Source: Candidatus Eiseniibacteriota bacterium (GTDB lineage: Bacteria > Eisenbacteria > RBG-16-71-46 > JABDJR01). From it: DNA of 64,000 nt. The stretch lies in the NCBI GenBank assembly GCA_963762255.1, contig CAVXKA010000001.1:832001-896000 (forward strand), in the 5' to 3' direction. Both the position numbers and the translations under genes were made by a program. Below, in pieces: positions 1 through 64,000 of this stretch. The notes below the pieces were generated by a model. It saw nothing but the letters and a program-made list of their open reading frames with translations. It ran no database searches and was not told where the DNA came from. Within the stretch, counting starts at the first letter, position 1, and every line of letters begins with the position of its first letter.

Positions 1-648
1 CGGGAGTACTTCCCGGGGCCGGACACCGGCGTTGAGTTCTGCGACCAGATCGGCAATCGCGCCACCTTCCTCCGGCAGGGGGAGTGGCTTCTTGCCCAGG
101 ACTTCGCCGAGGCAATCTTCTTCGCCGAAGACGATTATTTCTACCGGCCCGACACGTTCCTCCCCATGCTGTCCTTCCTGAAGGAGGGACGGGGGATCGA
201 CTTTGTCACCCCCTACGATCACGTGGACTACCACGTCCATCCCCTCCATCGCCGGACGAAGCTTCGCCGCGAACACGAGGGCCGGACGTGGCGGCGGGAG
301 GCGACGACCTGCCTCACCTTTCTCACCACCCGGACCGTCCTGGGGGAGACGTGGCCCCTCTTCCGGGCCTTCGCCGACGGCGCGGCCGACAGCACCATCT
401 GGGCCGCCCTCACCCGGATCCTCTTCTCGCCGGCGACCATCCTTCGCAACGCCCCCGCCGACCGCGAGGTGCCGGTGATCTACGCCGACGCACTGCGCCG
501 CTTCCCACGACAGATCCTGGCCGGGAAGAGCTACGGGCTCTGGTGCCCGGAACCCGGCTTCGCCACCCACCTCGAGTCGACCGGCCTCGCCCCCGGCTTC
601 AGCGTGGAGGAGCTTCTCGGCCTGGGCGGGAGTCGTCCGGAGGCCTGA
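1..648 (+). CDS. Glycosyltransferase-like protein (GT-A/family 2-like), 5' partial
   Basis: Frame 1 is open from base 1. It reads ...IFFAEDDYFY... (acidic metal-binding-like motif) and TPYDHVDY, and stops at TGA 646-648. Codon usage is genome-typical and GC-rich. Confidence 0.55.
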   Translation, partial: REYFPGPDTGVEFCDQIGNRATFLRQGEWLLAQDFAEAIFFAEDDYFYRPDTFLPMLSFLKEGRGIDFVTPYDHVDYHVHPLHRRTKLRREHEGRTWRREATTCLTFLTTRTVLGETWPLFRAFADGAADSTIWAALTRILFSPATILRNAPADREVPVIYADALRRFPRQILAGKSYGLWCPEPGFATHLESTGLAPGFSVEELLGLGGSRPEA

Positions 649-850
649 CCACGGAGCGGCCGATCAAGCGAATCTCGACGCTTCATCCCTGAAATGCCCT
701 ATGCCGGATGGCGTTCCGGGCAGTACAGGCCCTTTCAACGCCGCAGGCCGGGATTCGCTGGATACATGGGCGGGGGTTGCAGGCTATCCCCCGGAACTCA
801 CGGGCCTGGAGTTGGGTCTGCTCCAAGGGTACGGCTCCTGGCGGGTGGGA

Positions 851-902
851 CTATACTGAACAGCAGAGCCTACTACTGGGTTCTGTCCAATTCACGTTCG
901 GC
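851..902 (+). other. Candidate attI-like / first cassette boundary (core GTTCGGC at 896-902)
   Basis: GTTCGGC is the exact reverse complement of the attC1 R'' core GCCGAAC (2112-2118). The upstream DNA lacks a canonical attC L-box geometry. Confidence 0.4.
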
Positions 903-935
903 CCTCTCGGCGTAATCGCCATTCCGGAAAGTTGA

Positions 936-2054
936 GTGAGGGAGATGGAGCTCTCGGCTGTAGATGTCCGATCGATGCGCAGCACGGACCTCTCATGGCA
1001 GACAATTCGGGACGGCGTCGAGGTTTCGTTCCTCCCGCGGCGAATGGTTCAGGAGAGTGGCTTCACTCGTGGGGCTGTGCTCTCCTGGCGATGGGATCGA
1101 GATCTGTTCGAAGGCCGCTCGCGCAATATTGCGCTCGCGCTCCATCATGCAATGCGTACGGAGATTGAGTGGCTGTTCCTGGATCTGGTCACCGTCGATC
1201 AGTCCCTCAGCTCGGAAGAACTGCTCGAGAAAGTCTCGGCGCTCGCGACGCTCTACAAGAAAGTCCCCGTCTTTGTCGCCGGCGACCGTCCCGACGTTCC
1301 GCAGAGCGAATGGGCAAGAACGTTCAGGCGCCCTTGGCTACTCTATGAGGCTAGATCCTACGCGGTGAATCCCGCAGGAGTTACATATCTCGGCTACCGC
1401 CATCGTCTATCGTCCGAGGTCGCTCCGGTCGCGTTCGCTCCCGAGCTCCAAGCCATCAGGGAGGCCGGGTTCGCCATCTACGTTTTCTATGCCATATGGG
1501 GGTACATCGGGATGCAGGACCCCGGAGATTTCAGATTCATCCTGCGGCCCTTCTATTCGCTATTCACCTACCTCCACGAGAGATTGACCAGGGACGATTT
1601 CCTCTTTTCTGTGTTTCTCGTCTGCGCGATCCACGAGCGAACGCAGACAGTCGAAGGTTGGGACGGACCGTTCGACAATGGCTATCGAATAAACTTCCAC
1701 GACATCCGCTTCGAATCGCGGTCCTTCGACCGGTTTTCGATTGGCAAACACGAATCTGCGCGCTTCTATGAGACGCTCCGAACGATCAGCCTAGACGGCC
1801 ATCCCGTCGCCGAATGGAGGAACAAGATGACGAGCAGCTTGGACCGTAACTGGGTCAAAGTTCTGCCCGATGCAGAGCGTTCACGCTTTGATGCGCTCAA
1901 GGTTCCAGACGACGTTCGGCAGGATTACGAAGAGAGAAAGAAGGAACGACTTGCCAGCCTCTTTCTCGACGCGCAGGCGGCCCGGCCACAAGTGCGCCAA
2001 CTAACAGCCTACCTGGATCGCGAAGTGTGGATTCCTTTCGAGCCAGCGGAATGA
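936..2054 (+). CDS. HET (heterokaryon incompatibility)-domain-like protein, gene cassette 1
   Basis: Motifs VLSWRW, WLFLDLVTVDQ, LYKKVPVFV and FRRPWLLYE are in the order of the HET consensus (LSYxW / LWIDxxCIxQ / IYxxA / RxWxxQE). Confidence 0.6.
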   Translation: MREMELSAVDVRSMRSTDLSWQTIRDGVEVSFLPRRMVQESGFTRGAVLSWRWDRDLFEGRSRNIALALHHAMRTEIEWLFLDLVTVDQSLSSEELLEKVSALATLYKKVPVFVAGDRPDVPQSEWARTFRRPWLLYEARSYAVNPAGVTYLGYRHRLSSEVAPVAFAPELQAIREAGFAIYVFYAIWGYIGMQDPGDFRFILRPFYSLFTYLHERLTRDDFLFSVFLVCAIHERTQTVEGWDGPFDNGYRINFHDIRFESRSFDRFSIGKHESARFYETLRTISLDGHPVAEWRNKMTSSLDRNWVKVLPDAERSRFDALKVPDDVRQDYEERKKERLASLFLDAQAARPQVRQLTAYLDREVWIPFEPAE

Positions 2055-2111
2055 AATCAACCGGGGACGTGAGGGCCGAGGTGGCCGAGTTGAGTCACTG
2101 GCCAAGAGAAT

Positions 2112-2197
2112 GCCGAACAAAGCGCTGGAGCCGACGGCATGAATTTCGGTGATTATCGCAGCCTGCAGTGGGCCGCGGCTCAGCGCCAACGTTAGAT
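2112..2197 (+). mobile_element. attC site 1
   Basis: R'' GCCGAAC ... GCGCTGGAGCCG ... CGGCTCAGCGC ... R' GTTAGAT. Imperfect palindrome with an extrahelical base. Confidence 0.9.
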
Positions 2198-3044
2198 GGA
2201 GAAGACTGGAAGGGTGAATCATTCTGTGCAGTCGGGGCCGTGTATCTACTGTAGAACGATCGATGCCCCATTCACCTCTGAGGAACACGTAGTTCCGGAA
2301 TCCCTCGTCGGGGATGAGCTCATTCTGCCCAGAGGCATGGTGTGCGATGTATGCAACTCGGGCGCGCTATCTGACTTGGACAACTGCCTCCAGAACTCGC
2401 CGCTTCTGGGTCTTCACCGCGTACTCTATGGCCCTGGCTTCACCAAGCAGGGCAAGAGACCGATCGCAAATTTCCAGAACGCCTTCCTCTCTCGTCACGG
2501 CGATACTCACATTCAGCTTCGTCCCAAGGACCGGACGGGGGGGATCCGCGACTTTGAGGAACTTCCAGATGGCACCTCACGATTCTCCGTTTCCCTGAAG
2601 AGGCACTTTGACCATGTCAAGTTCAGCAGGGCCCTTCAAAAGATCGGGCTCGGAGCATTCGCCCTCAAGAAGGGGCGGGATCCAGCACTAGATCAACGAT
2701 TCGATACGGCGCGCAGCTTCATACTGCAGGGAGGCACATTCCCAAGTTCGTGGATCCTGGCACTGTCCGGTCCCCCAGCGCCCGGCGGATCGCTCAGGTT
2801 CTGGGATGTCCATCCGCTCGCGCTGTTCGCGTTGGAGGTATCCGGTGTGCGGATGGGATTCCCTCTGGAGCCCACGCCACGATTGGAGGATCTCCCAGTC
2901 GCTGGACTGTTGACCAATGTCGCCTGGTTCCCGATGGATGGGGAGCACGATGACTTTGTAGTCTCGAGCCCATCGGTCGGAGCCGGGAATCAGGACGGCC
3001 CATCTAACGGGCCGCTGCAGCCGCCGCCCGCTCCTGAGGAGTAA
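2196..3044 (+). CDS. HNH endonuclease family protein, gene cassette 2
   Basis: CIYC...SEEHVVPESL...CDVCN zinc/HNH motif. The gene is bounded by attC1 and attC2. Confidence 0.8.
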   Translation: MEKTGRVNHSVQSGPCIYCRTIDAPFTSEEHVVPESLVGDELILPRGMVCDVCNSGALSDLDNCLQNSPLLGLHRVLYGPGFTKQGKRPIANFQNAFLSRHGDTHIQLRPKDRTGGIRDFEELPDGTSRFSVSLKRHFDHVKFSRALQKIGLGAFALKKGRDPALDQRFDTARSFILQGGTFPSSWILALSGPPAPGGSLRFWDVHPLALFALEVSGVRMGFPLEPTPRLEDLPVAGLLTNVAWFPMDGEHDDFVVSSPSVGAGNQDGPSNGPLQPPPAPEE

Positions 3045-3104
3045 GCTGCGGCTTGGAAGGGCGACCGGTTGTCGCGGGCGCGGCTGACCGGCAGCACGTT
3101 AGGC
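3002..3104 (+). mobile_element. attC site 2
   Basis: R'' ATCTAAC is the exact reverse complement of attC1 R' GTTAGAT. Stem CCG-CTGCAGCCGC / GCGGCTGACCGG; R' GTTAGGC. Confidence 0.9.
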
Positions 3105-3142
3105 GAACGAAGATGGCGCAGCGAGTCAACGGCGAGAAACCA

Positions 3143-6100
3143 ATGAACCAAGCTGACCGCGTTTTCATCAGCTACAGCCACCGGGGAAGCGGACCGGGTT
3201 GGAAGGCACGGATGGTGCGGCATCTTGGTGTCTTTGAGCGACATCATCTCCTCGATGTGTGGCAGGACGGCAAAATCCGTGTCAGTTCCTACTGGGACGA
3301 CGACATCACACAGGCCATGAGCAGTGCCCGACTAGCAGTTGTGCTGCTTACCCCTGAGGCTCTCGAATCCCAGTACATCCTTGATAAGGAATTCCCATTC
3401 CTCCGTGAGTGCCAGCAGCGCGACAGGCTCTCGGTGTTCCCGGTGATCTGCGAACCGTGCGACTGGAAAGTCCATGATTGGTTACGAGCGACTCAGGCAC
3501 CGAATGAATCGAATCCCCTCTCACCACTCACCGAAGCCGCGCAAGACCGCATCTTCCGCCAACTCGCCACGGACATCGCGACAGAACTAAGCCGCGTTGC
3601 GTTTGCCGAGTTGCCGAAGTTTGACCAGCCGCCTGCACCCGAACACATCTACCTCGAGAAGTTTCCACTCACCCGTGGCCCCGGGCTGCGTGAGGAGAAA
3701 CTCATTGGCCGGGAACAGGAACTCGCCCTCCTCGACCTCGCCTTCGCCCAGCCGCACACCGCAATCGTCTCTCTCGTCGCCTGGGGCGGCGTGGGCAAGA
3801 CCATGCTCGTCCAGCACTGGCTCCAGCACCTCCAACGCGAGGGCTGGTTAGGCGCGCAGCGCGTCTATGCGTGGAGCTTCTACAGCCAGGGCACCAAGGA
3901 AGACCGGCAAGCCTCCGAAGACACCTTCCTCGCCCACGCCCTCGAATGGTTCGGCGTCCAATGCGAGCCGACCCTCTCGCCGTGGGACAAAGGACGCGTG
4001 CTCGCCGACGCCGTCGCCCGGGAACGCACGCTGCTCGTCCTCGACGGCATCGAGCCGCTCCAGTATCCGCCCGGCCCGATGGGCGGCCAACTCCGCGCCC
4101 CCGGCGTGCAGAGCCTGTTGAAACACCTGACGCGCAACGCGAACTCAGCCGATCAACACGGCCTCTGCCTTGTCACGACGCGCGAACCGCTCGCCGACCT
4201 CGCCGATTTCCAGCGGCGCGAGGCTTCGCCGTGGGGCAGCGTGCTCCGCGTGGACCTTGGCAACCTCACCGCTGAAGCCGGCGCCGCGCTGCTCCATCAC
4301 GCAGGAGCCAGCCGGGCTGGCGCGGCGGAGATCAAACCTGACGACAAGGAACTGATTGCCGCCAGCCGCGAAGTGGACGGTCACGCCCTCACGCTCAATC
4401 TGTTGGGCCGCTTCCTCGCCCGCGCGCACGTCGGCGACATCCGCCGCCGCGACTTGGTGAAATTCGAGGAAGCCGACCGCGAGGAACAAGGCGGCACAAC
4501 CTTCAAGATGCTCGCCGCCTTCGAGAACTGGTTTGCCAACGAAGGCGACATTGAAGCACGAGCCTTAACCATCCTTCGGCTTCTCGCCCTGTTCGACCGT
4601 CCAGCGGATGCGGGCTGCATGGGCGCTTTGCGAAAGTCTCCCATCATCTCCGGGTTGACCGAGCCTCTGTTCACGCTGAGACGGGATTCAAATACCGGTC
4701 AGATGAATGAGAAGCCGCTTTCTGACAAAGCGTGGAATGATGCGATTCATTTTCTTGTCGACTTTGACCTCGTAACCGTGATCGCGTTCGAACGACCTCA
4801 GATTCGAGGCTTCAATATGTTCACAGCACAAGTGATGAGATTCTACGGTCCGAACGCCGGCGTAGTGGAAGAGTTTGACACGGCTTCTGCTGTCCCTGCA
4901 AATGGCAGTTACGTTCTGGAGGCTCACCCTCTCATTCGTGAACACTTTGAGCGGCGTTTACGAATTCAAAGTCCGCACTCTTACAGGAACGGACATTCGC
5001 GCGTGTTCGAGTTCCTCAAGCAATCCGTGCCCTATTGGCCGGAAGGAATCCACAACTTGGTACCGCTCTATCAAGCCGTCTTCCACGGCTGCCGGGCTGG
5101 GGAGTATGACGATGCACGCGAACAGGTGTTCCGGGATCGCATCCTTCGCGCTACTTCCGGGCCGTGCGCGAATTACAGCACTTTTTCGCTCGGGGCTTCC
5201 GACGCGGATCTTTCTGCTCTAGCTTGCTTCTTTGAGATAGCTTGGACACGAGCAAGAGAGGCATTCTCCGATCAGGCAGTAGCTTGGATTCTCAACGAGA
5301 CAGCTTTTCGCCTTCGCGCTATTGGTAGGATAACAGAGGCCGTCGAACCGTTGCGTGCGGCTGTCGAAGCGTCCGCAAGGTTGAGCGACTGGAGTAACGC
5401 GGCGCTTGATGCTGGCAATTTGAGTGAAGTTCACCTTGTCTCGGGAGACGTAGCCGCAGCCGTAATGGCAGCGGATCTCTCCGTCCAATACGCCGACCGA
5501 GCAAAGGACAAACCTCCAACAACGAACGAATCACCGTATTGGCCGATCCACATGCGCGCCCGACTCGCCGCCGCGTTCTTTCAATCCGGGAAGAGTGAAG
5601 ATGCACGGATCTTGTTTGAACAAGCGGAGGAAGGACAGCGGCGTGCTCAGCCCGAATTCCCCGTGCTTTACTCCGTGTCCGGCTTCCGATATTGCGAGTT
5701 CTATCTTCACGGGCCTGAACGCGCTGCTTGGAGCACTACACTTCCAGGTCTCGATTTCGTCTGGGAATCTGCGGATATGTCGTTGACGTGGACAGCTCAG
5801 AAGCGGGCACGCCAAGCACTTCATTGGCTGGAGCAATTCGGTAGCCGTGGCCTCTTGGACATAGCGCTTGACACCTTAACACTAGATCGTTCGGTATTGT
5901 ACCGGACGGTGGTTGATCACTATTCAGCGCCAAACCGCGAAATCGCACTACGCATGCTGCAGGCGGCACTACCTCCGATGCATCATCAGTTCACACTGAT
6001 TGTCGATGCTTTCAGACAGTGTCGCTCGCAAGAATTCATCCCTTTAGCCCTGTTGACGCGCGCTTGGGTGCGGTGTTTGAAAGGAGACACTGCTGGTTCC

Positions 6101-6328
6101 AAAGTCGACTTGGACGAAGCGTGGGACATTGCCGAGCGCGGGCCGATGCGGCTGCACATGGCCGACATCCACCTTTACCGCGCCCGGCTCTTCTTCCGCG
6201 AGAAACCTTACCCGTGGAATTCTTCGCAGGACGACCTCGCCGCCGCCGAGAAACTCGTCAACGACTGCGGGTACCACCGCCGTGACGAAGAACTCGCCGA
6301 CGCCAAGCGCGCCATCCTAGGAGCATGA
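3143..6328 (+). CDS. TIR domain - STAND/NB-ARC-like NTPase - TPR protein (NLR/Avs-like), gene cassette 3
   Basis: TIR motifs VFISYSH...VWQD...SQYILDKE. GREQEL, Walker A WGGVGKT, Walker B LLVLDGIE, VTTR, GHALTL. Helical TPR-like C-terminus. Alternative ATG at 3113. Confidence 0.88.
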   Translation: MNQADRVFISYSHRGSGPGWKARMVRHLGVFERHHLLDVWQDGKIRVSSYWDDDITQAMSSARLAVVLLTPEALESQYILDKEFPFLRECQQRDRLSVFPVICEPCDWKVHDWLRATQAPNESNPLSPLTEAAQDRIFRQLATDIATELSRVAFAELPKFDQPPAPEHIYLEKFPLTRGPGLREEKLIGREQELALLDLAFAQPHTAIVSLVAWGGVGKTMLVQHWLQHLQREGWLGAQRVYAWSFYSQGTKEDRQASEDTFLAHALEWFGVQCEPTLSPWDKGRVLADAVARERTLLVLDGIEPLQYPPGPMGGQLRAPGVQSLLKHLTRNANSADQHGLCLVTTREPLADLADFQRREASPWGSVLRVDLGNLTAEAGAALLHHAGASRAGAAEIKPDDKELIAASREVDGHALTLNLLGRFLARAHVGDIRRRDLVKFEEADREEQGGTTFKMLAAFENWFANEGDIEARALTILRLLALFDRPADAGCMGALRKSPIISGLTEPLFTLRRDSNTGQMNEKPLSDKAWNDAIHFLVDFDLVTVIAFERPQIRGFNMFTAQVMRFYGPNAGVVEEFDTASAVPANGSYVLEAHPLIREHFERRLRIQSPHSYRNGHSRVFEFLKQSVPYWPEGIHNLVPLYQAVFHGCRAGEYDDAREQVFRDRILRATSGPCANYSTFSLGASDADLSALACFFEIAWTRAREAFSDQAVAWILNETAFRLRAIGRITEAVEPLRAAVEASARLSDWSNAALDAGNLSEVHLVSGDVAAAVMAADLSVQYADRAKDKPPTTNESPYWPIHMRARLAAAFFQSGKSEDARILFEQAEEGQRRAQPEFPVLYSVSGFRYCEFYLHGPERAAWSTTLPGLDFVWESADMSLTWTAQKRARQALHWLEQFGSRGLLDIALDTLTLDRSVLYRTVVDHYSAPNREIALRMLQAALPPMHHQFTLIVDAFRQCRSQEFIPLALLTRAWVRCLKGDTAGSKVDLDEAWDIAERGPMRLHMADIHLYRARLFFREKPYPWNSSQDDLAAAEKLVNDCGYHRRDEELADAKRAILGA

Positions 6329-6410
6329 ACCGTCATCAGGGACCTACATCTGGGAATAGGGGGCGCCGTAGATCGAAAGGTCGGCAATGGCTGCGTGTTC
6401 GGGAGCGTGC

Positions 6411-6470
6411 GCCGAACAACAGCATGCAGCGGACGGCGCTGCGCGCCGCAGCTGATGCTGGGCGTCAGGC
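6411..6470 (+). mobile_element. attC site 3 (R' core mutated GTT to GTC)
   Basis: R'' GCCGAAC, CAGCATGCAGC / GCTGATGCTG inverted repeat, R' GTCAGGC. GTCAGGCGTCAC matches the reverse complement of GTGACGCCTAAC (7464-7475) at 11 of 12 positions. Confidence 0.85.
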
Positions 6471-6483
6471 GTCACGAATAGGC

Positions 6484-7431
6484 ATGGTGATGGCTCCATA
6501 TCAGGTGTTTGTCTCTTTCAAGAATCTTGATGGCCATGGAAACCCGACGCCGGACAGCGTGTTGGCGGCGACTGTCAGTGGTTTTCTCGCCAGTCATGGC
6601 CTTCGCGTGTTCTTCAGCAATCAGTCTCTCGAGAAGCTTGGAACAGCCGCCTACAAGAAGGCGATAGACGATGCCCTTGACGCTTGTTCGGTGCTAGTCG
6701 CCGTCGGGACCTCGGCCAATAACCTACAATCGCCGTGGGTCCAGTATGAATGGGACAGCTTCTATAACGACCTTTTGAGCGGCTTGTGGCCTCACAAACG
6801 GCTCTTCTCCTATGTCAAGGACATAGTACCGCGCGACCCGCCTCGTTCGCTGCGACAGAATCAGTCGATCGTTCACATCGACGCGACTGATGCGTCATTG
6901 ACGTCTCTGCTCAACTTCGTTCGCAACGCACTGCCAGAAGACGGTTCAGGTCCCCAGGCAGCTGCTCAAGACTTAACGGACGAGACGATCGCGTCACTAT
7001 CGCTGGTAGAGAGGCTGGCTCTGGGCATCTTGTGCTGGGATACCGAGACACCAGACGTCCTGCACGAGTCGATCCTTCCTCTCTGGCATTCTCTCCCGCG
7101 GCTGGCTCGTCGTGCATATTCGGACTACGCCGACCAAGTCATCGATCAATTCGGCGCGCTGGGGTACGACTTGGTGCCTACGGACGACAGATCCTCGGTG
7201 TTTCGCTTGACCCCGGATCAAGTGGAAGCACTCGCGGGGTACGAACACATGGAGTGGCTTGCCAGGAAAGCGGCTTTCGGGTGGCAGTATGGTGGCTGGA
7301 TGGACAAGCCAAACAAACGCAGCCCGTTTCTGGCTCCCTGGTCCGATCTTCCAGACCGGGCAAAGCAACTTGCTTTGACGGACGTTCGGTCACTTCCGGT
7401 TGCTCTTGCGGCGGCCTGGTTGCGGTTATGA
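6484..7431 (+). CDS. TIR domain - RyR repeat protein, gene cassette 4
   Basis: N-terminal TIR: VFVSFKN...VFFS...AIDDALD...SPWVQYEW. C-terminal RyR repeat: LAGYEHMEW...GWQYG...DKPNKRSPFLAPWSDLP. The longer ORF call from 6325 runs through attC3. Confidence 0.82.
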   Translation: MVMAPYQVFVSFKNLDGHGNPTPDSVLAATVSGFLASHGLRVFFSNQSLEKLGTAAYKKAIDDALDACSVLVAVGTSANNLQSPWVQYEWDSFYNDLLSGLWPHKRLFSYVKDIVPRDPPRSLRQNQSIVHIDATDASLTSLLNFVRNALPEDGSGPQAAAQDLTDETIASLSLVERLALGILCWDTETPDVLHESILPLWHSLPRLARRAYSDYADQVIDQFGALGYDLVPTDDRSSVFRLTPDQVEALAGYEHMEWLARKAAFGWQYGGWMDKPNKRSPFLAPWSDLPDRAKQLALTDVRSLPVALAAAWLRL

Positions 7432-7468
7432 CGGACGTCGGATGGAACGATGTGATCGCAGCTGTGAC

Positions 7469-7537
7469 GCCTAACACGGCATGCACCAGGCGGCGCGCGG
7501 GGTACAGCGCGCCGCTGGTGATGCCGAGCCGTTAGGC
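7469..7537 (+). mobile_element. attC site 4
   Basis: R'' GCCTAAC, CGGCATGCACCAG / CTGGTGATGCCG, R' GTTAGGC. Confidence 0.9.
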
Positions 7538-7567
7538 AGGCAATGGGGCTTGGTTACGGTGGCTGGA

Positions 7568-8035
7568 ATGCGATTCTTTCTAGTCGTCTTGATTGTGGCC
7601 CTGGGGGGATGTGGGTCCGAGTCATCGCCCCAGCAGACTGTGCCGATCCCTGACGTGACAGATGACATGACAGAGGAGTGCGAGTGTCTTGCCGTGGCTC
7701 CCTACTTCTCGGCTTCCTGTGTCGGGATTGCGGGGGCCATGCCGCACATGGTCCCATGCTGGCGCGCGATCGTGGCGCACGCAGACGGGGACGATCACTT
7801 CAGGGAACTTCTCGATCACGCGACGTTGGCTGGGCAGTTGTATGGGCTCGCGGGGTTGTACTTCACGGACCGTAGCGGTTTTGACATGTACGTTCAGCCG
7901 TACCTGGCAAGCACTGACAGCGTCCGCACGTTCGAAGGTTGCATCATCCGTCGTGTCGAGGTACGGGAACTCATGGGGGGGTTCCTGAATGGAACGACGC
8001 CAGCGGCCCTGCAGTCACTGGAGTGTCCATTCTAG
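7568..8035 (+). CDS. Putative lipoprotein, gene cassette 5
   Basis: MRFFLVVLIVALGG|C lipobox-like signal. The gene lies between attC4 and attC5. Confidence 0.7.
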   Translation: MRFFLVVLIVALGGCGSESSPQQTVPIPDVTDDMTEECECLAVAPYFSASCVGIAGAMPHMVPCWRAIVAHADGDDHFRELLDHATLAGQLYGLAGLYFTDRSGFDMYVQPYLASTDSVRTFEGCIIRRVEVRELMGGFLNGTTPAALQSLECPF

Positions 8036-8045
8036 TCAAAGGGCT

Positions 8046-8151
8046 GCCTAACGGGCCGCTGCAGCCGCCGCCCGCTCCCCCCGGGGAGTAGGATAGGGCC
8101 TTGAAGGGTGGCCGGTGGTCCCGGGCGCGGCTGACCGGCAGCACGTAAGGC
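8046..8151 (+). mobile_element. attC site 5 (same family as attC2; R' GTAAGGC)
   Basis: CTGCCTAAC is the reverse complement of GTTAGGCAG at 7531-7539. The body is closely similar to attC2. Confidence 0.85.
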
Positions 8152-8229
8152 AACATCGGGCAGTCGCAGTCGGTCTGTCGGGGCCGGAACCGCTGGAAAT
8201 CGCGGGTCAGACTTCGAAGGGAGGGCCGA

Positions 8230-8655
8230 ATGATCGGAGCACTTGTGGCCAGGAAAGCGCTGGCGGGCGCTTTCGATGCGTTGAACCGGCATGATCTGCC
8301 GAAGTTCATGTCGGCCTGGCGGGACGACGGGGTGTTTGTCTATCCCGGCGAAATACCTGAAAGCGGGACCTTTCAGGGCAAGAGCGCCGTCGCAGGCTGG
8401 TTCGGACATTTCTTCGAGCAGTTTCCAGGGATCAGATTCGAGATTCAAGACCTCTGCGTCCGGAACATCTTCGACCTTTCAGGCACCAACGTCGTCGCTG
8501 TGCACTGGAATATCCAGCTTACCAACCGAGAGGGACGTGTAGGCCAAAACAGCGGCGTGACGGTCGTGAACATCAAATACGGCAAGGTCTTCCTCGTGAA
8601 GGATTTCATCTTTGATCTTGGCGACAACTTCAGGCGCAATTGGAGTGCATCGTAG
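8230..8655 (+). CDS. SnoaL-like / NTF2-family protein, gene cassette 6
   Basis: AFDALNRHDL...WRDDGVFVYPG...GTFQGKSAV pattern; GGAGG upstream. Confidence 0.8.
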   Translation: MIGALVARKALAGAFDALNRHDLPKFMSAWRDDGVFVYPGEIPESGTFQGKSAVAGWFGHFFEQFPGIRFEIQDLCVRNIFDLSGTNVVAVHWNIQLTNREGRVGQNSGVTVVNIKYGKVFLVKDFIFDLGDNFRRNWSAS

Positions 8656-8666
8656 CGAGCGCAGCT

Positions 8667-8763
8667 GCGTGACTGGCGTTTGCAGTCCCCGCCCGCTCAT
8701 TGGGAGTGGAATCGGCCAAAGAGCCGGCCGTCGCGCGCGCGGCCGACCGGCAGCACGTTAGAG
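8667..8763 (+). mobile_element. Degenerate attC site 6 (attC2/5 family)
   Basis: R'' has decayed to GCGTGAC. TGCAG...GCCCGCTC is retained on the left, and GCGCGGCCGACCGGCAGCAC-GTTAGAG on the right. Confidence 0.75.
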
Positions 8764-8770
8764 AGCAGCA

Positions 8771-9484
8771 ATGCCAAGAAGACCTCGACCGATGCGGACA
8801 CGGCGCAGTGAGCACTGGCTCCGTGCTGCCGTGAATAAGCATTCGGAGCCCCTGAATGCACGGGTGCGTACCGTTCTTGGACTTGCGCCCAATGACGCGA
8901 TCCACTGGCTCTCCCCGCTGGCGGATGACGAGTTTGCGGAATACTACGACGAGGCATTTCTCGAGAGGCTCGAGATCAGAGGACTGTCAGTGCCCCTGAG
9001 CGAGTTTTGGCCAGCAGGCGGTCCCAGGTGGGATGGGTTGGCACGCACGAGTTCTGGTGAGCACATCCTGGTTGAGGCCAAGGCATACGTGGAAGAGGCC
9101 GTGGACTACCGCAGCCGAGCCGGGGAATCCTCTCTGATCAAGATCCGCTACGCCTTGGGATTGGCGAAGGAGGCGTTCCGCGCATCGGCCGAAGGATCGT
9201 GGGAGCGGCCCTTCTACCAGTACGCCAACCGTTTGGCGCATCTCCACTTCTTGCGGGGTCTGAATGGAGTGAAGGCGCGTCTTCTCTTCTTGTATTTCGC
9301 CGATGCACCAGATGTTCCCCGGCCCTGTAGCGAGGACCAGTGGATTGGTGCAATCCGGCTGATCAACAAGGTGCTTGGGCTGGGTGAACACCCATACCAA
9401 CCGCATGTTGGACACCTAATATGGAGCGTCCAGGATCTGCTCTCAGACCAGTCGTTACAGCCGCCGCCCGCGCCTGGGGAGTAG
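8771..9484 (+). CDS. Hypothetical protein with PD-(D/E)xK nuclease-like motif, gene cassette 7
   Basis: PRWDGLA...ILVEAKA catalytic-like motif and YQYANRLAHL. The stop codon lies inside the following attC. Confidence 0.6.
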   Translation: MPRRPRPMRTRRSEHWLRAAVNKHSEPLNARVRTVLGLAPNDAIHWLSPLADDEFAEYYDEAFLERLEIRGLSVPLSEFWPAGGPRWDGLARTSSGEHILVEAKAYVEEAVDYRSRAGESSLIKIRYALGLAKEAFRASAEGSWERPFYQYANRLAHLHFLRGLNGVKARLLFLYFADAPDVPRPCSEDQWIGAIRLINKVLGLGEHPYQPHVGHLIWSVQDLLSDQSLQPPPAPGE

Positions 9485-9500
9485 GATCCGCGCTTGAAGG
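9442..9500 (+). mobile_element. Left half of attC site 7 (attC2/5 family)
   Basis: CTGCTCTCAGAC (9437-9448) matches the reverse complement of GTTAGAGAGCAG (8757-8768) at 10 of 12 positions. It continues CAGCCGCCGCCCGC...GGGGAGTAGGAT...TTGAAGG as in attC5, then stops. Confidence 0.75.
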
Positions 9501-9501
9501 C

Positions 9502-10188
9502 ATGACATCGGAGAGCGCAATGAGGCACTGTGGACCGTGGATAGCAGCTCCTGTGATCTGGTTAGCCCTTTCCGGCCATGCGCCCCCGGTTCTTGGCGGG
9601 GAGTGCACTGAAGGGGAGGACCACTATCTTACGGACATTGAGATCCACGGATCGCAAGCGCACGACGAGAGCTTCCACTGCCTACAATGGACGGCGGCTG
9701 ACTGGAGCAAGTGGGCCGGCCCGATCGCTGGCTCCATGTTCGAGGAGTGCCGACGATCGCCGATTCGTGAACGATTGACCGCGGCATGCACACCGCTGCT
9801 CGCCGACACCGCGCGGGTGACCCTCGAGTGGCGGATCCCTCGGTACCGAGCAGCCGTGTTGCTCGCTTCGTACGGCATACCTCGCGTTGCCGACCAGGAT
9901 ATCTTTGGGATCATCACCGAGGAGATGCGAGGCCGGGGCTCCTTGGGCACGGCGGACTACATGGCGCTGGCGGCCCTTCGAGACCCAAGGACGGTGCAGT
10001 TCCTGGCCGGAGAATTCGACTCTGTCGCCTCGGTGCGTGCCCCGGATCGGCTGGAGGTGATCCGGGACATTCTGAACTGCCTCTACCATGTTCCGGGAGA
10101 TTCAGCGGTCGCTCTTGCGAAGACGATCAGTGAGAGGGAGCGCGATCCCGCGATCAAGGAGAGGGCGGAGAGGGTCATTCATCGGTAG
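9502..10188 (+). CDS. Secreted hypothetical protein with HEAT-like C-terminal helices
   Basis: Hydrophobic N-terminus after ATG 9502/9520; ALAALRDPRTVQFL...IKERAERVI HEAT-like repeats. Confidence 0.6.
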   Translation: MTSESAMRHCGPWIAAPVIWLALSGHAPPVLGGECTEGEDHYLTDIEIHGSQAHDESFHCLQWTAADWSKWAGPIAGSMFEECRRSPIRERLTAACTPLLADTARVTLEWRIPRYRAAVLLASYGIPRVADQDIFGIITEEMRGRGSLGTADYMALAALRDPRTVQFLAGEFDSVASVRAPDRLEVIRDILNCLYHVPGDSAVALAKTISERERDPAIKERAERVIHR

Positions 10189-10189
10189 A

Positions 10190-10212
10190 ACTGGCCGTCG
10201 CGGGCGCGGCTG
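10190..10212 (+). mobile_element. Remnant resembling the right half of an attC2/5-family site
   Basis: ACTGGCCGTCGCGGGCGCGGCTG compared with attC2 ACCGGTTGTCGCGGGCGCGGCTG; no intact R' follows. Confidence 0.55.
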
Positions 10213-10237
10213 GGTGACGGAGCGACAAGTACACCCT

Positions 10238-10855
10238 ATGCGACGTTGGTCAATCCTCGTAGCCGGCGTTTCCCAGATCGCCGTGGGCCTGTCTCAGGTG
10301 GCGGCCTTCCCGGCGATCGATTGCTTCCCGGTTGGGCCGTACGGCTTGTCTCAACAGGACTCCAGCGTTGTGTCCGGCGCGTTGAGCCTGGATGGGTGGA
10401 GCCGGATCTGTCTCCAGGTGCGAGATCCCGGCTGGGACGCGACTGATTGCGAATACGTGTACCCCACGGACGTGTTCCGCCTGGCTGATTGTCGGGAGGA
10501 CACTCTTCGCTTGGCTGGCTGCGCCGGCGACTTCGACGGTGACGGGCAGCGGGATGTTGCGCTGCTTGTCAAGCGGATCGGAGACGGTAGCGTTCGAGCC
10601 TTCGTCCGCTTGGCCAAGGGCGATGGTTTGCACACCGTCCAATTGCCGCCGATCATGGACGAGTACGGTTTCGAAAGTGACCCGACGATCCCTCCGGGGC
10701 CCTTCTGCATTCGCAAGCCAGTCTCTGGTACGGTCCATTTCCAAAGCGAATATGGGGATTACACGTACTCGCCGAAGGGAGATCTCTTGGTTCTGGGCTG
10801 GGAGACGTATGCATGGGGCGACACGGGCTTTGTGGTCGTCCACACGGCGGACTGA
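10238..10855 (+). CDS. Secreted hypothetical protein with one FG-GAP/VCBS-like Ca-binding motif
   Basis: Signal-like MRRWSILVAG...; GDFDGDGQRDVALL. Confidence 0.6.
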   Translation: MRRWSILVAGVSQIAVGLSQVAAFPAIDCFPVGPYGLSQQDSSVVSGALSLDGWSRICLQVRDPGWDATDCEYVYPTDVFRLADCREDTLRLAGCAGDFDGDGQRDVALLVKRIGDGSVRAFVRLAKGDGLHTVQLPPIMDEYGFESDPTIPPGPFCIRKPVSGTVHFQSEYGDYTYSPKGDLLVLGWETYAWGDTGFVVVHTAD

Positions 10856-10938
10856 GTCGATGGCGTGCCACGCGCCATCGGGCGGCTTGCGCCCGGTGCT
10901 ATAGTCGAATCTACCCCATGCCTCTTCGGAGGTCGCTG

Positions 10939-11691
10939 ATGACATGTCCATGTTGCTCGTACGCGATTCGACTGCTCGTCACTTCGCTGGCTCTGATCGG
11001 GGTATCGAGCGTTTCGGCGTGGGCCGGGACCAATCCCAACGCGGTCTTCGCGCTCCACGCCAAGGCCCACACGACCAAGCCCGTGTCCATATGCACGACG
11101 CGGAGCCCGAATAGCGGCACCCCGATCCCGTGCACCAGCTACGTCACCCAATGGCCTCTCGCCACAAGCGCGGATGTCTACCTCGTGGTAGCGCGCGGCG
11201 ATTCGGTGACCGGTATCGTCGGCGCTTCCTGCGGGGTCCAGTACAACCAGGCAGTCGGCATGGGCGTCGATATGCACGGTTGGACGCTGTGCGCCGACTT
11301 GGAGTCCATCAGCGCCGGCCCCAACGGCGGATGGCCGAACTCCGGCGGCGGCAACCGCATGACCTGGGTGGCGTCGACGAACTGCCAGCGGACGGTGGCT
11401 GGCGACCAGGGCGTGCACGCGGTGGCGGGTGCGTTCTACGTCTATGCCTATGGCACGGATGTCCTCAACCTCACGGAAAACAAGAACGTGGCGTTTCCCG
11501 AACTGGCCGTGGCCAACTGCTCCGGCCATACGGACCATCTCCCTTGGGCTCGGGTCGCGTTCGTGACATTCTCGGCGGGCGGTGTACTCGAGGGCTGCAA
11601 TCCCTGCACAGAGCCCAACGCGTCCTGTGAACGACCTGTGCCTGCGCTGCCCACCACCTGGAGCAATCTGAAGCAGAGGTTCGGGGGGTAG
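10939..11691 (+). CDS. Secreted Cys-rich protein with C-terminal TWxxLK tail
   Basis: GGAGG RBS at 10928; signal peptide ending AWA; C-terminus PTTWSNLKQRFGG. Confidence 0.8.
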   Translation: MTCPCCSYAIRLLVTSLALIGVSSVSAWAGTNPNAVFALHAKAHTTKPVSICTTRSPNSGTPIPCTSYVTQWPLATSADVYLVVARGDSVTGIVGASCGVQYNQAVGMGVDMHGWTLCADLESISAGPNGGWPNSGGGNRMTWVASTNCQRTVAGDQGVHAVAGAFYVYAYGTDVLNLTENKNVAFPELAVANCSGHTDHLPWARVAFVTFSAGGVLEGCNPCTEPNASCERPVPALPTTWSNLKQRFGG

Positions 11692-11859
11692 GCCGCGCAA
11701 GGACCGAGATGATCACCGGTGGTGGGGTTCGTGACTCTGGCGAGGATGGTAAGCTCACCGCACAATCCGTCTCGCGGAGCGCCTCAATTCACATAGGGCA
11801 GGGCCAGCGCCCGTCGTAACCGGGGGTCGTCATTACTCGCAACGCGCGATAAGTCTCGG

Positions 11860-12032
11860 GCAGAATCTCGTCTTCCTCAGGCGTTCCTGATCGCGCTGGC
11901 GACCTTCGGTATCATTGCTCTGAGCTTCTTGAGCTTGCGGTCATCCGGTGGTCGGCAGCGCAGATCAGGGTCTTTGCCTATTTCAACAACCTGGTCCTGA
12001 TCGGGGCATTCTTGGGGATGGCGCAGTTCTGA
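11860..12032 (+). pseudogene. N-terminal fragment of a membrane-bound spermidine-synthase-like protein
   Basis: AFLIALATFGIIAL, then a frameshift at a duplicated TGAGCTT, then LELAVIRWSAAQIRVFAYFNNLVLIGAFLGM and an early stop. Confidence 0.5.
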
Positions 12033-12040
12033 CCCAGACA

Positions 12041-12074
12041 CAAGAAGGGCCGCCCCCGCGAACGAGGGCGGCCC
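12041..12074 (-). terminator. Rho-independent terminator
   Basis: GGGCCGCCC / GGGCGGCCC stem followed by TTCTTG on the minus strand, just past the stop at 12095. Confidence 0.65.
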
Positions 12075-12094
12075 CTGACGGCGGTCAAGCCATG

Positions 12095-12805
12095 TCAGCG
12101 ATAGAGGGCCTTGATTCTGCCGAAGGTCGTGGGCTCGGTGGGCACGATGCACTCCTGAATATCGATCGTCGCGGTGTAGATTACGCCGCTGACGACGAGG
12201 GCGGCGTCGCGGTTGTAGATCTGCAGTTGGTTGCTGCCGCAGTGCAGGAGCGAGGTGACATCGACTCCGCCGACCTGAGTTTCCGCGGCGTAGCTGCCGG
12301 TATTGATGCTCGGAGTGACGGCGACACCATTGATATAGACGCCGTCCAGATTGGGACCGCCGTAGATGCCGTCGCCGAGGGCGTCATCGCCCGACCAGCA
12401 GAAGTTCAGGGTCGCGGACTTGATGCAGCAGGTCTGCACGGTGAAGTTCTGACAGTAGAGCGCGGAGGCGGGCGTGCCGACAGGGTCGGTGCCGATCCAG
12501 CGAGCCAGCGGATCGCAGGCGAGCTGCTGGAGCCATGCCCCGTGGGGAGTCATGACGATGGCGGGGCGGCCGGCACAGGCGGCCGCAAAGTCGGCCGCGG
12601 TGAAGGGAAGGGGGGAAAGCGCGGTGCTCCCCACCCCGACCAGCATGTTGATCTGCGGATCGGGGCTACCGATGGGAGCATTGCCGCTGCGCAGGACGAC
12701 GGTCTCCGCCGCCACCGGTGCGGCGCTGCCGAGTGCGAGCACACACAAGCAGGACACCAGGGCGATGCCAAGAACGCGAATCGCATGATCGTTTCGCCTG
12801 AACAT
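12095..12805 (-). CDS. Secreted beta-sandwich/lectin-like protein with C-terminal TFGRIKALYR tail
   Basis: GAGG RBS; signal peptide ending VAA; VYINGV...VTSLLHCGSNQLQI jelly-roll-like pattern; C-terminus PTEPTTFGRIKALYR. Confidence 0.8.
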   Translation of the reverse strand: MFRRNDHAIRVLGIALVSCLCVLALGSAAPVAAETVVLRSGNAPIGSPDPQINMLVGVGSTALSPLPFTAADFAAACAGRPAIVMTPHGAWLQQLACDPLARWIGTDPVGTPASALYCQNFTVQTCCIKSATLNFCWSGDDALGDGIYGGPNLDGVYINGVAVTPSINTGSYAAETQVGGVDVTSLLHCGSNQLQIYNRDAALVVSGVIYTATIDIQECIVPTEPTTFGRIKALYR

Positions 12806-13143
12806 GATGAGACCTCTTTGGGTGGGGTTTGATTGGATCGAACGGGAGCGACGCAAATAGACGACAGGAAGAGCCGACTCAGTTGCAAACAGGACTAGTT
12901 TAGTCGTAATTATGTGCGATGGCAAGCTCAAGCAGATGGGCCCGAAATTCTCCCGCCTGCCGGGGGGGCGATTCCGCCCTGATGGGTGCCGCAAGGCGCC
13001 CCGCGACTTCCTGCAATAGCTTCGATATCAATCACTTTCGCTCCCGTAGCGTTTGACGAGAACTCCTGTTGACTCGTTAGATGACAAATATTATCATCTT
13101 TACCTGACAGCAGATACGCTTCCCAAGACGAAAGGGGTCCGAC

Positions 13144-13530
13144 ATGCGGATTTCCAAGAACGACGTTCCGGTCAAGATCGATGCTCCGGGCGCCGTCGCC
13201 CGCCAGTTGAAGGACTTCGGCGATGCGACCGGATACGGCAAGATCGGCGGCGAGTACTTCTCGCTTGCTGCAGGAACGGACATCACCCCCCTCCTGCAAG
13301 GGCTCAAGGACGACCTCTGCCAGGCGCCGCACTGGGGCTATCTGTCGAAGGGCGCGCTCACCGTCACCTACGCCGACCGCACCCATGAATCGGTGACCGG
13401 CGGCGATTTGTTCTACTGGCCGCCCGGGCACACGGTGCGCGCGGATGCCGACGCCGAGATCATCCTCTTCAGCCCTCAGCACGAACACAGCCAGGTCATA
13501 GACCACATTCTCGCCAAGATGCAGGGCTGA
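13144..13530 (+). CDS. Cupin-domain protein
   Basis: CQAPHWGY...GDLFYWPPGH cupin motifs. Confidence 0.8.
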   Translation: MRISKNDVPVKIDAPGAVARQLKDFGDATGYGKIGGEYFSLAAGTDITPLLQGLKDDLCQAPHWGYLSKGALTVTYADRTHESVTGGDLFYWPPGHTVRADADAEIILFSPQHEHSQVIDHILAKMQG

Positions 13531-13662
13531 TCGCCTCGCGGTCCGCCCTGGTTGTCGCGCGACGCATGAGCATCAGCAATCGCGCGGCGCGCCACTCTCC
13601 AAGGCGGGTCCGCAAGCCCCGGCATTCAGTGGCTCGCGAGTCTGGAGTGCTAGGATTCCCGC

Positions 13663-14376
13663 ATGCCAAAGATGCTGGACGTGTTCGGAGATGTTCTCTA
13701 TCGCGCCCACGAGTGGAGAACAGAGAAGCGCTTCGATCGGAAGATCCGCCGCGGGTTCCTTCGCGAGGAGCCTCGCTATCGCCCGATCACAGAGATCGGT
13801 GAAAGCCTCTACGCTGGCGCGCCGCCGGGGTCGGTTGAGCACGCTCACATCCAGCGTTACGACTTTGCAGGCCAACGGATTTCGCCGGGTCTCGTGCTCA
13901 ACGCGGCCTGCGGCTCAGGGTATGGGAGTGAAATCCTGGGTCGATCGGGATCCAAGGTGGTCGGCGTCGATCTCTTCAGAGAGCCGCTGAAGCTCGCGCG
14001 CACGCAGTTCGGCAAGCATCTCTACGTGCGCGCCGACATCGTCGATCTGGGGATGTTTGTGTCGGATCGCTTCGACGCGGCGGTCAGCTTCGAGACCATC
14101 GAGCACATCTCCGATCCGCATCACGGGATCGGGGAGATGAAGCGACTGCTGCGACCGGGGGGATCGTTCCTCGGCTCGATCCCCATCCAGATCCTCCACC
14201 ATCCGGGAACGAATTTCACGTTCTCTCAAGCGTGGAACTTGGTGGAGCGCCACTTTCCGGGAAGCGAGCGGTTCCTCCAGGACAATCGGCGCATTCTGCC
14301 CTTCTCGGACGCGTCGTGGCGCACCGTGCGGTTCGAGAAGGACAAATTCCTGATCTTCCACTGGGTCAAGCGCTGA
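13663..14376 (+). CDS. Class I SAM-dependent methyltransferase
   Basis: HIQRYDFA, VLNAACGSGYG, VVGVD, FDAAVSFETIEH, LLRPGG. Confidence 0.85.
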   Translation: MPKMLDVFGDVLYRAHEWRTEKRFDRKIRRGFLREEPRYRPITEIGESLYAGAPPGSVEHAHIQRYDFAGQRISPGLVLNAACGSGYGSEILGRSGSKVVGVDLFREPLKLARTQFGKHLYVRADIVDLGMFVSDRFDAAVSFETIEHISDPHHGIGEMKRLLRPGGSFLGSIPIQILHHPGTNFTFSQAWNLVERHFPGSERFLQDNRRILPFSDASWRTVRFEKDKFLIFHWVKR

Positions 14377-14400
14377 CCCGGATCTGTCCCCGCAATGCAC

Positions 14401-15219
14401 TCACTTCTGGGGTGGCGGGCCGCCGAGGGACCCCGTCGACTCCGGCATCGACGCGGTCTTGGGCTTGGGCGCGGGCGGGGACTTGATTTCACCCGCGTAG
14501 TCATCTCCCAACGCGTGTTGCCGGAGCGCGGTGAGGTCATGGTAGCCGACGACGGCATCTTGGATGACACCGTTGCGGTCAATGAAGAACGTGGTCGGTA
14601 TCGACGCGATGCCGGAGTATGGAAGCGGCAGGTCCTTGCCGGAGGCAACGGGGTAGTTCATGCCCTTCTTAGTCACGAAGGGCCGCAACGTGGCTTCGGG
14701 CTCCTGACTGATGCCGACGATCACCAGTTCGTCCGGTGAGATCAGGCTCCGCAACGCGACGAAGTGCGGAATTTCCTTCACGCACGGTCCGCACCATGTG
14801 GCCCAGAAGTCCAGCACGACGCGCTTCCCCTTCAGTTCGCTAAGGGTAAGGCTCTCCCCATCGAGAGTGGTGACGGTAAAGTCGGGTGCGGGCACGCCGA
14901 TCCACTCGTCGACTTTGACGGCGTTCTTCTCTACCTCCTCCATCGTGATCTTGAGTTGTTTGGCGAACTTGATGTAGAACGGGGTCATCGCACCGGCGAT
15001 GAACAGACCGATAAGGGAGAGGACAAGCCCGCTCCACGCCATGCGTCGAGCCGCAACGGATCTGCGCAGATGCAGGATCGCCAGCAGGAGCCCTAGGACG
15101 CCAAGCACTCCACCGACGAGGAAAAGGCCCAGGACAACGGCAAGAATGCCGAGCACGAGGCTCGCAATCGCGAGACCGATCGGCGGCCGGTCGGATTCGG
15201 GTGGTGCGTTCATGGTCAT
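14401..15219 (-). CDS. Membrane-anchored TlpA-type redoxin (DUF4190-like N-terminus)
   Basis: LAIASLVLGIL TM segments; VVLDFWATWCGPC. Confidence 0.88.
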   Translation of the reverse strand: MTMNAPPESDRPPIGLAIASLVLGILAVVLGLFLVGGVLGVLGLLLAILHLRRSVAARRMAWSGLVLSLIGLFIAGAMTPFYIKFAKQLKITMEEVEKNAVKVDEWIGVPAPDFTVTTLDGESLTLSELKGKRVVLDFWATWCGPCVKEIPHFVALRSLISPDELVIVGISQEPEATLRPFVTKKGMNYPVASGKDLPLPYSGIASIPTTFFIDRNGVIQDAVVGYHDLTALRQHALGDDYAGEIKSPPAPKPKTASMPESTGSLGGPPPQK

Positions 15220-15450
15220 GCTCTATCCTCCCGTGGCGGCAGAATATCACGGTATGCGCAAGGGGGTTGCCGGGGCCCGCGCGTCTTGGTGGTCGGCAGC
15301 GGGGAGTGCGTGACCGGCCTGCTCCGCACCCCGGCTCGGTGCTGCATGCCGTGATCCGAGGTTCTTATGTTGCGTTGCACGTACATGACAGATATACGCC
15401 TGCATCATTGTCTTGCACGCGCATTCTCGGGTTGATATTCTGCCTCCACC

Positions 15451-16491
15451 ATGAATGCCAAATCCTCCACGAGAAGAGCTAAACCGATAACCGACAACCT
15501 GATCGAGGTCCAGTCCGGCCTGCACGCCGTCCGGGGCCTGCGAGTCGGCCTCATCGATCTGGCCAGTCGTCTGACTGAAATGCACGCCGACGCGACCGCC
15601 CTCCTTGTCCTGGCCGACCCGCTGATCACCGATCGGCGCCTGGAAGAGGAGTGGGCTGCCGCCGAGCGAATCCTCCGCCCGGAGCTGTTCCAGCGCATCG
15701 CGTTGGTCGTCTCGCGGGGTGGCGGGCTCCGAGGATTTCCGCGAGATCCCGACACGACGACCCATCTCAGGGTGGAGCGCGCCCTCAAGACCGGCCCCGA
15801 CTCGACGGGCCTCCGCCTCCCGCGAGCCGACACCTACCCGGAGATTCTCAAGGTCCTGGTCGCACGCCACCTGACCGGCTCCGGACCGATAACCGCGGAC
15901 GCGCTCGCGCGAATTGTCGGCTGCAACTACCGCACAATCGCCCGCGCTCTGGCGCGCCTTCGCCCGTCTCTCGACCGGCGGTCCGATCGGCGCATCGAGC
16001 TCCGCGAATTCCCCCGCGACGAATGGGCGGGGCTTGTCGCGCTCGGCGACCGAGCCCGCACCTCGATCCGGTTCATCGACACCTCTGGACAACCCCGCTC
16101 GCCGCAGTCGCTGGTCACGCGGCTCGAGAAGCTGGGGCGCCACGATGTCGCGGTCGGCGGCATGGTCGGCGCCGCGCACCACTCTCCGAAGATCGACCCC
16201 GCCGGCAGCCCGCGCCTCGATCTCTCCGTCCACTGCCCGGCAAATTCGCTTGATCTCGCGTTCGTCGGTCGCCTCGACCCCGCGCTCTCGCGGTCGAACG
16301 ACCCGACCGTCCCCGCTGCCCTCGTGCTGCACATCGTGCGCCGCCGCGAGGCCCTCTTCGATGTGGACACGAGCGGCCTTCGCTGGGCGGACCCCGCCGA
16401 ATGCCTCCTCGATCTGCACGAAGCTCGGCTTGAAACGCAGGCGCGTCTCTTGATTGACGGGTTGGCGGCCCGGATGCGAGTCGCGCCGTGA
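15451..16491 (+). CDS. HTH protein resembling AbiEi/type IV TA antitoxins
   Basis: HTH ITADALARIVGCNYRTIARAL; AVGGMVGA; C-terminal ADPAECLLDL. Confidence 0.5.
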   Translation: MNAKSSTRRAKPITDNLIEVQSGLHAVRGLRVGLIDLASRLTEMHADATALLVLADPLITDRRLEEEWAAAERILRPELFQRIALVVSRGGGLRGFPRDPDTTTHLRVERALKTGPDSTGLRLPRADTYPEILKVLVARHLTGSGPITADALARIVGCNYRTIARALARLRPSLDRRSDRRIELREFPRDEWAGLVALGDRARTSIRFIDTSGQPRSPQSLVTRLEKLGRHDVAVGGMVGAAHHSPKIDPAGSPRLDLSVHCPANSLDLAFVGRLDPALSRSNDPTVPAALVLHIVRRREALFDVDTSGLRWADPAECLLDLHEARLETQARLLIDGLAARMRVAP

Positions 16492-17030
16492 ACGCAGCGG
16501 AGCTGGCGGAACTGATCGCCGCGGACGCGCCAGCGGATAGCGAGTTCGGCGCCCTACTCGAGTTTCGTCCGCTGATCGTCAACGGCGCGCGTCGCCCGCG
16601 CCCGGAGATGCTGGCGCTTGCGCACCTGCTCGAACACCCGGCGATCGAGCCGGATCTCGTTGGAGGCCCGTTCTACGAGAATCGCGCCATCAAGCGTTCG
16701 AACGAGGATCTCGGTCGCGTGCTCGCCATCGCGCGCCTGAGCACGGAGGAGGAGATCGTCGCGTGGGCGGCCGCCTGGGAGGACGCGCTGGAGAACTGTT
16801 TCCCTTCACGTTGGGAGTCGTTGGGTCGGCGCGTGGGCGCGGGATTGCGAGCGCTCCTCGCGAGCGACCGCGACATGAAAGAGGCCCACACCGCGTGCGC
16901 CAACGGACTCCTCGCGACGCTGCCGGTCACTGCGGAGCAGCTACGCCTCACCGGGTTCCGCCTGCTCCAGGACGCGGTCGAGCCGCTGGAGCATTCCGCC
17001 GGCGGGTGGGACCACAGTCCACCCGGGTGA
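16488..17030 (+). pseudogene. Probable truncated nucleotidyltransferase-like (AbiEii-type) partner
   Basis: GTGA overlap with the upstream gene. It has a KRSNEDLGRVLA helical C-terminal region but no N-terminal GS/DxD catalytic region. Confidence 0.4.
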
Positions 17031-17068
17031 ACCGGCGGCCGCCCCGCCCGTCACAGCTCGGACCCTCC

Positions 17069-17407
17069 TCACCCCCCGATGATCTCGTTCAGGCCTTCGA
17101 TCATCCGGGTGATCACCTCGGGTGCGACGCGGCCAAGTTTGCGACCGATGCGGTCCACGGACAGCGTGCGGATCTGACTGATCTTCACCCAGGAGCGTTT
17201 GGGGAGGCCGGCCGAGCCGAGTTCCAGCGTCAGCGGGAATCCCGCCTGCTGCGGCTGACTCGTCAGCGCCACGGCGATCACGGTTCCGGACCGCTCGTTG
17301 AAGATGTCGTGGCTGAGGATGAGGACCGGTCGCATCCCTGCCTGCTCGCGCCCCTGGGCCGGATTGAGGTCGGCCCACCGGATCTCTCCCCTTAGTACTC
17401 TGGCCAT
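17069..17407 (-). CDS. mazF: PemK/MazF family toxin
   Basis: RGEIRWADLNP.QGREQAGMRPVLILS...SQIRTLS. Confidence 0.9.
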   Translation of the reverse strand: MARVLRGEIRWADLNPAQGREQAGMRPVLILSHDIFNERSGTVIAVALTSQPQQAGFPLTLELGSAGLPKRSWVKISQIRTLSVDRIGRKLGRVAPEVITRMIEGLNEIIGG

Positions 17408-17634
17408 TCGGACACATCCGCTGCCAGGCCCTCGTCGGCGAGGGCTTTCTCGTAGGTGGGATCCAGCTTCGCGCACTCGCGGGCCAGCCGTCCTTTTTCC
17501 AGGCGATCGAGCTTCTCGTCCAGCGCATCTTGGATGGCCCGGCTCCGATTCGGGAACTCCCTGTCGGCCACCAACCCGTCCAGCCTTTCCAAAGTCTTGT
17601 TGTCCAGTGTGATCGCGATCTTCGACTTCTTCAT
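17392..17634 (-). CDS. Ribbon-helix-helix (CopG) antitoxin
   Basis: KIAITLD...NRSRAIQDAL; GGAGG RBS; overlaps the toxin start. Confidence 0.88.
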   Translation of the reverse strand: MKKSKIAITLDNKTLERLDGLVADREFPNRSRAIQDALDEKLDRLEKGRLARECAKLDPTYEKALADEGLAADVSEWPEY

Positions 17635-17645
17635 GGCCGCCTCCG

Positions 17646-17666
17646 GGTATGATGATATGTCATACC
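17646..17666. promoter_or_regulatory. Palindromic operator of the TA operon
   Basis: GGTATGA-N7-TCATACC immediately upstream of the RHH antitoxin RBS. Confidence 0.6.
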
Positions 17667-17689
17667 AGCGCGTGGAGCAAAGGAGCAAA

Positions 17690-17851
17690 GGGGTGGAACA
17701 CTCGGGGGATGAAGAGAGAATCTACGCGTTGGGGCACACCCACGCAGGCCGGCATCTCTTCATCGTATGGACGGTTCGCGAACGGGAGATCCGGGTCAGC
17801 TCGGCCCGCGACATGAGCACGAAAGAGCGCAAGGTTTATCGATCGTCATGA
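17690..17851 (+). pseudogene. brnT: BrnT toxin, 5'-truncated
   Basis: HSGDEERIYALG...LFIVWTVRE..IRVSSARDMSTKERKVY is the C-terminal half only. ATGA overlap with the antitoxin. Confidence 0.8.
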
Positions 17852-18126
17852 GTAACAAGAAGCCCCGTAGGTTGCAGAGCGAAGAAGCTGAGCGAAAGTA
17901 CTGGGAAGTGCATGAATCGACCCAGCAGGTGGATTGGTCCAAGGCCGAGCGCATCACCCTGTCCAACCTCAAGCCTTCAGTAAAGACGATCTCCCTGCGC
18001 ATCCCCGAATCGATGCTGGAGAAACTGAAGCTGCTCGCCAACCAGCGGGACGTGCCGTATCAATCACTGATCAAGGTGTTCCTGGCCGAGCGGATTCGCA
18101 AGGAATTGAAAGGCCAGGGCGCCTAG
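17848..18126 (+). CDS. brnA: BrnA/CopG-like antitoxin
   Basis: SEEAERKYWEVH...KTISLRIPESML...VPYQSLIKVFL. Confidence 0.82.
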   Translation: MSNKKPRRLQSEEAERKYWEVHESTQQVDWSKAERITLSNLKPSVKTISLRIPESMLEKLKLLANQRDVPYQSLIKVFLAERIRKELKGQGA

Positions 18127-18290
18127 CGGAGCCGCGTCGTGGGAGAGGCCGTTGCTCACCCGGGTGAGCAATCGCCCCCGGACGCCCCGGTTCAGCGACG
18201 GCCGCGGAGCGGACCGTCCGGCCAATCGGCCGTCAGCCGGCCTCTTGTCACATTGCAGCGTCCGCAGATCGGCAGTGATATCAACAACCG

Positions 18291-19337
18291 TTATGGCGTG
18301 ATAGCGACCTTGAGTACGCCGTCACGTTGGTTCACGAACAGGTCGTAGGCTTCTTCAATCTTTGCGAGCGGAAACCGGTGGGTAACCAGGGGCCGCAGGT
18401 CTGCTCGTTCGGCGGCCAGGACGTTCAACAGTCGGCGCATCCGCTCCTTCCCTCCCGGGCAAAGAGTCGTCACGACCGTGTGGTCGCCGAGCCCTGCCGC
18501 GAAGGCGTCCAGCGGTAGCGTGAGCTTGCCAGAGTAGACACCCAAACTCGAGAGCACGCCACCTGGCCGCAGGACGCGCAGACAGTTCTCGAACGTCGCT
18601 TGCGTGCCCAGCGCCTCGATCGCAACGTCCACCCCGCGCTGGCCGGTAGCCTCCAGGATCGCCTGAACCGGATCGCGCTCCTGGTAGTTGATGATGACGT
18701 CGGCACCCAGTTGGCGAGACATGGCGAGCCGCTCCGGCACCGAATCGACGCTGAAGATCCGGGTCGCGCCCATGAGCTTCGCGCCGACCGTTGCACAGAG
18801 CCCGATCGGGCCCTGCGCGAATACCGCGACGGTGTCCCCGATTCGGATCTGACCACTCTCCGCACCGCCGAAGCCTGTGCTCATGATGTCGGGGCACATG
18901 AGCACCTGCTCGTCGGTCAAGTGATCGGGGATCGGCTCCATGTTGGCCGTGGCCTCGGGAATCAGTACATACTCGGCCTGGCAACCATCAATGGAGTTGC
19001 CGAGCCGCCAGCCACCCATCGCCTTGCCGCCGCACTGGGCCTGTTTCCCGTCGAGGCATGCGTGGCACTGCCCGCAAGGAGTAATTGCGCCGGCGATCAC
19101 ACGCTGGCCGATCTCATAGCCCGTGACCGCCTCCCCGAGTTCCTCGATGATACCCACCGGCTCATGACCTACGGTAAGCCCTCGAGCGACTGGATACTCA
19201 CCCTTAAGAATGTGCACGTCGGTACCGCAGATCGTGGTGGTCGTCACCCGCAGCAGTGCGTCGCGCGGCCCCACCTCGGGAACAGCCTTGTCCACCAAGA
19301 CAATGCGGCCGGCCTCAGCAAAAACAGCCGCCTTCAT
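18291..19337 (-). CDS. Zn-dependent alcohol dehydrogenase
   Basis: ICGTD, GHEPVG, CGQCHAC...C, QGPIG. Alternative start at 19382. Confidence 0.93.
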   Translation of the reverse strand: MKAAVFAEAGRIVLVDKAVPEVGPRDALLRVTTTTICGTDVHILKGEYPVARGLTVGHEPVGIIEELGEAVTGYEIGQRVIAGAITPCGQCHACLDGKQAQCGGKAMGGWRLGNSIDGCQAEYVLIPEATANMEPIPDHLTDEQVLMCPDIMSTGFGGAESGQIRIGDTVAVFAQGPIGLCATVGAKLMGATRIFSVDSVPERLAMSRQLGADVIINYQERDPVQAILEATGQRGVDVAIEALGTQATFENCLRVLRPGGVLSSLGVYSGKLTLPLDAFAAGLGDHTVVTTLCPGGKERMRRLLNVLAAERADLRPLVTHRFPLAKIEEAYDLFVNQRDGVLKVAITP

Positions 19338-19413
19338 CGTGCGGCTACGCCGCCCTGATTGCATACGATTGAGGTGCGTCATTGTTCGCCTCGTGTCAGA
19401 AATGTCTGTCCGC

Positions 19414-19848
19414 CTAACGGCCCGCGTAACCCGCGGGCGGGACCGGCGCAGTCGCCATGACCGCCTGCATCTGTGCCGTGTCTACGTACTGCTGGAAGCT
19501 CGACAGCTTGCCGTCCCGAAAGCGCAGAACGTGACACGCCTGAGCATCGATGCTCTTGCCGGAAGCTTGGTAGGTGCCGGTGTAGCGGCCTTCCATCACG
19601 ACGTGTTCGCCGGCGTCGTGGAGTTCGCGTACGGTGATCGCGAAGCCGTCCCACTCCGAACCGAGCCGCATGAAGAGATTCTCAAGCACGGCCTGGGGCC
19701 CGATCCACGCCGCACCATCCGGCTTGTACGGATTGCCCTCGGCCTCCCGCCATTGGATTTCAGGATGGAACCCGGCCAGCACAGTCGGGATGTCACCGCG
19801 CGCGAACGCGGCATACAGGTCTTTCGCGAACTGAACATTGCTCATCAT
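19414..19848 (-). CDS. SnoaL-like / NTF2-family protein
   Basis: YAAFARGDI...FQQYVDT; AGGAGG RBS. Confidence 0.88.
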   Translation of the reverse strand: MMSNVQFAKDLYAAFARGDIPTVLAGFHPEIQWREAEGNPYKPDGAAWIGPQAVLENLFMRLGSEWDGFAITVRELHDAGEHVVMEGRYTGTYQASGKSIDAQACHVLRFRDGKLSSFQQYVDTAQMQAVMATAPVPPAGYAGR

Positions 19849-19879
19849 GAACTCCTATCCTCCTTGCGTTCCCCGAACG

Positions 19880-21568
19880 CTACTTCACGAACAGCATCCG
19901 CCGCGTCTCGTCGAAATGTCCCGCCCGAACGCGATAGAAATACACACCCGCGGGAGACGGAACGCCCGATGCGTCAACGCCGTCCCAGTTGAGTATCGTG
20001 GTGCCGCTGCCGGAGGATCCCTCGTAGCGGCGCACCAATCTCCCGCGGATGTCGAAGATGGAAACCGAGTAGTCGCCTGCTTCCGGCAGATCGAAGGCGA
20101 TGGCGGTGCGCGCGGAGAACGGGTTCGGCGCATTCTGCCTCACCGCGAACGCGACCGGGCGTCCTGGATCACCGGGGCCGACGCCGGTGGTCGCCAGGTA
20201 CTCGAACCCGGTGGCGAGCGTATCGCGCGCGCCTTCCACGTCCACGATCACGTCCACCGGACCGCTCGCGCCCAGCATGGCCTGGGGAAGCGCGCAGGTC
20301 ATGATCGAGTCGCTGGGGCACTGCACGTCGGCGGCCGATGCGCCGCCGAAGGACACCGCGCGCGCGTACGCGGACGAGATTCCGAAGTTCTCACCCCGAA
20401 TGGTGATCACCGTGCCGCCGCCGATCGGGCCCATGTTGGGGGTGACGTCGAACACCTCGGGGGGCATCCACTTGATTGGGTAGCACACTTCGCTGACGCC
20501 CGGCAGCTCCAGACAGAGTGGCTCGCTGCCGCCGGGCACGCCGGGTAGGCCATCCACCACGAACGAGCTATGCCCTCCGTAGCTGAGCTCGCCGACGGGC
20601 ACGCCGCCCACGCTCGTGGAACGCTGCGCGCCGGAGCTGCCGAAGTTCTGCCCCTGGATGGTGAGGCGCACGCCACCTCGCGCGGGCATGAGCGAGGGCT
20701 CAATGCCGGTGATGACCGGTGAATCGTACGTGAAGAGCTTGGGTTGGGATGACGTCGATCCCGCGAACACCACGAGTTCGCCCGCGCCGGGATCATCCTC
20801 CGGCGTCGTGCACACGAGCATCGTCTTCTCTCGGGTGGAGCATGATGCGGGTTTGTTCTTGATCGTCACCGACGCGTCGGGGCCGAAGTTGTCTCCGACG
20901 ATCGTGATGACGGTGCCGCCCGCGGTTGGTGCATTCGGCGGGATGATCGATGACACCAGCGGCGGGTCGAAGTCGAAGGCGAAGCTGTTGGATAGCTGCC
21001 CGCTCACTGCGACTTGCAACGCCACGCGCGTGTTGGCGGTGCCGGCCGGGGTCACGCAAGTGATCATCGAGTGGCTCAGATGCTGCACGTTGCTTCCCGG
21101 CAGGCCGCCGAGCGTGACCGAGGTGGGGGCCGATGCGCGGCCGAAGTCCTGGCCGGTGATCGTGATGAGCACGCCACCCGCTGCGGGCGACGCGCCCGGA
21201 GTGACTAGACTGATGCTCGGCGAGTCGAACGTGAACGGCTCCGGCGGAGAAGATTCTCCGGTCGAGGAAAGCACGACGACATCTCTCGCGCCGGGATCGC
21301 CCTCCGGGCACGTGCAGATGATGCGCGAGAGACCCCAGTCGGTGACCTCGGCGCTCGTGCCGCCCACCGTCACCGTGCCGGCGTCGGCCGCGAAGTCCGA
21401 TCCGAAGATCGTGATCGGGAAGCCGCCGACGGTCGGGCCGTTGGTCGGAGAGATGCCGACGATCGAAGGCGGTGCGGCGTCGGCGGGCGCCACAACAGAC
21501 GGCGCCAGCGAAGCGATGAGAGCGAACGCGAACAGGAACGCGACGCGAGTCGTGACAAAGCGGCGCAT
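19880..21568 (-). CDS. Secreted IPT/TIG-repeat protein with FlgD-Ig/T9SS-like C-terminal domain
   Basis: Signal peptide; five P.I..I.P..GP..GG..ITI.G.NF repeats; QNAPNPF...IFDIRGRLVR...WDG...AGVYFYRV. Confidence 0.9.
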   Translation of the reverse strand: MRRFVTTRVAFLFAFALIASLAPSVVAPADAAPPSIVGISPTNGPTVGGFPITIFGSDFAADAGTVTVGGTSAEVTDWGLSRIICTCPEGDPGARDVVVLSSTGESSPPEPFTFDSPSISLVTPGASPAAGGVLITITGQDFGRASAPTSVTLGGLPGSNVQHLSHSMITCVTPAGTANTRVALQVAVSGQLSNSFAFDFDPPLVSSIIPPNAPTAGGTVITIVGDNFGPDASVTIKNKPASCSTREKTMLVCTTPEDDPGAGELVVFAGSTSSQPKLFTYDSPVITGIEPSLMPARGGVRLTIQGQNFGSSGAQRSTSVGGVPVGELSYGGHSSFVVDGLPGVPGGSEPLCLELPGVSEVCYPIKWMPPEVFDVTPNMGPIGGGTVITIRGENFGISSAYARAVSFGGASAADVQCPSDSIMTCALPQAMLGASGPVDVIVDVEGARDTLATGFEYLATTGVGPGDPGRPVAFAVRQNAPNPFSARTAIAFDLPEAGDYSVSIFDIRGRLVRRYEGSSGSGTTILNWDGVDASGVPSPAGVYFYRVRAGHFDETRRMLFVK

Positions 21569-21647
21569 GATGGTTTTCCTCTCAGGGGGACAATGCGGCG
21601 ACCGGGATAAAATAAGACCAAAATAGTAGCTAATACTGGGGCCGGCG

Positions 21648-23708
21648 TCAATCCCCTTGCGAGGCAAGCAGTTCCAGCATCTGCCGGGCCTCAGCGGAAC
21701 GCGGGTCTGCGGGGGCCGTGGCCAGAAAGTTCTCGAGGCTTCGCCGTGCCCGCGCCGGGTCGCGCACCGCGGGATGGAGCGCGAAGAGGAAGCCCTCGGC
21801 GCGCAGCACCTCGGGATCGGGCTGGAACGCGGCGTCGCCGGCCGGCCGGAGATCTGGCTGAAACTCCGAGTCGCTCAGCGGCCGCGCGTCGGGCGGCAGA
21901 CCGCTCGCATCGTGCCGGTCGAAGAACGCAATCAGCCTCGCGAACCCCGGGTGCTCCGCGGGCGTGATGTCGAACGCCTCGGGGCGGCAGAGATGGATCG
22001 CCGTGCGCGCGGCCAACTCGGCGAAGCGCGCGCGCGCGTCGGCCTCGAAGCTCCACGGATCGTAGCGGCGGAAGTAACTCTCGGTCTTCATCGCGGCGAA
22101 GAGATCGAGCGCGAGCATGGCCTGCTCACGCGGGCCGGGGGCCTGGTCCAGCCGGCTGGACCGCGCGCTGCTGTCCGCGGCCCCGCGTGCGTACGTCCGC
22201 AGCACGAACCCGGTCGGCGCGATCTCGTAGCGGGCCGCGTAGCTCGCTTCCTTGAGCCCCAAGAGCGTCACCAGACGCTTCCCCTCGAGGTGCTCGATCC
22301 ACGCGAGGTTGCCGCTCTGCGGCGTGCCGTCGTAACGGTCCTCGCGTCCGAGCGGCGACGGCAGCAGATCCGGATCGCGCCGTCGCAATGTGCGCACGTA
22401 CCACGCGAAGGTGAGCTTCTCCTGGTCCACCACCGCGACGTCGGGGCGCTCACCTTCGACAAGCTGAAGATACGCGAGTCCGTTGTGGAAGAGATCGCCC
22501 TGCGTGAAGAGCACGCCGCGCTCGGGCACGGAAGCAAGCACGCCGCGACACAGGTCCTCGGTGAGCGTGTTTCCACGTTGATCGACTGCGCGGTAGTGCG
22601 CCGCCACCGGCCACGCAAAGGCCGCCACGACCAGGACCGCAGCGGTCGCGCGCCGCCCGCCACCGCGAAGGCGTTCCAGCACGAAGGCCGCACCGAGCCC
22701 CGCTGTCAACGCGAGCACCACGTTCGGCAGGATGTAGAAACGCTCCACGACGCCGCGGAAGATGAGCGGATGCGACGGGAACCCGACCCGGGTGAAGAAG
22801 AACGTCTGCAGCAGCAGGAAGATGAGGATGATCCCGCCGAGCGCTCGGTGCTTGCGCGCCAGCGCGACCGCGCCGACGAGAGCAAGCGCTACCCCAAGCC
22901 ACGTGAACCCCTGAGGGAGTGACTGAAGATAGAGGAGCACGTGACTATGGTCGGCCGCGTGCCCCGCCTGCTCGGGATCCAGACGAAACGTGCCGTAGTC
23001 ACGGCGAAGCAGCACGCGCAGAAACGAATCCAGCGAGCGCGGATCGCCCCAGTTGAGCGCCGGATTGCGGAGCGCGGCCCACGGAAGATAGAGGAGAGGC
23101 GCCAGGCCGATCGCGGCGCCAAGCGCGCCTACGCCCAGAACCCGCCTGCGGCCGGTCAGTGCCGTCGCTACCGCCACCGGCAGCGCCAGCAGCACGAGCG
23201 TGTGGTGATGCGACAGAAGTAGCGTGCACAAGAGCCCGATGCCGAATGCCACCGCCGGCCGCGGCGACTCAGGCCAGCGGACGAACAGCCAGAGCAGCAA
23301 CGCTGCGAGAAGCGCATTCGGGGCGAACACCTCGGCGACCAGCGCGTATTTCCAGAGCGGCGCGGAGAACGCGAGAAGGAACGCGGCCACCAACCCCGCT
23401 GCTGTCGACCGCGTTAGTCGCCGCACAGCATCGGCCAGGAGCACCGCCGCCACCGCCGCGCACGCTGCGGAGAGCAAGTTCATGCGCGTCGCCACCGAAC
23501 CGATCGGCACCAGCGTGATCCAGAGGTGGCCGAGCATCGTGAAGAGGGGATAGCCGGGTGGATGGGCAACGCCCAATGTCTTCGCCACCGTGATCAGTTC
23601 GCCCGAGTCTCCGCCCGGCACCGAGCGCTGCAAGGTGGCCGCGTAAACCGCGAGCGGAATCGCACCCGCAGCCACCAAGAGAGGAAGGACGATGCGTCGT
23701 TCGTTCAC
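21648..23708 (-). CDS. DUF2723 / TMEM260-like GT-C membrane glycosyltransferase
   Basis: GDSGELI...LGVAHPPGYPLF, AEVFA, multiple TM helices. The start codon is uncertain. Confidence 0.85.
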   Translation of the reverse strand: MNERRIVLPLLVAAGAIPLAVYAATLQRSVPGGDSGELITVAKTLGVAHPPGYPLFTMLGHLWITLVPIGSVATRMNLLSAACAAVAAVLLADAVRRLTRSTAAGLVAAFLLAFSAPLWKYALVAEVFAPNALLAALLLWLFVRWPESPRPAVAFGIGLLCTLLLSHHHTLVLLALPVAVATALTGRRRVLGVGALGAAIGLAPLLYLPWAALRNPALNWGDPRSLDSFLRVLLRRDYGTFRLDPEQAGHAADHSHVLLYLQSLPQGFTWLGVALALVGAVALARKHRALGGIILIFLLLQTFFFTRVGFPSHPLIFRGVVERFYILPNVVLALTAGLGAAFVLERLRGGGRRATAAVLVVAAFAWPVAAHYRAVDQRGNTLTEDLCRGVLASVPERGVLFTQGDLFHNGLAYLQLVEGERPDVAVVDQEKLTFAWYVRTLRRRDPDLLPSPLGREDRYDGTPQSGNLAWIEHLEGKRLVTLLGLKEASYAARYEIAPTGFVLRTYARGAADSSARSSRLDQAPGPREQAMLALDLFAAMKTESYFRRYDPWSFEADARARFAELAARTAIHLCRPEAFDITPAEHPGFARLIAFFDRHDASGLPPDARPLSDSEFQPDLRPAGDAAFQPDPEVLRAEGFLFALHPAVRDPARARRSLENFLATAPADPRSAEARQMLELLASQGD

Positions 23709-23764
23709 GACGCGGGAGTATACCGGCTTGCCCAAACCGGGCCGCAGCGGGATCATCGCCGGCC

Positions 23765-24985
23765 ATGGCATCGCTCCCCCTCGCACCCCTCGTCATCTTC
23801 GCCGCGACCTATTTGGGCCTGGCTCTCGGCCGGATCCCCGGACTCGCGGTGGACCGCACCGGCATCGCGCTCCTGGGTGCGGTGGCCATGCTCGCCGCTC
23901 GCACTGTGACCGTCGAAGAAGCCAAGGCCGCGGTGGACGCGCCCACCATGATCCTCCTCTTCGGGATGATGGTGCTCTCCGCTCAGTACCGGCTCGCCGG
24001 CCTCTACGATGCGATCGCGCGGCGGCTGGCGGGCGCGCCGAGCCCTCGGCGCATGCTCGCCGGCGTGATCGTCGCCGCGGCGATGCTGAGCGCGGTGCTC
24101 ACCAACGACGTCGTTTGCTTCGCGCTCACCCCGGTTCTTGTGGTCGGGCTCAAGGGAGCGGGTCTCAACCCGCTGCCGTACCTGCTGGCGCTCGCATGCG
24201 CCACCAACATCGGAAGCGCGGCCACTCCCATAGGCAACCCGCAGAACATCCTCATTTCGCAGAAGATGGGGCTCGCGTTCGGACCGTTCGTTCTGCACTG
24301 CATCGTCCCGGTTCTGCTCTCGCTGGTGGCGCTCTATTTGATGATCGTGCGGTCGGTGCCGAAGGTCATGCCCGCGCGCACTCTCGCGACCGAATCGTTC
24401 GAAACGCAACCGCTCCAGCGCGGCCAGGCTGCCAAGGCGATCGCCCTCACCGCGGGTGCAATAGCGCTCTTCCTCACCCCGGTTCCTGCGGCGCTCACCG
24501 CGATGGCGGTGGCCGGCGTGATCCTGGCCAGCCGTCGCATGCACACGCGCACCGTGCTGGGTCTGGTGGACTGGCATCTGCTCGCGCTCTTCGTGGGGCT
24601 GTTCGTGGTGGTGCGAGGACTGGAGGCGTCTGGGTGGGTCGGGGCCGCCGCGCGGCTTCTCGCGGTGTGGGGCGCCGACCTTGCCGTGCCGACGGTATCC
24701 ATCCCCGTAGTGGCGGTGCTCGGCAACCTCGTCGGCAACGTCCCCGCGGTAATGCTGCTCTTGCCGCTCACGCCGCCCGAGCCGATCGCCGGCTACGCGC
24801 TCGCGCTGGCGAGTACCCTCGCCGGCAACGCGGTCATCGTCGGCAGCATCGCCAACATCATCGTCGCGGATCACGCGGAGCGTGAAGGAGTCCGGTTCGG
24901 GTTCCGTGAGCACCTGCGCGTCGGGTTACCTATCACGCTGGTCTCGCTCGCGCTGGCGGTGGGGACCATGGTCTGGTGGAAATGA
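23765..24985 (+). CDS. ArsB/NhaD/SLC13-family anion transporter
   Basis: DRTGIAL, LTND, NIGSAATPIGNPQN, NVPAV, GSIAN. Confidence 0.9.
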   Translation: MASLPLAPLVIFAATYLGLALGRIPGLAVDRTGIALLGAVAMLAARTVTVEEAKAAVDAPTMILLFGMMVLSAQYRLAGLYDAIARRLAGAPSPRRMLAGVIVAAAMLSAVLTNDVVCFALTPVLVVGLKGAGLNPLPYLLALACATNIGSAATPIGNPQNILISQKMGLAFGPFVLHCIVPVLLSLVALYLMIVRSVPKVMPARTLATESFETQPLQRGQAAKAIALTAGAIALFLTPVPAALTAMAVAGVILASRRMHTRTVLGLVDWHLLALFVGLFVVVRGLEASGWVGAAARLLAVWGADLAVPTVSIPVVAVLGNLVGNVPAVMLLLPLTPPEPIAGYALALASTLAGNAVIVGSIANIIVADHAEREGVRFGFREHLRVGLPITLVSLALAVGTMVWWK

Positions 24986-25154
24986 CGACGCGGCAGCGGG
25001 TTGGCGGCGGAGCTTGAACTGACCCCCGTTCGGGACTACGCTGGGGTCACTTCGGATAGAGCGCTCCTGCCTTGAGCGCGAACGGCAAGGAGGCCAGACC
25101 CCTCGGCTTCCCCCGGCAGGTTCCAGACTAATCGGGCTTGGAAGGGGGCGGATC

Positions 25155-26486
25155 ATGGATCGCGCCCGTGCTTCCATTCTGTTGCTCGCAGTGTTCTTCG
25201 TCCTGGGTGTTCTCGGTGCGTCTCCCGCCGTCGCGTCGGACCGCGTCGATCCGTTGGCATTCCTAAGGCGCGCAAGCGCGTCGGGGATGCTCGATAACCA
25301 ACCCAATGCGCGTCTCGTCGCGCACGTCGTCCCCGCCGCCGCCGGTCTCGACAGCGCCGCGGCGTGCGGCCATCTGACCCCGATCGATTGCCGTTGGGGC
25401 GAGAAGACCTTCGTCACCGAAGCGCCGCTCTCCTCCGCGGAGACGCCCAACTTCTGGGTCTATCTGATCGTCACGAACTACGACACCCAATTGGGCATCG
25501 CCGGCGTCCAGTACGGAATCGAGTTCGATGGCCGGAGTCTTCAGGGAGTGGACGTCCTCGACTACACCTCGTGCAGCCATCTCGATTTCCGATCCGACAA
25601 TTTCCCCACCGACGCGGGGAGTTGGAACACCCAGGTCTGGGTGCCGGACTGGGCCAATGATCCGCGCTATCCGTGCGAGCACTCGGGATTCACGGTGGTG
25701 GGGTGCTTCACGGTGTCGGCCGCGAGCCCCGATCTGTTTGAGGTCTTGCCCCGGCAGGTGGATCGCGCGCTCAAGGTCGCCGACTGCGTACACGGCGCGG
25801 AGACGACGCTTTCCGCGGACGCCGCCGGCGCGATCGCGTTCGGCGGTGCGCTCGGCCGCGATCCGTGCTCCGGTCAGCCGGCCGAACCCGGCTCGCCCGT
25901 CCTGGATCCGCTGCCGCTCCTGATGGGTCACGCCGTGCCGATGGAGGACACTCCCGACATGAGCTGTGGCATGCCCCCCGAATTCCCCTGCGTCCAGGGT
26001 GAATCGCATGCCGGGACTCGAATCTCCCTGACAGGGGGAGCGACGACCTACGCATACGTCTACGTGTTCACGTCCTCTCTGCCGGACGACCTGCGCGCGG
26101 GGCGCGTGGGGTTCTACCCCATGACGACCGGAGGAGTGCGCATCGAGAGCTGGCTACCCTGCGCCGATTCCGAGATGACCCTTGCGGGGCCCGTGGTGTC
26201 CTACTGGAACACCGATGTCTGCCATGCAGGCGAGCGACGGCTGGCAGGGATTCTCTCGGTGAGCGCGACCGGCCCGGGAGAGGTGCGACTCGAACGCGTC
26301 TGGATCCAGGTCACGCGCTGCGACGGATCCCGATATGGCGAGTATGGCCCTCCCGCGTTCTCCGTCGGCTTCGGAGACGTCGAAGGCTCCGACCCCTGCG
26401 TCGAGCACGGCGTCGTCGCGCTGACTCCCAGCCGGGCCACGCAGCCCGCGACGTGGGGGCGAATCAAGACCATGTTCGGGAGCTAG
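25155..26486 (+). CDS. Secreted protein with two Cys-rich domains and a C-terminal TWGRIK tail
   Basis: Signal peptide ending AVA; two units each ending FG...G.DPC; C-terminus QPATWGRIKTMFGS. Confidence 0.8.
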   Translation: MDRARASILLLAVFFVLGVLGASPAVASDRVDPLAFLRRASASGMLDNQPNARLVAHVVPAAAGLDSAAACGHLTPIDCRWGEKTFVTEAPLSSAETPNFWVYLIVTNYDTQLGIAGVQYGIEFDGRSLQGVDVLDYTSCSHLDFRSDNFPTDAGSWNTQVWVPDWANDPRYPCEHSGFTVVGCFTVSAASPDLFEVLPRQVDRALKVADCVHGAETTLSADAAGAIAFGGALGRDPCSGQPAEPGSPVLDPLPLLMGHAVPMEDTPDMSCGMPPEFPCVQGESHAGTRISLTGGATTYAYVYVFTSSLPDDLRAGRVGFYPMTTGGVRIESWLPCADSEMTLAGPVVSYWNTDVCHAGERRLAGILSVSATGPGEVRLERVWIQVTRCDGSRYGEYGPPAFSVGFGDVEGSDPCVEHGVVALTPSRATQPATWGRIKTMFGS

Positions 26487-26519
26487 GCTGCGGCCAGCCA
26501 CCGGACCAAGGGCCAAGAA

Positions 26520-26563
26520 GGAAAAAGAAAGCGGGCGGACGTGTCTCGCAACGCCCGCCCGCT
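26520..26563 (-). terminator. Rho-independent terminator
   Basis: AGCGGGCGG / CCGCCCGCT stem with TTCTTTTT on the minus strand. Confidence 0.65.
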
Positions 26564-26668
26564 CTCAGGGGATGTTCGATGCCTTGCAGCGTCCGCGCCT
26601 TCGCCAGTGGGGACTCCGGCGCCGACCGGTCGGTCTAGCCAGGCTTTACAGGAACGCCCCCCTTTTCA

Positions 26669-27889
26669 CTAGTTCCCGCCAGTGCCTGTGCCGTCACAGA
26701 TCCCGTCGCGATCGCGGTCCTGAATCGGATTGCGGAGCCGGATCTTGTCCTGGTCCTTATCCTGGTCCGGAACTCCGGTGCTGTCGCAAGTTCCGTCCTG
26801 GAGTTTGATCTGATCCCGGGTCCGGTCACCGGCCATGGAGAAGGTCATGGTGCTGTCGCAGCTTCCGTCGCGGAGCCGAGACTGGTCCCCGGACTGATCA
26901 CCGTTGCCGTCCCCATTGCGGGACTCGATTTGCTTCATGACCTGATCGCCGCCGAGGGTGGTCAGGCAGCTTCCGTCGCGATCGCGGTCCTGGATCGGAT
27001 CGCGGAGCCGGATCTTGTCCTGGTCCTTATCCTGGTCCGGAACTCCGGTGCTGTCGCAGCTTCCGTCGCGAAGCTTGATCTGGTCCCGGGTCCCGTTTGC
27101 GGATGTGGTGCCGGTTTCGACTGCGTTGTCGCCGTGCCCGCGGCCATGTCGCATGTCACCGCTGTAGCCCTGGCCGTGGCCGCGCGCGCCGTGCATCACC
27201 GGCTTCAGGATGAACACCTTGCTGCCGGGAGGCGTCTCAACCACCGACCTCGCCAGATCGAACCGGATCATGATCTCGGTCACCTGACCGTCGGCGACGG
27301 TGAACCGCACACCGACCTTCAGGTACTCGTTGTCTCCGGGGAGTCCAACCGGGTACGTCTCGCCGTCCTCGGTCACCACCCACGCCTCGACGATTCGCAC
27401 CGACAGGTGCGAGTAGTCGCCCGCGGGCAGATCGAGCGTCCCCAGCAGCAACGCCAAGGAGGTGTCGAGGTCGGCCGCGTTCAGCGTCAGCGGGTCCACG
27501 AGGAATTCGATCGGGACGCACGTGCTGTCACCGACTCCTTCGCCATCTCCCTGGTGCATCGAACTGTCTTCAGAGACGGGATACACGCGGATCGAGTCGA
27601 AGGTGACGAAGAGATCGGCGAGCGGGGTGCGCTTCTTGGAACCGGAGTTCCCGTTCCCCGCGGTTGCCGTCACGCCCTCAACGTCGTCGTTGAGCGTGCC
27701 GATGGCCTGTATAGAGACCGCGAGCATGCCCAATCCGGTCCCTGCCGCCGGCGGGTTGAAGTCGTCAATCGAAACCGATCCGGGAGCGGCGGGATTTCCG
27801 TCCGAACCGCACCCCCAAATCGCGAGAACCAACGCCAGGGCCGTGATGACCGGCGCCAAGCGTTTCAGATACACGATACGTTGCTTCAT
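26669..27889 (-). CDS. DUF4382-like lipoprotein with a repetitive D/Q/R-rich RDGSC tail
   Basis: Lipobox AIWG|C; LPAGDYSHL...FDLARSVV...FILKPV; GAGGAG RBS. Confidence 0.8.
   Translation of the reverse strand: MKQRIVYLKRLAPVITALALVLAIWGCGSDGNPAAPGSVSIDDFNPPAAGTGLGMLAVSIQAIGTLNDDVEGVTATAGNGNSGSKKRTPLADLFVTFDSIRVYPVSEDSSMHQGDGEGVGDSTCVPIEFLVDPLTLNAADLDTSLALLLGTLDLPAGDYSHLSVRIVEAWVVTEDGETYPVGLPGDNEYLKVGVRFTVADGQVTEIMIRFDLARSVVETPPGSKVFILKPVMHGARGHGQGYSGDMRHGRGHGDNAVETGTTSANGTRDQIKLRDGSCDSTGVPDQDKDQDKIRLRDPIQDRDRDGSCLTTLGGDQVMKQIESRNGDGNGDQSGDQSRLRDGSCDSTMTFSMAGDRTRDQIKLQDGTCDSTGVPDQDKDQDKIRLRNPIQDRDRDGICDGTGTGGN
26703..27093. repeat. Intragenic direct repeat of about 120 bp, offset 270 bp
   Basis: 26703-26823 and 26973-27093 are near-identical, encoding TRDQIKL.DG.CDSTGVPDQDKDQDKIRLR.PIQDRDRDG. 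Confidence 0.9.
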
Positions 27890-28130
27890 CCGAGTAACTC
27901 CTCTTTGCCCAGGGGATTGTTCGACCCGCCCCGCGCCATTGGCGTTTCTTACTTGGGACACCCGTGAGACGGCTTGACCTATGATCGGTTACAGGGGGGA
28001 AACCTTTCGCTCTTGGTCGGGTTTCTTCTGTAACTCGGGGGATCGGGCGTCGTCGAATCGGGTGAAAAGAACCGGCGGCTCGGGAACTCCGTCCCCCCTC
28101 CCGTTCCGAACCGCGCACTGCGCGCATGGG

Positions 28131-28730
28131 GTGGTCTTGAGCGATCGTAGCCGTCTAGACCCCGCTGAGGAGTCCGATCTTCTCCGGCGGTCGCAGCAGG
28201 GCGACACCGAGGCTTTTGGCCGACTGGTTCGGGCTCATCAGGATTCGATTTACGGGCTCGTGGTCCGCATGGTGCGTGACCCGGGTCTTGCCGAGGAGCT
28301 GACACAGGACAGTTTCCTCAAAGCGTACCGGGCGCTGGATTCGTTCCGGGGCGCTTCGCGGTTCTCGACCTGGCTCTACCGCATCGCGGTCAACGCGTGT
28401 CACGACCATCGGGAAAGCTCGGCGGCGCGGCGCCGGAGTCAGGAGACGAGCCTCGATCGCCTCGAACATCACGACATGGATCCGGCGGCACCGACCGCGC
28501 GGCCCGACCAGGCGGTCGAGTTCAACGAGATGGCGGGACATTTCGACGCGGGGCTCGCGACGCTGGAGCCCACTCACCGAGAGGCGTTCGTGCTCCGCCA
28601 CCAGGAAGGTCTTGAGTACAGCGAGATCGCCGAGGCGCTCGGCATCTCCGCCGGAAACGCAAAGGTGCGGGTGCACCGGGCACGCGAGGCGATCCTCGCC
28701 ACGCTGCGCACCCGCGGTTACGAGGTCTGA
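28131..28730 (+). CDS. ECF sigma-70 factor
   Basis: GDTEAFGRLV, AEELTQDSF, FSTWLYRIAVN, YSEIAEALG...KVRVHRAR. The start codon is approximate. Confidence 0.92.
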   Translation: MVLSDRSRLDPAEESDLLRRSQQGDTEAFGRLVRAHQDSIYGLVVRMVRDPGLAEELTQDSFLKAYRALDSFRGASRFSTWLYRIAVNACHDHRESSAARRRSQETSLDRLEHHDMDPAAPTARPDQAVEFNEMAGHFDAGLATLEPTHREAFVLRHQEGLEYSEIAEALGISAGNAKVRVHRAREAILATLRTRGYEV

Positions 28731-28733
28731 ACG

Positions 28734-29427
28734 ATGACGAACGATCGTGAAACCCGAGACATCGACCCTCGGATTCACGCCTATCTGGACGGGGAACTGT
28801 CCCCTTCGGAAGCTGCTGCCTTCGAAGAGGACCTGCGATCTGGGAAGATCTCCGGCAGGCAGTTGGATGCCCTCCAACGGATCGACATCTGGTGCCGGGC
28901 TACCTCCTCGCGGGCCCCGTCCTCTCTTGCTCGGGACGTGGGTCGCGCGCTTCGGGACCAGCGCGCGTCCGCGCCCCGGGCGTCCTCCTCCCGCGTGCCT
29001 TCTTGGCTCAACCCCGCAGGTTGGAACGTTGGGTGGACCGGTGGGTCGCGCCGGTATTGGATTCCTGCTGCGGCGGCGCTGGCGGTGCTGGCCCTGTGGT
29101 TGGTCGTTCCTCGTCACGACTCCACTGAATCTGGCCAATCTCCCCACCGAAGAAGCGATAGCCTCCCCGAATACGGTACGCTATGAGTTCCGGTTCGAGG
29201 CTGGATCCGCAGCCGAGGTGTGCCTTGCCGGCGACTTCAATAGCTGGAAGGTTTGCGATGCGCGGCTGAGCCGCGTCGGGGAGGATGTCTGGTCCGTTTC
29301 GCTGGAGCTCCCACCCGGGCGCTACGAGTATATGTTCGTCGTCGATGGCCGCTGGGTGACCGATCCCCACGCCATGGGCTTCCACGACGACGGATTCGGG
29401 AACCAGAACGCCATCCTCGTCCTCTGA
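28734..29427 (+). CDS. Anti-sigma factor with TM helix and C-terminal CBM48/AMPK-type glycogen-binding domain (frameshifted near 29142-29145)
   Basis: IHAYLDGEL and the TM segment are in one frame. EVCLAGDFNSW...LPPGRYEYMFVVDGRWVTDP...DDGFGNQN is in the +1 frame. Confidence 0.8.
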
Positions 29428-30710
29428 TCCTTTCGGCTTTCGCCGCAATCCTCCTGCTCGCGCTCGCGCTCTCTTCGTGCCCCGTGTTCGCGGTGTCTCC
29501 CCAATGGACCATGGGCCTCACCCTGGGTCACGACGATCAGGTGCTGGCGAGCCCCGATCTCGGGGTAGTGCGCCCGGTCTCGGAGGGGTTTCTCACCGGA
29601 TCGTCGCGCCTGTTGTTGCGTTGGACCGACGCTGCGTTGAGCCGGCGTCTGGATCTCGACGGCTCCGCCGCCGCGACCGGATACGGCTCGCAGGTGGAAG
29701 GCGGGGACACCGATCTTCGCCTCGGGGGGGCTTACCGCCAGCGACTTTCTGCACGGTGGGCGATGGATATGTCGGGCGGTGTGTGGCGATCCCGCCGAGG
29801 CGCCGCCGGATCCGTGCTCGATCTCGACCTTGCCCGCGCGGGCGCGCGCGTTGCGTGGACACCGGGTGATCGTTGGGTGCTGACCACGGGAATCCTGCCG
29901 GCCTGGTTGGGATTCCCCGAGCGCCTCGTGTTCCCCGATTCGACCGAGAGCGAATGGCAGCGTCAGCTCGATGTCTCGGCAGGCGGGCTCTACCGCTTTG
30001 ACGGCGACCGCTACGTCGGCGCCGAGTTCATTCATCGGCGGACGACTTCGAATCAGGACCGATCCGAGTACACCGGACCGCTCTTCGTACTCCGAGCAGG
30101 GGCCCCGCTCGCCTGGGGTCTCGCATTGACCGCCTACGGCAGCTACGCGCACCGCGCCTACGACGTCGCGCCTGTGCTGGCCGCGACCGACGCCGGCGCT
30201 TACGACACGCTCGGAGTGCGTCGCGACGACGGCTGGCTCGTGAGCGCATCGATCGAGCGGCGAGTCGGCAGTCGCGCGCACGTCTTCCTCGACGGGTCCT
30301 ACCTGCACCAGGCCTCGAACGACGCGTACTACGCGTTCGATCAGGCTCGGATTGCGGTGGGGATCTCGGTGGATCTCGCCGCGCCGTCACGGGCGCGGCA
30401 GGGCGGTCCCGAGCTTCAGCGGGCAGGCCCCATGGCGCCGCTCATCACCGCGCAAGGGGTCCGATTCCGCTACCGCGCGCCTCAAGCCCGAGCGGTCGCC
30501 CTGGTGGGTGGATTCAATGCGTGGGACGCCGAGCGCTCGCCCCTGGCCGGGCCCGACAAGAACGGGGTGTGGGAGACTGTGGTGCCCGTAGTCGCCGGCG
30601 TGTGGCGATATGCATTCCTGGTGGATGGGGAGTGGGTGAGCCCCCCCGATGCCCCCCGCTACGAGGACGATGGATTCGGGGGGCGCAACGGTGTCATCCA
30701 TGTGCGATAG
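29424..30710 (+). CDS. Outer-membrane beta-barrel protein with C-terminal CBM48 domain
   Basis: Signal peptide LILSAF...VFA; alternating beta strands; VALVGGFNAW...WRYAFLVDGEW...DDGFGGRNG. The start is uncertain (possible CTG at 29424). Confidence 0.72.
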   Translation: MILSAFAAILLLALALSSCPVFAVSPQWTMGLTLGHDDQVLASPDLGVVRPVSEGFLTGSSRLLLRWTDAALSRRLDLDGSAAATGYGSQVEGGDTDLRLGGAYRQRLSARWAMDMSGGVWRSRRGAAGSVLDLDLARAGARVAWTPGDRWVLTTGILPAWLGFPERLVFPDSTESEWQRQLDVSAGGLYRFDGDRYVGAEFIHRRTTSNQDRSEYTGPLFVLRAGAPLAWGLALTAYGSYAHRAYDVAPVLAATDAGAYDTLGVRRDDGWLVSASIERRVGSRAHVFLDGSYLHQASNDAYYAFDQARIAVGISVDLAAPSRARQGGPELQRAGPMAPLITAQGVRFRYRAPQARAVALVGGFNAWDAERSPLAGPDKNGVWETVVPVVAGVWRYAFLVDGEWVSPPDAPRYEDDGFGGRNGVIHVR

Positions 30711-30829
30711 AACGGGTTGGCCCTGTAACGCGAGGCGGCTCGAGCCGTCGAAGTGGTTGAGTCCAAGAGCACGCGGGAGGGGCACCCGGTCTGGGGACTT
30801 TTGCACAAGTCACACAAGGATAGGGTGTT

Positions 30830-31825
30830 ATGAGAGCTAAACCAAATGCGCGCGGAGCGGTGGGGATGGCCTTCCTGCTGTGCGCCTTGACGGCGGGGCT
30901 GCCCGTTTCGGCTGCTGCTGCTGAAGCCGCGCCAGCCCCGGCCCTTTCCGAGGCCCTGACCGCCTATGCGACGTCGCCGCTCTCCGGCGAGCTCGCCCAA
31001 CGCGCGGGGTCGGCGGTGCGCCTCGGTGCGGACCCCGCGGCATTGGCCGAGTTCATCGCCGGCGCAGGCTCTCAGGCCGTGCCGGATCGCGATGTCCTGG
31101 CCGCGCTCACCCGCGCCGAACACCTGGCCGGCGCTCGTCTTCCCGTTGGCCCGGTCTTGAGCCGCTACATGCAGGGGCTGGCCAAGGGGATTCCCTTCAC
31201 GCGCATCGAGACCGTGGTGGACGGACTCCAGGCGTGGCTTGTGGATTCGGCGCGGCGCATCGATGCGGCCCTCCCCGCAGCGGCTGGTCGTGAGGAGGAG
31301 CGCGCCCGGCTCACCGCCATCGATCACGGCGCGTATGCCCTGAGCGTGGGCGTCCCCGAGGCGGCGCTGGATCGCTCGATCCAGCTTGCGGCGAAGGAGT
31401 CTCACCCGGTGGAGGCGGCGCAAGCCCCGGTACTTGCGCTTGGCGTGCTGGTGGCGTCCGGAGCGAATCCCGAGAAATCCTGGGAAATTGTGAACGCGGC
31501 GTGGAGGAGCGGCTACCGGGGCGAGGATCTGGAGCGACTGGGGAAGGCGCTCGGCAGGTTGAGCCGCGACGGGCAGGGCCCGCCCACGGAGGTGATCGAC
31601 CAGGTGCTGACCCAGATCAGCGGCAACGCGGGCCGCGACCGGGTTTTCGAGGGGCTCGACGCCCTTTGCGGTGACGGAGGCGGGCGAAGCACCGGCGCCA
31701 GCCCCGGTGCAGGCAAGGGCCAGGATCCCGCTCGCGACCGGCCGGACAATGACCGGGGACAGGGCGACCAGGGAGGCCACGGCGGCCACGGCGGCGGCCG
31801 TTCATCCCAGTCCCAGACCTTCTAG
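30830..31825 (+). CDS. Secreted alpha-helical hypothetical protein with G/D/H-rich tail
   Basis: Signal peptide; same strand as and downstream of the CBM48 operon. Confidence 0.7.
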   Translation: MRAKPNARGAVGMAFLLCALTAGLPVSAAAAEAAPAPALSEALTAYATSPLSGELAQRAGSAVRLGADPAALAEFIAGAGSQAVPDRDVLAALTRAEHLAGARLPVGPVLSRYMQGLAKGIPFTRIETVVDGLQAWLVDSARRIDAALPAAAGREEERARLTAIDHGAYALSVGVPEAALDRSIQLAAKESHPVEAAQAPVLALGVLVASGANPEKSWEIVNAAWRSGYRGEDLERLGKALGRLSRDGQGPPTEVIDQVLTQISGNAGRDRVFEGLDALCGDGGGRSTGASPGAGKGQDPARDRPDNDRGQGDQGGHGGHGGGRSSQSQTF

Positions 31826-31902
31826 GGCGCCCACCCTCCGGTGAGGGCGCTTCCCGATCCGGGCGCCGCTTGCCGGTCCGGGCGATCCGCGCAATTTCTG
31901 AC

Positions 31903-31936
31903 GAAGCGCCCCGAAACCTGGGGCGCTTCCCTTTTC
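31903..31936 (+). terminator. Rho-independent terminator
   Basis: GAAGCGCCCC-N7-GGGGCGCTTC followed by CCTTTT. Confidence 0.7.
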
Positions 31937-32068
31937 TCCCCGCTCCGACGCTGCTAGAATAGCGGCCCGTTTGCCCCGTACCCATTCCGCATCCCCACAC
32001 GGCGCTCCGGCCGGAAGATACCGTCTTCCGGGAACCTCACCTGACTTATCAGGAGGAAAACAGATCCG

Positions 32069-33289
32069 ATGGCCCTCGATGTGATGTTGGCGCGCGCCCA
32101 ATTTCCGGCGCTTGCCGGCGAGTGGATCTTCATGGACAACGCGGGCGGGACCCAGGTGCCGCTGCAGGTGGTTGATTCGGTCCGCGAGTATCTCTTGCGT
32201 ACCAACGTGCAGCACGGTGCGAGCTACGAGGTGTCCAAGAAGTCGGAAGAGGTGGTGTGGAACGCTCGACGGCTCATGGCGGATCTGATCGGAGCGGCCC
32301 CGGACGAGATCGTCTTCGGCGCCAACGCCAGCCAGCTATTCCGCATGCTCGCGCTCACGCTGAGCGCGGGTTGGGAGCCGGGTGACGAGGTGATCGTGAC
32401 GCAGGCCGAGCACGAGGCCAACGTGGGGTGCTGGGAGTACCTCGAGCAATTCGGCATCGTGATCAAGACCTGGGAGATCGATCCCGAGAAGTACACGTTC
32501 GAGCTGGACAAGCTCACCGACCTCATGACCGACAAGACCCGGCTGATCGCGGTGCACCACTCCAGCAACATCCTCGGCAACGTGATGCCGGTCAAGGAAG
32601 TGGTCAACCTCGCCCGCGGTGCCGGCGCGCTGACCTGCGTGGACGGCGTTGGGTACGTGCCGCATCGGTTCCTGGATGTGAAGAACCTCGGCGCGGACTT
32701 CTACATCTTCTCGACCTACAAGCTGTTCGGGCCCCATCTGGGAGTGATGTACGGCAAGTCGGAGCTCTTGAAGAAGGCGCCGCGCTGGAACCACTTCTTC
32801 ATCGACGACGACAAGGTGCCCGACAAGTTCGAACTGGGGTGCACCCCCTACGAATCCGCCGCGGGGCTGAACGGTCTGGAGCGATACTTCCGCGCCCTGG
32901 CCAAGCGCTTCACCGGCCCGGTGCGGGAGGTCTTCGAGGGCGTCTACGAGGACATCGCCGCCCACGAGCTGCGTCTCACCCGTGACCTGCTCAACTACCT
33001 GCACAACAAGCCACGCGTTCACGTCGTAGGCGACGGCGATCCGCGGCACGCCTCGGAGCGGTTGCCCGTCATCTCCTTCGTGGTGGACGACGCGGATCCC
33101 GAGGAGTTGGTGAAGGAGATCGACAAGAGCCGGATCGGGATGCGGTGGGGGCACTTCTACGCCGTGCGGTTGCTCAACGCGCTAGACCTCTTGCAGTACA
33201 AGGGGGTCGTGCGAGTGAGCCTCGTCCACTACAACACCGAGGCCGAAGTCGCGCGGCTCAAGGACGTGCTCGACAAGCTCGTTTCGTAG
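32069..33289 (+). CDS. Cysteine desulfurase-like class V aminotransferase
   Basis: MDNAGGTQVP, EHEANV, FSTYKLFGPH (PLP Lys), VRVSLVHYNT; AGGAGG RBS. Confidence 0.92.
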   Translation: MALDVMLARAQFPALAGEWIFMDNAGGTQVPLQVVDSVREYLLRTNVQHGASYEVSKKSEEVVWNARRLMADLIGAAPDEIVFGANASQLFRMLALTLSAGWEPGDEVIVTQAEHEANVGCWEYLEQFGIVIKTWEIDPEKYTFELDKLTDLMTDKTRLIAVHHSSNILGNVMPVKEVVNLARGAGALTCVDGVGYVPHRFLDVKNLGADFYIFSTYKLFGPHLGVMYGKSELLKKAPRWNHFFIDDDKVPDKFELGCTPYESAAGLNGLERYFRALAKRFTGPVREVFEGVYEDIAAHELRLTRDLLNYLHNKPRVHVVGDGDPRHASERLPVISFVVDDADPEELVKEIDKSRIGMRWGHFYAVRLLNALDLLQYKGVVRVSLVHYNTEAEVARLKDVLDKLVS

Positions 33290-33293
33290 CGCG

Positions 33294-33791
33294 CTACGCG
33301 TCGTCCGCGGCCACGGATTCCAGGTAGCTCGAGAGCGGCATCGCCTTGGCATGGCGAGCGGCGCGGATCAGCTCCGCGTAGGGGCCGGGGAAGTCGCCGG
33401 GCGAGAGGCGGAACCTCGGTTGGCCCAGCGCGTGCGTCTCCGGCGCCAGCCGCCCCGCGAACCTGGCCAGGATCTCCTCGCGGATGTCCACGCGGCTGGG
33501 GAGAATCACTTCCAGGACCAGCTCGGTCTCGCCGCTGAGCGGCCGGTACACCGCGGCGTAGTTCTTCGATGTGCGCCACCGACGCAGATGCACGGGCAGG
33601 CTGAACATCGCCACGCGGTCGGCGACCCCCTCCCAGTCCTGCGTGTGGCAGCGGCCGTCCTGATCCCATAGGAAGCGGCAGACGGCGCGACCGAGCGCGG
33701 CCAGCTCGGGGGAGGAGTCCGCGAAGAACTCGTCCAGCACGACCGACTGGAATTTGCCGACCGCAAATATCTGTTCGCTCTCCATGGACAT
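33294..33791 (-). CDS. Hypothetical protein
   Basis: GGAGG RBS, genome-like codon use, fills the gap between neighbours. Confidence 0.6.
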   Translation of the reverse strand: MSMESEQIFAVGKFQSVVLDEFFADSSPELAALGRAVCRFLWDQDGRCHTQDWEGVADRVAMFSLPVHLRRWRTSKNYAAVYRPLSGETELVLEVILPSRVDIREEILARFAGRLAPETHALGQPRFRLSPGDFPGPYAELIRAARHAKAMPLSSYLESVAADDA

Positions 33792-33876
33792 GACCGTGCC
33801 TCCGGGCTAAAGTCGCCGAGGAAGCCAAGCTACCAGAGATTTGCCCTCGGCACAATCAGGCCACTGGAGGACGCTC

Positions 33877-34962
33877 GTGAACGACTCCGCAGCCAGCCCG
33901 CCCGCACCACTATCCCGGGGAGAGATGGAGTGGCGCCAGTGGCTCAACGATCCCGGCGTGCCGGAGACGCCCGAGTGGGTGCCCCTGCTTTCGCGGGAGA
34001 CGGGCCGCCTGATGCAGGCCGGCGACGTGGGCGGTGCAGTGCGGCTGCTGGAGCAGGCGGTGAGCCCCGCGAGCCCGGTCTTCGACGCACTCACCGGTCC
34101 CAAGGCGCGCGATCTGGCCGCGCGCTTGAAGCGCGGCTGGATGGACGCGCATCCCGAGGGCATCGCCGCTCGCGATCCGTGGGACGAGCGCTTTCGCGAG
34201 GCGCATGCCGTTCTCGAACGATGGGTCCGCTATCGCAAGCAGCGGCGGACGGAGCCCGCGGACGCCGAGACCGGAACGACGGCGGCACCGGCGGTGTCGG
34301 AGGAAGCCAACGAGGCGTTCTTCCGCCAGTGGGTGCTCACACCGCTCCGTGAGAATTTTCTGCGCGTGATGGACGATCGCGGTTTGACCCGCCGCCAGTT
34401 CTGTTCGTCGCTCGGCATCAGCGAGGCATATCTCTCGCAGATCCTCAACGGCCGGAGGAATCCCTCGCTACGAAAGCTCGCCGACATCTCGCGGGCGCTG
34501 GAGGTGGATCTGGGTCGGTTGTTCGCGGTGCGGTTGCGAGCGAGCGGGGACTCGCCGTGGTCGTCCGATGCGGCGAAGCCCGAGCCCGGCGACACCGGAA
34601 GCTGGTATCCGGGCAAGGTCTCACGACCCTACGCCGCGCTCGAGGAGCACTACCGGCTCGTGTTCTATCCCGGCCCCGACCTCCCCGGCGAGAAGATCGT
34701 GGCGCGGTCGTTTCTCGTCGTCGATCCGGTGCCGGGGGAGCTGAAGTTCGAGCAGCGCTACGCGCTCGAGGACGAAGCCGACGTGGTGGTGGTGGCGTCG
34801 TTCGCGGGGACGATGGCGGCGGGGCGCAAGCATCGCTTCATGACCGGCGACGGGCGTACGCTGGAGGTGCCGGTCGTCGATCCGACGCGGGGCACGCTGC
34901 GCGCGACGAAGGGCGAGCCGTGGTTGCTGGGGCGGATTGCGGGGACATTGGTGGAATTCTAG
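33877..34962 (+). CDS. XRE-family HTH domain protein
   Basis: GLTRRQFCSSLGISEAYLSQILNGRRNPSLRKLADISRAL; GGAGG before GTG 33877. Confidence 0.8.
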   Translation: MNDSAASPPAPLSRGEMEWRQWLNDPGVPETPEWVPLLSRETGRLMQAGDVGGAVRLLEQAVSPASPVFDALTGPKARDLAARLKRGWMDAHPEGIAARDPWDERFREAHAVLERWVRYRKQRRTEPADAETGTTAAPAVSEEANEAFFRQWVLTPLRENFLRVMDDRGLTRRQFCSSLGISEAYLSQILNGRRNPSLRKLADISRALEVDLGRLFAVRLRASGDSPWSSDAAKPEPGDTGSWYPGKVSRPYAALEEHYRLVFYPGPDLPGEKIVARSFLVVDPVPGELKFEQRYALEDEADVVVVASFAGTMAAGRKHRFMTGDGRTLEVPVVDPTRGTLRATKGEPWLLGRIAGTLVEF

Positions 34963-34984
34963 GCGCGCACGGTCATGCGCGATG

Positions 34985-35077
34985 CGCCGCTTCGCGACTC
35001 GCCCGTCGTCCTCGCCGAAGGGGCCCCCGCTTCGCGGCCCTTCGGACTGCGGCCGACGGGCGACCCGCTACGCGGCG
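34985..35077. repeat. Long imperfect palindrome (REP-like) between convergent genes
   Basis: Nested stems CGCCGC/GCGGCG, TCGCCCGTCG/CGACGGGCGA and CCGAAGGG/CCCTTCGG. Confidence 0.7.
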
Positions 35078-35099
35078 ACTCGACGCCCGCTACGCACCG

Positions 35100-35819
35100 T
35101 CATTCCCCAGGCACCTGATTCTTGAACTGCAAACGCACGATCGGATCTTCGGTGTCGCCGCCGCCCTCGGCGATCAACCGCGCGATGAACCGGCCCACCT
35201 CGTCCGCGGTAAGCCACTCGGGTCCGCCCTTCGGCGCCGCGCGCGTGATGATGGATGTCTCCAATACCACCGACCTATAGGTCACGCCGTCCGGGCGGCC
35301 CTCCGCAGCGAGCACGCGGGCGAGCATGAGCAGACCGGACCCCGCGATCGAGACCAGGCCTGAGTTCGGCACCGGATAGTACGCGGACGCGCCGTTGACG
35401 ATGATGTACGTCCCGTGATGCTCGGCGAGCGATGGCGCGAAGGCGCGCGCGCAGACGAAGTGCGAGACGAGGCGCTCGCTCAGCACGCCGTCCCACGTGG
35501 CGAGATCGACGTCGGCAAGCGCGGGGCCCTGCCACCACCCGCCGAGCGCGGCCACCACGGCGTCCAGCGGGCCGAGCTTTGCAGCGACGTGTGCGCGCAG
35601 ACGCTCAGCGTCGGCTGGGTCGCCGACATCGCCCACGAGCGGGATCAAACGCCCGCCTGCACCAGGCTGCAAGTGGGCACCCAGTTCGGCGAGCTTGGCT
35701 TCGGACCGCGAGGGGACGATCACCCGCGCGCCGCCGCGCAGGAGCGCCCCAACGATGCCCTCGCCTACCGCTCCAGCGCCCCCCGCCACCAGCATCAGCG
35801 TGCCTTCGAGATCGCGCAT
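35100..35819 (-). CDS. SDR-family oxidoreductase
   Basis: VAGGAGAVG, VGDVGD, LDAVVAALGGW; AAGGAG RBS. This is the real C-terminal part of the 1040-aa shadow ORF. Confidence 0.85.
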   Translation of the reverse strand: MRDLEGTLMLVAGGAGAVGEGIVGALLRGGARVIVPSRSEAKLAELGAHLQPGAGGRLIPLVGDVGDPADAERLRAHVAAKLGPLDAVVAALGGWWQGPALADVDLATWDGVLSERLVSHFVCARAFAPSLAEHHGTYIIVNGASAYYPVPNSGLVSIAGSGLLMLARVLAAEGRPDGVTYRSVVLETSIITRAAPKGGPEWLTADEVGRFIARLIAEGGGDTEDPIVRLQFKNQVPGE

Positions 35820-35939
35820 GTCCGGCTCCTTTCTGGATAGCTCAAAGTATGGCGACGCAGCGGCGAGGTCGCAATCACTCGGCGAAGCCCGTACAATTCG
35901 GACGATACCCCACCGCCCCAACCCAAGTGAGGTTTCGCC

Positions 35940-37817
35940 ATGCGCGCCTTCCTGAGTTCCTGTCTCCTTGCGGCGTTCTGTCTGGTGCTGGCCGGTTCCG
36001 CCTTCGGCCAGGCCGGCGACGTCCCTGAACGCAAGGACATCGATCCCAAGTACAAGTGGCGGCTCGAAGACATCTATGCGACCGACCAGGCGTGGGAATC
36101 GGATTTCGCCAAGCTCGAGAAGATGCTCCCGGATATCGGCGCCTTCAAGGGCCGGCTCGGCGACAGCGGCGCGGTTCTCCTGGACGCGCTGCGCAAGCGC
36201 GACGAGATCGGCCTCATCCAGGACCGTCTCCTCGTCTTCGCGGGCATGCGCTACGACGAGGACACCCGCATCGACAAGTACGCGGGCATGCGTGACCGGA
36301 TCAACATGCTCGGCAGCCGGCTGAGCGAGGCTGGCTCCTACTTCGTGCCGGAAGTGCTCCAGATCCCGCGCGATCAACTCTGGAAGATGGTGGAGACCAC
36401 GAAGGGACTCGAGCTCTATCGCCACTACCTCGACGACATCGTGCGCGGCGCCGCTCACACCCTGAGCGCGAACGAGGAAGCGCTCCTGGCCGCGGCCGGA
36501 CCCGCCACCGGCGCGTACTCCTCGGTCTTCGGCGCCTTCCAGAACTCCGACATCAAGTTCGGCACCATGAAGGACGAAGAGGGGAACGAGATCGAGTTGA
36601 GCCAGGGCCGCTACTATCGGTTCCAGGAGTCCTCCGACCGTCGCGTGCGCGAGGAGTCGTGGAAGCTCTTCTATCAGGCCTACCGGGAGTTCGGTCGCAC
36701 GCTTGCCGCGAACATGTCCGGCAACATCAAGACCGACGTGTTCTACGCGCGGGCGCGCAAGTACGACTCGGCGCTGGAGTCTTCCCTCGACGCCAACGCG
36801 ATCCCGGTGTCGGTCTACAAGAACCTCATCAAGGCCACTCGCGACAACATCAAGCCGCTCCACCGCTACGTGGCCATGCGCAAGCAGGCGCTGGGCGTGG
36901 ACACGCTTCGCACGTGGGACATGGCGGCGCCGCTCGCTCCGCGTCTCGAGAAGCAGATCGCCTTCGACGACGCGCTCACGATGGTGACCGCCGGCTTGCA
37001 GCCGCTGGGCCCCGAGTACCTCACGCCGTTCAAAGAGGCGTTCGACCAGGGATGGGTGGACGTCTACGAGACGCAGGGCAAGCGCGGCGGGGCCTACTCG
37101 TGGGGTTCCTACTCCACCAAGCCGTACCTGCTCTTGAACTACAACGGCACCCTGAACGACGCCTTCACGCTGGGGCACGAGATGGGGCACTCGATGCACT
37201 CGTACTTCGCGCGCAAGAACCAGCCCTATATCTACGGCGGCTACTCTCTGTTCGTGGCCGAGGTGGCGTCGACCACGAACGAGGCGCTCATCATCGAGAA
37301 GATGCTGAAGGAGACGACGGATCACGCCGAGCGGATCGCGCTCCTGAATCACTACCTCGAGCAGATTCGGGGCACGTTCTTCACCCAGATCATGTTCGCC
37401 GACTTCGAGCTGCAGATGCACGAGATGGTGGAGCGCGGCGAGCCGCTGACCAAGGAGGCGCTCGACACGGCGTACCAGGACATCTACGCGCTCTACTTCG
37501 GTCCGTCGGTGGTGGCCCCCGAACTGAACGGCGCCACCTGGAGCCGCATCCCGCACTTCTATCGCAACTTCTATGTGTTCCAGTACGCCACGGCGTACGC
37601 GGCGGCGACCGCCCTGTCGCAGAAGATCCTCGACGAGGGGAAGCCGGCGGTGGACGGGTACCTGGCGTTCCTGAAGGCAGGGAGCAGCGAGTACCCGATC
37701 GACGTGCTGAAGAAGGCCGGAGTGGACCTGACCACGCCCGCGCCGTTCGTGGCCACGATCCAGACCTTCGACCGGCTGGTCACGGAGATGGAGACCGAGC
37801 TGGCGAAGGGGAATTAG
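35940..37817 (+). CDS. pepF: Oligoendopeptidase F (M3B), secreted
   Basis: KWRLEDIY, GKRGGAYS, HEMGHSMH, AEVAST.NE, IPHFY; signal peptide. Confidence 0.95.
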   Translation: MRAFLSSCLLAAFCLVLAGSAFGQAGDVPERKDIDPKYKWRLEDIYATDQAWESDFAKLEKMLPDIGAFKGRLGDSGAVLLDALRKRDEIGLIQDRLLVFAGMRYDEDTRIDKYAGMRDRINMLGSRLSEAGSYFVPEVLQIPRDQLWKMVETTKGLELYRHYLDDIVRGAAHTLSANEEALLAAAGPATGAYSSVFGAFQNSDIKFGTMKDEEGNEIELSQGRYYRFQESSDRRVREESWKLFYQAYREFGRTLAANMSGNIKTDVFYARARKYDSALESSLDANAIPVSVYKNLIKATRDNIKPLHRYVAMRKQALGVDTLRTWDMAAPLAPRLEKQIAFDDALTMVTAGLQPLGPEYLTPFKEAFDQGWVDVYETQGKRGGAYSWGSYSTKPYLLLNYNGTLNDAFTLGHEMGHSMHSYFARKNQPYIYGGYSLFVAEVASTTNEALIIEKMLKETTDHAERIALLNHYLEQIRGTFFTQIMFADFELQMHEMVERGEPLTKEALDTAYQDIYALYFGPSVVAPELNGATWSRIPHFYRNFYVFQYATAYAAATALSQKILDEGKPAVDGYLAFLKAGSSEYPIDVLKKAGVDLTTPAPFVATIQTFDRLVTEMETELAKGN

Positions 37818-37835
37818 AGTTCGAGTGAACGGTCG

Positions 37836-37870
37836 AGCGCCCGGGGCCCGCGAGGCTCCGGGCGCTTCTT
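37836..37870 (+). terminator. Hairpin/terminator after pepF
   Basis: AGCGCCCGG / CCGGGCGCT stem followed by TCTT. Confidence 0.5.
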
Positions 37871-37879
37871 GAAAGGCCC

Positions 37880-40013
37880 ATGGCCCGACTGCATCCGGCG
37901 AATCTCGACGGGTTGACCCCCACGCGGGGCGAAGAACAGGTCTTCGCCCACCTGAAGCGCATGCTCGCGCCGGATGATGAGCATTGGGTCTGGTACGAGC
38001 CGCTCGTGGCGGGTAAGCGCGGACGGCGCACGCCGGACTTCGTGATCCTGGGGCCGGCGCACGGCGTGGTGGTGCTGGAGGTGAAGGACTGGAGTGCGCC
38101 GTCGGTGGTGCGCGGCGAGTCCACGGATATCTGGGTGCGCGAGGGGGAGAACGAGCGGCGCGAGACGCACCCCGAGAAACAGGCGCGCGAGGCGAGCTAC
38201 GCGGTGCGCGACGCCCTCTCACGGGTGCCGCAGCTCAAGCACGAGACGGGCGAGCACGAGGGACAACTGGTCCTGCCCGTCAACTACGGCGTGGCGTTCC
38301 CGCACATGACCCGCCGCGACGTGGCGCGCCTGGCCAAGCGAGGCGTCCCGATCCACCCCGACAAGTGCCTGACCCGCGAGGATCTCGAACGCCAGGATGA
38401 AGAGGGGACGCGGCGGTTGCTTGCCGGGCTCAAGCGCCTCTGCGACGTCTGCTTTCCGTTTGAGTTGGACGACGCGCTCCGCAACCGCGTACGCACCGCG
38501 ATCGAGCCGCAGACGCACTTCTTCGATCTGCGCGAGGAGGGGGCGGGCGACGCGGAGCACGCGGCGGCGGTGGGCGCCGCGCGGGCGGGGTTGATCCCGG
38601 ATACGACCGGCGCCGCGGAAACGCCCCCGACCGGGGGGGCCCAGGTCACCCGCGTCCCGCTCCCCGAGTTCGCCGGCTTCTTCCTCGACGACAAGCAGGA
38701 GCGGATGGCGCGACAGCTCGCTTCGCCGCGCACGCTGGTGTATGGCCCCGCCGGCAGCGGCAAGACGATCTTCCTGGTCGCGCGCGCACACTACTGGCTC
38801 GACCAGAAGCCCGACGCGCGCGTGCTCTTCACGTGCTACAACGCAAGCCTCGCCTCGCACCTGCGCAGCGTCTTCGCGGTGAAGGGGATCGCGCCCGACG
38901 GGGAACGGCTCACCGTGCGCCACTACCACGAACTCTGCGGCGCGATCCTGGGCATGGCGGACATTCACGAGCGCTCGCCTGAGTTCTACGCGACATTGGA
39001 GCCCAAGGTCTTGCAGGAGTTGGTCCGCCGCGAGGACACGCCGGTCTTCGATTGCATCCTGGTGGACGAAGGGCAGGACTTCACGCGCCGCATGATGGAG
39101 GTGCTGGTGCGCCTCTCCGCCGAGGGTGGCGAGATCACGGTCGTGTGCGATCCCGCGCAGGACATCTACGGGCGATGGAGCGTGGACAACCTCGCCCCCA
39201 TGCGCGATCACGCGACCGAGCATCTCGTCGACTGTTATCGCAACACTGCGCCGATCTTCGCGCTCGCGCTTGGCGGTGCTCTCCGAGGAGACCCGCGAGG
39301 CGATGGGGCTCAACCGTCTGGGCCTCACAAGGCCGGAGGACATGAAGCGCTTCGGGCCGCCGCCTGAGTTGGTGCCGCTCGAAGGGCTCGACGATCTCAT
39401 CACGCTCATCCACGGCGTCACCCAGGAGTTCGACGCGCGCGGGACGTCGCTCGGCGATCTCGCGATCCTCTACCCCGACCGGCACGCGATCCCGAACTTT
39501 GCCGGGCGGCTCGCGCACTCACGCTGGCAGAGCGCGGCGGATCCTCGGTTCGTGCACGCGGTGGAAGACGCGGTCGAGGATCCCGCCGACGCCGCGTTCG
39601 GCACGCTGATGCCGGACACGGAGCGCGATCTGGGAGTGGAGCCGGAACCGGCGCATTTCGCGGATGCGTTGGAGCGCGAGCTGCGCGGGCGAGGGATCCC
39701 GGTCGAGTGGGTGACGCGCGACTTCGCGTCCAAGGCGGCCTACGACATCTCGCGGGCGCGGCTGACGCTCTCCACCGTGCACAGCGCGAAGGGGATGGAC
39801 TTCCATACCGTGATTCTCCTGGGCGCGGAGAGTTTGGCGGTGAAGGCGGGCCGTGATCGGGATCGCGCGGCATCGCTCCTCTTCACCGGCGCGACGCGGG
39901 CGAGGGAGCGACTCATCCTGCCGTACTTCCTCGACCGTGGATGGGTGCCGGAGCTTCGCGAGCGCCTGCGGGAGATCGCCGAGGACCCGCACCTGCGGGG
40001 GGGGCGGGCGTAG
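37880..40013 (+). CDS. NERD nuclease - UvrD-like SF1 helicase fusion (frameshifted near 39270)
   Basis: PDFVIL...LEVKDW, GPAGSGKT, ILVDEGQD and YRN in ORF 37880. STVHSAKG and TRARERL are in ORF 39126. Removing one T at 39270-39271 joins them. Confidence 0.85.
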
Positions 40014-40405
40014 GCGCTCACCCGCCCGCCGGCGCTGCCACCAGTGGCTGACGTGGTCAGCCTCTGTGGTGGGAAGATGGGTAGGATCGTCTACCCCAGG
40101 TTGGCCGGATTCGCAGGTCGCGCTGGATCTCCCCCGAACAGCCCGTTACGCGGGGGTCAAGGGGGTGACGGGCGACGATACACTACTTAAATAGTCGTTT
40201 ATTCTCTTTGCGTTTCGGCAACTTTGGATTATCTTGTCCACCATTCCCCATCTCGATGGGCCGCGCACAGAGCATTGCAGGGCGGCTCTCCGCTCACCGG
40301 TGAAGGGAGTTCGCACAGGACAGCGCGTCCGACGTCCACGGGGAAGCTGCACGCCCCTCGGACGTGTCGCGAACACAGATGGAAAGACCGACGCGAGGAG
40401 ACCTG

Positions 40406-41398
40406 ATGTCGACACGAACTGTGGCGGTTCTTGCCACGATCGCGGTGTTCTTCGAGCTGCTATGCGGCTCCGTCCGGTCATGTTCCGCAGGCGTCGCAAG
40501 CTGGTCCCCCGGAAATTTCCACTCAGAGGTCTCTTGGTATGAAAGCGGCGGCTACGGCGACGACGCTTACCTATCCCTCGACCCGGTCATCGGCAGTCTT
40601 GAAGAAACCGTCGTCCTGCAGGATAGCCTCGGGATCGCCTGGAACGACTGGGCGCCGGTCGCCTATGGGAGCGCAAACACGCGGTACAAAGTGACGCTGT
40701 CCGCGGCAGGCGTTGACGCGATCTTCTGGTCCGGCGCATCTGCGTTCGCGTCGTACGAATGTCCATGCTACGTGACCGCGAGCGGGACGAACTCCTTGAC
40801 CTACTACAGATTTGTGCTGGACTCGCCGACGGACGTGTCCCTGTCGGTCGCCACGGATAACCCCGGAGAGCTCGGGTGGAACGATGGTGGTCAGGTCGCA
40901 GCAAACGTCTATCCGTACGCAGGCTGGACGCCGCTCTTCTCGGAACCTCCCTTCAATGCCGTGCCCAGCGGCTTCTTCACCGAGACCCGCGAACTCCCTG
41001 CGGGAGACTATCGGTTCGGAGCAACCTCGTCCGCCTCTGCAATCGGCCAGGGGGGAGCCGGCGCGCACGGGGTCAGCACGCACGTCATCCTGAGCTTCGC
41101 CACTCCGACGGGCGTGGCTGAACAACCGCTTGGGAGGATACGGGCAACTGTGGTGCTGACCCCGAACCCCTCACACGGTAGGAGCTCGCTCACCTACGTG
41201 ATGCCCTACTCCGGTGAGGTGGATGTGTCGCTGTTCAGCATCGACGGGAGACGCGTCGAGACCCTTGCGCACGGTGTCAGACCGGAGGGGCGGACGACCA
41301 TGGACTGGCAATGTGTCCGACCCCTTTCGGGAATCTTCTTTGTTCGAATGACAGGCAGGGACTTCGTCGCGTCTTGCCGCGTCGTGATGCTGAGGTAG
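40406..41398 (+). CDS. Secreted protein with T9SS/FlgD-like C-terminal domain
   Basis: GAGGAG RBS; signal peptide; TPNPS...LFSIDGRRVETL...SGIFFVRM. Confidence 0.8.
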   Translation: MSTRTVAVLATIAVFFELLCGSVRSCSAGVASWSPGNFHSEVSWYESGGYGDDAYLSLDPVIGSLEETVVLQDSLGIAWNDWAPVAYGSANTRYKVTLSAAGVDAIFWSGASAFASYECPCYVTASGTNSLTYYRFVLDSPTDVSLSVATDNPGELGWNDGGQVAANVYPYAGWTPLFSEPPFNAVPSGFFTETRELPAGDYRFGATSSASAIGQGGAGAHGVSTHVILSFATPTGVAEQPLGRIRATVVLTPNPSHGRSSLTYVMPYSGEVDVSLFSIDGRRVETLAHGVRPEGRTTMDWQCVRPLSGIFFVRMTGRDFVASCRVVMLR

Positions 41399-41458
41399 GA
41401 GCGAGGCGACACGGGGCCCTCGGTACAGGTCGGAGTTCAACCTCCACCCAGGAGTCCG

Positions 41459-41665
41459 GTGATGAACCTGAAAGGCATGCTGCTCACGCTGGCAGTTGTG
41501 GGCTACGTCCCCTTCTCGATCTGGCTTTGGTCGCGTGGCGCTCGAATGGAACGCAGGTTGAGGAAGTACGACTTCGAGCACAGGGGTGCGGCGGGTGTGG
41601 GGTTCGCTACATTCGAAGATTCAGGAGGGCACGCACGCCAGTGGAGACAGGCCAAGCAAGCATAG
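41459..41665 (+). CDS. Small membrane protein (possibly truncated)
   Basis: AGGAG RBS; one TM helix. Confidence 0.4.
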   Translation: MMNLKGMLLTLAVVGYVPFSIWLWSRGARMERRLRKYDFEHRGAAGVGFATFEDSGGHARQWRQAKQA

Positions 41666-41884
41666 AAGCTGGCTGCGACACTGATGAGTGTCTGGGTCTT
41701 GCCCCTCCTGCTTGTCTCTATCTTCTTGCTGCTCCGAGGTTGCGCTCGCTGATTCGGTGCTCTCTCGCCGCCATCAGCCGGCTGGATTCACAAGCCGGCC
41801 TTCCTTGGCTCCCCACCCGCTCGGGGTCTTCACCCGCCTCACACCGGAGCCGGCGCTCGTCGCGCGATTCGCGGTCGGCTCCCC

Positions 41885-42655
41885 CTACGGCTCCAACCCC
41901 TCATACAGCGCCTCCGCCACCGCCTCCGGCCGGTTCGTGATCACCGCCGTCACACCAAGCTGGATCAACCGTGACGCTTCCGAAGCTTCATCCACCGTCC
42001 ACGCGCTCACCATGAGCCCCGCCTCCTCGGCGCGCCGCATCATCTTGCGGTCCACGAGATCATGGCGGGGATGGATGGCCTGAAGCGTTTCCGCGATCTC
42101 CGACTCTTCCAGGTGATTGAAGGCCGCGATCTCCGAGAACAGATACCCGAGCAACGCACCCGCGTCCCGCCCGCGCAGGGCCGCCAGCACATCGAGGTCG
42201 AAGGAAGAGACCAGCGCCGATTCGTTGGGCCGGAGCTGCTCCAGCGCGGTGATCAAGCGCTCCGCGGCGGCGGTGTGGCGGCCGCGCCCCGGCGGCTTCA
42301 TCTCCACGTTGAGCAGACAGCGCCCGCTCAACGCTTCCAGGGTCTCGGCCAGCGTGTGCACGCGGTACGTGCCCTGCGGCGAGGGGAACCGCATCGCGGC
42401 GAGGTCGACCCACGTGCTTCCCTCGATCGAGATCGGACCCGACGGGCCCTCGACGATCTCGTCGTGGTGCACCACCAGCACCTCGTCGCGCGTCATCCGC
42501 ACGTCGAACTCGACACCGTCGCACCCGGCCTCGAGCGCGGCCTCGAACGATTGGGGGGTGTTCTCGCGTGCCGCGGCGGGATAGCCGCGATGGCCGATGA
42601 GGAACGGCCCGCTCAGCCGCGTCCAGGAAAGAATGTCGGTCATGCGTGGTATCAT
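41885..42655 (-). CDS. Glycerophosphodiester phosphodiesterase
   Basis: IGHRG...ENT, VEFDV, VVHHD, NVEMK, SSFD, WTVD, ITNRP. Confidence 0.93.
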   Translation of the reverse strand: MIPRMTDILSWTRLSGPFLIGHRGYPAAARENTPQSFEAALEAGCDGVEFDVRMTRDEVLVVHHDEIVEGPSGPISIEGSTWVDLAAMRFPSPQGTYRVHTLAETLEALSGRCLLNVEMKPPGRGRHTAAAERLITALEQLRPNESALVSSFDLDVLAALRGRDAGALLGYLFSEIAAFNHLEESEIAETLQAIHPRHDLVDRKMMRRAEEAGLMVSAWTVDEASEASRLIQLGVTAVITNRPEAVAEALYEGLEP

Positions 42656-42716
42656 GCGTGTCTTCTTTATTTGAGGCAAGCGGTCGCCCCCTCAGCCCGC
42701 CCACCACGAGGAGTTT

Positions 42717-43733
42717 ATGGCACAGACGGAAACCACGAATCTTCAGGCCCTGGAGCAACTTGCCGAGGGGCACAAGAAGATCCTGGACGAGATCCGCAAG
42801 GTGATCGTCGGGCAGGATCAGGTCATCGACGAGCTCTTGACCGCCCTCTTTGCAAACGGGCACTGCCTCCTTGTGGGGGTGCCGGGTCTCGCCAAGACGC
42901 TGCTCATCCACAGCCTGGCCGAGCTCCTGGAACTGCGGTTCAGCCGGATCCAGTTCACCCCGGACCTCATGCCGTCCGACATCACCGGCACCGAGATCCT
43001 CGAAGAGGACCGCACCACCGGCAAGCGCGCGTTCAAGTTCGTGCAGGGGCCGATCTTCGCCAACGTGGTGCTGGCCGACGAGATCAACCGGACCCCGCCC
43101 AAGACCCAGGCCGCGCTCTTGCAGGCCATGCAGGAGCGGCAGGTCACCGCCGGCGGCCAGACCTGGGATCTCGCACCGCCCTTCTTCGTGCTCGCCACCC
43201 AGAACCCCATCGAGCAGGAGGGGACGTATCCCCTGCCCGAGGCGCAGCTCGACCGGTTCATGTTCAACGTGCAGGTCGGCTACCCGAGCCAGGCGGAAGA
43301 AGTGGCGATCGTGAACCGCACGACCGGCGGCGAGACGCCGCGGCTTCAGCGCGTGCTGAGCGGCGCGGACATCATGCGCTTCCAGGACGTCGTTCGGCGG
43401 GTGCCGGCGTCTCCGTTCGTGGTGGACTACGCGGTGCGCCTGGCGCGAGCCACGCGGCCAGGCCAGGGCGGGCCGTCCATCCCCACGGTGCAGCAGTACG
43501 TGAGTTGGGGCGCGGGTCCTCGCGCGAGCCAGTTCCTCATCCTTGGGGCCAAGACGTGGGCGGCTCTGAACGGTTCGGTCTCTCCGTCGTGCGAGGATGT
43601 GCGCCGGGTGGCGCGGCCGGTGCTGCGCCACCGGGTGGTCACCAACTTCAGCGCCGAAGCCGAGGGGGTCACGCCCGAGACGCTCATCGATCAGCTCCTG
43701 GCGGCCATCCCCGAAGCGCCAGACAAGAAGTAG
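42717..43733 (+). CDS. moxR: MoxR-family AAA+ ATPase
   Basis: GVPGLAKT, RIQFTPDLMPSDITG, LADEINR, ATQNPIEQEGTYPLPEAQLDRF. Confidence 0.96.
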   Translation: MAQTETTNLQALEQLAEGHKKILDEIRKVIVGQDQVIDELLTALFANGHCLLVGVPGLAKTLLIHSLAELLELRFSRIQFTPDLMPSDITGTEILEEDRTTGKRAFKFVQGPIFANVVLADEINRTPPKTQAALLQAMQERQVTAGGQTWDLAPPFFVLATQNPIEQEGTYPLPEAQLDRFMFNVQVGYPSQAEEVAIVNRTTGGETPRLQRVLSGADIMRFQDVVRRVPASPFVVDYAVRLARATRPGQGGPSIPTVQQYVSWGAGPRASQFLILGAKTWAALNGSVSPSCEDVRRVARPVLRHRVVTNFSAEAEGVTPETLIDQLLAAIPEAPDKK

Positions 43734-43736
43734 CGC

Positions 43737-44636
43737 GTGGCCGACCAAGCCCTGCGGTACCTCGACCCGAAGGTTCTCTCGAACCTGCGCGGGCTCGACC
43801 TCATCGCGCGCCTCGTCGTCGAGGGGTTCATGACCGGCCTCCACAAGAGCCCCTATCACGGGTTCAGCGTGGAGTTCGCCGAGCACCGGCAGTACATGCC
43901 GGGGGATCCCTTCAAGCACGTGGATTGGAAGCTCTACGGCAAGAGCGACCGTTTCTACGTGAAGATCTTCGAGGAGGAGACCAACCTTCGCGCGCATATC
44001 CTCCTCGATGAGAGCGCGAGCATGGGGTACGCATCCGGCGATCGCCTCACCAAGTTCCAGTACTCCTCGTTTCTGGCCGCCGCACTCGCGTACCTGATGC
44101 TCATGCAGCAGGACGCGGTGGGGCTGCTTACCTTTCGGGACAAGATCGAGAAAGTGATCCCGCCTCGGTCGGCGCGCAGCCATCTGCGTCTGATCCTGAG
44201 CGAGCTGGAGCGGAGCAAGCCGTCCTCGACCACCGCGATGGGCACCGCGCTCGAGTATCTGGCCGAGCGGGTCAAGCGGCGAGGCCTCGTCATCCTCATC
44301 TCCGACCTCATGGACGATCCGGCGCGAGTGATACGAGGTCTCAAGCACTTCCGTCACCGCCAGCACGAGGTCGTGGTCTTTCACGTGCTGGACCCCTACG
44401 AGATCGAGTTCCCGTTCCGCGAGGAGACGGGGTTCGTGGACCTGGAGACGGGTCGCGAACTGATGACGCAGCCGTGGGAGATCGCCGAGGAGTACAAGCG
44501 CAAGTTCGCGGAGTGGAGCCAGACCTATCAGCGGGCCTGCCTCGAGAATCAGATCGAATATGTGCGGCTCTCCACCGAAACTCCGTATGACACAGCACTG
44601 CTTCGCTACCTCGAGAAACGCAAGCGGCTGCACTAA
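43737..44636 (+). CDS. DUF58 domain protein
   Basis: GLHKSPYHGFSVEFAEHRQY.PGD...DWK; DESASM. Confidence 0.95.
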   Translation: MADQALRYLDPKVLSNLRGLDLIARLVVEGFMTGLHKSPYHGFSVEFAEHRQYMPGDPFKHVDWKLYGKSDRFYVKIFEEETNLRAHILLDESASMGYASGDRLTKFQYSSFLAAALAYLMLMQQDAVGLLTFRDKIEKVIPPRSARSHLRLILSELERSKPSSTTAMGTALEYLAERVKRRGLVILISDLMDDPARVIRGLKHFRHRQHEVVVFHVLDPYEIEFPFREETGFVDLETGRELMTQPWEIAEEYKRKFAEWSQTYQRACLENQIEYVRLSTETPYDTALLRYLEKRKRLH

Positions 44637-44820
44637 TAAGACTAATTTGGTCATGTTGTTTTGGCTACGGTGTGGTGTCGGTATTTTTGCCACTATGCGG
44701 CAACTGATTGAGTTGGGCCGAGTTGTCAACCCGTTATTTAGCATTGATTTACGGGGTCCGATCCGCTAGACTTGTTGCAGGTTCTACATCGATCTGGGCC
44801 GACTATGCCCAGAGGGGGAA

Positions 44821-45645
44821 GTGCTCACTATGATCAGACTCACTGCTATCAGACTTGTATCGACTGTGGCTGGCGCTCTGATTCTCGGGGCTATCAGCCC
44901 GGCCTCAGCCACGGTCCTCGATCTCACCACGGCGGGTGCGAGCGGCGTCATCGGATCGGCGTTCTTCGTCCAGATACCCGAGCGGCCCACCGGTACCGGT
45001 CTGAACGACACCTTCCTGCGTGTCCAGGCCAACGGGATTGAAGAGGGCGTCAACTCCGATGGCCCGTACACGATGGATGAGAAGTCCGGCGCCTGGACCC
45101 ACAAGATCCTCGTAAGCGACTTTGGGGTGACGGATCTGCAAGGAACCCCCACGATCCGGTTCCTTCTGGACATGGGACAGGAGACCAGCAGTCCCTACTT
45201 GTCGCTGGACAGGTTCAAGATCTACGTGTCGCCGACCGCGACCTACAACACGCTGGGCCAGCTCCACGACCATGCGACCAAGCTCTACGACATGGATGCC
45301 GGGTCCGACAGTTGGATCAAGCTGAACGCTTCTCTGAATCCGGGTAACGGCAAGGGCGACATGATGGCCTACCTCCCGTACAGCTTGTTCGCCGCCCACA
45401 GCGGTGAGTATCTCTACCTGTATTCGAAGTTCGGCGCCCAAAGCGAACCGGACTTTGCCTCGCCTCTGGGCGGCCCCGAGTTCTGTGACGACATCGACTA
45501 CTCGTCCAACGACGGGCCCGAGGAATGGGCTCGCGTGGATGCAGGCGGCACGCCCCCCGGCACGGTACCCGAGCCGACCACGCTACTCCTTCTGGGCGGC
45601 GGGCTTCTTGGTGGAGCCATGGTTCGCCGTCGTAAGAAGGTCTAA
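44821..45645 (+). CDS. PEP-CTERM sorting domain protein
   Basis: Signal peptide; C-terminal VPEPTTLLLLGGGLLGGAMVRRRKKV. Confidence 0.93.
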   Translation: MLTMIRLTAIRLVSTVAGALILGAISPASATVLDLTTAGASGVIGSAFFVQIPERPTGTGLNDTFLRVQANGIEEGVNSDGPYTMDEKSGAWTHKILVSDFGVTDLQGTPTIRFLLDMGQETSSPYLSLDRFKIYVSPTATYNTLGQLHDHATKLYDMDAGSDSWIKLNASLNPGNGKGDMMAYLPYSLFAAHSGEYLYLYSKFGAQSEPDFASPLGGPEFCDDIDYSSNDGPEEWARVDAGGTPPGTVPEPTTLLLLGGGLLGGAMVRRRKKV

Positions 45646-45662
45646 CCTTGGTTCCCGCTTTG

Positions 45663-46085
45663 ATGTCTGCAGCCGGGACGGAGACGTCCCGGCTGTCCTG
45701 TTTTCGGGTCGCGCGGAAGCCCGGCGAGCGCGGCAGCTCGCTCCTCGAGGTGATGATCGCCGTCCTCATCCTGTCGATCGTCTCGGTCGCCATGTCCGTC
45801 TTCTTCGCGCGCGGGCGGTTCATGTTCGACCAGGAGGAGCGGAAGCGGGTGGGCACGCTCATCGCTCAGCAGGCGCTCGAGCAGGCGAAGGGCATGAACT
45901 ACGCGGATGTCGGAGCATGGTCCGACACCCTCATCGTCGCCAACATCACATATGATCTTGCCGTGACGGTGCAGACCGGCGCTCCCGCCGCCGACATGAA
46001 GACGGTCCGCGCCGTGACCACCTGGCAAGTCAGACCGACTGTGGACCGAAGCGTTTCTCTGGCTACCCTGCTTTACGACAAGTAG
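45663..46085 (+). CDS. Prepilin-type protein (PilV-like)
   Basis: ERG|SSLLEVMIAVLIL prepilin motif. The start is uncertain. Confidence 0.8.
   Translation: MSAAGTETSRLSCFRVARKPGERGSSLLEVMIAVLILSIVSVAMSVFFARGRFMFDQEERKRVGTLIAQQALEQAKGMNYADVGAWSDTLIVANITYDLAVTVQTGAPAADMKTVRAVTTWQVRPTVDRSVSLATLLYDK
45670..45704 (+). terminator. Terminator-like hairpin after the PEP-CTERM gene
   Basis: CAGCCGGGACG-GAGA-CGTCCCGGCTG followed by TCCTGTTTT. Confidence 0.65.
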
Positions 46086-46120
46086 GGTGCGGCCCGGAGG
46101 CGAGTCAAAGGGCAGATGAG

Positions 46121-47491
46121 ATGAGAAGCAGGATCGCACCGGCAGGACCACGGGATGGCGAGCAAGGCTACGTCCTGGTCGGGGTTCTCGTGCTCACCCT
46201 GGGGATGCTGATCGTGGGCATGGCGTTCTTCGCCATCGCGGGCTACGAAACGCGGCTGGCACACGCCGACGCCCAGTCGCAGCAGGCGTTCTGGCTGGCC
46301 GAGGGGGGGAAGGAGCGGGCGCTGCGCTACATGGTGAAGCGGGATACCCCGCCGGACGAGGACCTGGACATCTACGTGAACGAGCCCGGCCCCGACGGCG
46401 GCACCTACAGCGTCAAGGTGTACGTGGACCCGGGCGCCATGTTCAGCCCGACCAAGGAATTTGAGCTCGAGTCCATCGGCGACGTGAACGGCGTGCGGCG
46501 TCGGATCCGGCAGCGCATCCTGATGGAATCGTTCGCCAAGTACGCGTACTTCACCGATGACGAGACAGCCCCGGGAGGCGGGGTGATCTGGTTCGTGAGC
46601 GCCGACCGTCTGGAAGGCCCCGTCCACTCCAACGGCACCCTCCACATCTCCGGCAGCCCGCGGTTCCTGAGCGAGGTGACCTCGCACTCCGACCGCATGA
46701 TCGGCTATCAGAACCACAACGTCTTCGACGCAGATGGCTGGCCCGTGGCCGGCAACAATCCCCAGTTCGAGGAGGGGTTCAAGCTCGACATCCCCAACAT
46801 CCCGCTCCCGACAGAGACGGCGGACCTCAAGACAGAGGCACAGGCGGGCGGGCTTCATCTTGGCGCCGCGATGAACATCGAGTTGGGGACGCGGGCCGAT
46901 GGAACCACGGACTACGCCTGGCTCAGGTTCAAGCCTGTGGGAGGCGCCCCGGCCGCCTGGAACGAAGTCAAGATCACGGCCCTGCCCAAGCGCGTGATCT
47001 ACGGCGAGGGCGATCTCAACGTCAAAGGGATCCTGGATGGCGAGTTGACCATCTCCAGCAAGCGCAACATCTACATCGTGGACGATCTCACCTACGCGGG
47101 GAGCAACGCGGCGGGAACGCCGTCCGCCGGCTGCAACGACCTGCTCGGCCTCGTCGCCGAGCGGGACATCATCTTCAAGGACCTGGGGGCGGTCACCATG
47201 GACCTGAAGGTGAACGCGGTCATGATGGCTCTGAACACGTCCATCACCGCGGAGAATTTCGGGAGTGGCGCGCCTCGGGGGACTCTGACCATCTGGGGCG
47301 GCCTCATCCAGAAGTACCGCGGCGCGGTGGGCCAGTTTGACGCCGGTACCGGAGCGATCATTCACGGCTACGCGAAGAACTACCACTACGACACGCGGGT
47401 CACCGGACGGATGCCCCCCCAGTTCCCGCTGCGGGGCGATTACACCGAGGGTACGTGGAGCGAGACCTGGGATGAGACGGCGCCCTTCTAG
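46121..47491 (+). CDS. PilX-like minor pilin (DUF4900-like body)
   Basis: EQG|YVLVGVLVL; AFWLAEGG; FAKYAYFTD; GPVHSN; GYAKNYHYD. Confidence 0.82.
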   Translation: MRSRIAPAGPRDGEQGYVLVGVLVLTLGMLIVGMAFFAIAGYETRLAHADAQSQQAFWLAEGGKERALRYMVKRDTPPDEDLDIYVNEPGPDGGTYSVKVYVDPGAMFSPTKEFELESIGDVNGVRRRIRQRILMESFAKYAYFTDDETAPGGGVIWFVSADRLEGPVHSNGTLHISGSPRFLSEVTSHSDRMIGYQNHNVFDADGWPVAGNNPQFEEGFKLDIPNIPLPTETADLKTEAQAGGLHLGAAMNIELGTRADGTTDYAWLRFKPVGGAPAAWNEVKITALPKRVIYGEGDLNVKGILDGELTISSKRNIYIVDDLTYAGSNAAGTPSAGCNDLLGLVAERDIIFKDLGAVTMDLKVNAVMMALNTSITAENFGSGAPRGTLTIWGGLIQKYRGAVGQFDAGTGAIIHGYAKNYHYDTRVTGRMPPQFPLRGDYTEGTWSETWDETAPF

Positions 47492-47993
47492 AAGTGCTCC
47501 GGCGGAAAGCGTCGGAGCACAGCGCGGCTTCACGATCGTGGAGTTCGCCGTTGCGTCGTTCCTGGCGCTGGTGGTTCTGCTTGGGATGGGCACTGTCTAC
47601 CTCATCGTCCAAAACAGCTTCCGAGTCGGGGCGAAAAAGGTCGTGGCGCAGCAGGAGGCGACACTGCTCTCGCAGGTCGTCAGCCGGCATGTCCGGGTCG
47701 GCGACGCTCTCTACGTGTATCGGTTGCCGGACAGGATTACCCCGCATCCGACCGGCGACGGGCTTGCGATCCTCGACGAGAACGACGTGCCGATCATGCG
47801 GCTGGAGTACGATGCCGGCACCGGGACGCTGGCGGACAGCCTCGGCGCAAGCGTCTCCGCGATGACCGTCCGCAACCTGCAGTTCAGCGTCGATCCCCTG
47901 CAGCCGCGAACCGTCGTTTTTCGGTTTGCGACCGACGACGAACATGGGAATCTTGTCGACGTTGAAAGCGCAGCCACTCTCCGCAACCCCTGA
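47472..47993 (+). CDS. Prepilin-type protein (PilW-like)
   Basis: QRG|FTIVEFAVA motif. Confidence 0.82.
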   Translation: MRRRPSRSAPAESVGAQRGFTIVEFAVASFLALVVLLGMGTVYLIVQNSFRVGAKKVVAQQEATLLSQVVSRHVRVGDALYVYRLPDRITPHPTGDGLAILDENDVPIMRLEYDAGTGTLADSLGASVSAMTVRNLQFSVDPLQPRTVVFRFATDDEHGNLVDVESAATLRNP

Positions 47994-48017
47994 TCTCTTC
48001 ACGCACCGGCGGCACTC

Positions 48018-48578
48018 GTGAACTACCGAGTCAACTTGTACCCGGAGCGGGAACTCCGTCGAGGAGCCCTCCGCCGCGAAACGCTTCGCGGCCTCAGCAC
48101 GGGTCTTCCCCTGGGAGCGGCCGTCCTGATCGTCGCCTTCCTTGTCGTCACCGGCCGGCAGCTCGGTCACCGGACCGCAGAACTCGAGGCCGATGTCCGC
48201 GAGCTGCAGGCGTTGTCGCTCGTCGTTCCACCCGAATCGCGGCAGGACGCGCCGCGTCGCCTCCTCGACAGCCGACTCGACCGGATCGATTGGGCGGTTC
48301 TCATGAGCGAGATGTCGAAGGCCATGCCGGCCGAGGTTTCGCTGACCGAGATCCGCGGGCTGGGTCGCGGGCGGACCGACGCAGGCCGCAAGCTCGTGCT
48401 CGTCGGCCATCTGCCGGAGGGCACCGAGGACCTCGCGCCCGTCATGGATCTCATCGGCTCGCTGCGAACGGGCCGTGAGATGAGCGTAGATTTTCCGATG
48501 GTGGCGCTAGAGACCGCAAAGAGCGGCGCGTGGGTGGATTTCGAAATCACTTGCCGCGTTCCCGGAGGGACGCCATGA
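48018..48578 (+). CDS. PilN-like protein
   Basis: RVNLYP, TM helix, coiled coil, DWAVLMSEMSKAMPAEVSLTEI. Confidence 0.8.
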   Translation: MNYRVNLYPERELRRGALRRETLRGLSTGLPLGAAVLIVAFLVVTGRQLGHRTAELEADVRELQALSLVVPPESRQDAPRRLLDSRLDRIDWAVLMSEMSKAMPAEVSLTEIRGLGRGRTDAGRKLVLVGHLPEGTEDLAPVMDLIGSLRTGREMSVDFPMVALETAKSGAWVDFEITCRVPGGTP

Positions 48579-49105
48579 CCGCGGCGCGTGCGCGATTCGG
48601 GTGGAGGCCGGCGCTGCTCTGCGCGGTGATGGCGGTCGGCCTGCTTCTGGATATGGTCTGGATCCGTCCGGAACAAGCCGCGTTGCGCAGGCTGAGCGAC
48701 CGGAAGGCGGAACTCCTCGAGTTTCGATCGACGGCGGAGAAGGTGGCGCGAGGGGCGGCGACGAACGGCGCGGGAGGCCCCGCGGCGGAAACCGAACTCG
48801 GTGTCGCGATGCGCTCGACCGATGAGCAGCTTCGATTCCTGGGCGACAGCGCGCGCCTGGCCGGTGTCCGACAACGCAAGCTGCAGATGACGGCGCGAAA
48901 GGGGCGGGGGCCCGTCGAGGAGACCTCGTTCGAGATGGAGGTGTACGGCAGCTTCGCCGACCTGGTGACCTTTCTCAAGGCGCTGGAGTTGGCCAGGCCG
49001 CTCATTGTCGTGAGCGGCGTCCACATGATGGCTCCGGCAATGAGTCCCGACGTCACGCTCCGCATCCAGGCCGTCGCGATCACCCCCGTCGCCGCCGCGG
49101 GATAG
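48575..49105 (+). CDS. PilO/GspM-like protein
   Basis: TM helix, coiled coil, GSFADLVTFLKALE; ATGA overlap with pilN. Confidence 0.75.
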   Translation: MTAARARFGWRPALLCAVMAVGLLLDMVWIRPEQAALRRLSDRKAELLEFRSTAEKVARGAATNGAGGPAAETELGVAMRSTDEQLRFLGDSARLAGVRQRKLQMTARKGRGPVEETSFEMEVYGSFADLVTFLKALELARPLIVVSGVHMMAPAMSPDVTLRIQAVAITPVAAAG

Positions 49106-49110
49106 TCGCG

Positions 49111-49779
49111 ATGCCTCTTCCCCACGATCAGGTTCACGTCTGGCGTGTGTCGCTGCTGCGCTCGCCGCTGGCAACGGTCGATCTGCGCGCACTTCTCTCC
49201 ACGAAGGAGGCGCGGCGCGCGGACACCCAAGCGGGGGAGCGGCTTCAACGGCGATTCGTGGTGGCCCACGCCGAGACGCGCCGAATCCTGGCCGGCTATC
49301 TTGGTGAAGATCCGCGAGCGCTCGTGTTCGATGTCTCCGCGCAGGGAAAGCCGCGTCTATCCAACGGCGGTCGCGACCTTCGCTTCAACCTGTCTCATTC
49401 CGGAGAACTCGCATTGCTGGCCGTGTCGTCGCACAGCGAGGTGGGCATCGACGTCGAGTGGGTCGATCCGCGGCGGGACCTCGGTGCGCTCCTGCCCGCG
49501 TTCGCCCCCGACGAAAGGGCCGAGCTGGAGCGCATTCCGGATGCCGAGCGCCGCGCCGCGCTGTTCGCGGCGTGGACGCGCAAGGAGGCGCGCTTGAAGG
49601 CGATGGGTCAAGGGATCGGGTGGGGGCTTGCCCCGAGCGATCGCGCGCCCGGCGATCGCGTGGAGGACGGCGCCCGGTGGACTCTCGTCGAAATCGAGTG
49701 CGGCGCCGACTACCGAGGGACGTTGGCCGCCGAGGGAGCGGACTGGGGGGTTCGCGTCTTCGACTCCGCGGAGCCCTGA
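49111..49779 (+). CDS. 4'-phosphopantetheinyl transferase (Sfp-type)
   Basis: GKPRL, FNLSHS, VGIDVE, WTRKEARLKA.G.G. Confidence 0.93.
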   Translation: MPLPHDQVHVWRVSLLRSPLATVDLRALLSTKEARRADTQAGERLQRRFVVAHAETRRILAGYLGEDPRALVFDVSAQGKPRLSNGGRDLRFNLSHSGELALLAVSSHSEVGIDVEWVDPRRDLGALLPAFAPDERAELERIPDAERRAALFAAWTRKEARLKAMGQGIGWGLAPSDRAPGDRVEDGARWTLVEIECGADYRGTLAAEGADWGVRVFDSAEP

Positions 49780-52700
49780 GGGCGTCGGCCCTCCATCAGC
49801 TCCGCCACCGCCGCGGTCAAGGTGTTGATCGTCGGCGCCTCCATCATCGCCCGAATGGGGAGCGACAACGCGAGATCGGCGTCGATGTGGTTCTTGAGTT
49901 CCACGGCCATGAGCGAGTCGAATCCGAGCTGGTTCAGGGGGCGGTCCGCGTCGAGGCTCGCCGCCGACGCGCCCAGCACTCGGGCAACTTGGTGGCGCAG
50001 GTAGCTCGCGAGGATCGCCGGGCGCGCATCGGGCTTCGCGCCGCGCAGGGCCTCGCGCAGCCGACTCCCTTCGTCCTCGGTGTCCGCCTTGCGAACCAGA
50101 TCCCCGAACAGCGCGGTGACGCGCTGCGCCATCCGCATCCCGCCGAGCGCCCCGGCCGAAGCGTTCCAGTCCAGTCGCAGGAAGCCGAGTTGTGCCTGAT
50201 GGCTCTGCATCATGCGCTCGAGACCGACCATGGCCTGCTTCGGCGAGAAGCCCACGAACCCGCGCCGGGTCAGGATCTCGCCGACCTCGGCGTGGCGGGC
50301 CACGTAGCCCACTTCGTCGAGCCGGCCCCAGTCGATGGTGAGCGCGGGGAGACCCAGGGAACGCCGGAAGTGGGCGAAGGCATCCAGGAACGCGTTCGCG
50401 GCGACGTAGTTCCCCTGGCCGGGAGTCCCCACCCAGGAACTGACCGAGCTGAAGAGGACGAAGTGGTCGAGGTCTTGGCCCAGCGTCAGCGTGTGCAGGT
50501 TCCACGCGCCGCCCGCCTTGACGTCCATCACCCGCGAGAATCGTTCGCGATTCTGTTGGAGCAGGATGCCGTCGTCGAAGACCACCGCCGAATGGAAGAC
50601 GCCCCGCAGCGGCGGCATCTCTGCGTGCGCGCGGTCGAGAACGGCGCGGAGATCCTCCGGGCGCGCCGCGTCCGCTGCCAACGCGAGCACGCAGACGCCG
50701 CGGGCCTCCAAGTCCCGCACCGCCGCGCGGGCTTCCTCGGATGCGGCGCCGCTGCGTCCGAGGAGGATCAGGTTTCCGCCCCCGCGCTCGGCGATCCAGC
50801 GCGCGACGACCAGGCCGAAGCCGCCGAGGCCGCCGGTGACCAGATAGCTCGCGTCGGCACGGAAGGCGATCGATTCTTCGGCGCGGCGCTCCACGCGAAG
50901 CCCGGGCTCTCGCATCGATAGCACGATCTTGCCGATGTGGCGCGCCTGCGCGACGTAGCGGAAGGCCTCCGTCGCGCGCGAGGCCGGAAAGACGGTGTAG
51001 GGGAGCGGGCGATACTCCCCAAGATCGAATCGTCGCTTGAGTTCGGTGAAGATCTCGCGAAAGAGCGCCGGGTGTTCCGCTCCCATACTGCCGAGATCGA
51101 CGACGTGGAACGAGATATTTCTGCGGAAGGCGAAGAGCCCGAGGCGACCGTTCTGGGCAATGTCGCGCTTGCCGAGTTCCAGGAACCGGCCGAAGGGCGC
51201 GGTGCAGGAGAGCCCCTTCTGGATGGCCCTGCCCGCCAGCGAGTTCAGCACGATGTCGACGCCTCGTCCGCCCGTGATCCGCAGGACCTCGTCGGCGAAG
51301 GCCAGGGAGCGCGAGTCCAGCACGTGCTCCACGCCGAGGAGCCTCAGAATCTCCCGCTTCTCCGGGCTTCCCGCGCTGGCGAAGACGATCGCGCCGGCCC
51401 GCTGCGCGATCTGGATTGCGGCCATCCCCACGCCGCCGGCGCCGGCGTGCACCAGCACCGTTTCCCCCGCGCGGAGCCGGCCGAGATGGTGCAGCGCGTA
51501 GTATGCGGTGAGGAACGCGACCGGCATGGTGGCCGCTTCCTCGAGGCTCAGGCCGTCCGGTTTGCGAAACACCGTGTTCGCATCTGCGATGACCGTGCCT
51601 GCGAAGGATCCGCGGGCCATGGCCATCACCTCGTCCCCGACCGAGAGCCCGGTCACGCCCGGTCCCAACGCGGTCACGCGCCCCGCGCACTCGTCGCCTA
51701 GGAGGAGGTAGTCGTCTGCCTCGGCGGGATAGAGCGCCAGCGACTTCAACACGTCGCGGAAGTTGAGACCGGCCGCATCGACACGGATCTCCACCTCGCC
51801 GGGGCCCGGCCCGCGGCGGGGAATCTCCCTCCATGCGATTTGGTCCATGATCCCCGAGGTGGAGGTCGTCAGCCTGAATCCCGCGCCGGCGAGATCGAGG
51901 GCGTCGACGGTGTCCGTCTTCGGCCGCATGTGAGCGCCTCGCGGCACCATGCGCGACTCGCGGCGCAGCGCCACCTCTTCCTCGAGATCGTCGGTCCAGA
52001 GTTCATCGAGAAGCGCGGCCGTTTCGCCCGCTTCGGGTGTGCGCGCGAGATCGATCATGCGGGTGTCGATGTCGGGGTGCTCGTTGATGAGCACGCGGCC
52101 CACGCCGATCAGTGGGGCTTGTGCGGCGCACACGGCGCCGCGTCCCTCGTCGGTAGCCTGGGCGCCGCGGGTGACCAATACGAGGCGAGGTGCCCCGCCG
52201 AGTCGCCCGGTGCGGCTCAGAGCCTGGACGAGGTGCAGGACCGAATGGCAGCCGAGAGCTTCCGCGCGTCGCATCGTGTCGAGCGTGGTCGCCTCCGGCG
52301 CCGCCGCGTCGAGGCTCCAGAGATGGACGATGCCGCGGATGACGTCCGTTGCCGGGTCGAGAGCCTCGATCACGCGCGCGATGTCCTCGGGGCGGTCCGG
52401 CGAGGCGGCGTAGCGATCCGGTTCCGTTCGCCGATAGGTCTCTCCCGCCTCGATGACCACGCACCGCGCGCCGCGGGCTCGGAGCGCCGCCTCTAACTCG
52501 CGCCCCACGCCGGTGCGATCGGTGAAGACGAGCCAAAGGCCGGGGTCGACGATCGGGAGCGAGGCATCGTTGCCGGTATCGACCAGCGCGTCTTCCTGCG
52601 GTCGGCGGGCGAGGAGGACGATCTGCGATGACCGGTTCCCGCCGGAGCGGAGTGGGAGCGCCTCGGCGCCCTCGAACCCCGACTCCTCGAACACGCGCAT

Positions 52701-55700
52701 CCATTGCACGGGATCCAGGAGCGGGTAGTCGGGTCGCAGATCCAGATCCTCGAACTTCCACCAACCCTCCATCAACCCGAAGATGAGATCGACCGACGGA
52801 CTCTTCCGTTCGCCCTCCACCATGAGCAGCACGCCACCCGGCGCCAGCAAGGTGTGGAGCCCGCCGAGCGCCCCCCGCAAGTCGGCGACCGCGTGCAACA
52901 CGTCCGACGCAACGATCACGTCGAAGGTCTGCGGCCCCAACCCCTGACTGCCCGCGTCCGCCTCGATGTCGAAAACGCGGAAGCGCGCGAAGGGGTGATC
53001 TCCGAAGCGTTGCTCCGCCTTGGACACAAAGAGAGGGGAGATGTCTGTGAAGAGATAGCGGGAGGTCAGGGGCTCGAGCACGGGAAGGAGGTGCGCGGTC
53101 AGGCCGCCGGTTCCTCCTCCGACCTCGAGCACGCGCAGGATCCCGCCCTCCGGTTGCGCCTTCTGGATGTGCTGGACTGCCGCCTCCACCGCGCGGTTGG
53201 TGATGCGGAAGACGGGAGCGCTCTGGTAGAGGGCGGCCAGCGTGCTGGCGGGCCCGTCGGGAAAGAGAACCTCCATAGGGTCCTCGTCGCCGCGGAAGAG
53301 GGCGTCGAGGTGGGCGCCGCAGCGGCCGATCAGGTTCAGCTCCGTGTGGAAGGCCGGGTGCTTCCTCCACGCGTCCCGCCAGAGGGCCTCGGCGTCGTCC
53401 CCGCGAAAGTCGCGACACACATCCCACGCGTCTTCCCCGGCGGACGTCACGTACCCCGCTTGCTCCAGATGCTGGAGGAAGCAGTGCAGGAGCTTGCGCA
53501 GATGCGGGCGCGCGCCGAGTCGCTCGGCCAGATCGTGTTCGGTGAACCGCGTTCCCGGATGCGGATCCACGCCGGCGTGGGGGACGAAACGCGCGATCCA
53601 GGCAAGCGCGGAGCGCTCCAGATCCGCGTAAGCCACGGGCGCGACCGTGATGAGACCGAGACGAGCCGCGAGCGCGGTCCCCTCGGAGGCGGCGACCTTC
53701 GCGATCTCCGCCACCGGCGGGATGGATCGCGCGGCGTGCGGAGCCTCGAGCACGCGGGGGTGGGGCTTGTTCTCCCAGCGGACCTCGAAGATCCACTGAA
53801 GCGGGTCTTGCGAATCGGTGGCACGGTTGCGATCGAGCGCCTGACATCGAAACCCCTCGATCCTCGCGGTGAGGTTCCCTTCGTCGTCGAGGATGTCGAG
53901 ATCCCCTTCCAGGATCCTGGTTCCGAAGTGAGCGATGCGGGCGTGCGCGCGCACCCGCGTTCCTGCGGCGCAGTAGACCGTAAGCCGCCGGATGTAGACG
54001 GGAAGGAAGAGGACGGGCGACGCGGCGGGTGCGTCGTCCGGAGCGGCGGCCAGCAGCACCTGGAAGCACGCGTCGAGGAGCGCGGGGTGGACGATGTAGC
54101 CGTCAGGGCGCAGCGAATCGGGGAGCGACACCTCGCCGAGCGCTTCGCCGTTTCCTCGGCGGATCTCCCGCATGCCGCGGAATGCCGGACCGTAGTGAAG
54201 GCCCATTGCGGCGAAGCGCGCGTAGCAGGAATCCACATCCACCGTCTGCGGCAGACGTCCGCGAAGCTGCGCGAGGTTCTCGGTCGGCTCGGGCGAGGCG
54301 ACCGCATCGGCGCTCACATAGCCCGCGCAGTGCGCGATCCACTCTCCGTCTCCACCCGGTGTGCCGCTGTGGATGGAGAACGTGCCTTCGTTGGTGTCGA
54401 CGCGCACTTGGAGGGTCGCCTCGCCACCTTCCTCCGACAGGATGAGCGCGCGGGGGATCTGCACGTCCTCCAGCGTCACGCACTCACGGCCCCACGCGCG
54501 GCGACCCGCCGCAACCGCCGCTTCCACGAAGCCGGCGGCGGGGAAGACCGCGTGCCGGTCGACGCGGTGATCTGCGAGATAGGTGAGCATGCGCAGGTCG
54601 AGCGGCGTTTGCCAAGCGGGGTCGGCCGCGCGCAGGTCGCGGTTCAGGAACGGATGGTCCTCCGCGCTCAGACGGGACGCATTCAACTCGGGGGATTCGT
54701 GCCAGTAGGTCTGCCGCCGCCAGGGGTGACCGGGCAAGCGCACCGCGCGCCCTCCCTCTGGCCACAGGCGGTTCCAGTCGACATCGTGTCCCAGCGTGTA
54801 GAGCGCGCCGAGGGAACCCAGCAGCACAACGCGCTCGCCCTCGTTCCGGCGCATCGACGGGAGAGCGGTACCTTTCCGGCCTCGGTGATGCATGCACTCG
54901 GCGATGTATCCGGAGAGGGCGGGGTGCGGGCCGAGTTCGAGGAAGGTGTGGAGGCCCTCGTCGAGCGCCCGATCCACGGCTTCGGCGAAGTGGACCCGGT
55001 CGCGCAGGCCGCGCCACCAGTATTCGGCCGTGAGTTCCTCCGGTCGCAGGCACTCGCCGGTCACGGCGGAGAACATCGGAACAACGCCGGGAAGCGTCTG
55101 GATCGGACCGAGCGCGCCGATCAAATCGTCGTGTACCGGGTCGAGAAGCGGGCTGTGGAAGGCGTAGTCGACCCGAAGCATGCGGGTGAACACGTCGCGC
55201 TCCGCGAGTCGTCGGGCGACGGCCTCCAGCGCCTCCGGTGTGCCGGAGAGGGTGGCCGAACGCGGGCTGTTCGAGGCCGCCACGGAAACGCTGTCCTCGA
55301 ACCCCACGATGGCCGCGCGCGCCTCCGCGTGAGGGAGACCCACCGCCATCATCGCGCCTTTGGACGAAGGACGGTCCATCGTGCGGCCACGATGAAACAC
55401 GATGCGCGCCGCTTCCGGCAGCGTGAGAAAACCCGCCACCTGCGCCGCGGCGATCTCGCCGACGCTGTGGCCGATCACCGCGGACGGCGTGATCCCCCAC
55501 GACTTCCACAGCGCGGCCAGTGCAACCTGGATGGCGAAGATCGCGGGCTGGGCCACCGCGGTGTCGTTGAGCCGCGACGCGCCTTCATCCGCGGTCAACT
55601 CGCTCCACAAGGACCAGTCGGCGACCTCGGCGAGGAGCCGGTCGCAGGTCCGGATGGTGTCGCGGAACACCGGCTCGTGCTCGAGGAGTTCTCTGCCCAT

Positions 55701-57428
55701 GCCCAGCCACTGCGCACCCTGTCCGCAGAACGCGAAGAGGATCGGGGGCGGCTCGGCGGCGCGCTTCCCCGCGAACATTCCCGGGCGCGTTTCTCCCGCC
55801 AGAAACGCGTCGAGCCGCTCGCGCAGCTCGTCGCGATCGCGCGCGATCACCGACAGGCCGTGTTCGTGACGGCTGCGGCGCGTGCGGGCGGTGTGGCAGA
55901 TGTCGGCCAGCGGCGTCCCGGCGAGCGAACCGCCGGCGGCGACGGCGTCGCGCAACGCCCCGGCCAGATCGTGCAGCGCTTCCGGTGTGCGCGTGCTGAC
56001 GGGAAGGAGATGCGGGCAGGATTCGACGCCGTCGTCTTCGCGGGCCTGCGCCGACGAATGAGGCGTGGCGCCGTCACCCCCGAGAGCCTGGGCCGGCGTC
56101 TGCGGAAGATCGCGCAGGATAACGTGCGCGTTCGTGCCGCCGAATCCGAAGGAGTTCACGCCGGCCAACAGCGGCGCGCCCGCGCGCGGCCACGGCTCGG
56201 GTGAGACCGGTACGCGCAGGCGCAGGTCGTCGAAGGGAATGTGAGGGCTGGGGTGGGTGAAGTGAAGGTTCGGTGGAATGCAGCGATGCTTCACCGCCAG
56301 CACGGTCTTGATGAAACCGGCGATGCCGGCTGCTGCTTCGAGGTGGCCGATGACGCTCTTCACCGATCCCAAGACACACGCGTCCGCGGGCTCGCGCCCC
56401 GCCGCGAGGGCGTTGCCGATCGCGTTGGCCTCGATCGGATCGCCGACCGCGGTCCCGGTGCCGTGCGCCTCCACGTACTGAATATGGCTCGGCGGGACGC
56501 CGGCGCGTCGGCAGGTCTCCCGCACCAACGCTTCTTGACTGGCCTGGTTGGGAAGCGAGATCCCCGAGGTGCGCCCGTCCTGGTTCACCCCGGTGGCGAG
56601 AACGACCGCGTAGATGCGGTCTCCGTCGGCGATGGCGCGCGCGACCGGTTTCAGGAGAACCATGCCCGCACCCTCGCTCCGGACGAAGCCGTCGGCGCCG
56701 GCGTCGAAGGCCTTGCAGCGGCCTTCGGGCGAGAGCATGGTCGCCGCGCTGAAGGCCACGAAATGGGACGCGCTGATGATCACGTTCACGCCGCCGGCCA
56801 GGGCCAGAGCGCTCTCCCCGCTCCACAAGCTGCGGCAGGCGAGATGTACCGCTACCAGCGACGAGGAGCACGCGGTGTCGACGGCGATGCTGGGACCTCT
56901 CAAGTCGAAGCAATAGGAGATCCGATTCGCGACGATGCTGGTCGCTCCGCCGGTTCCGGTGTGCGCGTCGATGCCGCGCAGATCGTGGATCGTGGATTGC
57001 AGGTTGGCGTAGTCGGTGGTGGACACGCCGACGAAGACTCCGGTTTGCGTGCCGGCCAGATCGCGGACCGGCTGCCCGCCGTCCTCCAGTGCTTCCCACA
57101 CCGTTTCCAAAAGCAGACGCTGCTGGGGATCCAGATGGTGGGCCTCGCGGGGGGATATGCCGAAGGCCTCCGGCTCGAACTCATCGATTCGTCGCAGGAA
57201 GCCGCCCCAGCGGGCGTAGCTCTTTCCCGGAACGCCGGGGCGTTCGTCGAAAAGTCGGGGGACGGACCAGCGATCGGCGGGCACGTCGCCCACGGCGTCG
57301 ATCCCCGCGAGAAGGTTTCGCCAGAACGAATCGGGGTCGTTCGCGTCACCGGGGAAGCGGCACCCGATGCCGATGACGGCGATGGGGTCGGCCGGCGTGG
57401 AATCGAGCGGGGGATGGATTTCAGCCAT
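49710..57428 (-). CDS. Type I PKS, single module KS-AT-DH-cMT-ER-KR-ACP, no TE
   Basis: KS DTACSSS/HGTGT/GHLE; AT GHSVG/YAFHS; DH DHRVDRHAVFP/LLDACFQ; MT VLEVGGGTG; ER HAGAGGVG; KR GGLGGFG/VFDD/YVAAN; ACP LGFDSL. Confidence 0.95.
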   Translation of the reverse strand: MAEIHPPLDSTPADPIAVIGIGCRFPGDANDPDSFWRNLLAGIDAVGDVPADRWSVPRLFDERPGVPGKSYARWGGFLRRIDEFEPEAFGISPREAHHLDPQQRLLLETVWEALEDGGQPVRDLAGTQTGVFVGVSTTDYANLQSTIHDLRGIDAHTGTGGATSIVANRISYCFDLRGPSIAVDTACSSSLVAVHLACRSLWSGESALALAGGVNVIISASHFVAFSAATMLSPEGRCKAFDAGADGFVRSEGAGMVLLKPVARAIADGDRIYAVVLATGVNQDGRTSGISLPNQASQEALVRETCRRAGVPPSHIQYVEAHGTGTAVGDPIEANAIGNALAAGREPADACVLGSVKSVIGHLEAAAGIAGFIKTVLAVKHRCIPPNLHFTHPSPHIPFDDLRLRVPVSPEPWPRAGAPLLAGVNSFGFGGTNAHVILRDLPQTPAQALGGDGATPHSSAQAREDDGVESCPHLLPVSTRTPEALHDLAGALRDAVAAGGSLAGTPLADICHTARTRRSRHEHGLSVIARDRDELRERLDAFLAGETRPGMFAGKRAAEPPPILFAFCGQGAQWLGMGRELLEHEPVFRDTIRTCDRLLAEVADWSLWSELTADEGASRLNDTAVAQPAIFAIQVALAALWKSWGITPSAVIGHSVGEIAAAQVAGFLTLPEAARIVFHRGRTMDRPSSKGAMMAVGLPHAEARAAIVGFEDSVSVAASNSPRSATLSGTPEALEAVARRLAERDVFTRMLRVDYAFHSPLLDPVHDDLIGALGPIQTLPGVVPMFSAVTGECLRPEELTAEYWWRGLRDRVHFAEAVDRALDEGLHTFLELGPHPALSGYIAECMHHRGRKGTALPSMRRNEGERVVLLGSLGALYTLGHDVDWNRLWPEGGRAVRLPGHPWRRQTYWHESPELNASRLSAEDHPFLNRDLRAADPAWQTPLDLRMLTYLADHRVDRHAVFPAAGFVEAAVAAGRRAWGRECVTLEDVQIPRALILSEEGGEATLQVRVDTNEGTFSIHSGTPGGDGEWIAHCAGYVSADAVASPEPTENLAQLRGRLPQTVDVDSCYARFAAMGLHYGPAFRGMREIRRGNGEALGEVSLPDSLRPDGYIVHPALLDACFQVLLAAAPDDAPAASPVLFLPVYIRRLTVYCAAGTRVRAHARIAHFGTRILEGDLDILDDEGNLTARIEGFRCQALDRNRATDSQDPLQWIFEVRWENKPHPRVLEAPHAARSIPPVAEIAKVAASEGTALAARLGLITVAPVAYADLERSALAWIARFVPHAGVDPHPGTRFTEHDLAERLGARPHLRKLLHCFLQHLEQAGYVTSAGEDAWDVCRDFRGDDAEALWRDAWRKHPAFHTELNLIGRCGAHLDALFRGDEDPMEVLFPDGPASTLAALYQSAPVFRITNRAVEAAVQHIQKAQPEGGILRVLEVGGGTGGLTAHLLPVLEPLTSRYLFTDISPLFVSKAEQRFGDHPFARFRVFDIEADAGSQGLGPQTFDVIVASDVLHAVADLRGALGGLHTLLAPGGVLLMVEGERKSPSVDLIFGLMEGWWKFEDLDLRPDYPLLDPVQWMRVFEESGFEGAEALPLRSGGNRSSQIVLLARRPQEDALVDTGNDASLPIVDPGLWLVFTDRTGVGRELEAALRARGARCVVIEAGETYRRTEPDRYAASPDRPEDIARVIEALDPATDVIRGIVHLWSLDAAAPEATTLDTMRRAEALGCHSVLHLVQALSRTGRLGGAPRLVLVTRGAQATDEGRGAVCAAQAPLIGVGRVLINEHPDIDTRMIDLARTPEAGETAALLDELWTDDLEEEVALRRESRMVPRGAHMRPKTDTVDALDLAGAGFRLTTSTSGIMDQIAWREIPRRGPGPGEVEIRVDAAGLNFRDVLKSLALYPAEADDYLLLGDECAGRVTALGPGVTGLSVGDEVMAMARGSFAGTVIADANTVFRKPDGLSLEEAATMPVAFLTAYYALHHLGRLRAGETVLVHAGAGGVGMAAIQIAQRAGAIVFASAGSPEKREILRLLGVEHVLDSRSLAFADEVLRITGGRGVDIVLNSLAGRAIQKGLSCTAPFGRFLELGKRDIAQNGRLGLFAFRRNISFHVVDLGSMGAEHPALFREIFTELKRRFDLGEYRPLPYTVFPASRATEAFRYVAQARHIGKIVLSMREPGLRVERRAEESIAFRADASYLVTGGLGGFGLVVARWIAERGGGNLILLGRSGAASEEARAAVRDLEARGVCVLALAADAARPEDLRAVLDRAHAEMPPLRGVFHSAVVFDDGILLQQNRERFSRVMDVKAGGAWNLHTLTLGQDLDHFVLFSSVSSWVGTPGQGNYVAANAFLDAFAHFRRSLGLPALTIDWGRLDEVGYVARHAEVGEILTRRGFVGFSPKQAMVGLERMMQSHQAQLGFLRLDWNASAGALGGMRMAQRVTALFGDLVRKADTEDEGSRLREALRGAKPDARPAILASYLRHQVARVLGASAASLDADRPLNQLGFDSLMAVELKNHIDADLALSLPIRAMMEAPTINTLTAAVAELMEGRRPQGSAESKTRTPQSAPSAANVPR

Positions 57429-57653
57429 GCTGGATGCGGCCCGAAAGTGCAGGGTGAAGTGGAGGTGCGTGAACCGGCGGAGAGCATAGTCTGTAAGCCT
57501 GGCCGGGGCAAGAACTGCCCCGCCGCGGTCCGCGGGGCGCGCCGCAGGCGTCGGCCGGTGCGTCTTCGGGCGCGCCGCAGGAGACCCCCGCCCCGGCTTC
57601 GGGCCCGCGTCGCGAGGTGACCGCCCGTGGATCTCCGGTTAGACTCCCTCGTC

Positions 57654-58358
57654 ATGCCGCTCGTAGAACTTCAAAGGGTCGAGAAAACCTACCGATTGGG
57701 TGTGAACCGCATCCCGGCGCTTCGCGGCATCGATCTTGCCGTGGCGCGCGGAGAGTTTGTTGCGGTATGGGGACCGTCGGGCTCGGGAAAGTCCACGCTC
57801 TGCAACATCGTGGGGACTCTCGACGTTCCCACCTCGGGGAGGGTGCTCCTGGGCGGGCGGGACGTGACCGAGCTGAGCGAGGACGCGCGGGCCGATTTTC
57901 GAAGCCGCAACCTCGGATTCGTCTTCCAGGGATTCAACCTGATCCCGGTGCTGTCGGCGCTCGAGAACGTGATGCTCCCGTTGCAGATTCCCGGACTGGC
58001 CTCGGCGGCGGCCAGGGAGAAGGCGGCGCAGCACCTCACGCGGCTGGGACTGGGAGACCATCTCTCGCACCGGCCCGACAAGCTCTCGGGGGGGCAGCAG
58101 CAGCGCGTGGCCATCGCTCGCGCGCTCGTGACCGGGCCTTCGCTCGTGGTGGCCGACGAACCCACCGCCAACCTCGACTCGGACACCGCGATCGAGATCA
58201 TCGACATGCTGCGCGCGATCAACCGCGAGCGGGGCACGACGTTCTTGATCTCGACCCATGACCAGCGACTGCTCGGCCGCGTCGATCGGCGCATCCTGCT
58301 TCGAGACGGCGTCGTCGCCGAAGACACCGGCGCGCTGCTGGAGCCGGGAGTCTCGTGA
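57654..58358 (+). CDS. ABC transporter ATP-binding protein (LolD/MacB type)
   Basis: GPSGSGKST, LSGGQQQRV, VVADEPT. Confidence 0.95.
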   Translation: MPLVELQRVEKTYRLGVNRIPALRGIDLAVARGEFVAVWGPSGSGKSTLCNIVGTLDVPTSGRVLLGGRDVTELSEDARADFRSRNLGFVFQGFNLIPVLSALENVMLPLQIPGLASAAAREKAAQHLTRLGLGDHLSHRPDKLSGGQQQRVAIARALVTGPSLVVADEPTANLDSDTAIEIIDMLRAINRERGTTFLISTHDQRLLGRVDRRILLRDGVVAEDTGALLEPGVS

Positions 58359-59629
58359 TCACAATGCCCCGCGCGGCGCTCGGCGCGCTGCTCACGATCG
58401 CTCTGCGCAATCTGCTCAAGAACCGGCGGCGGTCCTTCTACGCGGTGCTGGCCATCGCGCTCGGCTACGCTTCCGTCAACGTGTTCGGCGGCTTCACGCG
58501 CTACATCAATTCCAACCTGCGCGACAGCTTCATTTATAACCAGGGGCACGGTCACCTCACGATATTCCGCGCCGGATTTCTCGAGAAGGGGCTGTTGGAT
58601 CCGGTGCAGTATCTGTTGACCGAGTCCGAGACCGATTCCCTGCTCGCCATGCTGCGGGAACTGCCGGACGTGCGGCTCGCCACCCCGCAGCTCTACGTGT
58701 CCGGACTTCTCAGCAACGGCAAGGCGTCCACCATCTTCATCGCCGCCGGGCGCATTCCCTCGGACATGAAGATCGTCCGCTCCGGGGCGACCGGCATGCT
58801 CGGCCGGCTCGCTTCCTACGACGGTCGTCCCTTGAGCGACGACCAGCCCTACGGGATCAGCGTGAGCGCCGGGCTGGCCGACCTCCTCGATCTTCAGGTG
58901 GGCTCGTCGGCGGTCGCCGTCGGCCCCACCATCGAAGGGCAGATCAACGCGCTCGACGCCGAGGTGCTTCAGACCTTCGAGAGCCCGGTCGAGCTCTTGA
59001 ACGACAAGCTCATGATCGTCCCCTTGCAGTTCGCTCGGGATCTCTTCGCCACCGCGCGCGCGGATCGAATCACGGTCCTTCTCGGCCGGACGGCGCGCAC
59101 CGAGGCCGTCCGCGCGGATCTGACACGCCTTCTGGTCTCTCGCAGCATGAATATGGAGATCAAGACCTGGGAGGACATGTCGTCCATGTACCGGAAGGTG
59201 CGGAAGATGTTCGACATCATCTTCTTCTTCCTTTTCGTGATCGTGCTCGTGATCTCGGTGATGAGCGTGGTCAACACGATCAACATGGCGGTCATGGAAC
59301 GCGTGCGAGAGATCGGGACCCTGCGCGCGCTGGGCATGCGGCGGGCCCGGATCGTCTGGCTCTTCGCGGTAGAGAGCGGCGTGCTCGGGGTGATGGGTTC
59401 CGTCCTCGGGGTGCTCCTCACCCTGGCCGCATGGTACGGCGTGCGAGCGGCCGGACCGACCTGGATCCCCCCCATGATCACCCAGCGGATTCCGCTGGAG
59501 ATCTATCTGGTCCCGCGATATCTCTGGATCAGCTTCGGATTCCTTCTCGCATTGTCGGTGGGCGCGGCCACGGTCCCGGCCCGCCGAGCAGTGCGCCAGG
59601 GAATCGTGGATGCCCTGGGCCATGTGTGA
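58355..59629 (+). CDS. ABC permease (LolE/FtsX type)
   Basis: ALRNLLKNRRRS; ERVREIGTLRALG; four TM helices. Confidence 0.92.
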   Translation: MITMPRAALGALLTIALRNLLKNRRRSFYAVLAIALGYASVNVFGGFTRYINSNLRDSFIYNQGHGHLTIFRAGFLEKGLLDPVQYLLTESETDSLLAMLRELPDVRLATPQLYVSGLLSNGKASTIFIAAGRIPSDMKIVRSGATGMLGRLASYDGRPLSDDQPYGISVSAGLADLLDLQVGSSAVAVGPTIEGQINALDAEVLQTFESPVELLNDKLMIVPLQFARDLFATARADRITVLLGRTARTEAVRADLTRLLVSRSMNMEIKTWEDMSSMYRKVRKMFDIIFFFLFVIVLVISVMSVVNTINMAVMERVREIGTLRALGMRRARIVWLFAVESGVLGVMGSVLGVLLTLAAWYGVRAAGPTWIPPMITQRIPLEIYLVPRYLWISFGFLLALSVGAATVPARRAVRQGIVDALGHV

Positions 59630-60380
59630 TGTGAGCCGCGCGGTCGCATGCGTCGTGCTCGCCCTCCTGGCCGTTCTTTGCGTGCCGGGCGCCGAGGCGA
59701 CGCCGCCCCTGGACGCGGTGGCCGTACTGCGCGAGGCCGACCGCGCGCGCGGGAACCTGGGCGGGGTGACCTGGGAACTCGACATCGACTCGCAGGAGAG
59801 CGGGCGGGCGAACGCCATGACGGTGCGCGTCCAGTCCCGTGGCTACGACTTCCTGAGCGAGAACCTCTCTCCGGCCAGGTCCAAAGGGCAGAGGCTCCTC
59901 ATGGTTTCGGGGAACATGTGGTTCCACAAGCCGGGGCTGAGCAAGCCCGTTCCGGTGGCGCGCCGTCAGCGGCTCATGGGCCAGGCCGCCAACGGCGACA
60001 TCGCCGCCACCAACTACGCCGACGAGTACGATGCGACGATCACCGGCGAGGAGGCGGTCAACGGCGAACCCTGCACCGTGTTCGATCTGAAGGCGAAGGA
60101 GAAGAACACCACCTACGATCGGATCCGGTACTGGGTCTCGCGGGAACGTGGAGTCGGCGTTCGCGGCGAGTACTTCACGGTGTCGGGGAAGCTGATCAAG
60201 ACCGCCTTCATGGAGTACGACCTTTCGGTCGTGCGGGAGGGCCGGTCGCGGCCCTTCATCTCCCGCATCGTCATCCATGACGCTTTGATCACCGAGAGCG
60301 TCACCACGCTCACCTTTCGCAAGCCGGTGTTTAGCGAGCTTCCCGACCGCGTGTTCAACGTGGACATGCTCGGCCGATGA
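59622..60380 (+). CDS. LolA-like outer membrane lipoprotein-sorting protein
   Basis: Signal peptide; PARSKGQRLL...MW...QRLMGQAANGDIA...YDRIRYWV. Confidence 0.85.
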   Translation: MCDVSRAVACVVLALLAVLCVPGAEATPPLDAVAVLREADRARGNLGGVTWELDIDSQESGRANAMTVRVQSRGYDFLSENLSPARSKGQRLLMVSGNMWFHKPGLSKPVPVARRQRLMGQAANGDIAATNYADEYDATITGEEAVNGEPCTVFDLKAKEKNTTYDRIRYWVSRERGVGVRGEYFTVSGKLIKTAFMEYDLSVVREGRSRPFISRIVIHDALITESVTTLTFRKPVFSELPDRVFNVDMLGR

Positions 60381-61566
60381 CGCGGCGGGTCCGGAGTCGA
60401 GCTCTCACCGCGGTGCTCCCGGCCGCAGGCGCCCTTCTCGCGCTCCTCACCGATCCCGCGCTCGCCACGCCGTCGATTCTGAGTGAGGCGCAGGCCGGGT
60501 TCTCCTACCGCGTGCGCGTGTTGGGCTACGGCACCTTCATCGATCTCGTTCCCTCCGCCCTGAACCCCGGGAACATGCTCGGATATCCCCGATACCGCGC
60601 GAGCTTCGACCTCCGGCCGGATTTCGATTGGACCCTGCGCCGTGTGGATCTCTCGGCCTCGCCGCGAGGGGAACTCCGGTGGCAGCGATTCGAGGACGGC
60701 CCGAGGCGGGGGACATCGGACCGTTCGGATTCCTGGTACGTCAACGCATGGCGGGCGAGGCTGCGGCTCGGCGAGACGGTGTTCCTTTCCTACGGACGCG
60801 AGAACGTGCAGTGGGGACCGTCCTATCTCCTTTCCCCCTCCAACCCGTTCAGCCGGAGCAACGGCCAGAGCAACCCGCGGATCGAGGAGCCGGGAATGGA
60901 GTATGGCCGCCTTGTCTGGATCCCGGCGCGCCGAGCGGCGTTCACGTTCCTGGCGAACACGGGACAGGGGCGGCTGGAAACCTTCCGGAAGTTCTCGCGC
61001 AGGTACGCGCTCAAGGCCGACTACACCGGCGACGGCAAGTACGCCGGTGCGATCGTCTCGGTCGCAGAAGACGACGAAGCCCACGTCACCAAGGGCGGGT
61101 ACGCGGGTTGGACCCTCTCCGACGCGGCACTCATCCATGCCGAAGCCTCCGTCCGGCGCGGACTGGATGAGGGAGCCCTGCTCGTAGGCGGAACCTACAC
61201 GTTCAGCGGGGGAGCCTTCGCGGTCGTGGAGGTCTTTCACGACGGAACGGGGTGCAAGGCCGATCGCATCGAGAACTGCTTCCTTCCCCCTCGGGGACTT
61301 CCGATCCGGCGGACGTGCTGTGGCGGCGCAACTACTTCATGCTCCAACTCACCCATCCCCGATTCCGCGAACGGGTTCACCTGACAGGACGGTGGATCCA
61401 CGGTCTGGATGACGGCGGGAGCCGGGCGATCGGCATCTACGAGCACGACCTGGGCGCCCGCCTCCAGGCTTTCGTGATCGGGGCGGCCGATCTCGGGGGG
61501 GCGAACGATGAGTTCGGCAGTGTCATCGCGACGGCGATCATGGGCGGGCTCGGCTGGACGTACTAG
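60377..61566 (+). CDS. Outer-membrane beta-barrel protein (frameshifted at the C5 run 61286-61290)
   Basis: Signal peptide; GRENVQWG...NPF. The second frame ends GGLGWTY (terminal aromatic). Adding one C joins the frames. Confidence 0.78.
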
Positions 61567-61686
61567 CCGGACCGGTTGCGTTCTGCGCCGCCCGACCGGG
61601 CGAATCGCCGTCACAGAGAAGATGAAAGAATTCTCGCATGAGCGATATCCCTAGCGCAGGCATGCAGTTGGGGATTTGCTGCAATC

Positions 61687-61701
61687 TGGTACAAATATTG
61701 C
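61687..61701 (+). promoter_or_regulatory. Sigma-54 (-24/-12) promoter
   Basis: TGGTACAAATATTGC fits GG-N10-GC, directly upstream of the pilin cluster. Confidence 0.6.
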
Positions 61702-61714
61702 GATTACGGGCGGC

Positions 61715-62218
61715 ATGCACACCGCTATCCCCCGCCCCGGGACTCCGGGCTCCGGGTTCACTCTGATCGAAACCATGATCGTCATGGTCGTCATAGGGCT
61801 CGCTCTCGCGGCCGGTGCCCCGTTCTTCCAGGGGTACATGCAAAGCCGGGGGATCGAGACTTCGATGAACGTTCTCGTGTCTCAGATCGACCTCGCGCGA
61901 AATCGCGCCCTCGCCGAGAACAACCCCTACCGGGTTCTCCTCAACAGCCCCGACGACGCGCAATACCTTGTGCACGACGACGACAACGCAAACGGTTCCA
62001 TCGAGGACGGAGAGACGGTGTACGGCCCGTTCCGGCTGTCGGGGACGGTGGCGTTCGAGACCATTGAACTCGGCGGGGGAGACGTCATCGTATTCGAGGT
62101 GAGCGGAATGCTTCCGGCGGGACAAGGCGGCAGGATCACCCTGGCCGACGCCGGCGGACGATTTCAGACTCTGGAGGTATACACCAGTGGTGTCACCGCG
62201 CCGGCAGAAGATCCGTAG
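61715..62218 (+). CDS. FimT/GspH-like minor pilin
   Basis: SG|FTLIETMIV; ARNRAL; IVFEVSG. Confidence 0.88.
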   Translation: MHTAIPRPGTPGSGFTLIETMIVMVVIGLALAAGAPFFQGYMQSRGIETSMNVLVSQIDLARNRALAENNPYRVLLNSPDDAQYLVHDDDNANGSIEDGETVYGPFRLSGTVAFETIELGGGDVIVFEVSGMLPAGQGGRITLADAGGRFQTLEVYTSGVTAPAEDP

Positions 62219-62594
62219 TCCCGACTGCCGCGGGTTCACGTTGATCGAGACCATGGTGGCCATGACCGTGTTCTCGATAGGCCTCCTGGGTCTGGCTGCA
62301 ATGATGCCGACCCTGAAGTCGGACCTGTCGCACTCGGAGCAGAGATCGAGGGCCGTCATTATCGCCGAGGAGACCACCGAGTGGCTCCGGGGCCTGGCCT
62401 ACGCGGATTCCTCGCTCGACGCCGGGGGACACCTGGACCCCGACTTCCCGGTGGCCAACTACGAACGCGGCTGGACGGTTCAAGAGGACGACCCCATGGC
62501 GGGCATCAAGCGCGTGACGGTGGCCGTCCAGCGAATCGACAATCCGGCGGAATCGGCCAACATTGTGTTCTTCCACGCGCAGGCGGGACGATGA
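62187..62594 (+). CDS. PilV-like minor pilin
   Basis: RG|FTLIETMVAMTVFSIGLLGLA. Confidence 0.88.
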   Translation: MVSPRRQKIRSPDCRGFTLIETMVAMTVFSIGLLGLAAMMPTLKSDLSHSEQRSRAVIIAEETTEWLRGLAYADSSLDAGGHLDPDFPVANYERGWTVQEDDPMAGIKRVTVAVQRIDNPAESANIVFFHAQAGR

Positions 62595-63469
62595 GGAGCG
62601 AGGGTGGCGGCGCGATGACGCGTGGCATCGGGAACCAGCGTTCCCGCGCCGCCGGCTTTTCTCTGGTGGAACTCATGGTGGCCCTCGTCATAGGCGGCAC
62701 GCTGATCGTGGCGATCGTGCAGACGCTGCTGCGTATGGAAGGCTCCTGGGACCGCAGCCAGGAGCGCTCCACGACGAACCAGAACACACGCGGCGCGGTG
62801 ACCATGATGGTGCGTGATCTGCGCATGGCGGGGACCGGCTTCGGCGGCCGCATGATCGTCACCGGGGGGATCCCCGGCAACGTGCTCTTCCCGGTGAACC
62901 CGGCGTCCGCGGTCGGCTCGGATACGCTCAAGGTGACCGCCGGACTGGAGGGCGTGCAGACGTCGGTCACCCAGACCGTCGGCTCGGCCAGCGATCTCAT
63001 CTTCGTGGCCGATGCGAGCGAGTTCTCTGCCGGCGATCTGATCGTCCTGACAAACGGCGTGGAAGTGAACATGTTCGAGGTCACCGCGGTGGACGCCGGC
63101 TCCGGCCAGTTGTCGCACTCGGTGGACTCCCCGTACAACGACCCCGACGACCACATCCTGTGGCCCAACGGGGGCTACCCCCCCGGTTCGCAAGTCGCCC
63201 AAGTGCAGCGAATCACCTACTGGATCGACGGCGACAGCCCGCAGGGGCAGCTCCTACGGTGCGTCAATGCCAACGCCCCGACTCCCGTGGCCTCGGGAGT
63301 GGCTCGGCTGGAGGTGCTGTACCGGATGGCCGACGGTTCGCTCACGTCGTCACCGATCGACCCGGTGGAGATCCATGCCGTGGTGCTCCGATACGTGCCT
63401 CGCCGGCCGGGTGGAGCCCAGGCCGCGGACACTCTGACGGTGACGGTTCAGCCCCGTGTCATGAGCTAG
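62591..63469 (+). CDS. PilW-like minor pilin
   Basis: AG|FSLVELMVAL; RDLRMAG. Start at 62591 or 62615. Confidence 0.88.
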   Translation: MRSEGGGAMTRGIGNQRSRAAGFSLVELMVALVIGGTLIVAIVQTLLRMEGSWDRSQERSTTNQNTRGAVTMMVRDLRMAGTGFGGRMIVTGGIPGNVLFPVNPASAVGSDTLKVTAGLEGVQTSVTQTVGSASDLIFVADASEFSAGDLIVLTNGVEVNMFEVTAVDAGSGQLSHSVDSPYNDPDDHILWPNGGYPPGSQVAQVQRITYWIDGDSPQGQLLRCVNANAPTPVASGVARLEVLYRMADGSLTSSPIDPVEIHAVVLRYVPRRPGGAQAADTLTVTVQPRVMS

Positions 63470-63478
63470 GAGGAGACC

Positions 63479-64000
63479 ATGAGGAAGCCCCGCGCCAAGC
63501 GCAAGCGAAACGAAGATGGAATCGTCCTCGTGGCGGCCATCATCGTCCTGCTGGCGATCACCGCCCTGGTTGCGGCGTCCGCGATGGTCGCCATGCTCGA
63601 AAAGAACGCGACCTTCAATCGTCAGGTCGCCTCGCGGGCGCTCTATGCCGCCGACTCCGGGGTGGAGATGTCGAGACAGGTTGTCACCGCCTACGCGCGA
63701 GCGAAGCTGGACAGCCTCGCGGACATTCATAACGGAACCGGGCTCGTCATCCCGAACCCGGACGGCGTCTTCCCGGTCGGGGGCCTGACCGTGGTCAACA
63801 CCACGGAGCCGGTCTTCACTGCGACGACGACGCTGGTGTTCGAGGACAGCACGCTGGATCTCCAGAGTCAGGTCTACAACTATCGCTACACCACCACCGT
63901 TACCGGGAGCCAGGCCTTCGGAGAGAAGACGGTCGTGAGCGAGGGGCGGCTTCGGGTCAGCGCTACCCGCGGCTCCTTCGCCGACTATTTGATCTTCACG
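63479..64000 (+). CDS. PilX-like minor pilin, 3' partial
   Basis: AGGAGGAG RBS; EDG|IVLVAAIIVLL...RALYAADSGVE. Open to the window end, so absent from the ORF track. Confidence 0.85.
   Translation, partial: MRKPRAKRKRNEDGIVLVAAIIVLLAITALVAASAMVAMLEKNATFNRQVASRALYAADSGVEMSRQVVTAYARAKLDSLADIHNGTGLVIPNPDGVFPVGGLTVVNTTEPVFTATTTLVFEDSTLDLQSQVYNYRYTTTVTGSQAFGEKTVVSEGRLRVSATRGSFADYLIFT

Follow-up and report, generated by a model that had tools for sequence, protein, structure and literature searches.

We found that a gene at positions 936..2054 (+ strand) of the stretch of DNA analysed here (the window; 64,000 nt) encodes a 372-aa protein, P0001, which on sequence comparison is a bacterial member of a HET-like family otherwise known from Ascomycota. 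The most likely role of P0001, in our view, is that of a suicide or defence effector that works as a single gene and cleaves NAD+ or nucleotides.

Results

An intact gene from a conserved family

The open reading frame runs from a GTG start, with an in-frame ATG at 948, through 372 codons without stops, and is a real, intact gene present as a single copy in the source genome. A first-pass annotation of this DNA had listed four motifs in HET order, and translation confirmed them all: LSWRW at residues 49-53 (nt 1080-1094), WLFLDLVTVDQ at residues 79-89 (nt 1170-1202), LYKKVPVFV at residues 106-114 (nt 1251-1277) and RRPWLLYE at residues 131-138 (nt 1326-1349). The GC content of the gene (57.6%, vs 60-70% across the window), together with the absence of the family from 60/60 relatives, suggests an accessory nature.

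At E ≤ 1e-3 the family comprised 163 cluster representatives out of 1.84 billion, of which 134 remained at E ≤ 1e-10. In an alignment of 80 full-length relatives, N64, R132, W134 and E138 were invariant (80/80), and S50, W51, R52, W53, D54, S62, D83, Q89, P111, V112 and P133 were at least 90% conserved. Conservation across these 80 relatives marks the motifs of P0001 as more than chance: they form the core that a genuine family has kept. The closest relatives (P0002, P0003 and P0005-P0007; 40-68% identity) were intact and kept the same residues, indicating purifying selection in that clade. A profile search with the 80-row family alignment recovered only six relatives, all already known, and no longer proteins matching residues 40-160 were found, which is weak evidence against fused, NLR-type forms.

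A sister family of HET

A search with the Pfam HET profile, PF06985, had been proposed as a check on the first-pass annotation, and for P0001 itself it came back empty: at E ≤ 10 the protein had no match in Pfam, NCBIfam or PADLOC (0 families of PADLOC-DB 2.0). PF06985 also had no match in the six-frame translated source genome, and none above its cut-off in 206 genomes of the same phylum, in G206/G207 or in 401 Proteobacteria. Among the family members, 36/80 matched PF06985 at E ≤ 1 (best 2.8e-4), all of them below the curated gathering cut-off of 22.5 bits, with the best relatives scoring 21.3, 20.1, 19.4 and 18.6 bits. Sixteen other Pfam families were listed, each matched by only 1/80 members, and none but HET recurred. 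Scans of individual proteins gave a PF06985 match in 16/30, again all below the cut-off; 15 of the 16 fell within profile positions 27-106, and the remaining one started at position 3. Because these scores lie below the curated cut-off, we regard the family as a sister family and not as a listed member of Pfam HET.

The ESM Atlas language-model search pointed in the same direction, with HET-carrying clusters accounting for 29/30 matches of P0001 and an Ascomycota cluster named 'putative Heterokaryon incompatibility domain-containing' as the top match (0.98). By BLASTP, P0001 aligned with P0013 of Cladorrhinum samala over 334 aa (33% identity, E 3e-48), and the UniRef name 'HET-domain-containing' is carried by this protein as well as by Paraconiothyrium P0063 and Glarea P0086. 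Compared with what we take to be the HET consensus letters, three conserved blocks appear in the family in HET order: the betaA block, hydrophobic-D-x4-DQ and W-x3-E. Passages of Dyrka 2014 (PMC4986451) give such a three-block description of HET. It is very unlikely that the motifs only mimic HET in a family unrelated to HET/TIR, given that 36 members picked PF06985 independently with no second family recurring, that nearly all matches from individual proteins fell within one part of the profile, and that Atlas clusters and UniRef names of fungal members both indicate HET. The first-pass view of P0001 as a HET protein thus survives as HET-like, on recurrent near-threshold PF06985 matches, HET-named fungal homologues and a TIR-type core with an invariant Glu, but not as membership under the curated Pfam cut-off. 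The link to fungi emerged stronger than had been supposed, because homology covers the whole length of the protein.

A predicted TIR/HET-like core with an apparent inserted module

We examined the AF2 model of P0001 (pLDDT 94.4, pTM 0.91), in which residues ~46-160 (1071..1415, + strand) form a predicted TIR/HET-like alpha/beta core, an assignment that draws on the secondary structure of the model, structural matches and the sub-threshold PF06985 matches of relatives. The core is ordered as betaA (AVLSWRW), betaB (WLFLD, with DxxxxDQ), betaC (PVFVA), a helix with RPW134LLYE138, and betaD. The WxxxE motif within RRPWLLYE (1326..1349, + strand) thus holds three of the invariant residues, R132, W134 and E138, the last being the candidate catalytic Glu. 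E138 sits in helix 133-142 of the model, after strand 112-115 (the third core strand), which we take to be the position where TIR enzymes carry their catalytic Glu. Aligning the family with the neighbouring TIR domains by hhalign gave E values of 0.092 and 0.26, neither of them significant, and the former alignment pairs RRPWLLYE with PWVQYE of a neighbouring TIR protein. TIR Pfam families (PF01582, PF13676 and relatives) were absent among the matches of the 80 members at E ≤ 1. By topology and this non-significant local alignment, E138 may be equivalent to the TIR Glu. Parts of Lapin et al. 2022 (PMC9153377) describe HET as sharing the functionally important Glu of TIRs.

Residues ~160-352 (1413..1991, + strand) are modelled as a family-specific module of five helices, an antiparallel beta-sheet and two further helices, with no match to a solved fold. 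The first-pass annotation had called this an unknown C-terminal region; the module is common to P0001 and its Ascomycota relatives and is not a bacterial add-on. Residues 353-367 (1992..2036, + strand) form C-terminal strands, the apparent final strands of the N-terminal alpha/beta sheet; they were confident in the full model and disordered when the C-terminal part was folded alone. Since these last strands return to the N-terminal sheet in the model, the ~190-residue module looks like an insertion inside a TIR-like fold.

Structural alignments to TIR, nucleoside 2-deoxyribosyltransferase (NDT) and flavodoxin chains spanned model residues ~44 to ~368. A Foldseek search of the model against the PDB gave no match at E ≤ 1e-3, and the family profile had 0 matches among PDB sequences at E ≤ 10. 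P0001 might be viewed as a metabolic or housekeeping nucleotide enzyme, that is, an NDT/LOG-like or flavodoxin-like adaptive cassette with no cell-death role. We find this quite unlikely: signals at the sequence level were only to HET, NDT, LOG and flavodoxin Pfam matches were missing from 80/80 members at E ≤ 1, and the family is patchy and rare (0/860 other bacterial genomes searched), unlike salvage enzymes.

The first cassette of an attC cluster

Directly 5' of the start codon lies a GTTGAGT heptamer (930..936, + strand) that fits GTTRRRY and is a possible, weak left recombination point; chance alone would yield a heptamer of this type about once in every kb of each strand. The gene is followed, as a cassette would be, by a probable attC (2110..2199, + strand; GCCGAAC ... 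GTTAGAT) with inverse-core and core boxes and an imperfect hairpin, which at its end reaches into the ATG of the following gene. This site scored 16.6 bits (E 0.006) with a covariance model trained on 22 attC sites from the source genome. It is a weak site that differs from the homogeneous attC type of the genome, and its MFE fold is an end-to-end bulged hairpin, but with a z of only -0.84.

The second cassette carries an HNH_5 endonuclease-like gene (2196..3044, + strand; 282 aa; PF14279, 27.6 bits) and is followed by an attC of the genome's homogeneous ~100-nt type (3000..3106, + strand; ATCTAAC ... GTTAGGC; 119.6 bits, in the training set). The third (3113..7431, + strand) holds two overlapping genes, a TIR-STAND/NACHT-like gene (to 6328; Pfam TIR_2 and AAA_16/NACHT) and a TIR-RyR gene (6325-7431; TIR_2 and RyR), and includes a ThsB-like TIR match (2.7e-11). 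Behind it, a short attC (7467..7539, + strand; GCCTAAC ... GTTAGGC; 19 bits, E 0.0014) forms a near-perfect bulged hairpin (z -7.49; 0/200 shuffles fold as well). Further attC sites lie at 8044..8153 (+ strand; 106.3 bits, in the training set) and at 8665..8765 (+ strand; 72.7 bits, in the training set), the latter after a SnoaL-like cassette gene (8230-8655), and a decayed attC-like site at 9440..9548 (+ strand; 22.9 bits, E 1.2e-4) does not fold (z +2.07). With a probable attC of its own, five more sites downstream and none within 20 kb upstream, the HET-like gene is, as had been proposed, a stand-alone cassette at the head of the array. It is solitary and stands beside TIR/NLR-type cassettes, also as claimed.

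The integron integrase profile TIGR02249 had no match near the window, and the ORFs upstream of the HET-like gene had no recombinase match in the PDB; we therefore describe the array as an attC cluster without integrase. The best TIGR02249 match in the genome (C1:1,537,713-1,538,116; 107 bits against a cut-off of 265) was split over two frames, and beside this degraded intI-like gene 19 sites of the attC type found in the cluster line up as an array (C1:1,538,959-1,557,884). The cluster is related to this larger integron, 700 kb away.

We dropped two further readings of the locus: a two-gene system of the HET-like and HNH genes, which have an attC between them, and fungal contamination, the gene being located between bacterial attC sites on a bacterial contig of 1.72 Mb.

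The cassette could also be a silent passenger, recently transferred and unexpressed or functionless in its host. This would fit the lack of an integrase or Pc promoter nearby, of any sigma-70-like promoter in 500-3200 and, apparently, of an unbroken intI-like gene in the main integron, as well as a GC content below that of the genome. It is nonetheless unlikely, as the ORF is unbroken and keeps every residue that is invariant in the family, and its closest relatives indicate purifying selection in this clade.

Distribution of the family

Searches of plasmids and phages gave no tblastn match, and viral contigs contributed none of 37 pattern matches. In the tree, built of 101 rows, a single clade of 55 rows took in every row with eukaryotic evidence (10), and the 5 rows with bacterial evidence fell outside it. 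Bacterial members occupy several deep branches outside the single fungal clade. They come from at least three phyla-level sources (the source genome, a proteobacterial MAG and an acidobacterial MAG) and from five distinct contexts, namely the window, L002/L007/L008, L009/L010, L013 and L021. No conserved neighbour or partner gene was present among the bacterial homologue loci, and no attC was detected beside the other bacterial homologues, a weak test since the model is specific to the attC type of the source genome. With neither a shared neighbour nor an attC at the other homologues, the defence context is suggestive and not conserved.

One of these contexts bears on a further alternative, in which P0001 would be an offensive toxin: an NADase-like effector delivered to bacterial or fungal competitors, for example by type VI secretion, and not an intracellular immune protein. 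At L009/L010, ~300 bp separate a homologue of 38% identity from a divergent Hcp gene (T6SS_HCP, 8.4e-16), and TIR/NADase-type folds are used by secreted toxins. However, this Hcp gene, encoded on the other strand, was seen in one of the five contexts, no small immunity-like gene is conserved alongside, P0001 shows neither a PAAR, Rhs or MIX region nor a signal region (Pfam matches being absent altogether), and its neighbours in the window are intracellular-type immune genes. We thus hold delivery as a toxin to be quite improbable.

Discussion

The preferred reading, an effector acting inside the cell, can be put more fully: P0001 would be a HET-like integron-type cassette protein with a TIR/HET-type core and an inserted module, serving as a stress-triggered, NAD+/nucleotide-cleaving abortive-infection effector. 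In this full form we judge it an even call. What the analysis shows is the gene and its family, the conserved residues, the kinship with fungal proteins, the class of fold, the cassette setting and the scarcity in bacteria; catalysis, trigger and defence role are what we infer here, as follows. The SWRWD, DxxxxDQ and RPWxxxE motifs would line one site in the core, with E138 as its probable catalytic Glu. The inserted module may keep the core inactive until phage or another stress is sensed, whereupon the core would cleave the N-glycosidic bond of NAD+ or a related nucleotide. The infected cell would then stop growing or die, an abortive infection with the same logic as proposed for fungal HET domains.

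P0001 is a compact, intron-free, full-length bacterial homologue with an invariant candidate catalytic Glu, set among TIR-STAND cassettes, and could serve as a convenient model in bacteria for a death domain of fungi. Its expression and mutagenesis in E. coli, with assays of NAD+/nucleotide cleavage and of protection against phage, are within reach, which opens the killing mechanism of HET to direct testing. P0001 would also extend the candidate defence genes beyond PADLOC coverage. It links bacteria and fungi concretely through one more immune module, for which an integron cassette is a plausible carrier. We found no paper on HET-like defence genes or integron cassettes of bacteria in the literature searched; the lists in Kieffer, Darracq and Dyrka 2014 might include relatives.

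We also entertain, as a possible but doubtful scenario, that the family arose in bacteria, where it circulates as a rare one-gene cassette for abortive infection carried by integrons and defence islands, and that a single entry into Ascomycota was followed by radiation into part of the fungal 'HET' repertoire. If so, a cell-death domain of fungi would have in P0001 a prokaryotic ancestor that is both direct and tractable, and the module inserted in P0001 would be a sensor fold not seen before.

HET-type genes in bacterial genomes have a precedent in fungal endobacteria (Daskalov 2023, PMC10197012; 'Candidatus' sequence in Fig. 6 of Dyrka 2014, PMC4986451), where passages of both papers attribute them to inter-kingdom transfer. 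As described there, those genes are canonical Pfam HET taken from the fungal host, in contrast to the P0001 family with its several deep bacterial branches and at least three phyla-level sources. Enzymatic TIRs (SARM1, AbTir, ThsB of Thoeris, plant TNL TIRs) differ from the family in that 80/80 of its members have no TIR Pfam match, and from P0001 in its apparent ~190-residue insertion before the last strand; for P0001, NADase activity and oligomerisation are putative.

Integron cassettes carrying phage defence are described in portions of a preprint (Kieffer 2025, 10.1101/2024.07.02.601719) and by Darracq 2025, as cited in 10.64898/2026.03.17.712381. To the extent of those accounts, the HET-like cassette resembles them as a short, promoterless-looking one-gene unit with an attC, stacked in the same orientation with other immune-type cassettes; here, by contrast, no PADLOC 2.0 model matches, the array has no integrase and the defence role is putative.

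The HET domain is sufficient for cell death and remotely TIR-like, according to sections of Dyrka 2014 (PMC4986451) and Clave 2024 (PMC10890737), and its biochemical activity and structure are entered as 'ND' in part of a 2025 review (PMC12881547). A fungal 'HET-associated domain' has been described for BH1, a conceivable counterpart of the 160-352 module. In comparison with fungal HET proteins of Podospora and Neurospora (HET-E/D/R, TOL, PIN-C, HET-6, BH1), P0001 is bacterial, sits in an integron-type cassette and lacks NACHT/WD40 or lectin partner domains, whereas it shares with them the three conserved blocks and their order, a death domain placed N-terminally ahead of a family-specific region, and an invariant Glu in a W-x-x-x-E context.

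A conserved HET-like protein family

The gene for the HET-like window protein (P0001; 936-2054, forward strand) is open over 372 codons from a GTG at 936 (a second possible start, an ATG in frame, lies at 948) and is single-copy within the host genome (4.14 Mb, 3 contigs). All four motifs named in the first-pass annotation were found in P0001 in the order claimed: LSWRW (residues 49-53), WLFLDLVTVDQ (79-89), LYKKVPVFV (106-114) and RRPWLLYE (131-138). Using phmmer against 1.84 billion cluster representatives, we recovered 163 relatives at E<=1e-3, of which 134 passed E<=1e-10 and 19 passed E<=1e-30; most are 330-430 aa long and match P0001 end to end. An alignment of 80 full-length members, taken from 150 listed matches with long ones kept, left N64, R132, W134 and E138 invariant and S50, W51, R52, W53, D54, S62, D83, Q89, P111, V112 and P133 at least 90% conserved. 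Together, the four motifs form the conserved framework of a genuine protein family. The fungal member P0158 (617 aa, Leptodontidium) carries an extra ~230-aa N-terminal extension, and the nearest relative of P0001, the metagenomic P0002 (508 aa), an extra ~130-aa C-terminal extension, both without Pfam match.

The proposed search with the Pfam HET family, PF06985, left P0001 unmatched; no Pfam, PADLOC or NCBIfam model matched it even at E<=10, and PF06985 found nothing in the six-frame host genome. No relative tested reached the curated cut-off of 22.5 bits (best 21.3, 20.1, 19.4 and 18.6 bits), and by this curated rule P0001 is not a HET protein. A rival explanation is that the HET resemblance is due to chance. 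When the 80 members were scanned singly, PF06985 was matched at E<=1 by 36 (best 2.8e-4), and the 16 other families listed were matched by one member each. Three per-protein scans gave a PF06985 match in 16 of 30 proteins, within profile positions 27-106 in 15 and starting at position 3 in the remaining one. Through pairwise alignment to a Cladorrhinum protein, the matched region corresponds to approximately residues 58-110 of P0001, which cover SRN, helix A, the LFLDxxxxDQ strand and the LY..PV strand. An ESM Atlas feature search had as its top match (0.98; 210/256 features) an Ascomycota cluster auto-named 'putative Heterokaryon incompatibility domain-containing protein', and 29 of its 30 matches were HET-carrying clusters. 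The bacterial HET protein first proposed is thus HET-like by every criterion softer than the Pfam cut-off, but falls below the cut-off itself.

Predicted structure of P0001

AlphaFold2, run with the 80-row alignment, gave a confident model (pLDDT 94.4, pTM 0.91). The suggested Foldseek comparison with the PDB returned nothing at E<=1e-3; TIR-STING, SARM1 and RPS4 TIR rows appeared there weakly. Among 48,161 chains compared by VIA-align, the top structural match was a nucleoside 2-deoxyribosyltransferase (7.5, 3.6, 124), followed by the TIRs of SARM1 (6.8, 3.8, 119), IL-1RAcPb (6.5), and MyD88, SpbK, ThsB and RPS4 (5.3-6.0). The deoxyribosyltransferase at the head of this list is the ground for a less likely rival explanation, in which the HET-like protein would be a nucleotide-metabolic enzyme. 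In the model, helix 133-142, which comes after the third core strand (112-115), holds both E138 and W134; in TIR enzymes, the catalytic Glu occupies this position. PMC9153377 describes the functionally important Glu of TIRs as common to HET. With hhalign, the sole local match to the neighboring TIR-RyR protein pairs RPWLLYE with SPWVQYE (E 0.092, not significant).

The structural alignments span P0001 residues ~44 to ~368. The full model is confident for the two final strands (353-367), which become disordered in a model of residues 160-372 by themselves; we infer that these strands would complete the sheet formed by the N-terminal part. On that view, the 'C-terminal region' of the first-pass annotation would be an insertion of ~190 residues into the core, and this inserted module has no known fold.

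The HET-like gene in an attC cluster

A repeat search uncovered ~100-nt intergenic repeats with attC boxes (RYYYAAC ... GTTRRRY) that fold as long bulged hairpins. A 17-nt motif from these repeats occurs 26 times genome-wide, 22 times on the forward strand; 3 forward copies are in the window and 19 form an array on contig C1 (C1:1,538,959-1,557,884), directly following the genome's best integron-integrase-like match (107 bits against a cut-off of 265, in two frames), which looks degraded. This main chromosomal integron (C1:1,537,713-1,557,884; loci L038 and L039) comprises 19 or more attC sites of ~100 nt, highly homogeneous and all on one strand, with the intI-like remnant on the same strand as the cassettes. 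Stray motif copies outside both arrays, at C1:488,213 and 490,512 (reverse) and on contig C2 at 731,530 and 1,157,559, suggest further small attC clusters or stray cassettes.

An unfiltered run over window 1-20,000 of a covariance model built from 22 attC sites recovered its training sites at 3000-3106, 8044-8153 and 8665-8765. It also picked up three sites outside its training set, all on that strand: a decayed one at 9440-9548 (E 1.2e-4), one at 7467-7539 (E 0.0014) that forms a textbook hairpin (GCCTAAC...GTTAGGC, fold z -7.49), and one at 2110-2199 (16.6 bits, E 0.006; GCCGAAC...GTTAGAT). The last, a probable attC, starts 55 nt past the stop codon of the HET-like gene, and its end overlaps the ATG of the gene that follows; the MFE structure is an end-to-end hairpin with single-base bulges and unremarkable energy (z -0.84). 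Elsewhere in the window there was no further attC at E<0.05, and no integrase was found near the cassettes, so the layout is that of an integrase-less attC cluster. Its units, each followed by an attC, are in order HET-like, HNH_5, TIR-STAND + TIR-RyR, an orf, SnoaL, and an orf whose attC is decayed. The HET-like gene is indeed first in the array, with no attC in the 20 kb upstream, and the TIR/NLR cassettes placed next to it correspond to the third unit. The cluster coincides with a low-GC stretch at window 1-14,000 (GC 0.59-0.63 vs 0.63-0.70 in the remainder); GC of the HET-like gene is 57.6%.

The third unit (3113-7539), between attC 3000-3106 and attC 7467-7539, is a large two-gene immune-type integron cassette of 4.4 kb, whose overlapping genes encode a 1,091-aa TIR-STAND (AAA_16/NACHT-like) and a 368-aa TIR-RyR protein; PADLOC detects the TIR part only (ThsB-like, 2.7e-11). 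The one-gene HNH_5 endonuclease cassette (2196-3106; 282 aa) has a strong attC, and its ATG shares bases with the GTTAGAT core of the attC before it. TIR_2 (PF13676) has 11 matches above cut-off in the 4.1-Mb genome, several in 500-1,400-aa proteins, by which count the host bacterium is unusually rich in TIR.

Fungal relatives and bacterial hosts

When 30 family members were looked up by exact sequence, organism-named members or clusters were Ascomycetes without exception (Cladorrhinum, Gaeumannomyces, Paraconiothyrium, Neocucurbitaria, Trichoderma, Glarea, Leptodontidium and Hypoxylon), and those from Cladorrhinum, Paraconiothyrium and Glarea bear the UniRef name 'Heterokaryon incompatibility domain-containing protein'. 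P0001 shares 33% identity with the Cladorrhinum protein over 334 residues (E 3e-48), the C-terminal two thirds included. Two relative-bearing metagenome loci have eukaryotic neighbors, a cyclin (L014) and a pepsin-type protease (L015). Bacterial hosts are indicated by the window itself, on a 1.72-Mb contig carrying bacterial attC sites, by a proteobacterial MAG with a 44%-identical copy (L002), by a Silvibacterium MAG with a fragment (L003), and by metagenome loci with a T6SS Hcp (L009/L010) or a Type ISP restriction enzyme and an indolepyruvate oxidoreductase (L013) as bacterial neighbors; the gene-dense metagenome locus L021, with a caspase-domain gene, is a tentative bacterial context.

The one Hcp neighbor, divergent, is the ground for a less likely rival explanation, in which the HET-like protein would be an exported toxin. 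No neighbor gene is common to the five bacterial contexts, so the HET-like gene is solitary, in line with the stand-alone gene first described. Searched with the family profile, 60 relatives of the host, 400 other genomes in the phylum of the acidobacterial MAG and 400 other Proteobacteria yielded no copy (0/860 non-seed genomes in total), and plasmids, phages and viral contigs gave no match. The L021 gene (9100-11034, reverse; 645 aa, Peptidase_C14) lies directly downstream of a distant family member (30% identity) and is therefore a second cell-death-type gene beside a HET-like gene. Beside the L002 homologue, and also at L008, is a 1,719-aa protein in which a DEAD/Helicase_C helicase is fused to a UvrD-type helicase (918-6077, reverse), with an NYN/OST-HTH gene, an SRAP gene and an IS21 element nearby; these surroundings look like a defense or mobile region.

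We built an unrooted tree (IQ-TREE, LG+G4, quick search) of 101 rows: all collected family members of at least 300 aa, with four redundant cluster members left out and 11 locus ORFs added. The 10 rows for which there is eukaryotic evidence all fell inside a single 55-row clade (SH-aLRT 99), and all 5 with bacterial evidence outside it, on three separate deep branches; the window falls in a 17-row clade (SH-aLRT 97) together with L002 and L009. Of the 30 proteins looked up, 13 lie inside the 55-row clade, 8 of them from named fungi, and 16 lie outside, none with an organism name; P0015, also without one, is sister to the clade. FastTree placed one fungal subclade differently. One bacteria/fungi split, without direction, is supported by the unrooted tree.

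Proposed role and comparison with known systems

Integron cassettes are documented reservoirs of anti-phage systems (10.1101/2024.07.02.601719; Kieffer 2025 and Darracq 2025, as cited in 10.64898/2026.03.17.712381); the cassettes adjoining the HET-like gene carry immune-type genes; and the HET domain alone suffices for fungal cell killing, according to PMC10890737, PMC10197012 and PMC12881547. On these grounds, the most economical reading is that the HET-like protein would be a single-protein sensor-effector; a further, less likely rival is that its gene is a silent passenger. As a sensor-effector, its inserted module may sense or restrain, and its TIR/HET-type core, through E138, may cleave NAD+ or a related nucleotide, which would lead to abortive infection. 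Overall, the observation of the first-pass annotation held and its interpretation was partly supported.

Searching the literature, with supplementary lists outside its scope, we found no description of the HET-like family, its cassette carrier or the inserted module. Defense cassettes in integrons are already known, and bacterial HET-type genes have been mentioned from fungal endobacteria (PMC10197012) and among Pfam-annotated sequences (PMC4986451). What appears new is a distinct HET-like family barely below the Pfam threshold, with a full-length architecture common to Ascomycota and several bacterial lineages; an integron-type cassette carrying a HET-like gene beside TIR-STAND cassettes; and, in the predicted structure, an inserted module without known fold. 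The main value of the system is as a tractable bacterial handle on HET domain biochemistry.

Follow-up and report, generated by a model that had tools for sequence, protein, structure and literature searches.

The window analysed is a 64,000-nt stretch of a Candidatus Eiseniibacteriota genome (C1:832001–896000; 4.1 Mb in 3 contigs, 93.6% complete). It contains a series of genes on the same strand, interspersed with a ~103-nt imperfect palindrome that has the anatomy of an integron attC site. On its left side an R'' box with a terminal AAC is followed by a spacer and a 14-nt GC-rich L'' box. A central loop (VTS) of ~40 nt is followed by a 13-nt L' box, which pairs with L'' apart from one unpaired C, and then by a spacer and an R' box starting with GTT. 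An nhmmer profile of 120 positions was made from three window copies and afterwards from 23 full copies (R'', positions 12–17; L'', 27–40; loop, 41–81; L', 82–94; R', 106–112). Cassettes of the window include an HNH protein, a TIR-NACHT and TIR-RyR pair, a SnoaL protein and the 8771–9484 gene (Pfam). Three full sites of the family and one site of another type were found within 3000–8766, and TIGR02249 and PF00589 gave no match in the contig section containing the window, placing the array within the definition of a CALIN element (cluster of attC sites lacking an integron integrase). An imperfect hairpin was predicted at the full site at 3000 (bottom strand, −29.8 kcal/mol) and a fold of −31.5 kcal/mol at the 69-nt site (Table 1).

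Whole-genome search with the profile located the attC family in five places. Upstream of the largest of these, the main array, lies the sole intI of the genome. It is a remnant covering TIGR02249 positions 86–130 and 248–306 in two frames, and no integron integrase above the TIGR02249 cut-off was found anywhere in the genome. The window array begins with an attI-like head, whose 19-mer has three genomic copies (window 880, C1:1538318 and, with 3 mismatches, C2:788527); no integrase homology was detected upstream of this head in the window. Intact cassettes are compact: the stop codon ends a median of 11 nt before R'' (n = 23 full sites), and the next start lies a median of 18.5 nt past R' (n = 22). 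When 151 genomes (G054 included) were searched at the DNA level with a single attC as query, considering the best 5 candidates per genome, the family was returned from essentially only this genome and G004.

Table 1. Features of the window array and of related attC arrays. Coordinates are window positions unless prefixed with a contig.
Feature	Coordinates	Strand	Details
attI-like array head	860..905	+	19-mer also present directly after the main-integron intI remnant
Full ~103-nt-family attC (attC2 of the earlier note)	3000..3108	+	nhmmer E 1e-28, profile 9–116
69-nt attC of another type	7469..7537	+	closes TIR-NACHT + TIR-RyR cassette; R''/R' scan, fold, Pfam
Full family attC (attC5 of the earlier note)	8040..8155	+	nhmmer E 5.9e-28; R' = GTAAGGC
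Full, more diverged family attC (attC6 of the earlier note)	8662..8766	+	nhmmer E 7.9e-19, profile 6–115
Upstream cassette gene	8771..9484	+	237 aa; family of 1284 proteins
Left half-site	9438..9500	+	profile 7–69, E 8.1e-9; ends at TTGAAGG
Parts of left half-site	9442–9448; 9449–9457; 9458–9471; 9472–9500		degenerate R''; spacer; L''; loop start
Leader	9501..9519	+	19 nt, GGAG at 9510–9513
Enclosed gene	9520..10188	+	intact, 222 aa, signal peptide, all-alpha HEAT-like repeat
Right half-site	10191..10212	+	profile 73–94: loop end 10191–10199, L' 10200–10212
Stretch where spacer and R' are expected	10213..10237	+	25 nt; R' not recognisable
Next same-strand gene	10238..10855	+	205 aa, signal peptide, weak FG-GAP-like match
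Main attC array	C1:1538871–1560042		21 profile matches
Other arrays of the family	window array; C1:486–492 kb; C1:1414–1416 kb; C2:1157 kb		profile
Further pairs, right-truncated then left-truncated	C1:492492 then 490508; C1:489017 then 488207		both in the C1:486–492 kb array

Downstream of the 8771–9484 gene, a single-copy gene is enclosed by two attC half-sites. Its likely start is the ATG at 9520 rather than that at 9502, judging from the GGAG at 9510–9513, the 222-aa length of the database protein and the N-termini of homologues, which align there. This placement leaves a leader whose 19 nt approximate the usual R'-to-start distance, and 2 nt separate the TAG from the right half-site. Searching 5.8 billion proteins yielded a family of 8, the query's own protein included. 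Conservation extends from the signal peptide to the final residue, with an invariant Cys and a WAGPIA motif, so the gene is complete at both ends. The protein model is all-helical (pLDDT 84), with no PDB match at E ≤ 0.001; HEAT-like alphaRep proteins were nearest. The ORF belongs to no Pfam or PHROG family, no Rfam match was obtained in 7000–11500, and no transposase, reverse transcriptase or intron RNA was detected in the enclosed segment with Pfam, PHROG and Rfam.

The left half-site belongs to the repeat family, with 9453–9500 grouping with 3013–3060 and 8060–8107. Its R'' is degenerate, reading TCAGAC where CTAAC is expected; the outer boxes of a functional attC, RYYYAAC and GTTRRRY, pair with each other. 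On the other side of the gene, 10190–10212 lies in register with 3064–3086 and 8111–8133; as a 23-mer allowing ≤3 mismatches it recovered within the window only itself and the copy at 3064 (0 expected, 100 shuffles). The right half-site is weak as a lone profile match genome-wide (10177–10212, E 2.2). The consensus 22-mer (profile 73–94) at ≤3 mismatches had 27 genomic matches, 0 of them outside the five attC arrays. Given this confinement (27/27) and the 2 mismatches of the copy at 10191, the right half-site is a genuine attC part. The two halves adjoin in the profile, the left stopping at 69 and the right beginning at 73, with ~3 positions missing. Both L'' and L' equal the family consensus (27/27 nt), beside outer boxes that are unrecognisable.

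These results largely agree with the earlier note on this DNA, which had placed the left part of an attC, up to TTGAAGG, at 9442–9500 and a further attC continuation right after the TAG at 10188; both were recovered. The ORF start it gave, 9502, is an in-frame ATG, with 9520 the likely start instead. Its statement that the ORF has essentially no flanking DNA holds apart from the leader and the 2 nt, and such compactness is ordinary for cassettes here, so the lack of flanking DNA needs no special explanation. The note also correctly reported that no transposase is present, that the terminal R' is missing and that the site is not functional.

Matches to the missing parts did not exceed chance, whether sought as the right-arm consensus in 9501–9640 (null fraction 0.89), the left-arm consensus in 10050–10189 (0.49) or the spacer and R' consensus in 10213–10290 (0.86). 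The arms and R' box sought here are gone rather than merely diverged. Candidate remnants of the missing arms hidden inside the gene ends were likewise at chance level and were rejected. Pairing between the outer arms of the two halves did not exceed chance when duplex energies were compared with those of random genome segments (p 0.08 and 0.35), and thus nothing binds the two outer flanks to one site. Six consecutive pairs seen by eye, considered as compensatory changes between the outer arms, were dropped on these values, as was an R'-like GTTGGTC at 10245–10251 that depends on the same non-significant pairing.

When joined, the halves are predicted to refold the L''/L' stem as 13 pairs plus one unpaired C, the single unpaired base found in intact copies. 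In the natural context (9430–10240) the bottom strand was predicted to form the same stem with a probability of 0.01. For the top strand, whether DNA or RNA, equilibrium prediction gave 0.48–0.98 per pair, mostly ~0.97. The span from 9438 to 10212 is 775 nt, and the part of PMC5371416 that treats attC size gives a natural length of 57–141 bp. With no R boxes, no IntI and a bottom-strand stem probability of 0.01, the split site is dead as a recombination site in this genome.

Incomplete sites proved common in the other arrays. Full-length attCs made up 19/21 profile matches in the main array versus 4/16 elsewhere, where 12/16 matches were truncated family sites. A remnant of the missing part was found within 100 nt in 0/11 truncated sites tested, the half-sites here included (null fractions ≥0.30). 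Right-truncations end at profile positions 69, 72, 74, 79, 96 and 100 (4/6 at 69–79); left-truncations begin at 27, 31, 48, 59 and 73. The order of a right-truncated followed by a left-truncated site recurs in two further cases. At one of these, C1:492492, the next ORF starts 21 nt after the right-truncated site, much like the 19 nt here. In 4/5 cases a left-truncated site adjoins the stop codon of the long ORF before it (−14, −6, +8 and −1 nt). For one of these, C1:1414730, an attC that is degenerate yet retains both arms lies upstream of the gene, so loss of a left arm is possible on its own. Perfect L boxes are present in other truncated sites too. Pairing the other truncations by hand (ends 72, 74, 79, 96 and 100; starts 27, 31, 48 and 59) brought 0/20 combinations within 5 positions of each other.

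The genes on either side belong to the same transcriptional orientation, with gaps of 35 and 49 nt between the 8771–9484, 9520–10188 and 10238–10855 genes. The last ~14 codons of the 8771–9484 gene lie in the left attC arm, and its TAG stop lies inside the loop. The conserved part of its protein family ends near LIWSV..LS, just before the left arm, and the tails vary, which identifies the left half-site as this gene's own attC; several tails read SN where R'' would be. No family attC was found downstream of the 10238–10855 gene. The 8771–9484 and 9520–10188 ORFs are both full relative to their families and are separated by partial attC loss, the configuration of fused cassettes. No promoter-like or terminator-like site was found in 8100–11000, which is compatible with read-through expression of the putative fused cassettes and no proof of it.

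Homologues of the enclosed gene were examined at four distinct loci (L017, L018, L015 and the identical L010/L012/L013/L014/L019). On an Anaerolineae MAG contig (L017, 52% identity), the gene is an ordinary cassette between two near-identical full 131-nt attCs, which fold with z scores of −7.7 and −5.8. L018 was considered as a normal cassette and rejected; its upstream attC-like site was acceptable, and the downstream candidate had no fold (z +0.63). No attC-like sites were seen at L015 or at the identical loci. Among 61 genomes searched, this one included, the only homologues outside this genome were one of 45% identity in G043, with no recognisable attCs, and one weak match of 27%. A DNA query (8160–11700) against 8 genomes of the taxonomic family gave no counterpart of 8771–10855, only attC copies and a multi-copy gene, and window 1–3000 had no match in 5 relatives. 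The locus was found in none of the family's members in the GTDB sample.

Closer relatives of the enclosed gene comprise a protein of 81% amino acid identity (P0002) and metagenome contigs of ~90–96% nucleotide identity, from three studies and aligned at ≥80% likeness. P0002, which a 1116-nt contig encodes, carries a 15-residue N-terminal extension upstream, whose codons are compatible, ungapped, with up to 31/45 nt of 9475–9519. This score was reached by 0/5000 random window 45-mers and by 0.4% of shuffled peptides. A 333-nt contig covers 9596–9773 together with 30 nt of left arm (9458–9487), and nine further letters before 9458 resemble the consensus spacer. Between the left arm and the equivalent of 9596 it has ~116 nt, against 108 nt in the window; a full attC plus leader would take ~138 nt or more in that interval. 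Two 151-nt contigs cover the end of the gene and continue through the right half as far as 10212 and 10210, beyond which they diverge from the window. The close relatives thus appear, from these alignments, to share both junctions. The contigs give support and no proof, since their sides of 21–30 nt fall short of the 31-nt bridging rule and the left arm is a repeat. Among these few short contigs, no close relative had a full family-type attC beside the enclosed gene.

With moderate confidence, we interpret the locus as two adjacent one-armed attC remnants, that is, as fused cassettes in a decaying array. The region would be the far end of a cassette array that lacks an integrase and is in decay. 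The 8771–9484 and 9520–10188 genes would once have been ordinary adjacent cassettes, each with its own ~103-nt-family attC behind it. In the first attC, the right arm would have disappeared, starting within the loop and taking L' and R' with it. In the second, the left arm would have gone (R'', L'' and part of the loop), followed later by the R' end. Both times the loss would have removed one arm of a hairpin-forming palindrome, a type of deletion to which such repeats are prone, leaving fused cassettes and three same-strand genes. An unstable palindrome is expected to lose one arm once the site is no longer selected. We infer two separate deletions at two separate sites, with hairpin instability as the driver. 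The remnants resemble one attC split by a gene because the surviving arms happen to end near the same loop position. The absence of a working IntI, the frequency of truncation off the main array and the compactness of cassettes support this two-remnant reading, as do the cassette-borne state of the gene family elsewhere (L017), the cases in which only a left or only a right arm is missing, the two further pairs of a right-truncated and then a left-truncated site, the four right-truncations ending at 69–79, the left-truncated sites that adjoin a stop codon and the class 1 precedent for fused cassettes. Against it stand the almost exact complementarity of the halves at 69|73, not expected from the other truncated sites, and the need for two independent deletions that are both older than the divergence of all close relatives seen. 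Perfect L boxes beside unrecognisable outer boxes also fit sharp breakpoints better than gradual decay.

The same junctions could, as a tentative and less probable alternative, reflect a single attC, that of the 8771–9484 cassette, with a ~690-nt segment interrupting its variable loop. That segment would be an exact cassette body (the 19-nt leader with its ribosome-binding site, the gene and 2 nt), and the composite would then have been inherited, with the outer R boxes decaying later in this genome. The adjoining of the halves at 69|73 is what this predicts, since joining them restores the site minus ~3 nt and regains the L''/L' stem with its one unpaired base. The left arm also lies at the point where genes of the upstream family normally run into R'', and the perfect L'' and L' beside unrecognisable outer boxes fit as well. 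The relatives lend further support, in that the left junction seems common to them (P0002 extension, 333-nt contig) and two metagenome contigs extend past the gene into the right half, diverging at 10210–10212; these contig matches are, however, too short for the bridging rule. To our knowledge, there is no process that inserts a gene-only segment into an attC loop, which counts against an interruption. The insert carries no transposase, reverse transcriptase or intron RNA, the outer arms pair at chance level, one-armed sites are frequent in this genome without any such insertion, and the gene family occurs as a normal cassette in L017. We consider it unlikely that a whole promoterless gene has been inherited in the variable loop of a single attC across ≥19% protein divergence. 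Of the two alternatives offered by the earlier note, insertion into an attC or complementary deletions of separate attCs, the evidence leans to the latter, with truncation in 12/16 matches off the main array and remnants in 0/11. Its suggestion of a cassette-genesis intermediate is weakened by the L017 cassette between full attCs. This is the kind of relative that the note had named as refuting its proposal, and it is a distant one; the close relatives appear split.

That such a composite still functions, either as a recombination site with a long loop in relatives whose R boxes persist or as a 13-bp GC mRNA stem closing the gene, is highly improbable. The consensus L'' and L', the long-range top-strand stem (~0.97 for most pairs) and the consensus-like left spacer of one relative before 9458 would suit it. 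The stem, however, is an equilibrium prediction only and reaches just 0.01 in the recombining bottom strand; R boxes are absent here and IntI from the genome; the span far exceeds the attC lengths given in the consulted part of PMC5371416; and perfect L boxes occur in other truncated sites as well. An assembly artefact at a repeated element is scarcely credible. No public sequencing run was found that contains half or more of the sampled words, which leaves some room for such an artefact. Repeat collapse or mis-joining, however, yields whole chimeric sites rather than half-sites around a unique intact gene, and the assembly consists of only 3 contigs over 4.1 Mb. Contigs from three other studies enter the right half from the gene or carry the left arm at the same distance, and the upstream translation of P0002 fits the same junction.

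Partial attC loss yielding fused cassettes has a precedent in class 1 integrons (PMC4670013). As far as the relevant section of that paper goes, complete same-strand ORFs are there, as here, permanently linked by a truncated attC that is no longer an integrase substrate. The present locus differs in that truncation affects opposite sides of two consecutive sites, whose remnants therefore mimic one split site, and in lying in an integrase-less chromosomal array of an environmental bacterium, where co-transcription is putative. CALIN elements and sedentary chromosomal integrons, in the sections of PMC4889954 on their composition, share with this locus at least two attCs without a nearby intI, and attCs that are homogeneous within a genome, with a main array elsewhere. 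The window array differs from CALIN elements in keeping an attI-like head. Most off-array sites here are one-armed, a state absent from the CALIN description in those sections of PMC4889954.

Comparison with known insertions bears on the single-attC alternative. Group IIC-attC introns and IS1111-attC insertion sequences place foreign DNA inside attC sites; the former carry a reverse transcriptase and intron RNA, the latter a (DEDD) transposase. The insert here would instead be a promoterless gene with a ribosome-binding site and no such protein or RNA. Synthetic attC sites have been embedded in coding sequence (PMC7439510), an indication of how far the site tolerates varied sequence content. 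There, as here, attC and coding sequence share the same DNA; in that work the site lies in the gene, whereas here the gene would sit in the site, in a loop of ~720 nt. Such a loop is far beyond the 57–141 bp total of natural attCs in the consulted text of PMC5371416. A word-based search of full-text literature outside subscription journals found no description of a gene inside an attC loop.

Cassette genesis is called 'largely unknown' in the corresponding passage of PMC5371416, and the locus touches the open question of how one gene family ends up with different attCs specific to its hosts. If a gene does lie in an attC loop, it would be a concrete, testable intermediate for cassette making. 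A single gene-bearing attC would imply a new process that puts a cassette body at the tip of the attC hairpin. Such a process could let a gene change its attC, or first gain one, on entering a host that has an attC family of its own. Under the favoured two-remnant reading, arrays would decay after the death of the integrase by loss of one hairpin arm from their attCs, often from the loop outward, and cassettes would turn into fused, operon-like runs. One-armed remnants of this kind can mimic a split site and escape whole-site attC finders.

The cassette array of the window carries no integrase gene and is separate from the main array of the source genome (G000), in which 21 sites match the ~103-nt attC family (C1:1538871-1560042). 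The 19-mer contained in its attI-like first element has further copies at G000:C1:1538318, directly after what remains of the main integron's integrase gene (intI), and on the second contig at C2:788527. The recurrence of this attI-like head behind the main intI remnant suggests that the window array may be a second integron that has lost its own integrase. The main remnant is itself degraded, being split over two frames and having profile positions 131-247 absent.

Location of array and integron features
Feature	Location	Remarks
attI-like stretch	window 860-905	first element of window array; 19-mer in common, ending CACGTT
Two-gene cassette, 4.4 kb	window 3107-7537	ends in 69-nt attC of another type than the ~103-nt family
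Integron integrase remnant	G000:C1:1537713-1538116 (extracted locus L001, 1271-1875)	sole one in G000; same strand as its 21-site array

The chromosomal site of the window array may be old. This possibility is raised by a relative from another genus (G004), whose sole full copy of the ~103-nt attC family lies, in the region G004:C1:744787-750846, 5 kb from an orthologue of the zinc-dependent alcohol dehydrogenase of the window. The window gene (18291-19382) and this orthologue are 79% identical at the nucleotide level. Window 11007-11616 covers a segment of a gene that is present in many copies, diverged to 66-81% nucleotide identity, both in G000 and in relatives from its family; Pfam families were searched for in the ORFs of both its strands and none was found.

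The 4.4-kb cassette looks like an anti-phage defence cassette. One of its gene products, of about 1090 amino acids, combines TIR with a NACHT/AAA ATPase, and the other (368 amino acids) combines TIR with a RyR domain. The protein family of the gene at window 8771-9484 is large, with 1284 members; one of the source names starts with 'Restriction endo'. Several members bear C-terminal tails reading SN where the R'' box of an attC would begin, which suggests, as judged from these tails, that the family is frequently cassette-borne.

The left half of the ~103-nt attC family holds stop codons in all three frames, with TAA within R'' and both TAG and TGA within the loop (for example at window 3000-3108 and 8040-8155). 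ORFs extend into their own downstream family attC in 6 of the 23 cases in which an ORF precedes one, and at least two of these six share a similar proline-rich C-terminal tail encoded by L''. One site of the main array (G000:C1:1549028-1549125) has outer boxes and spacers of the family type, together with inner arms and a loop that are quite different. Either a hybrid or a second type of attC that shares the family's ends may be present here.
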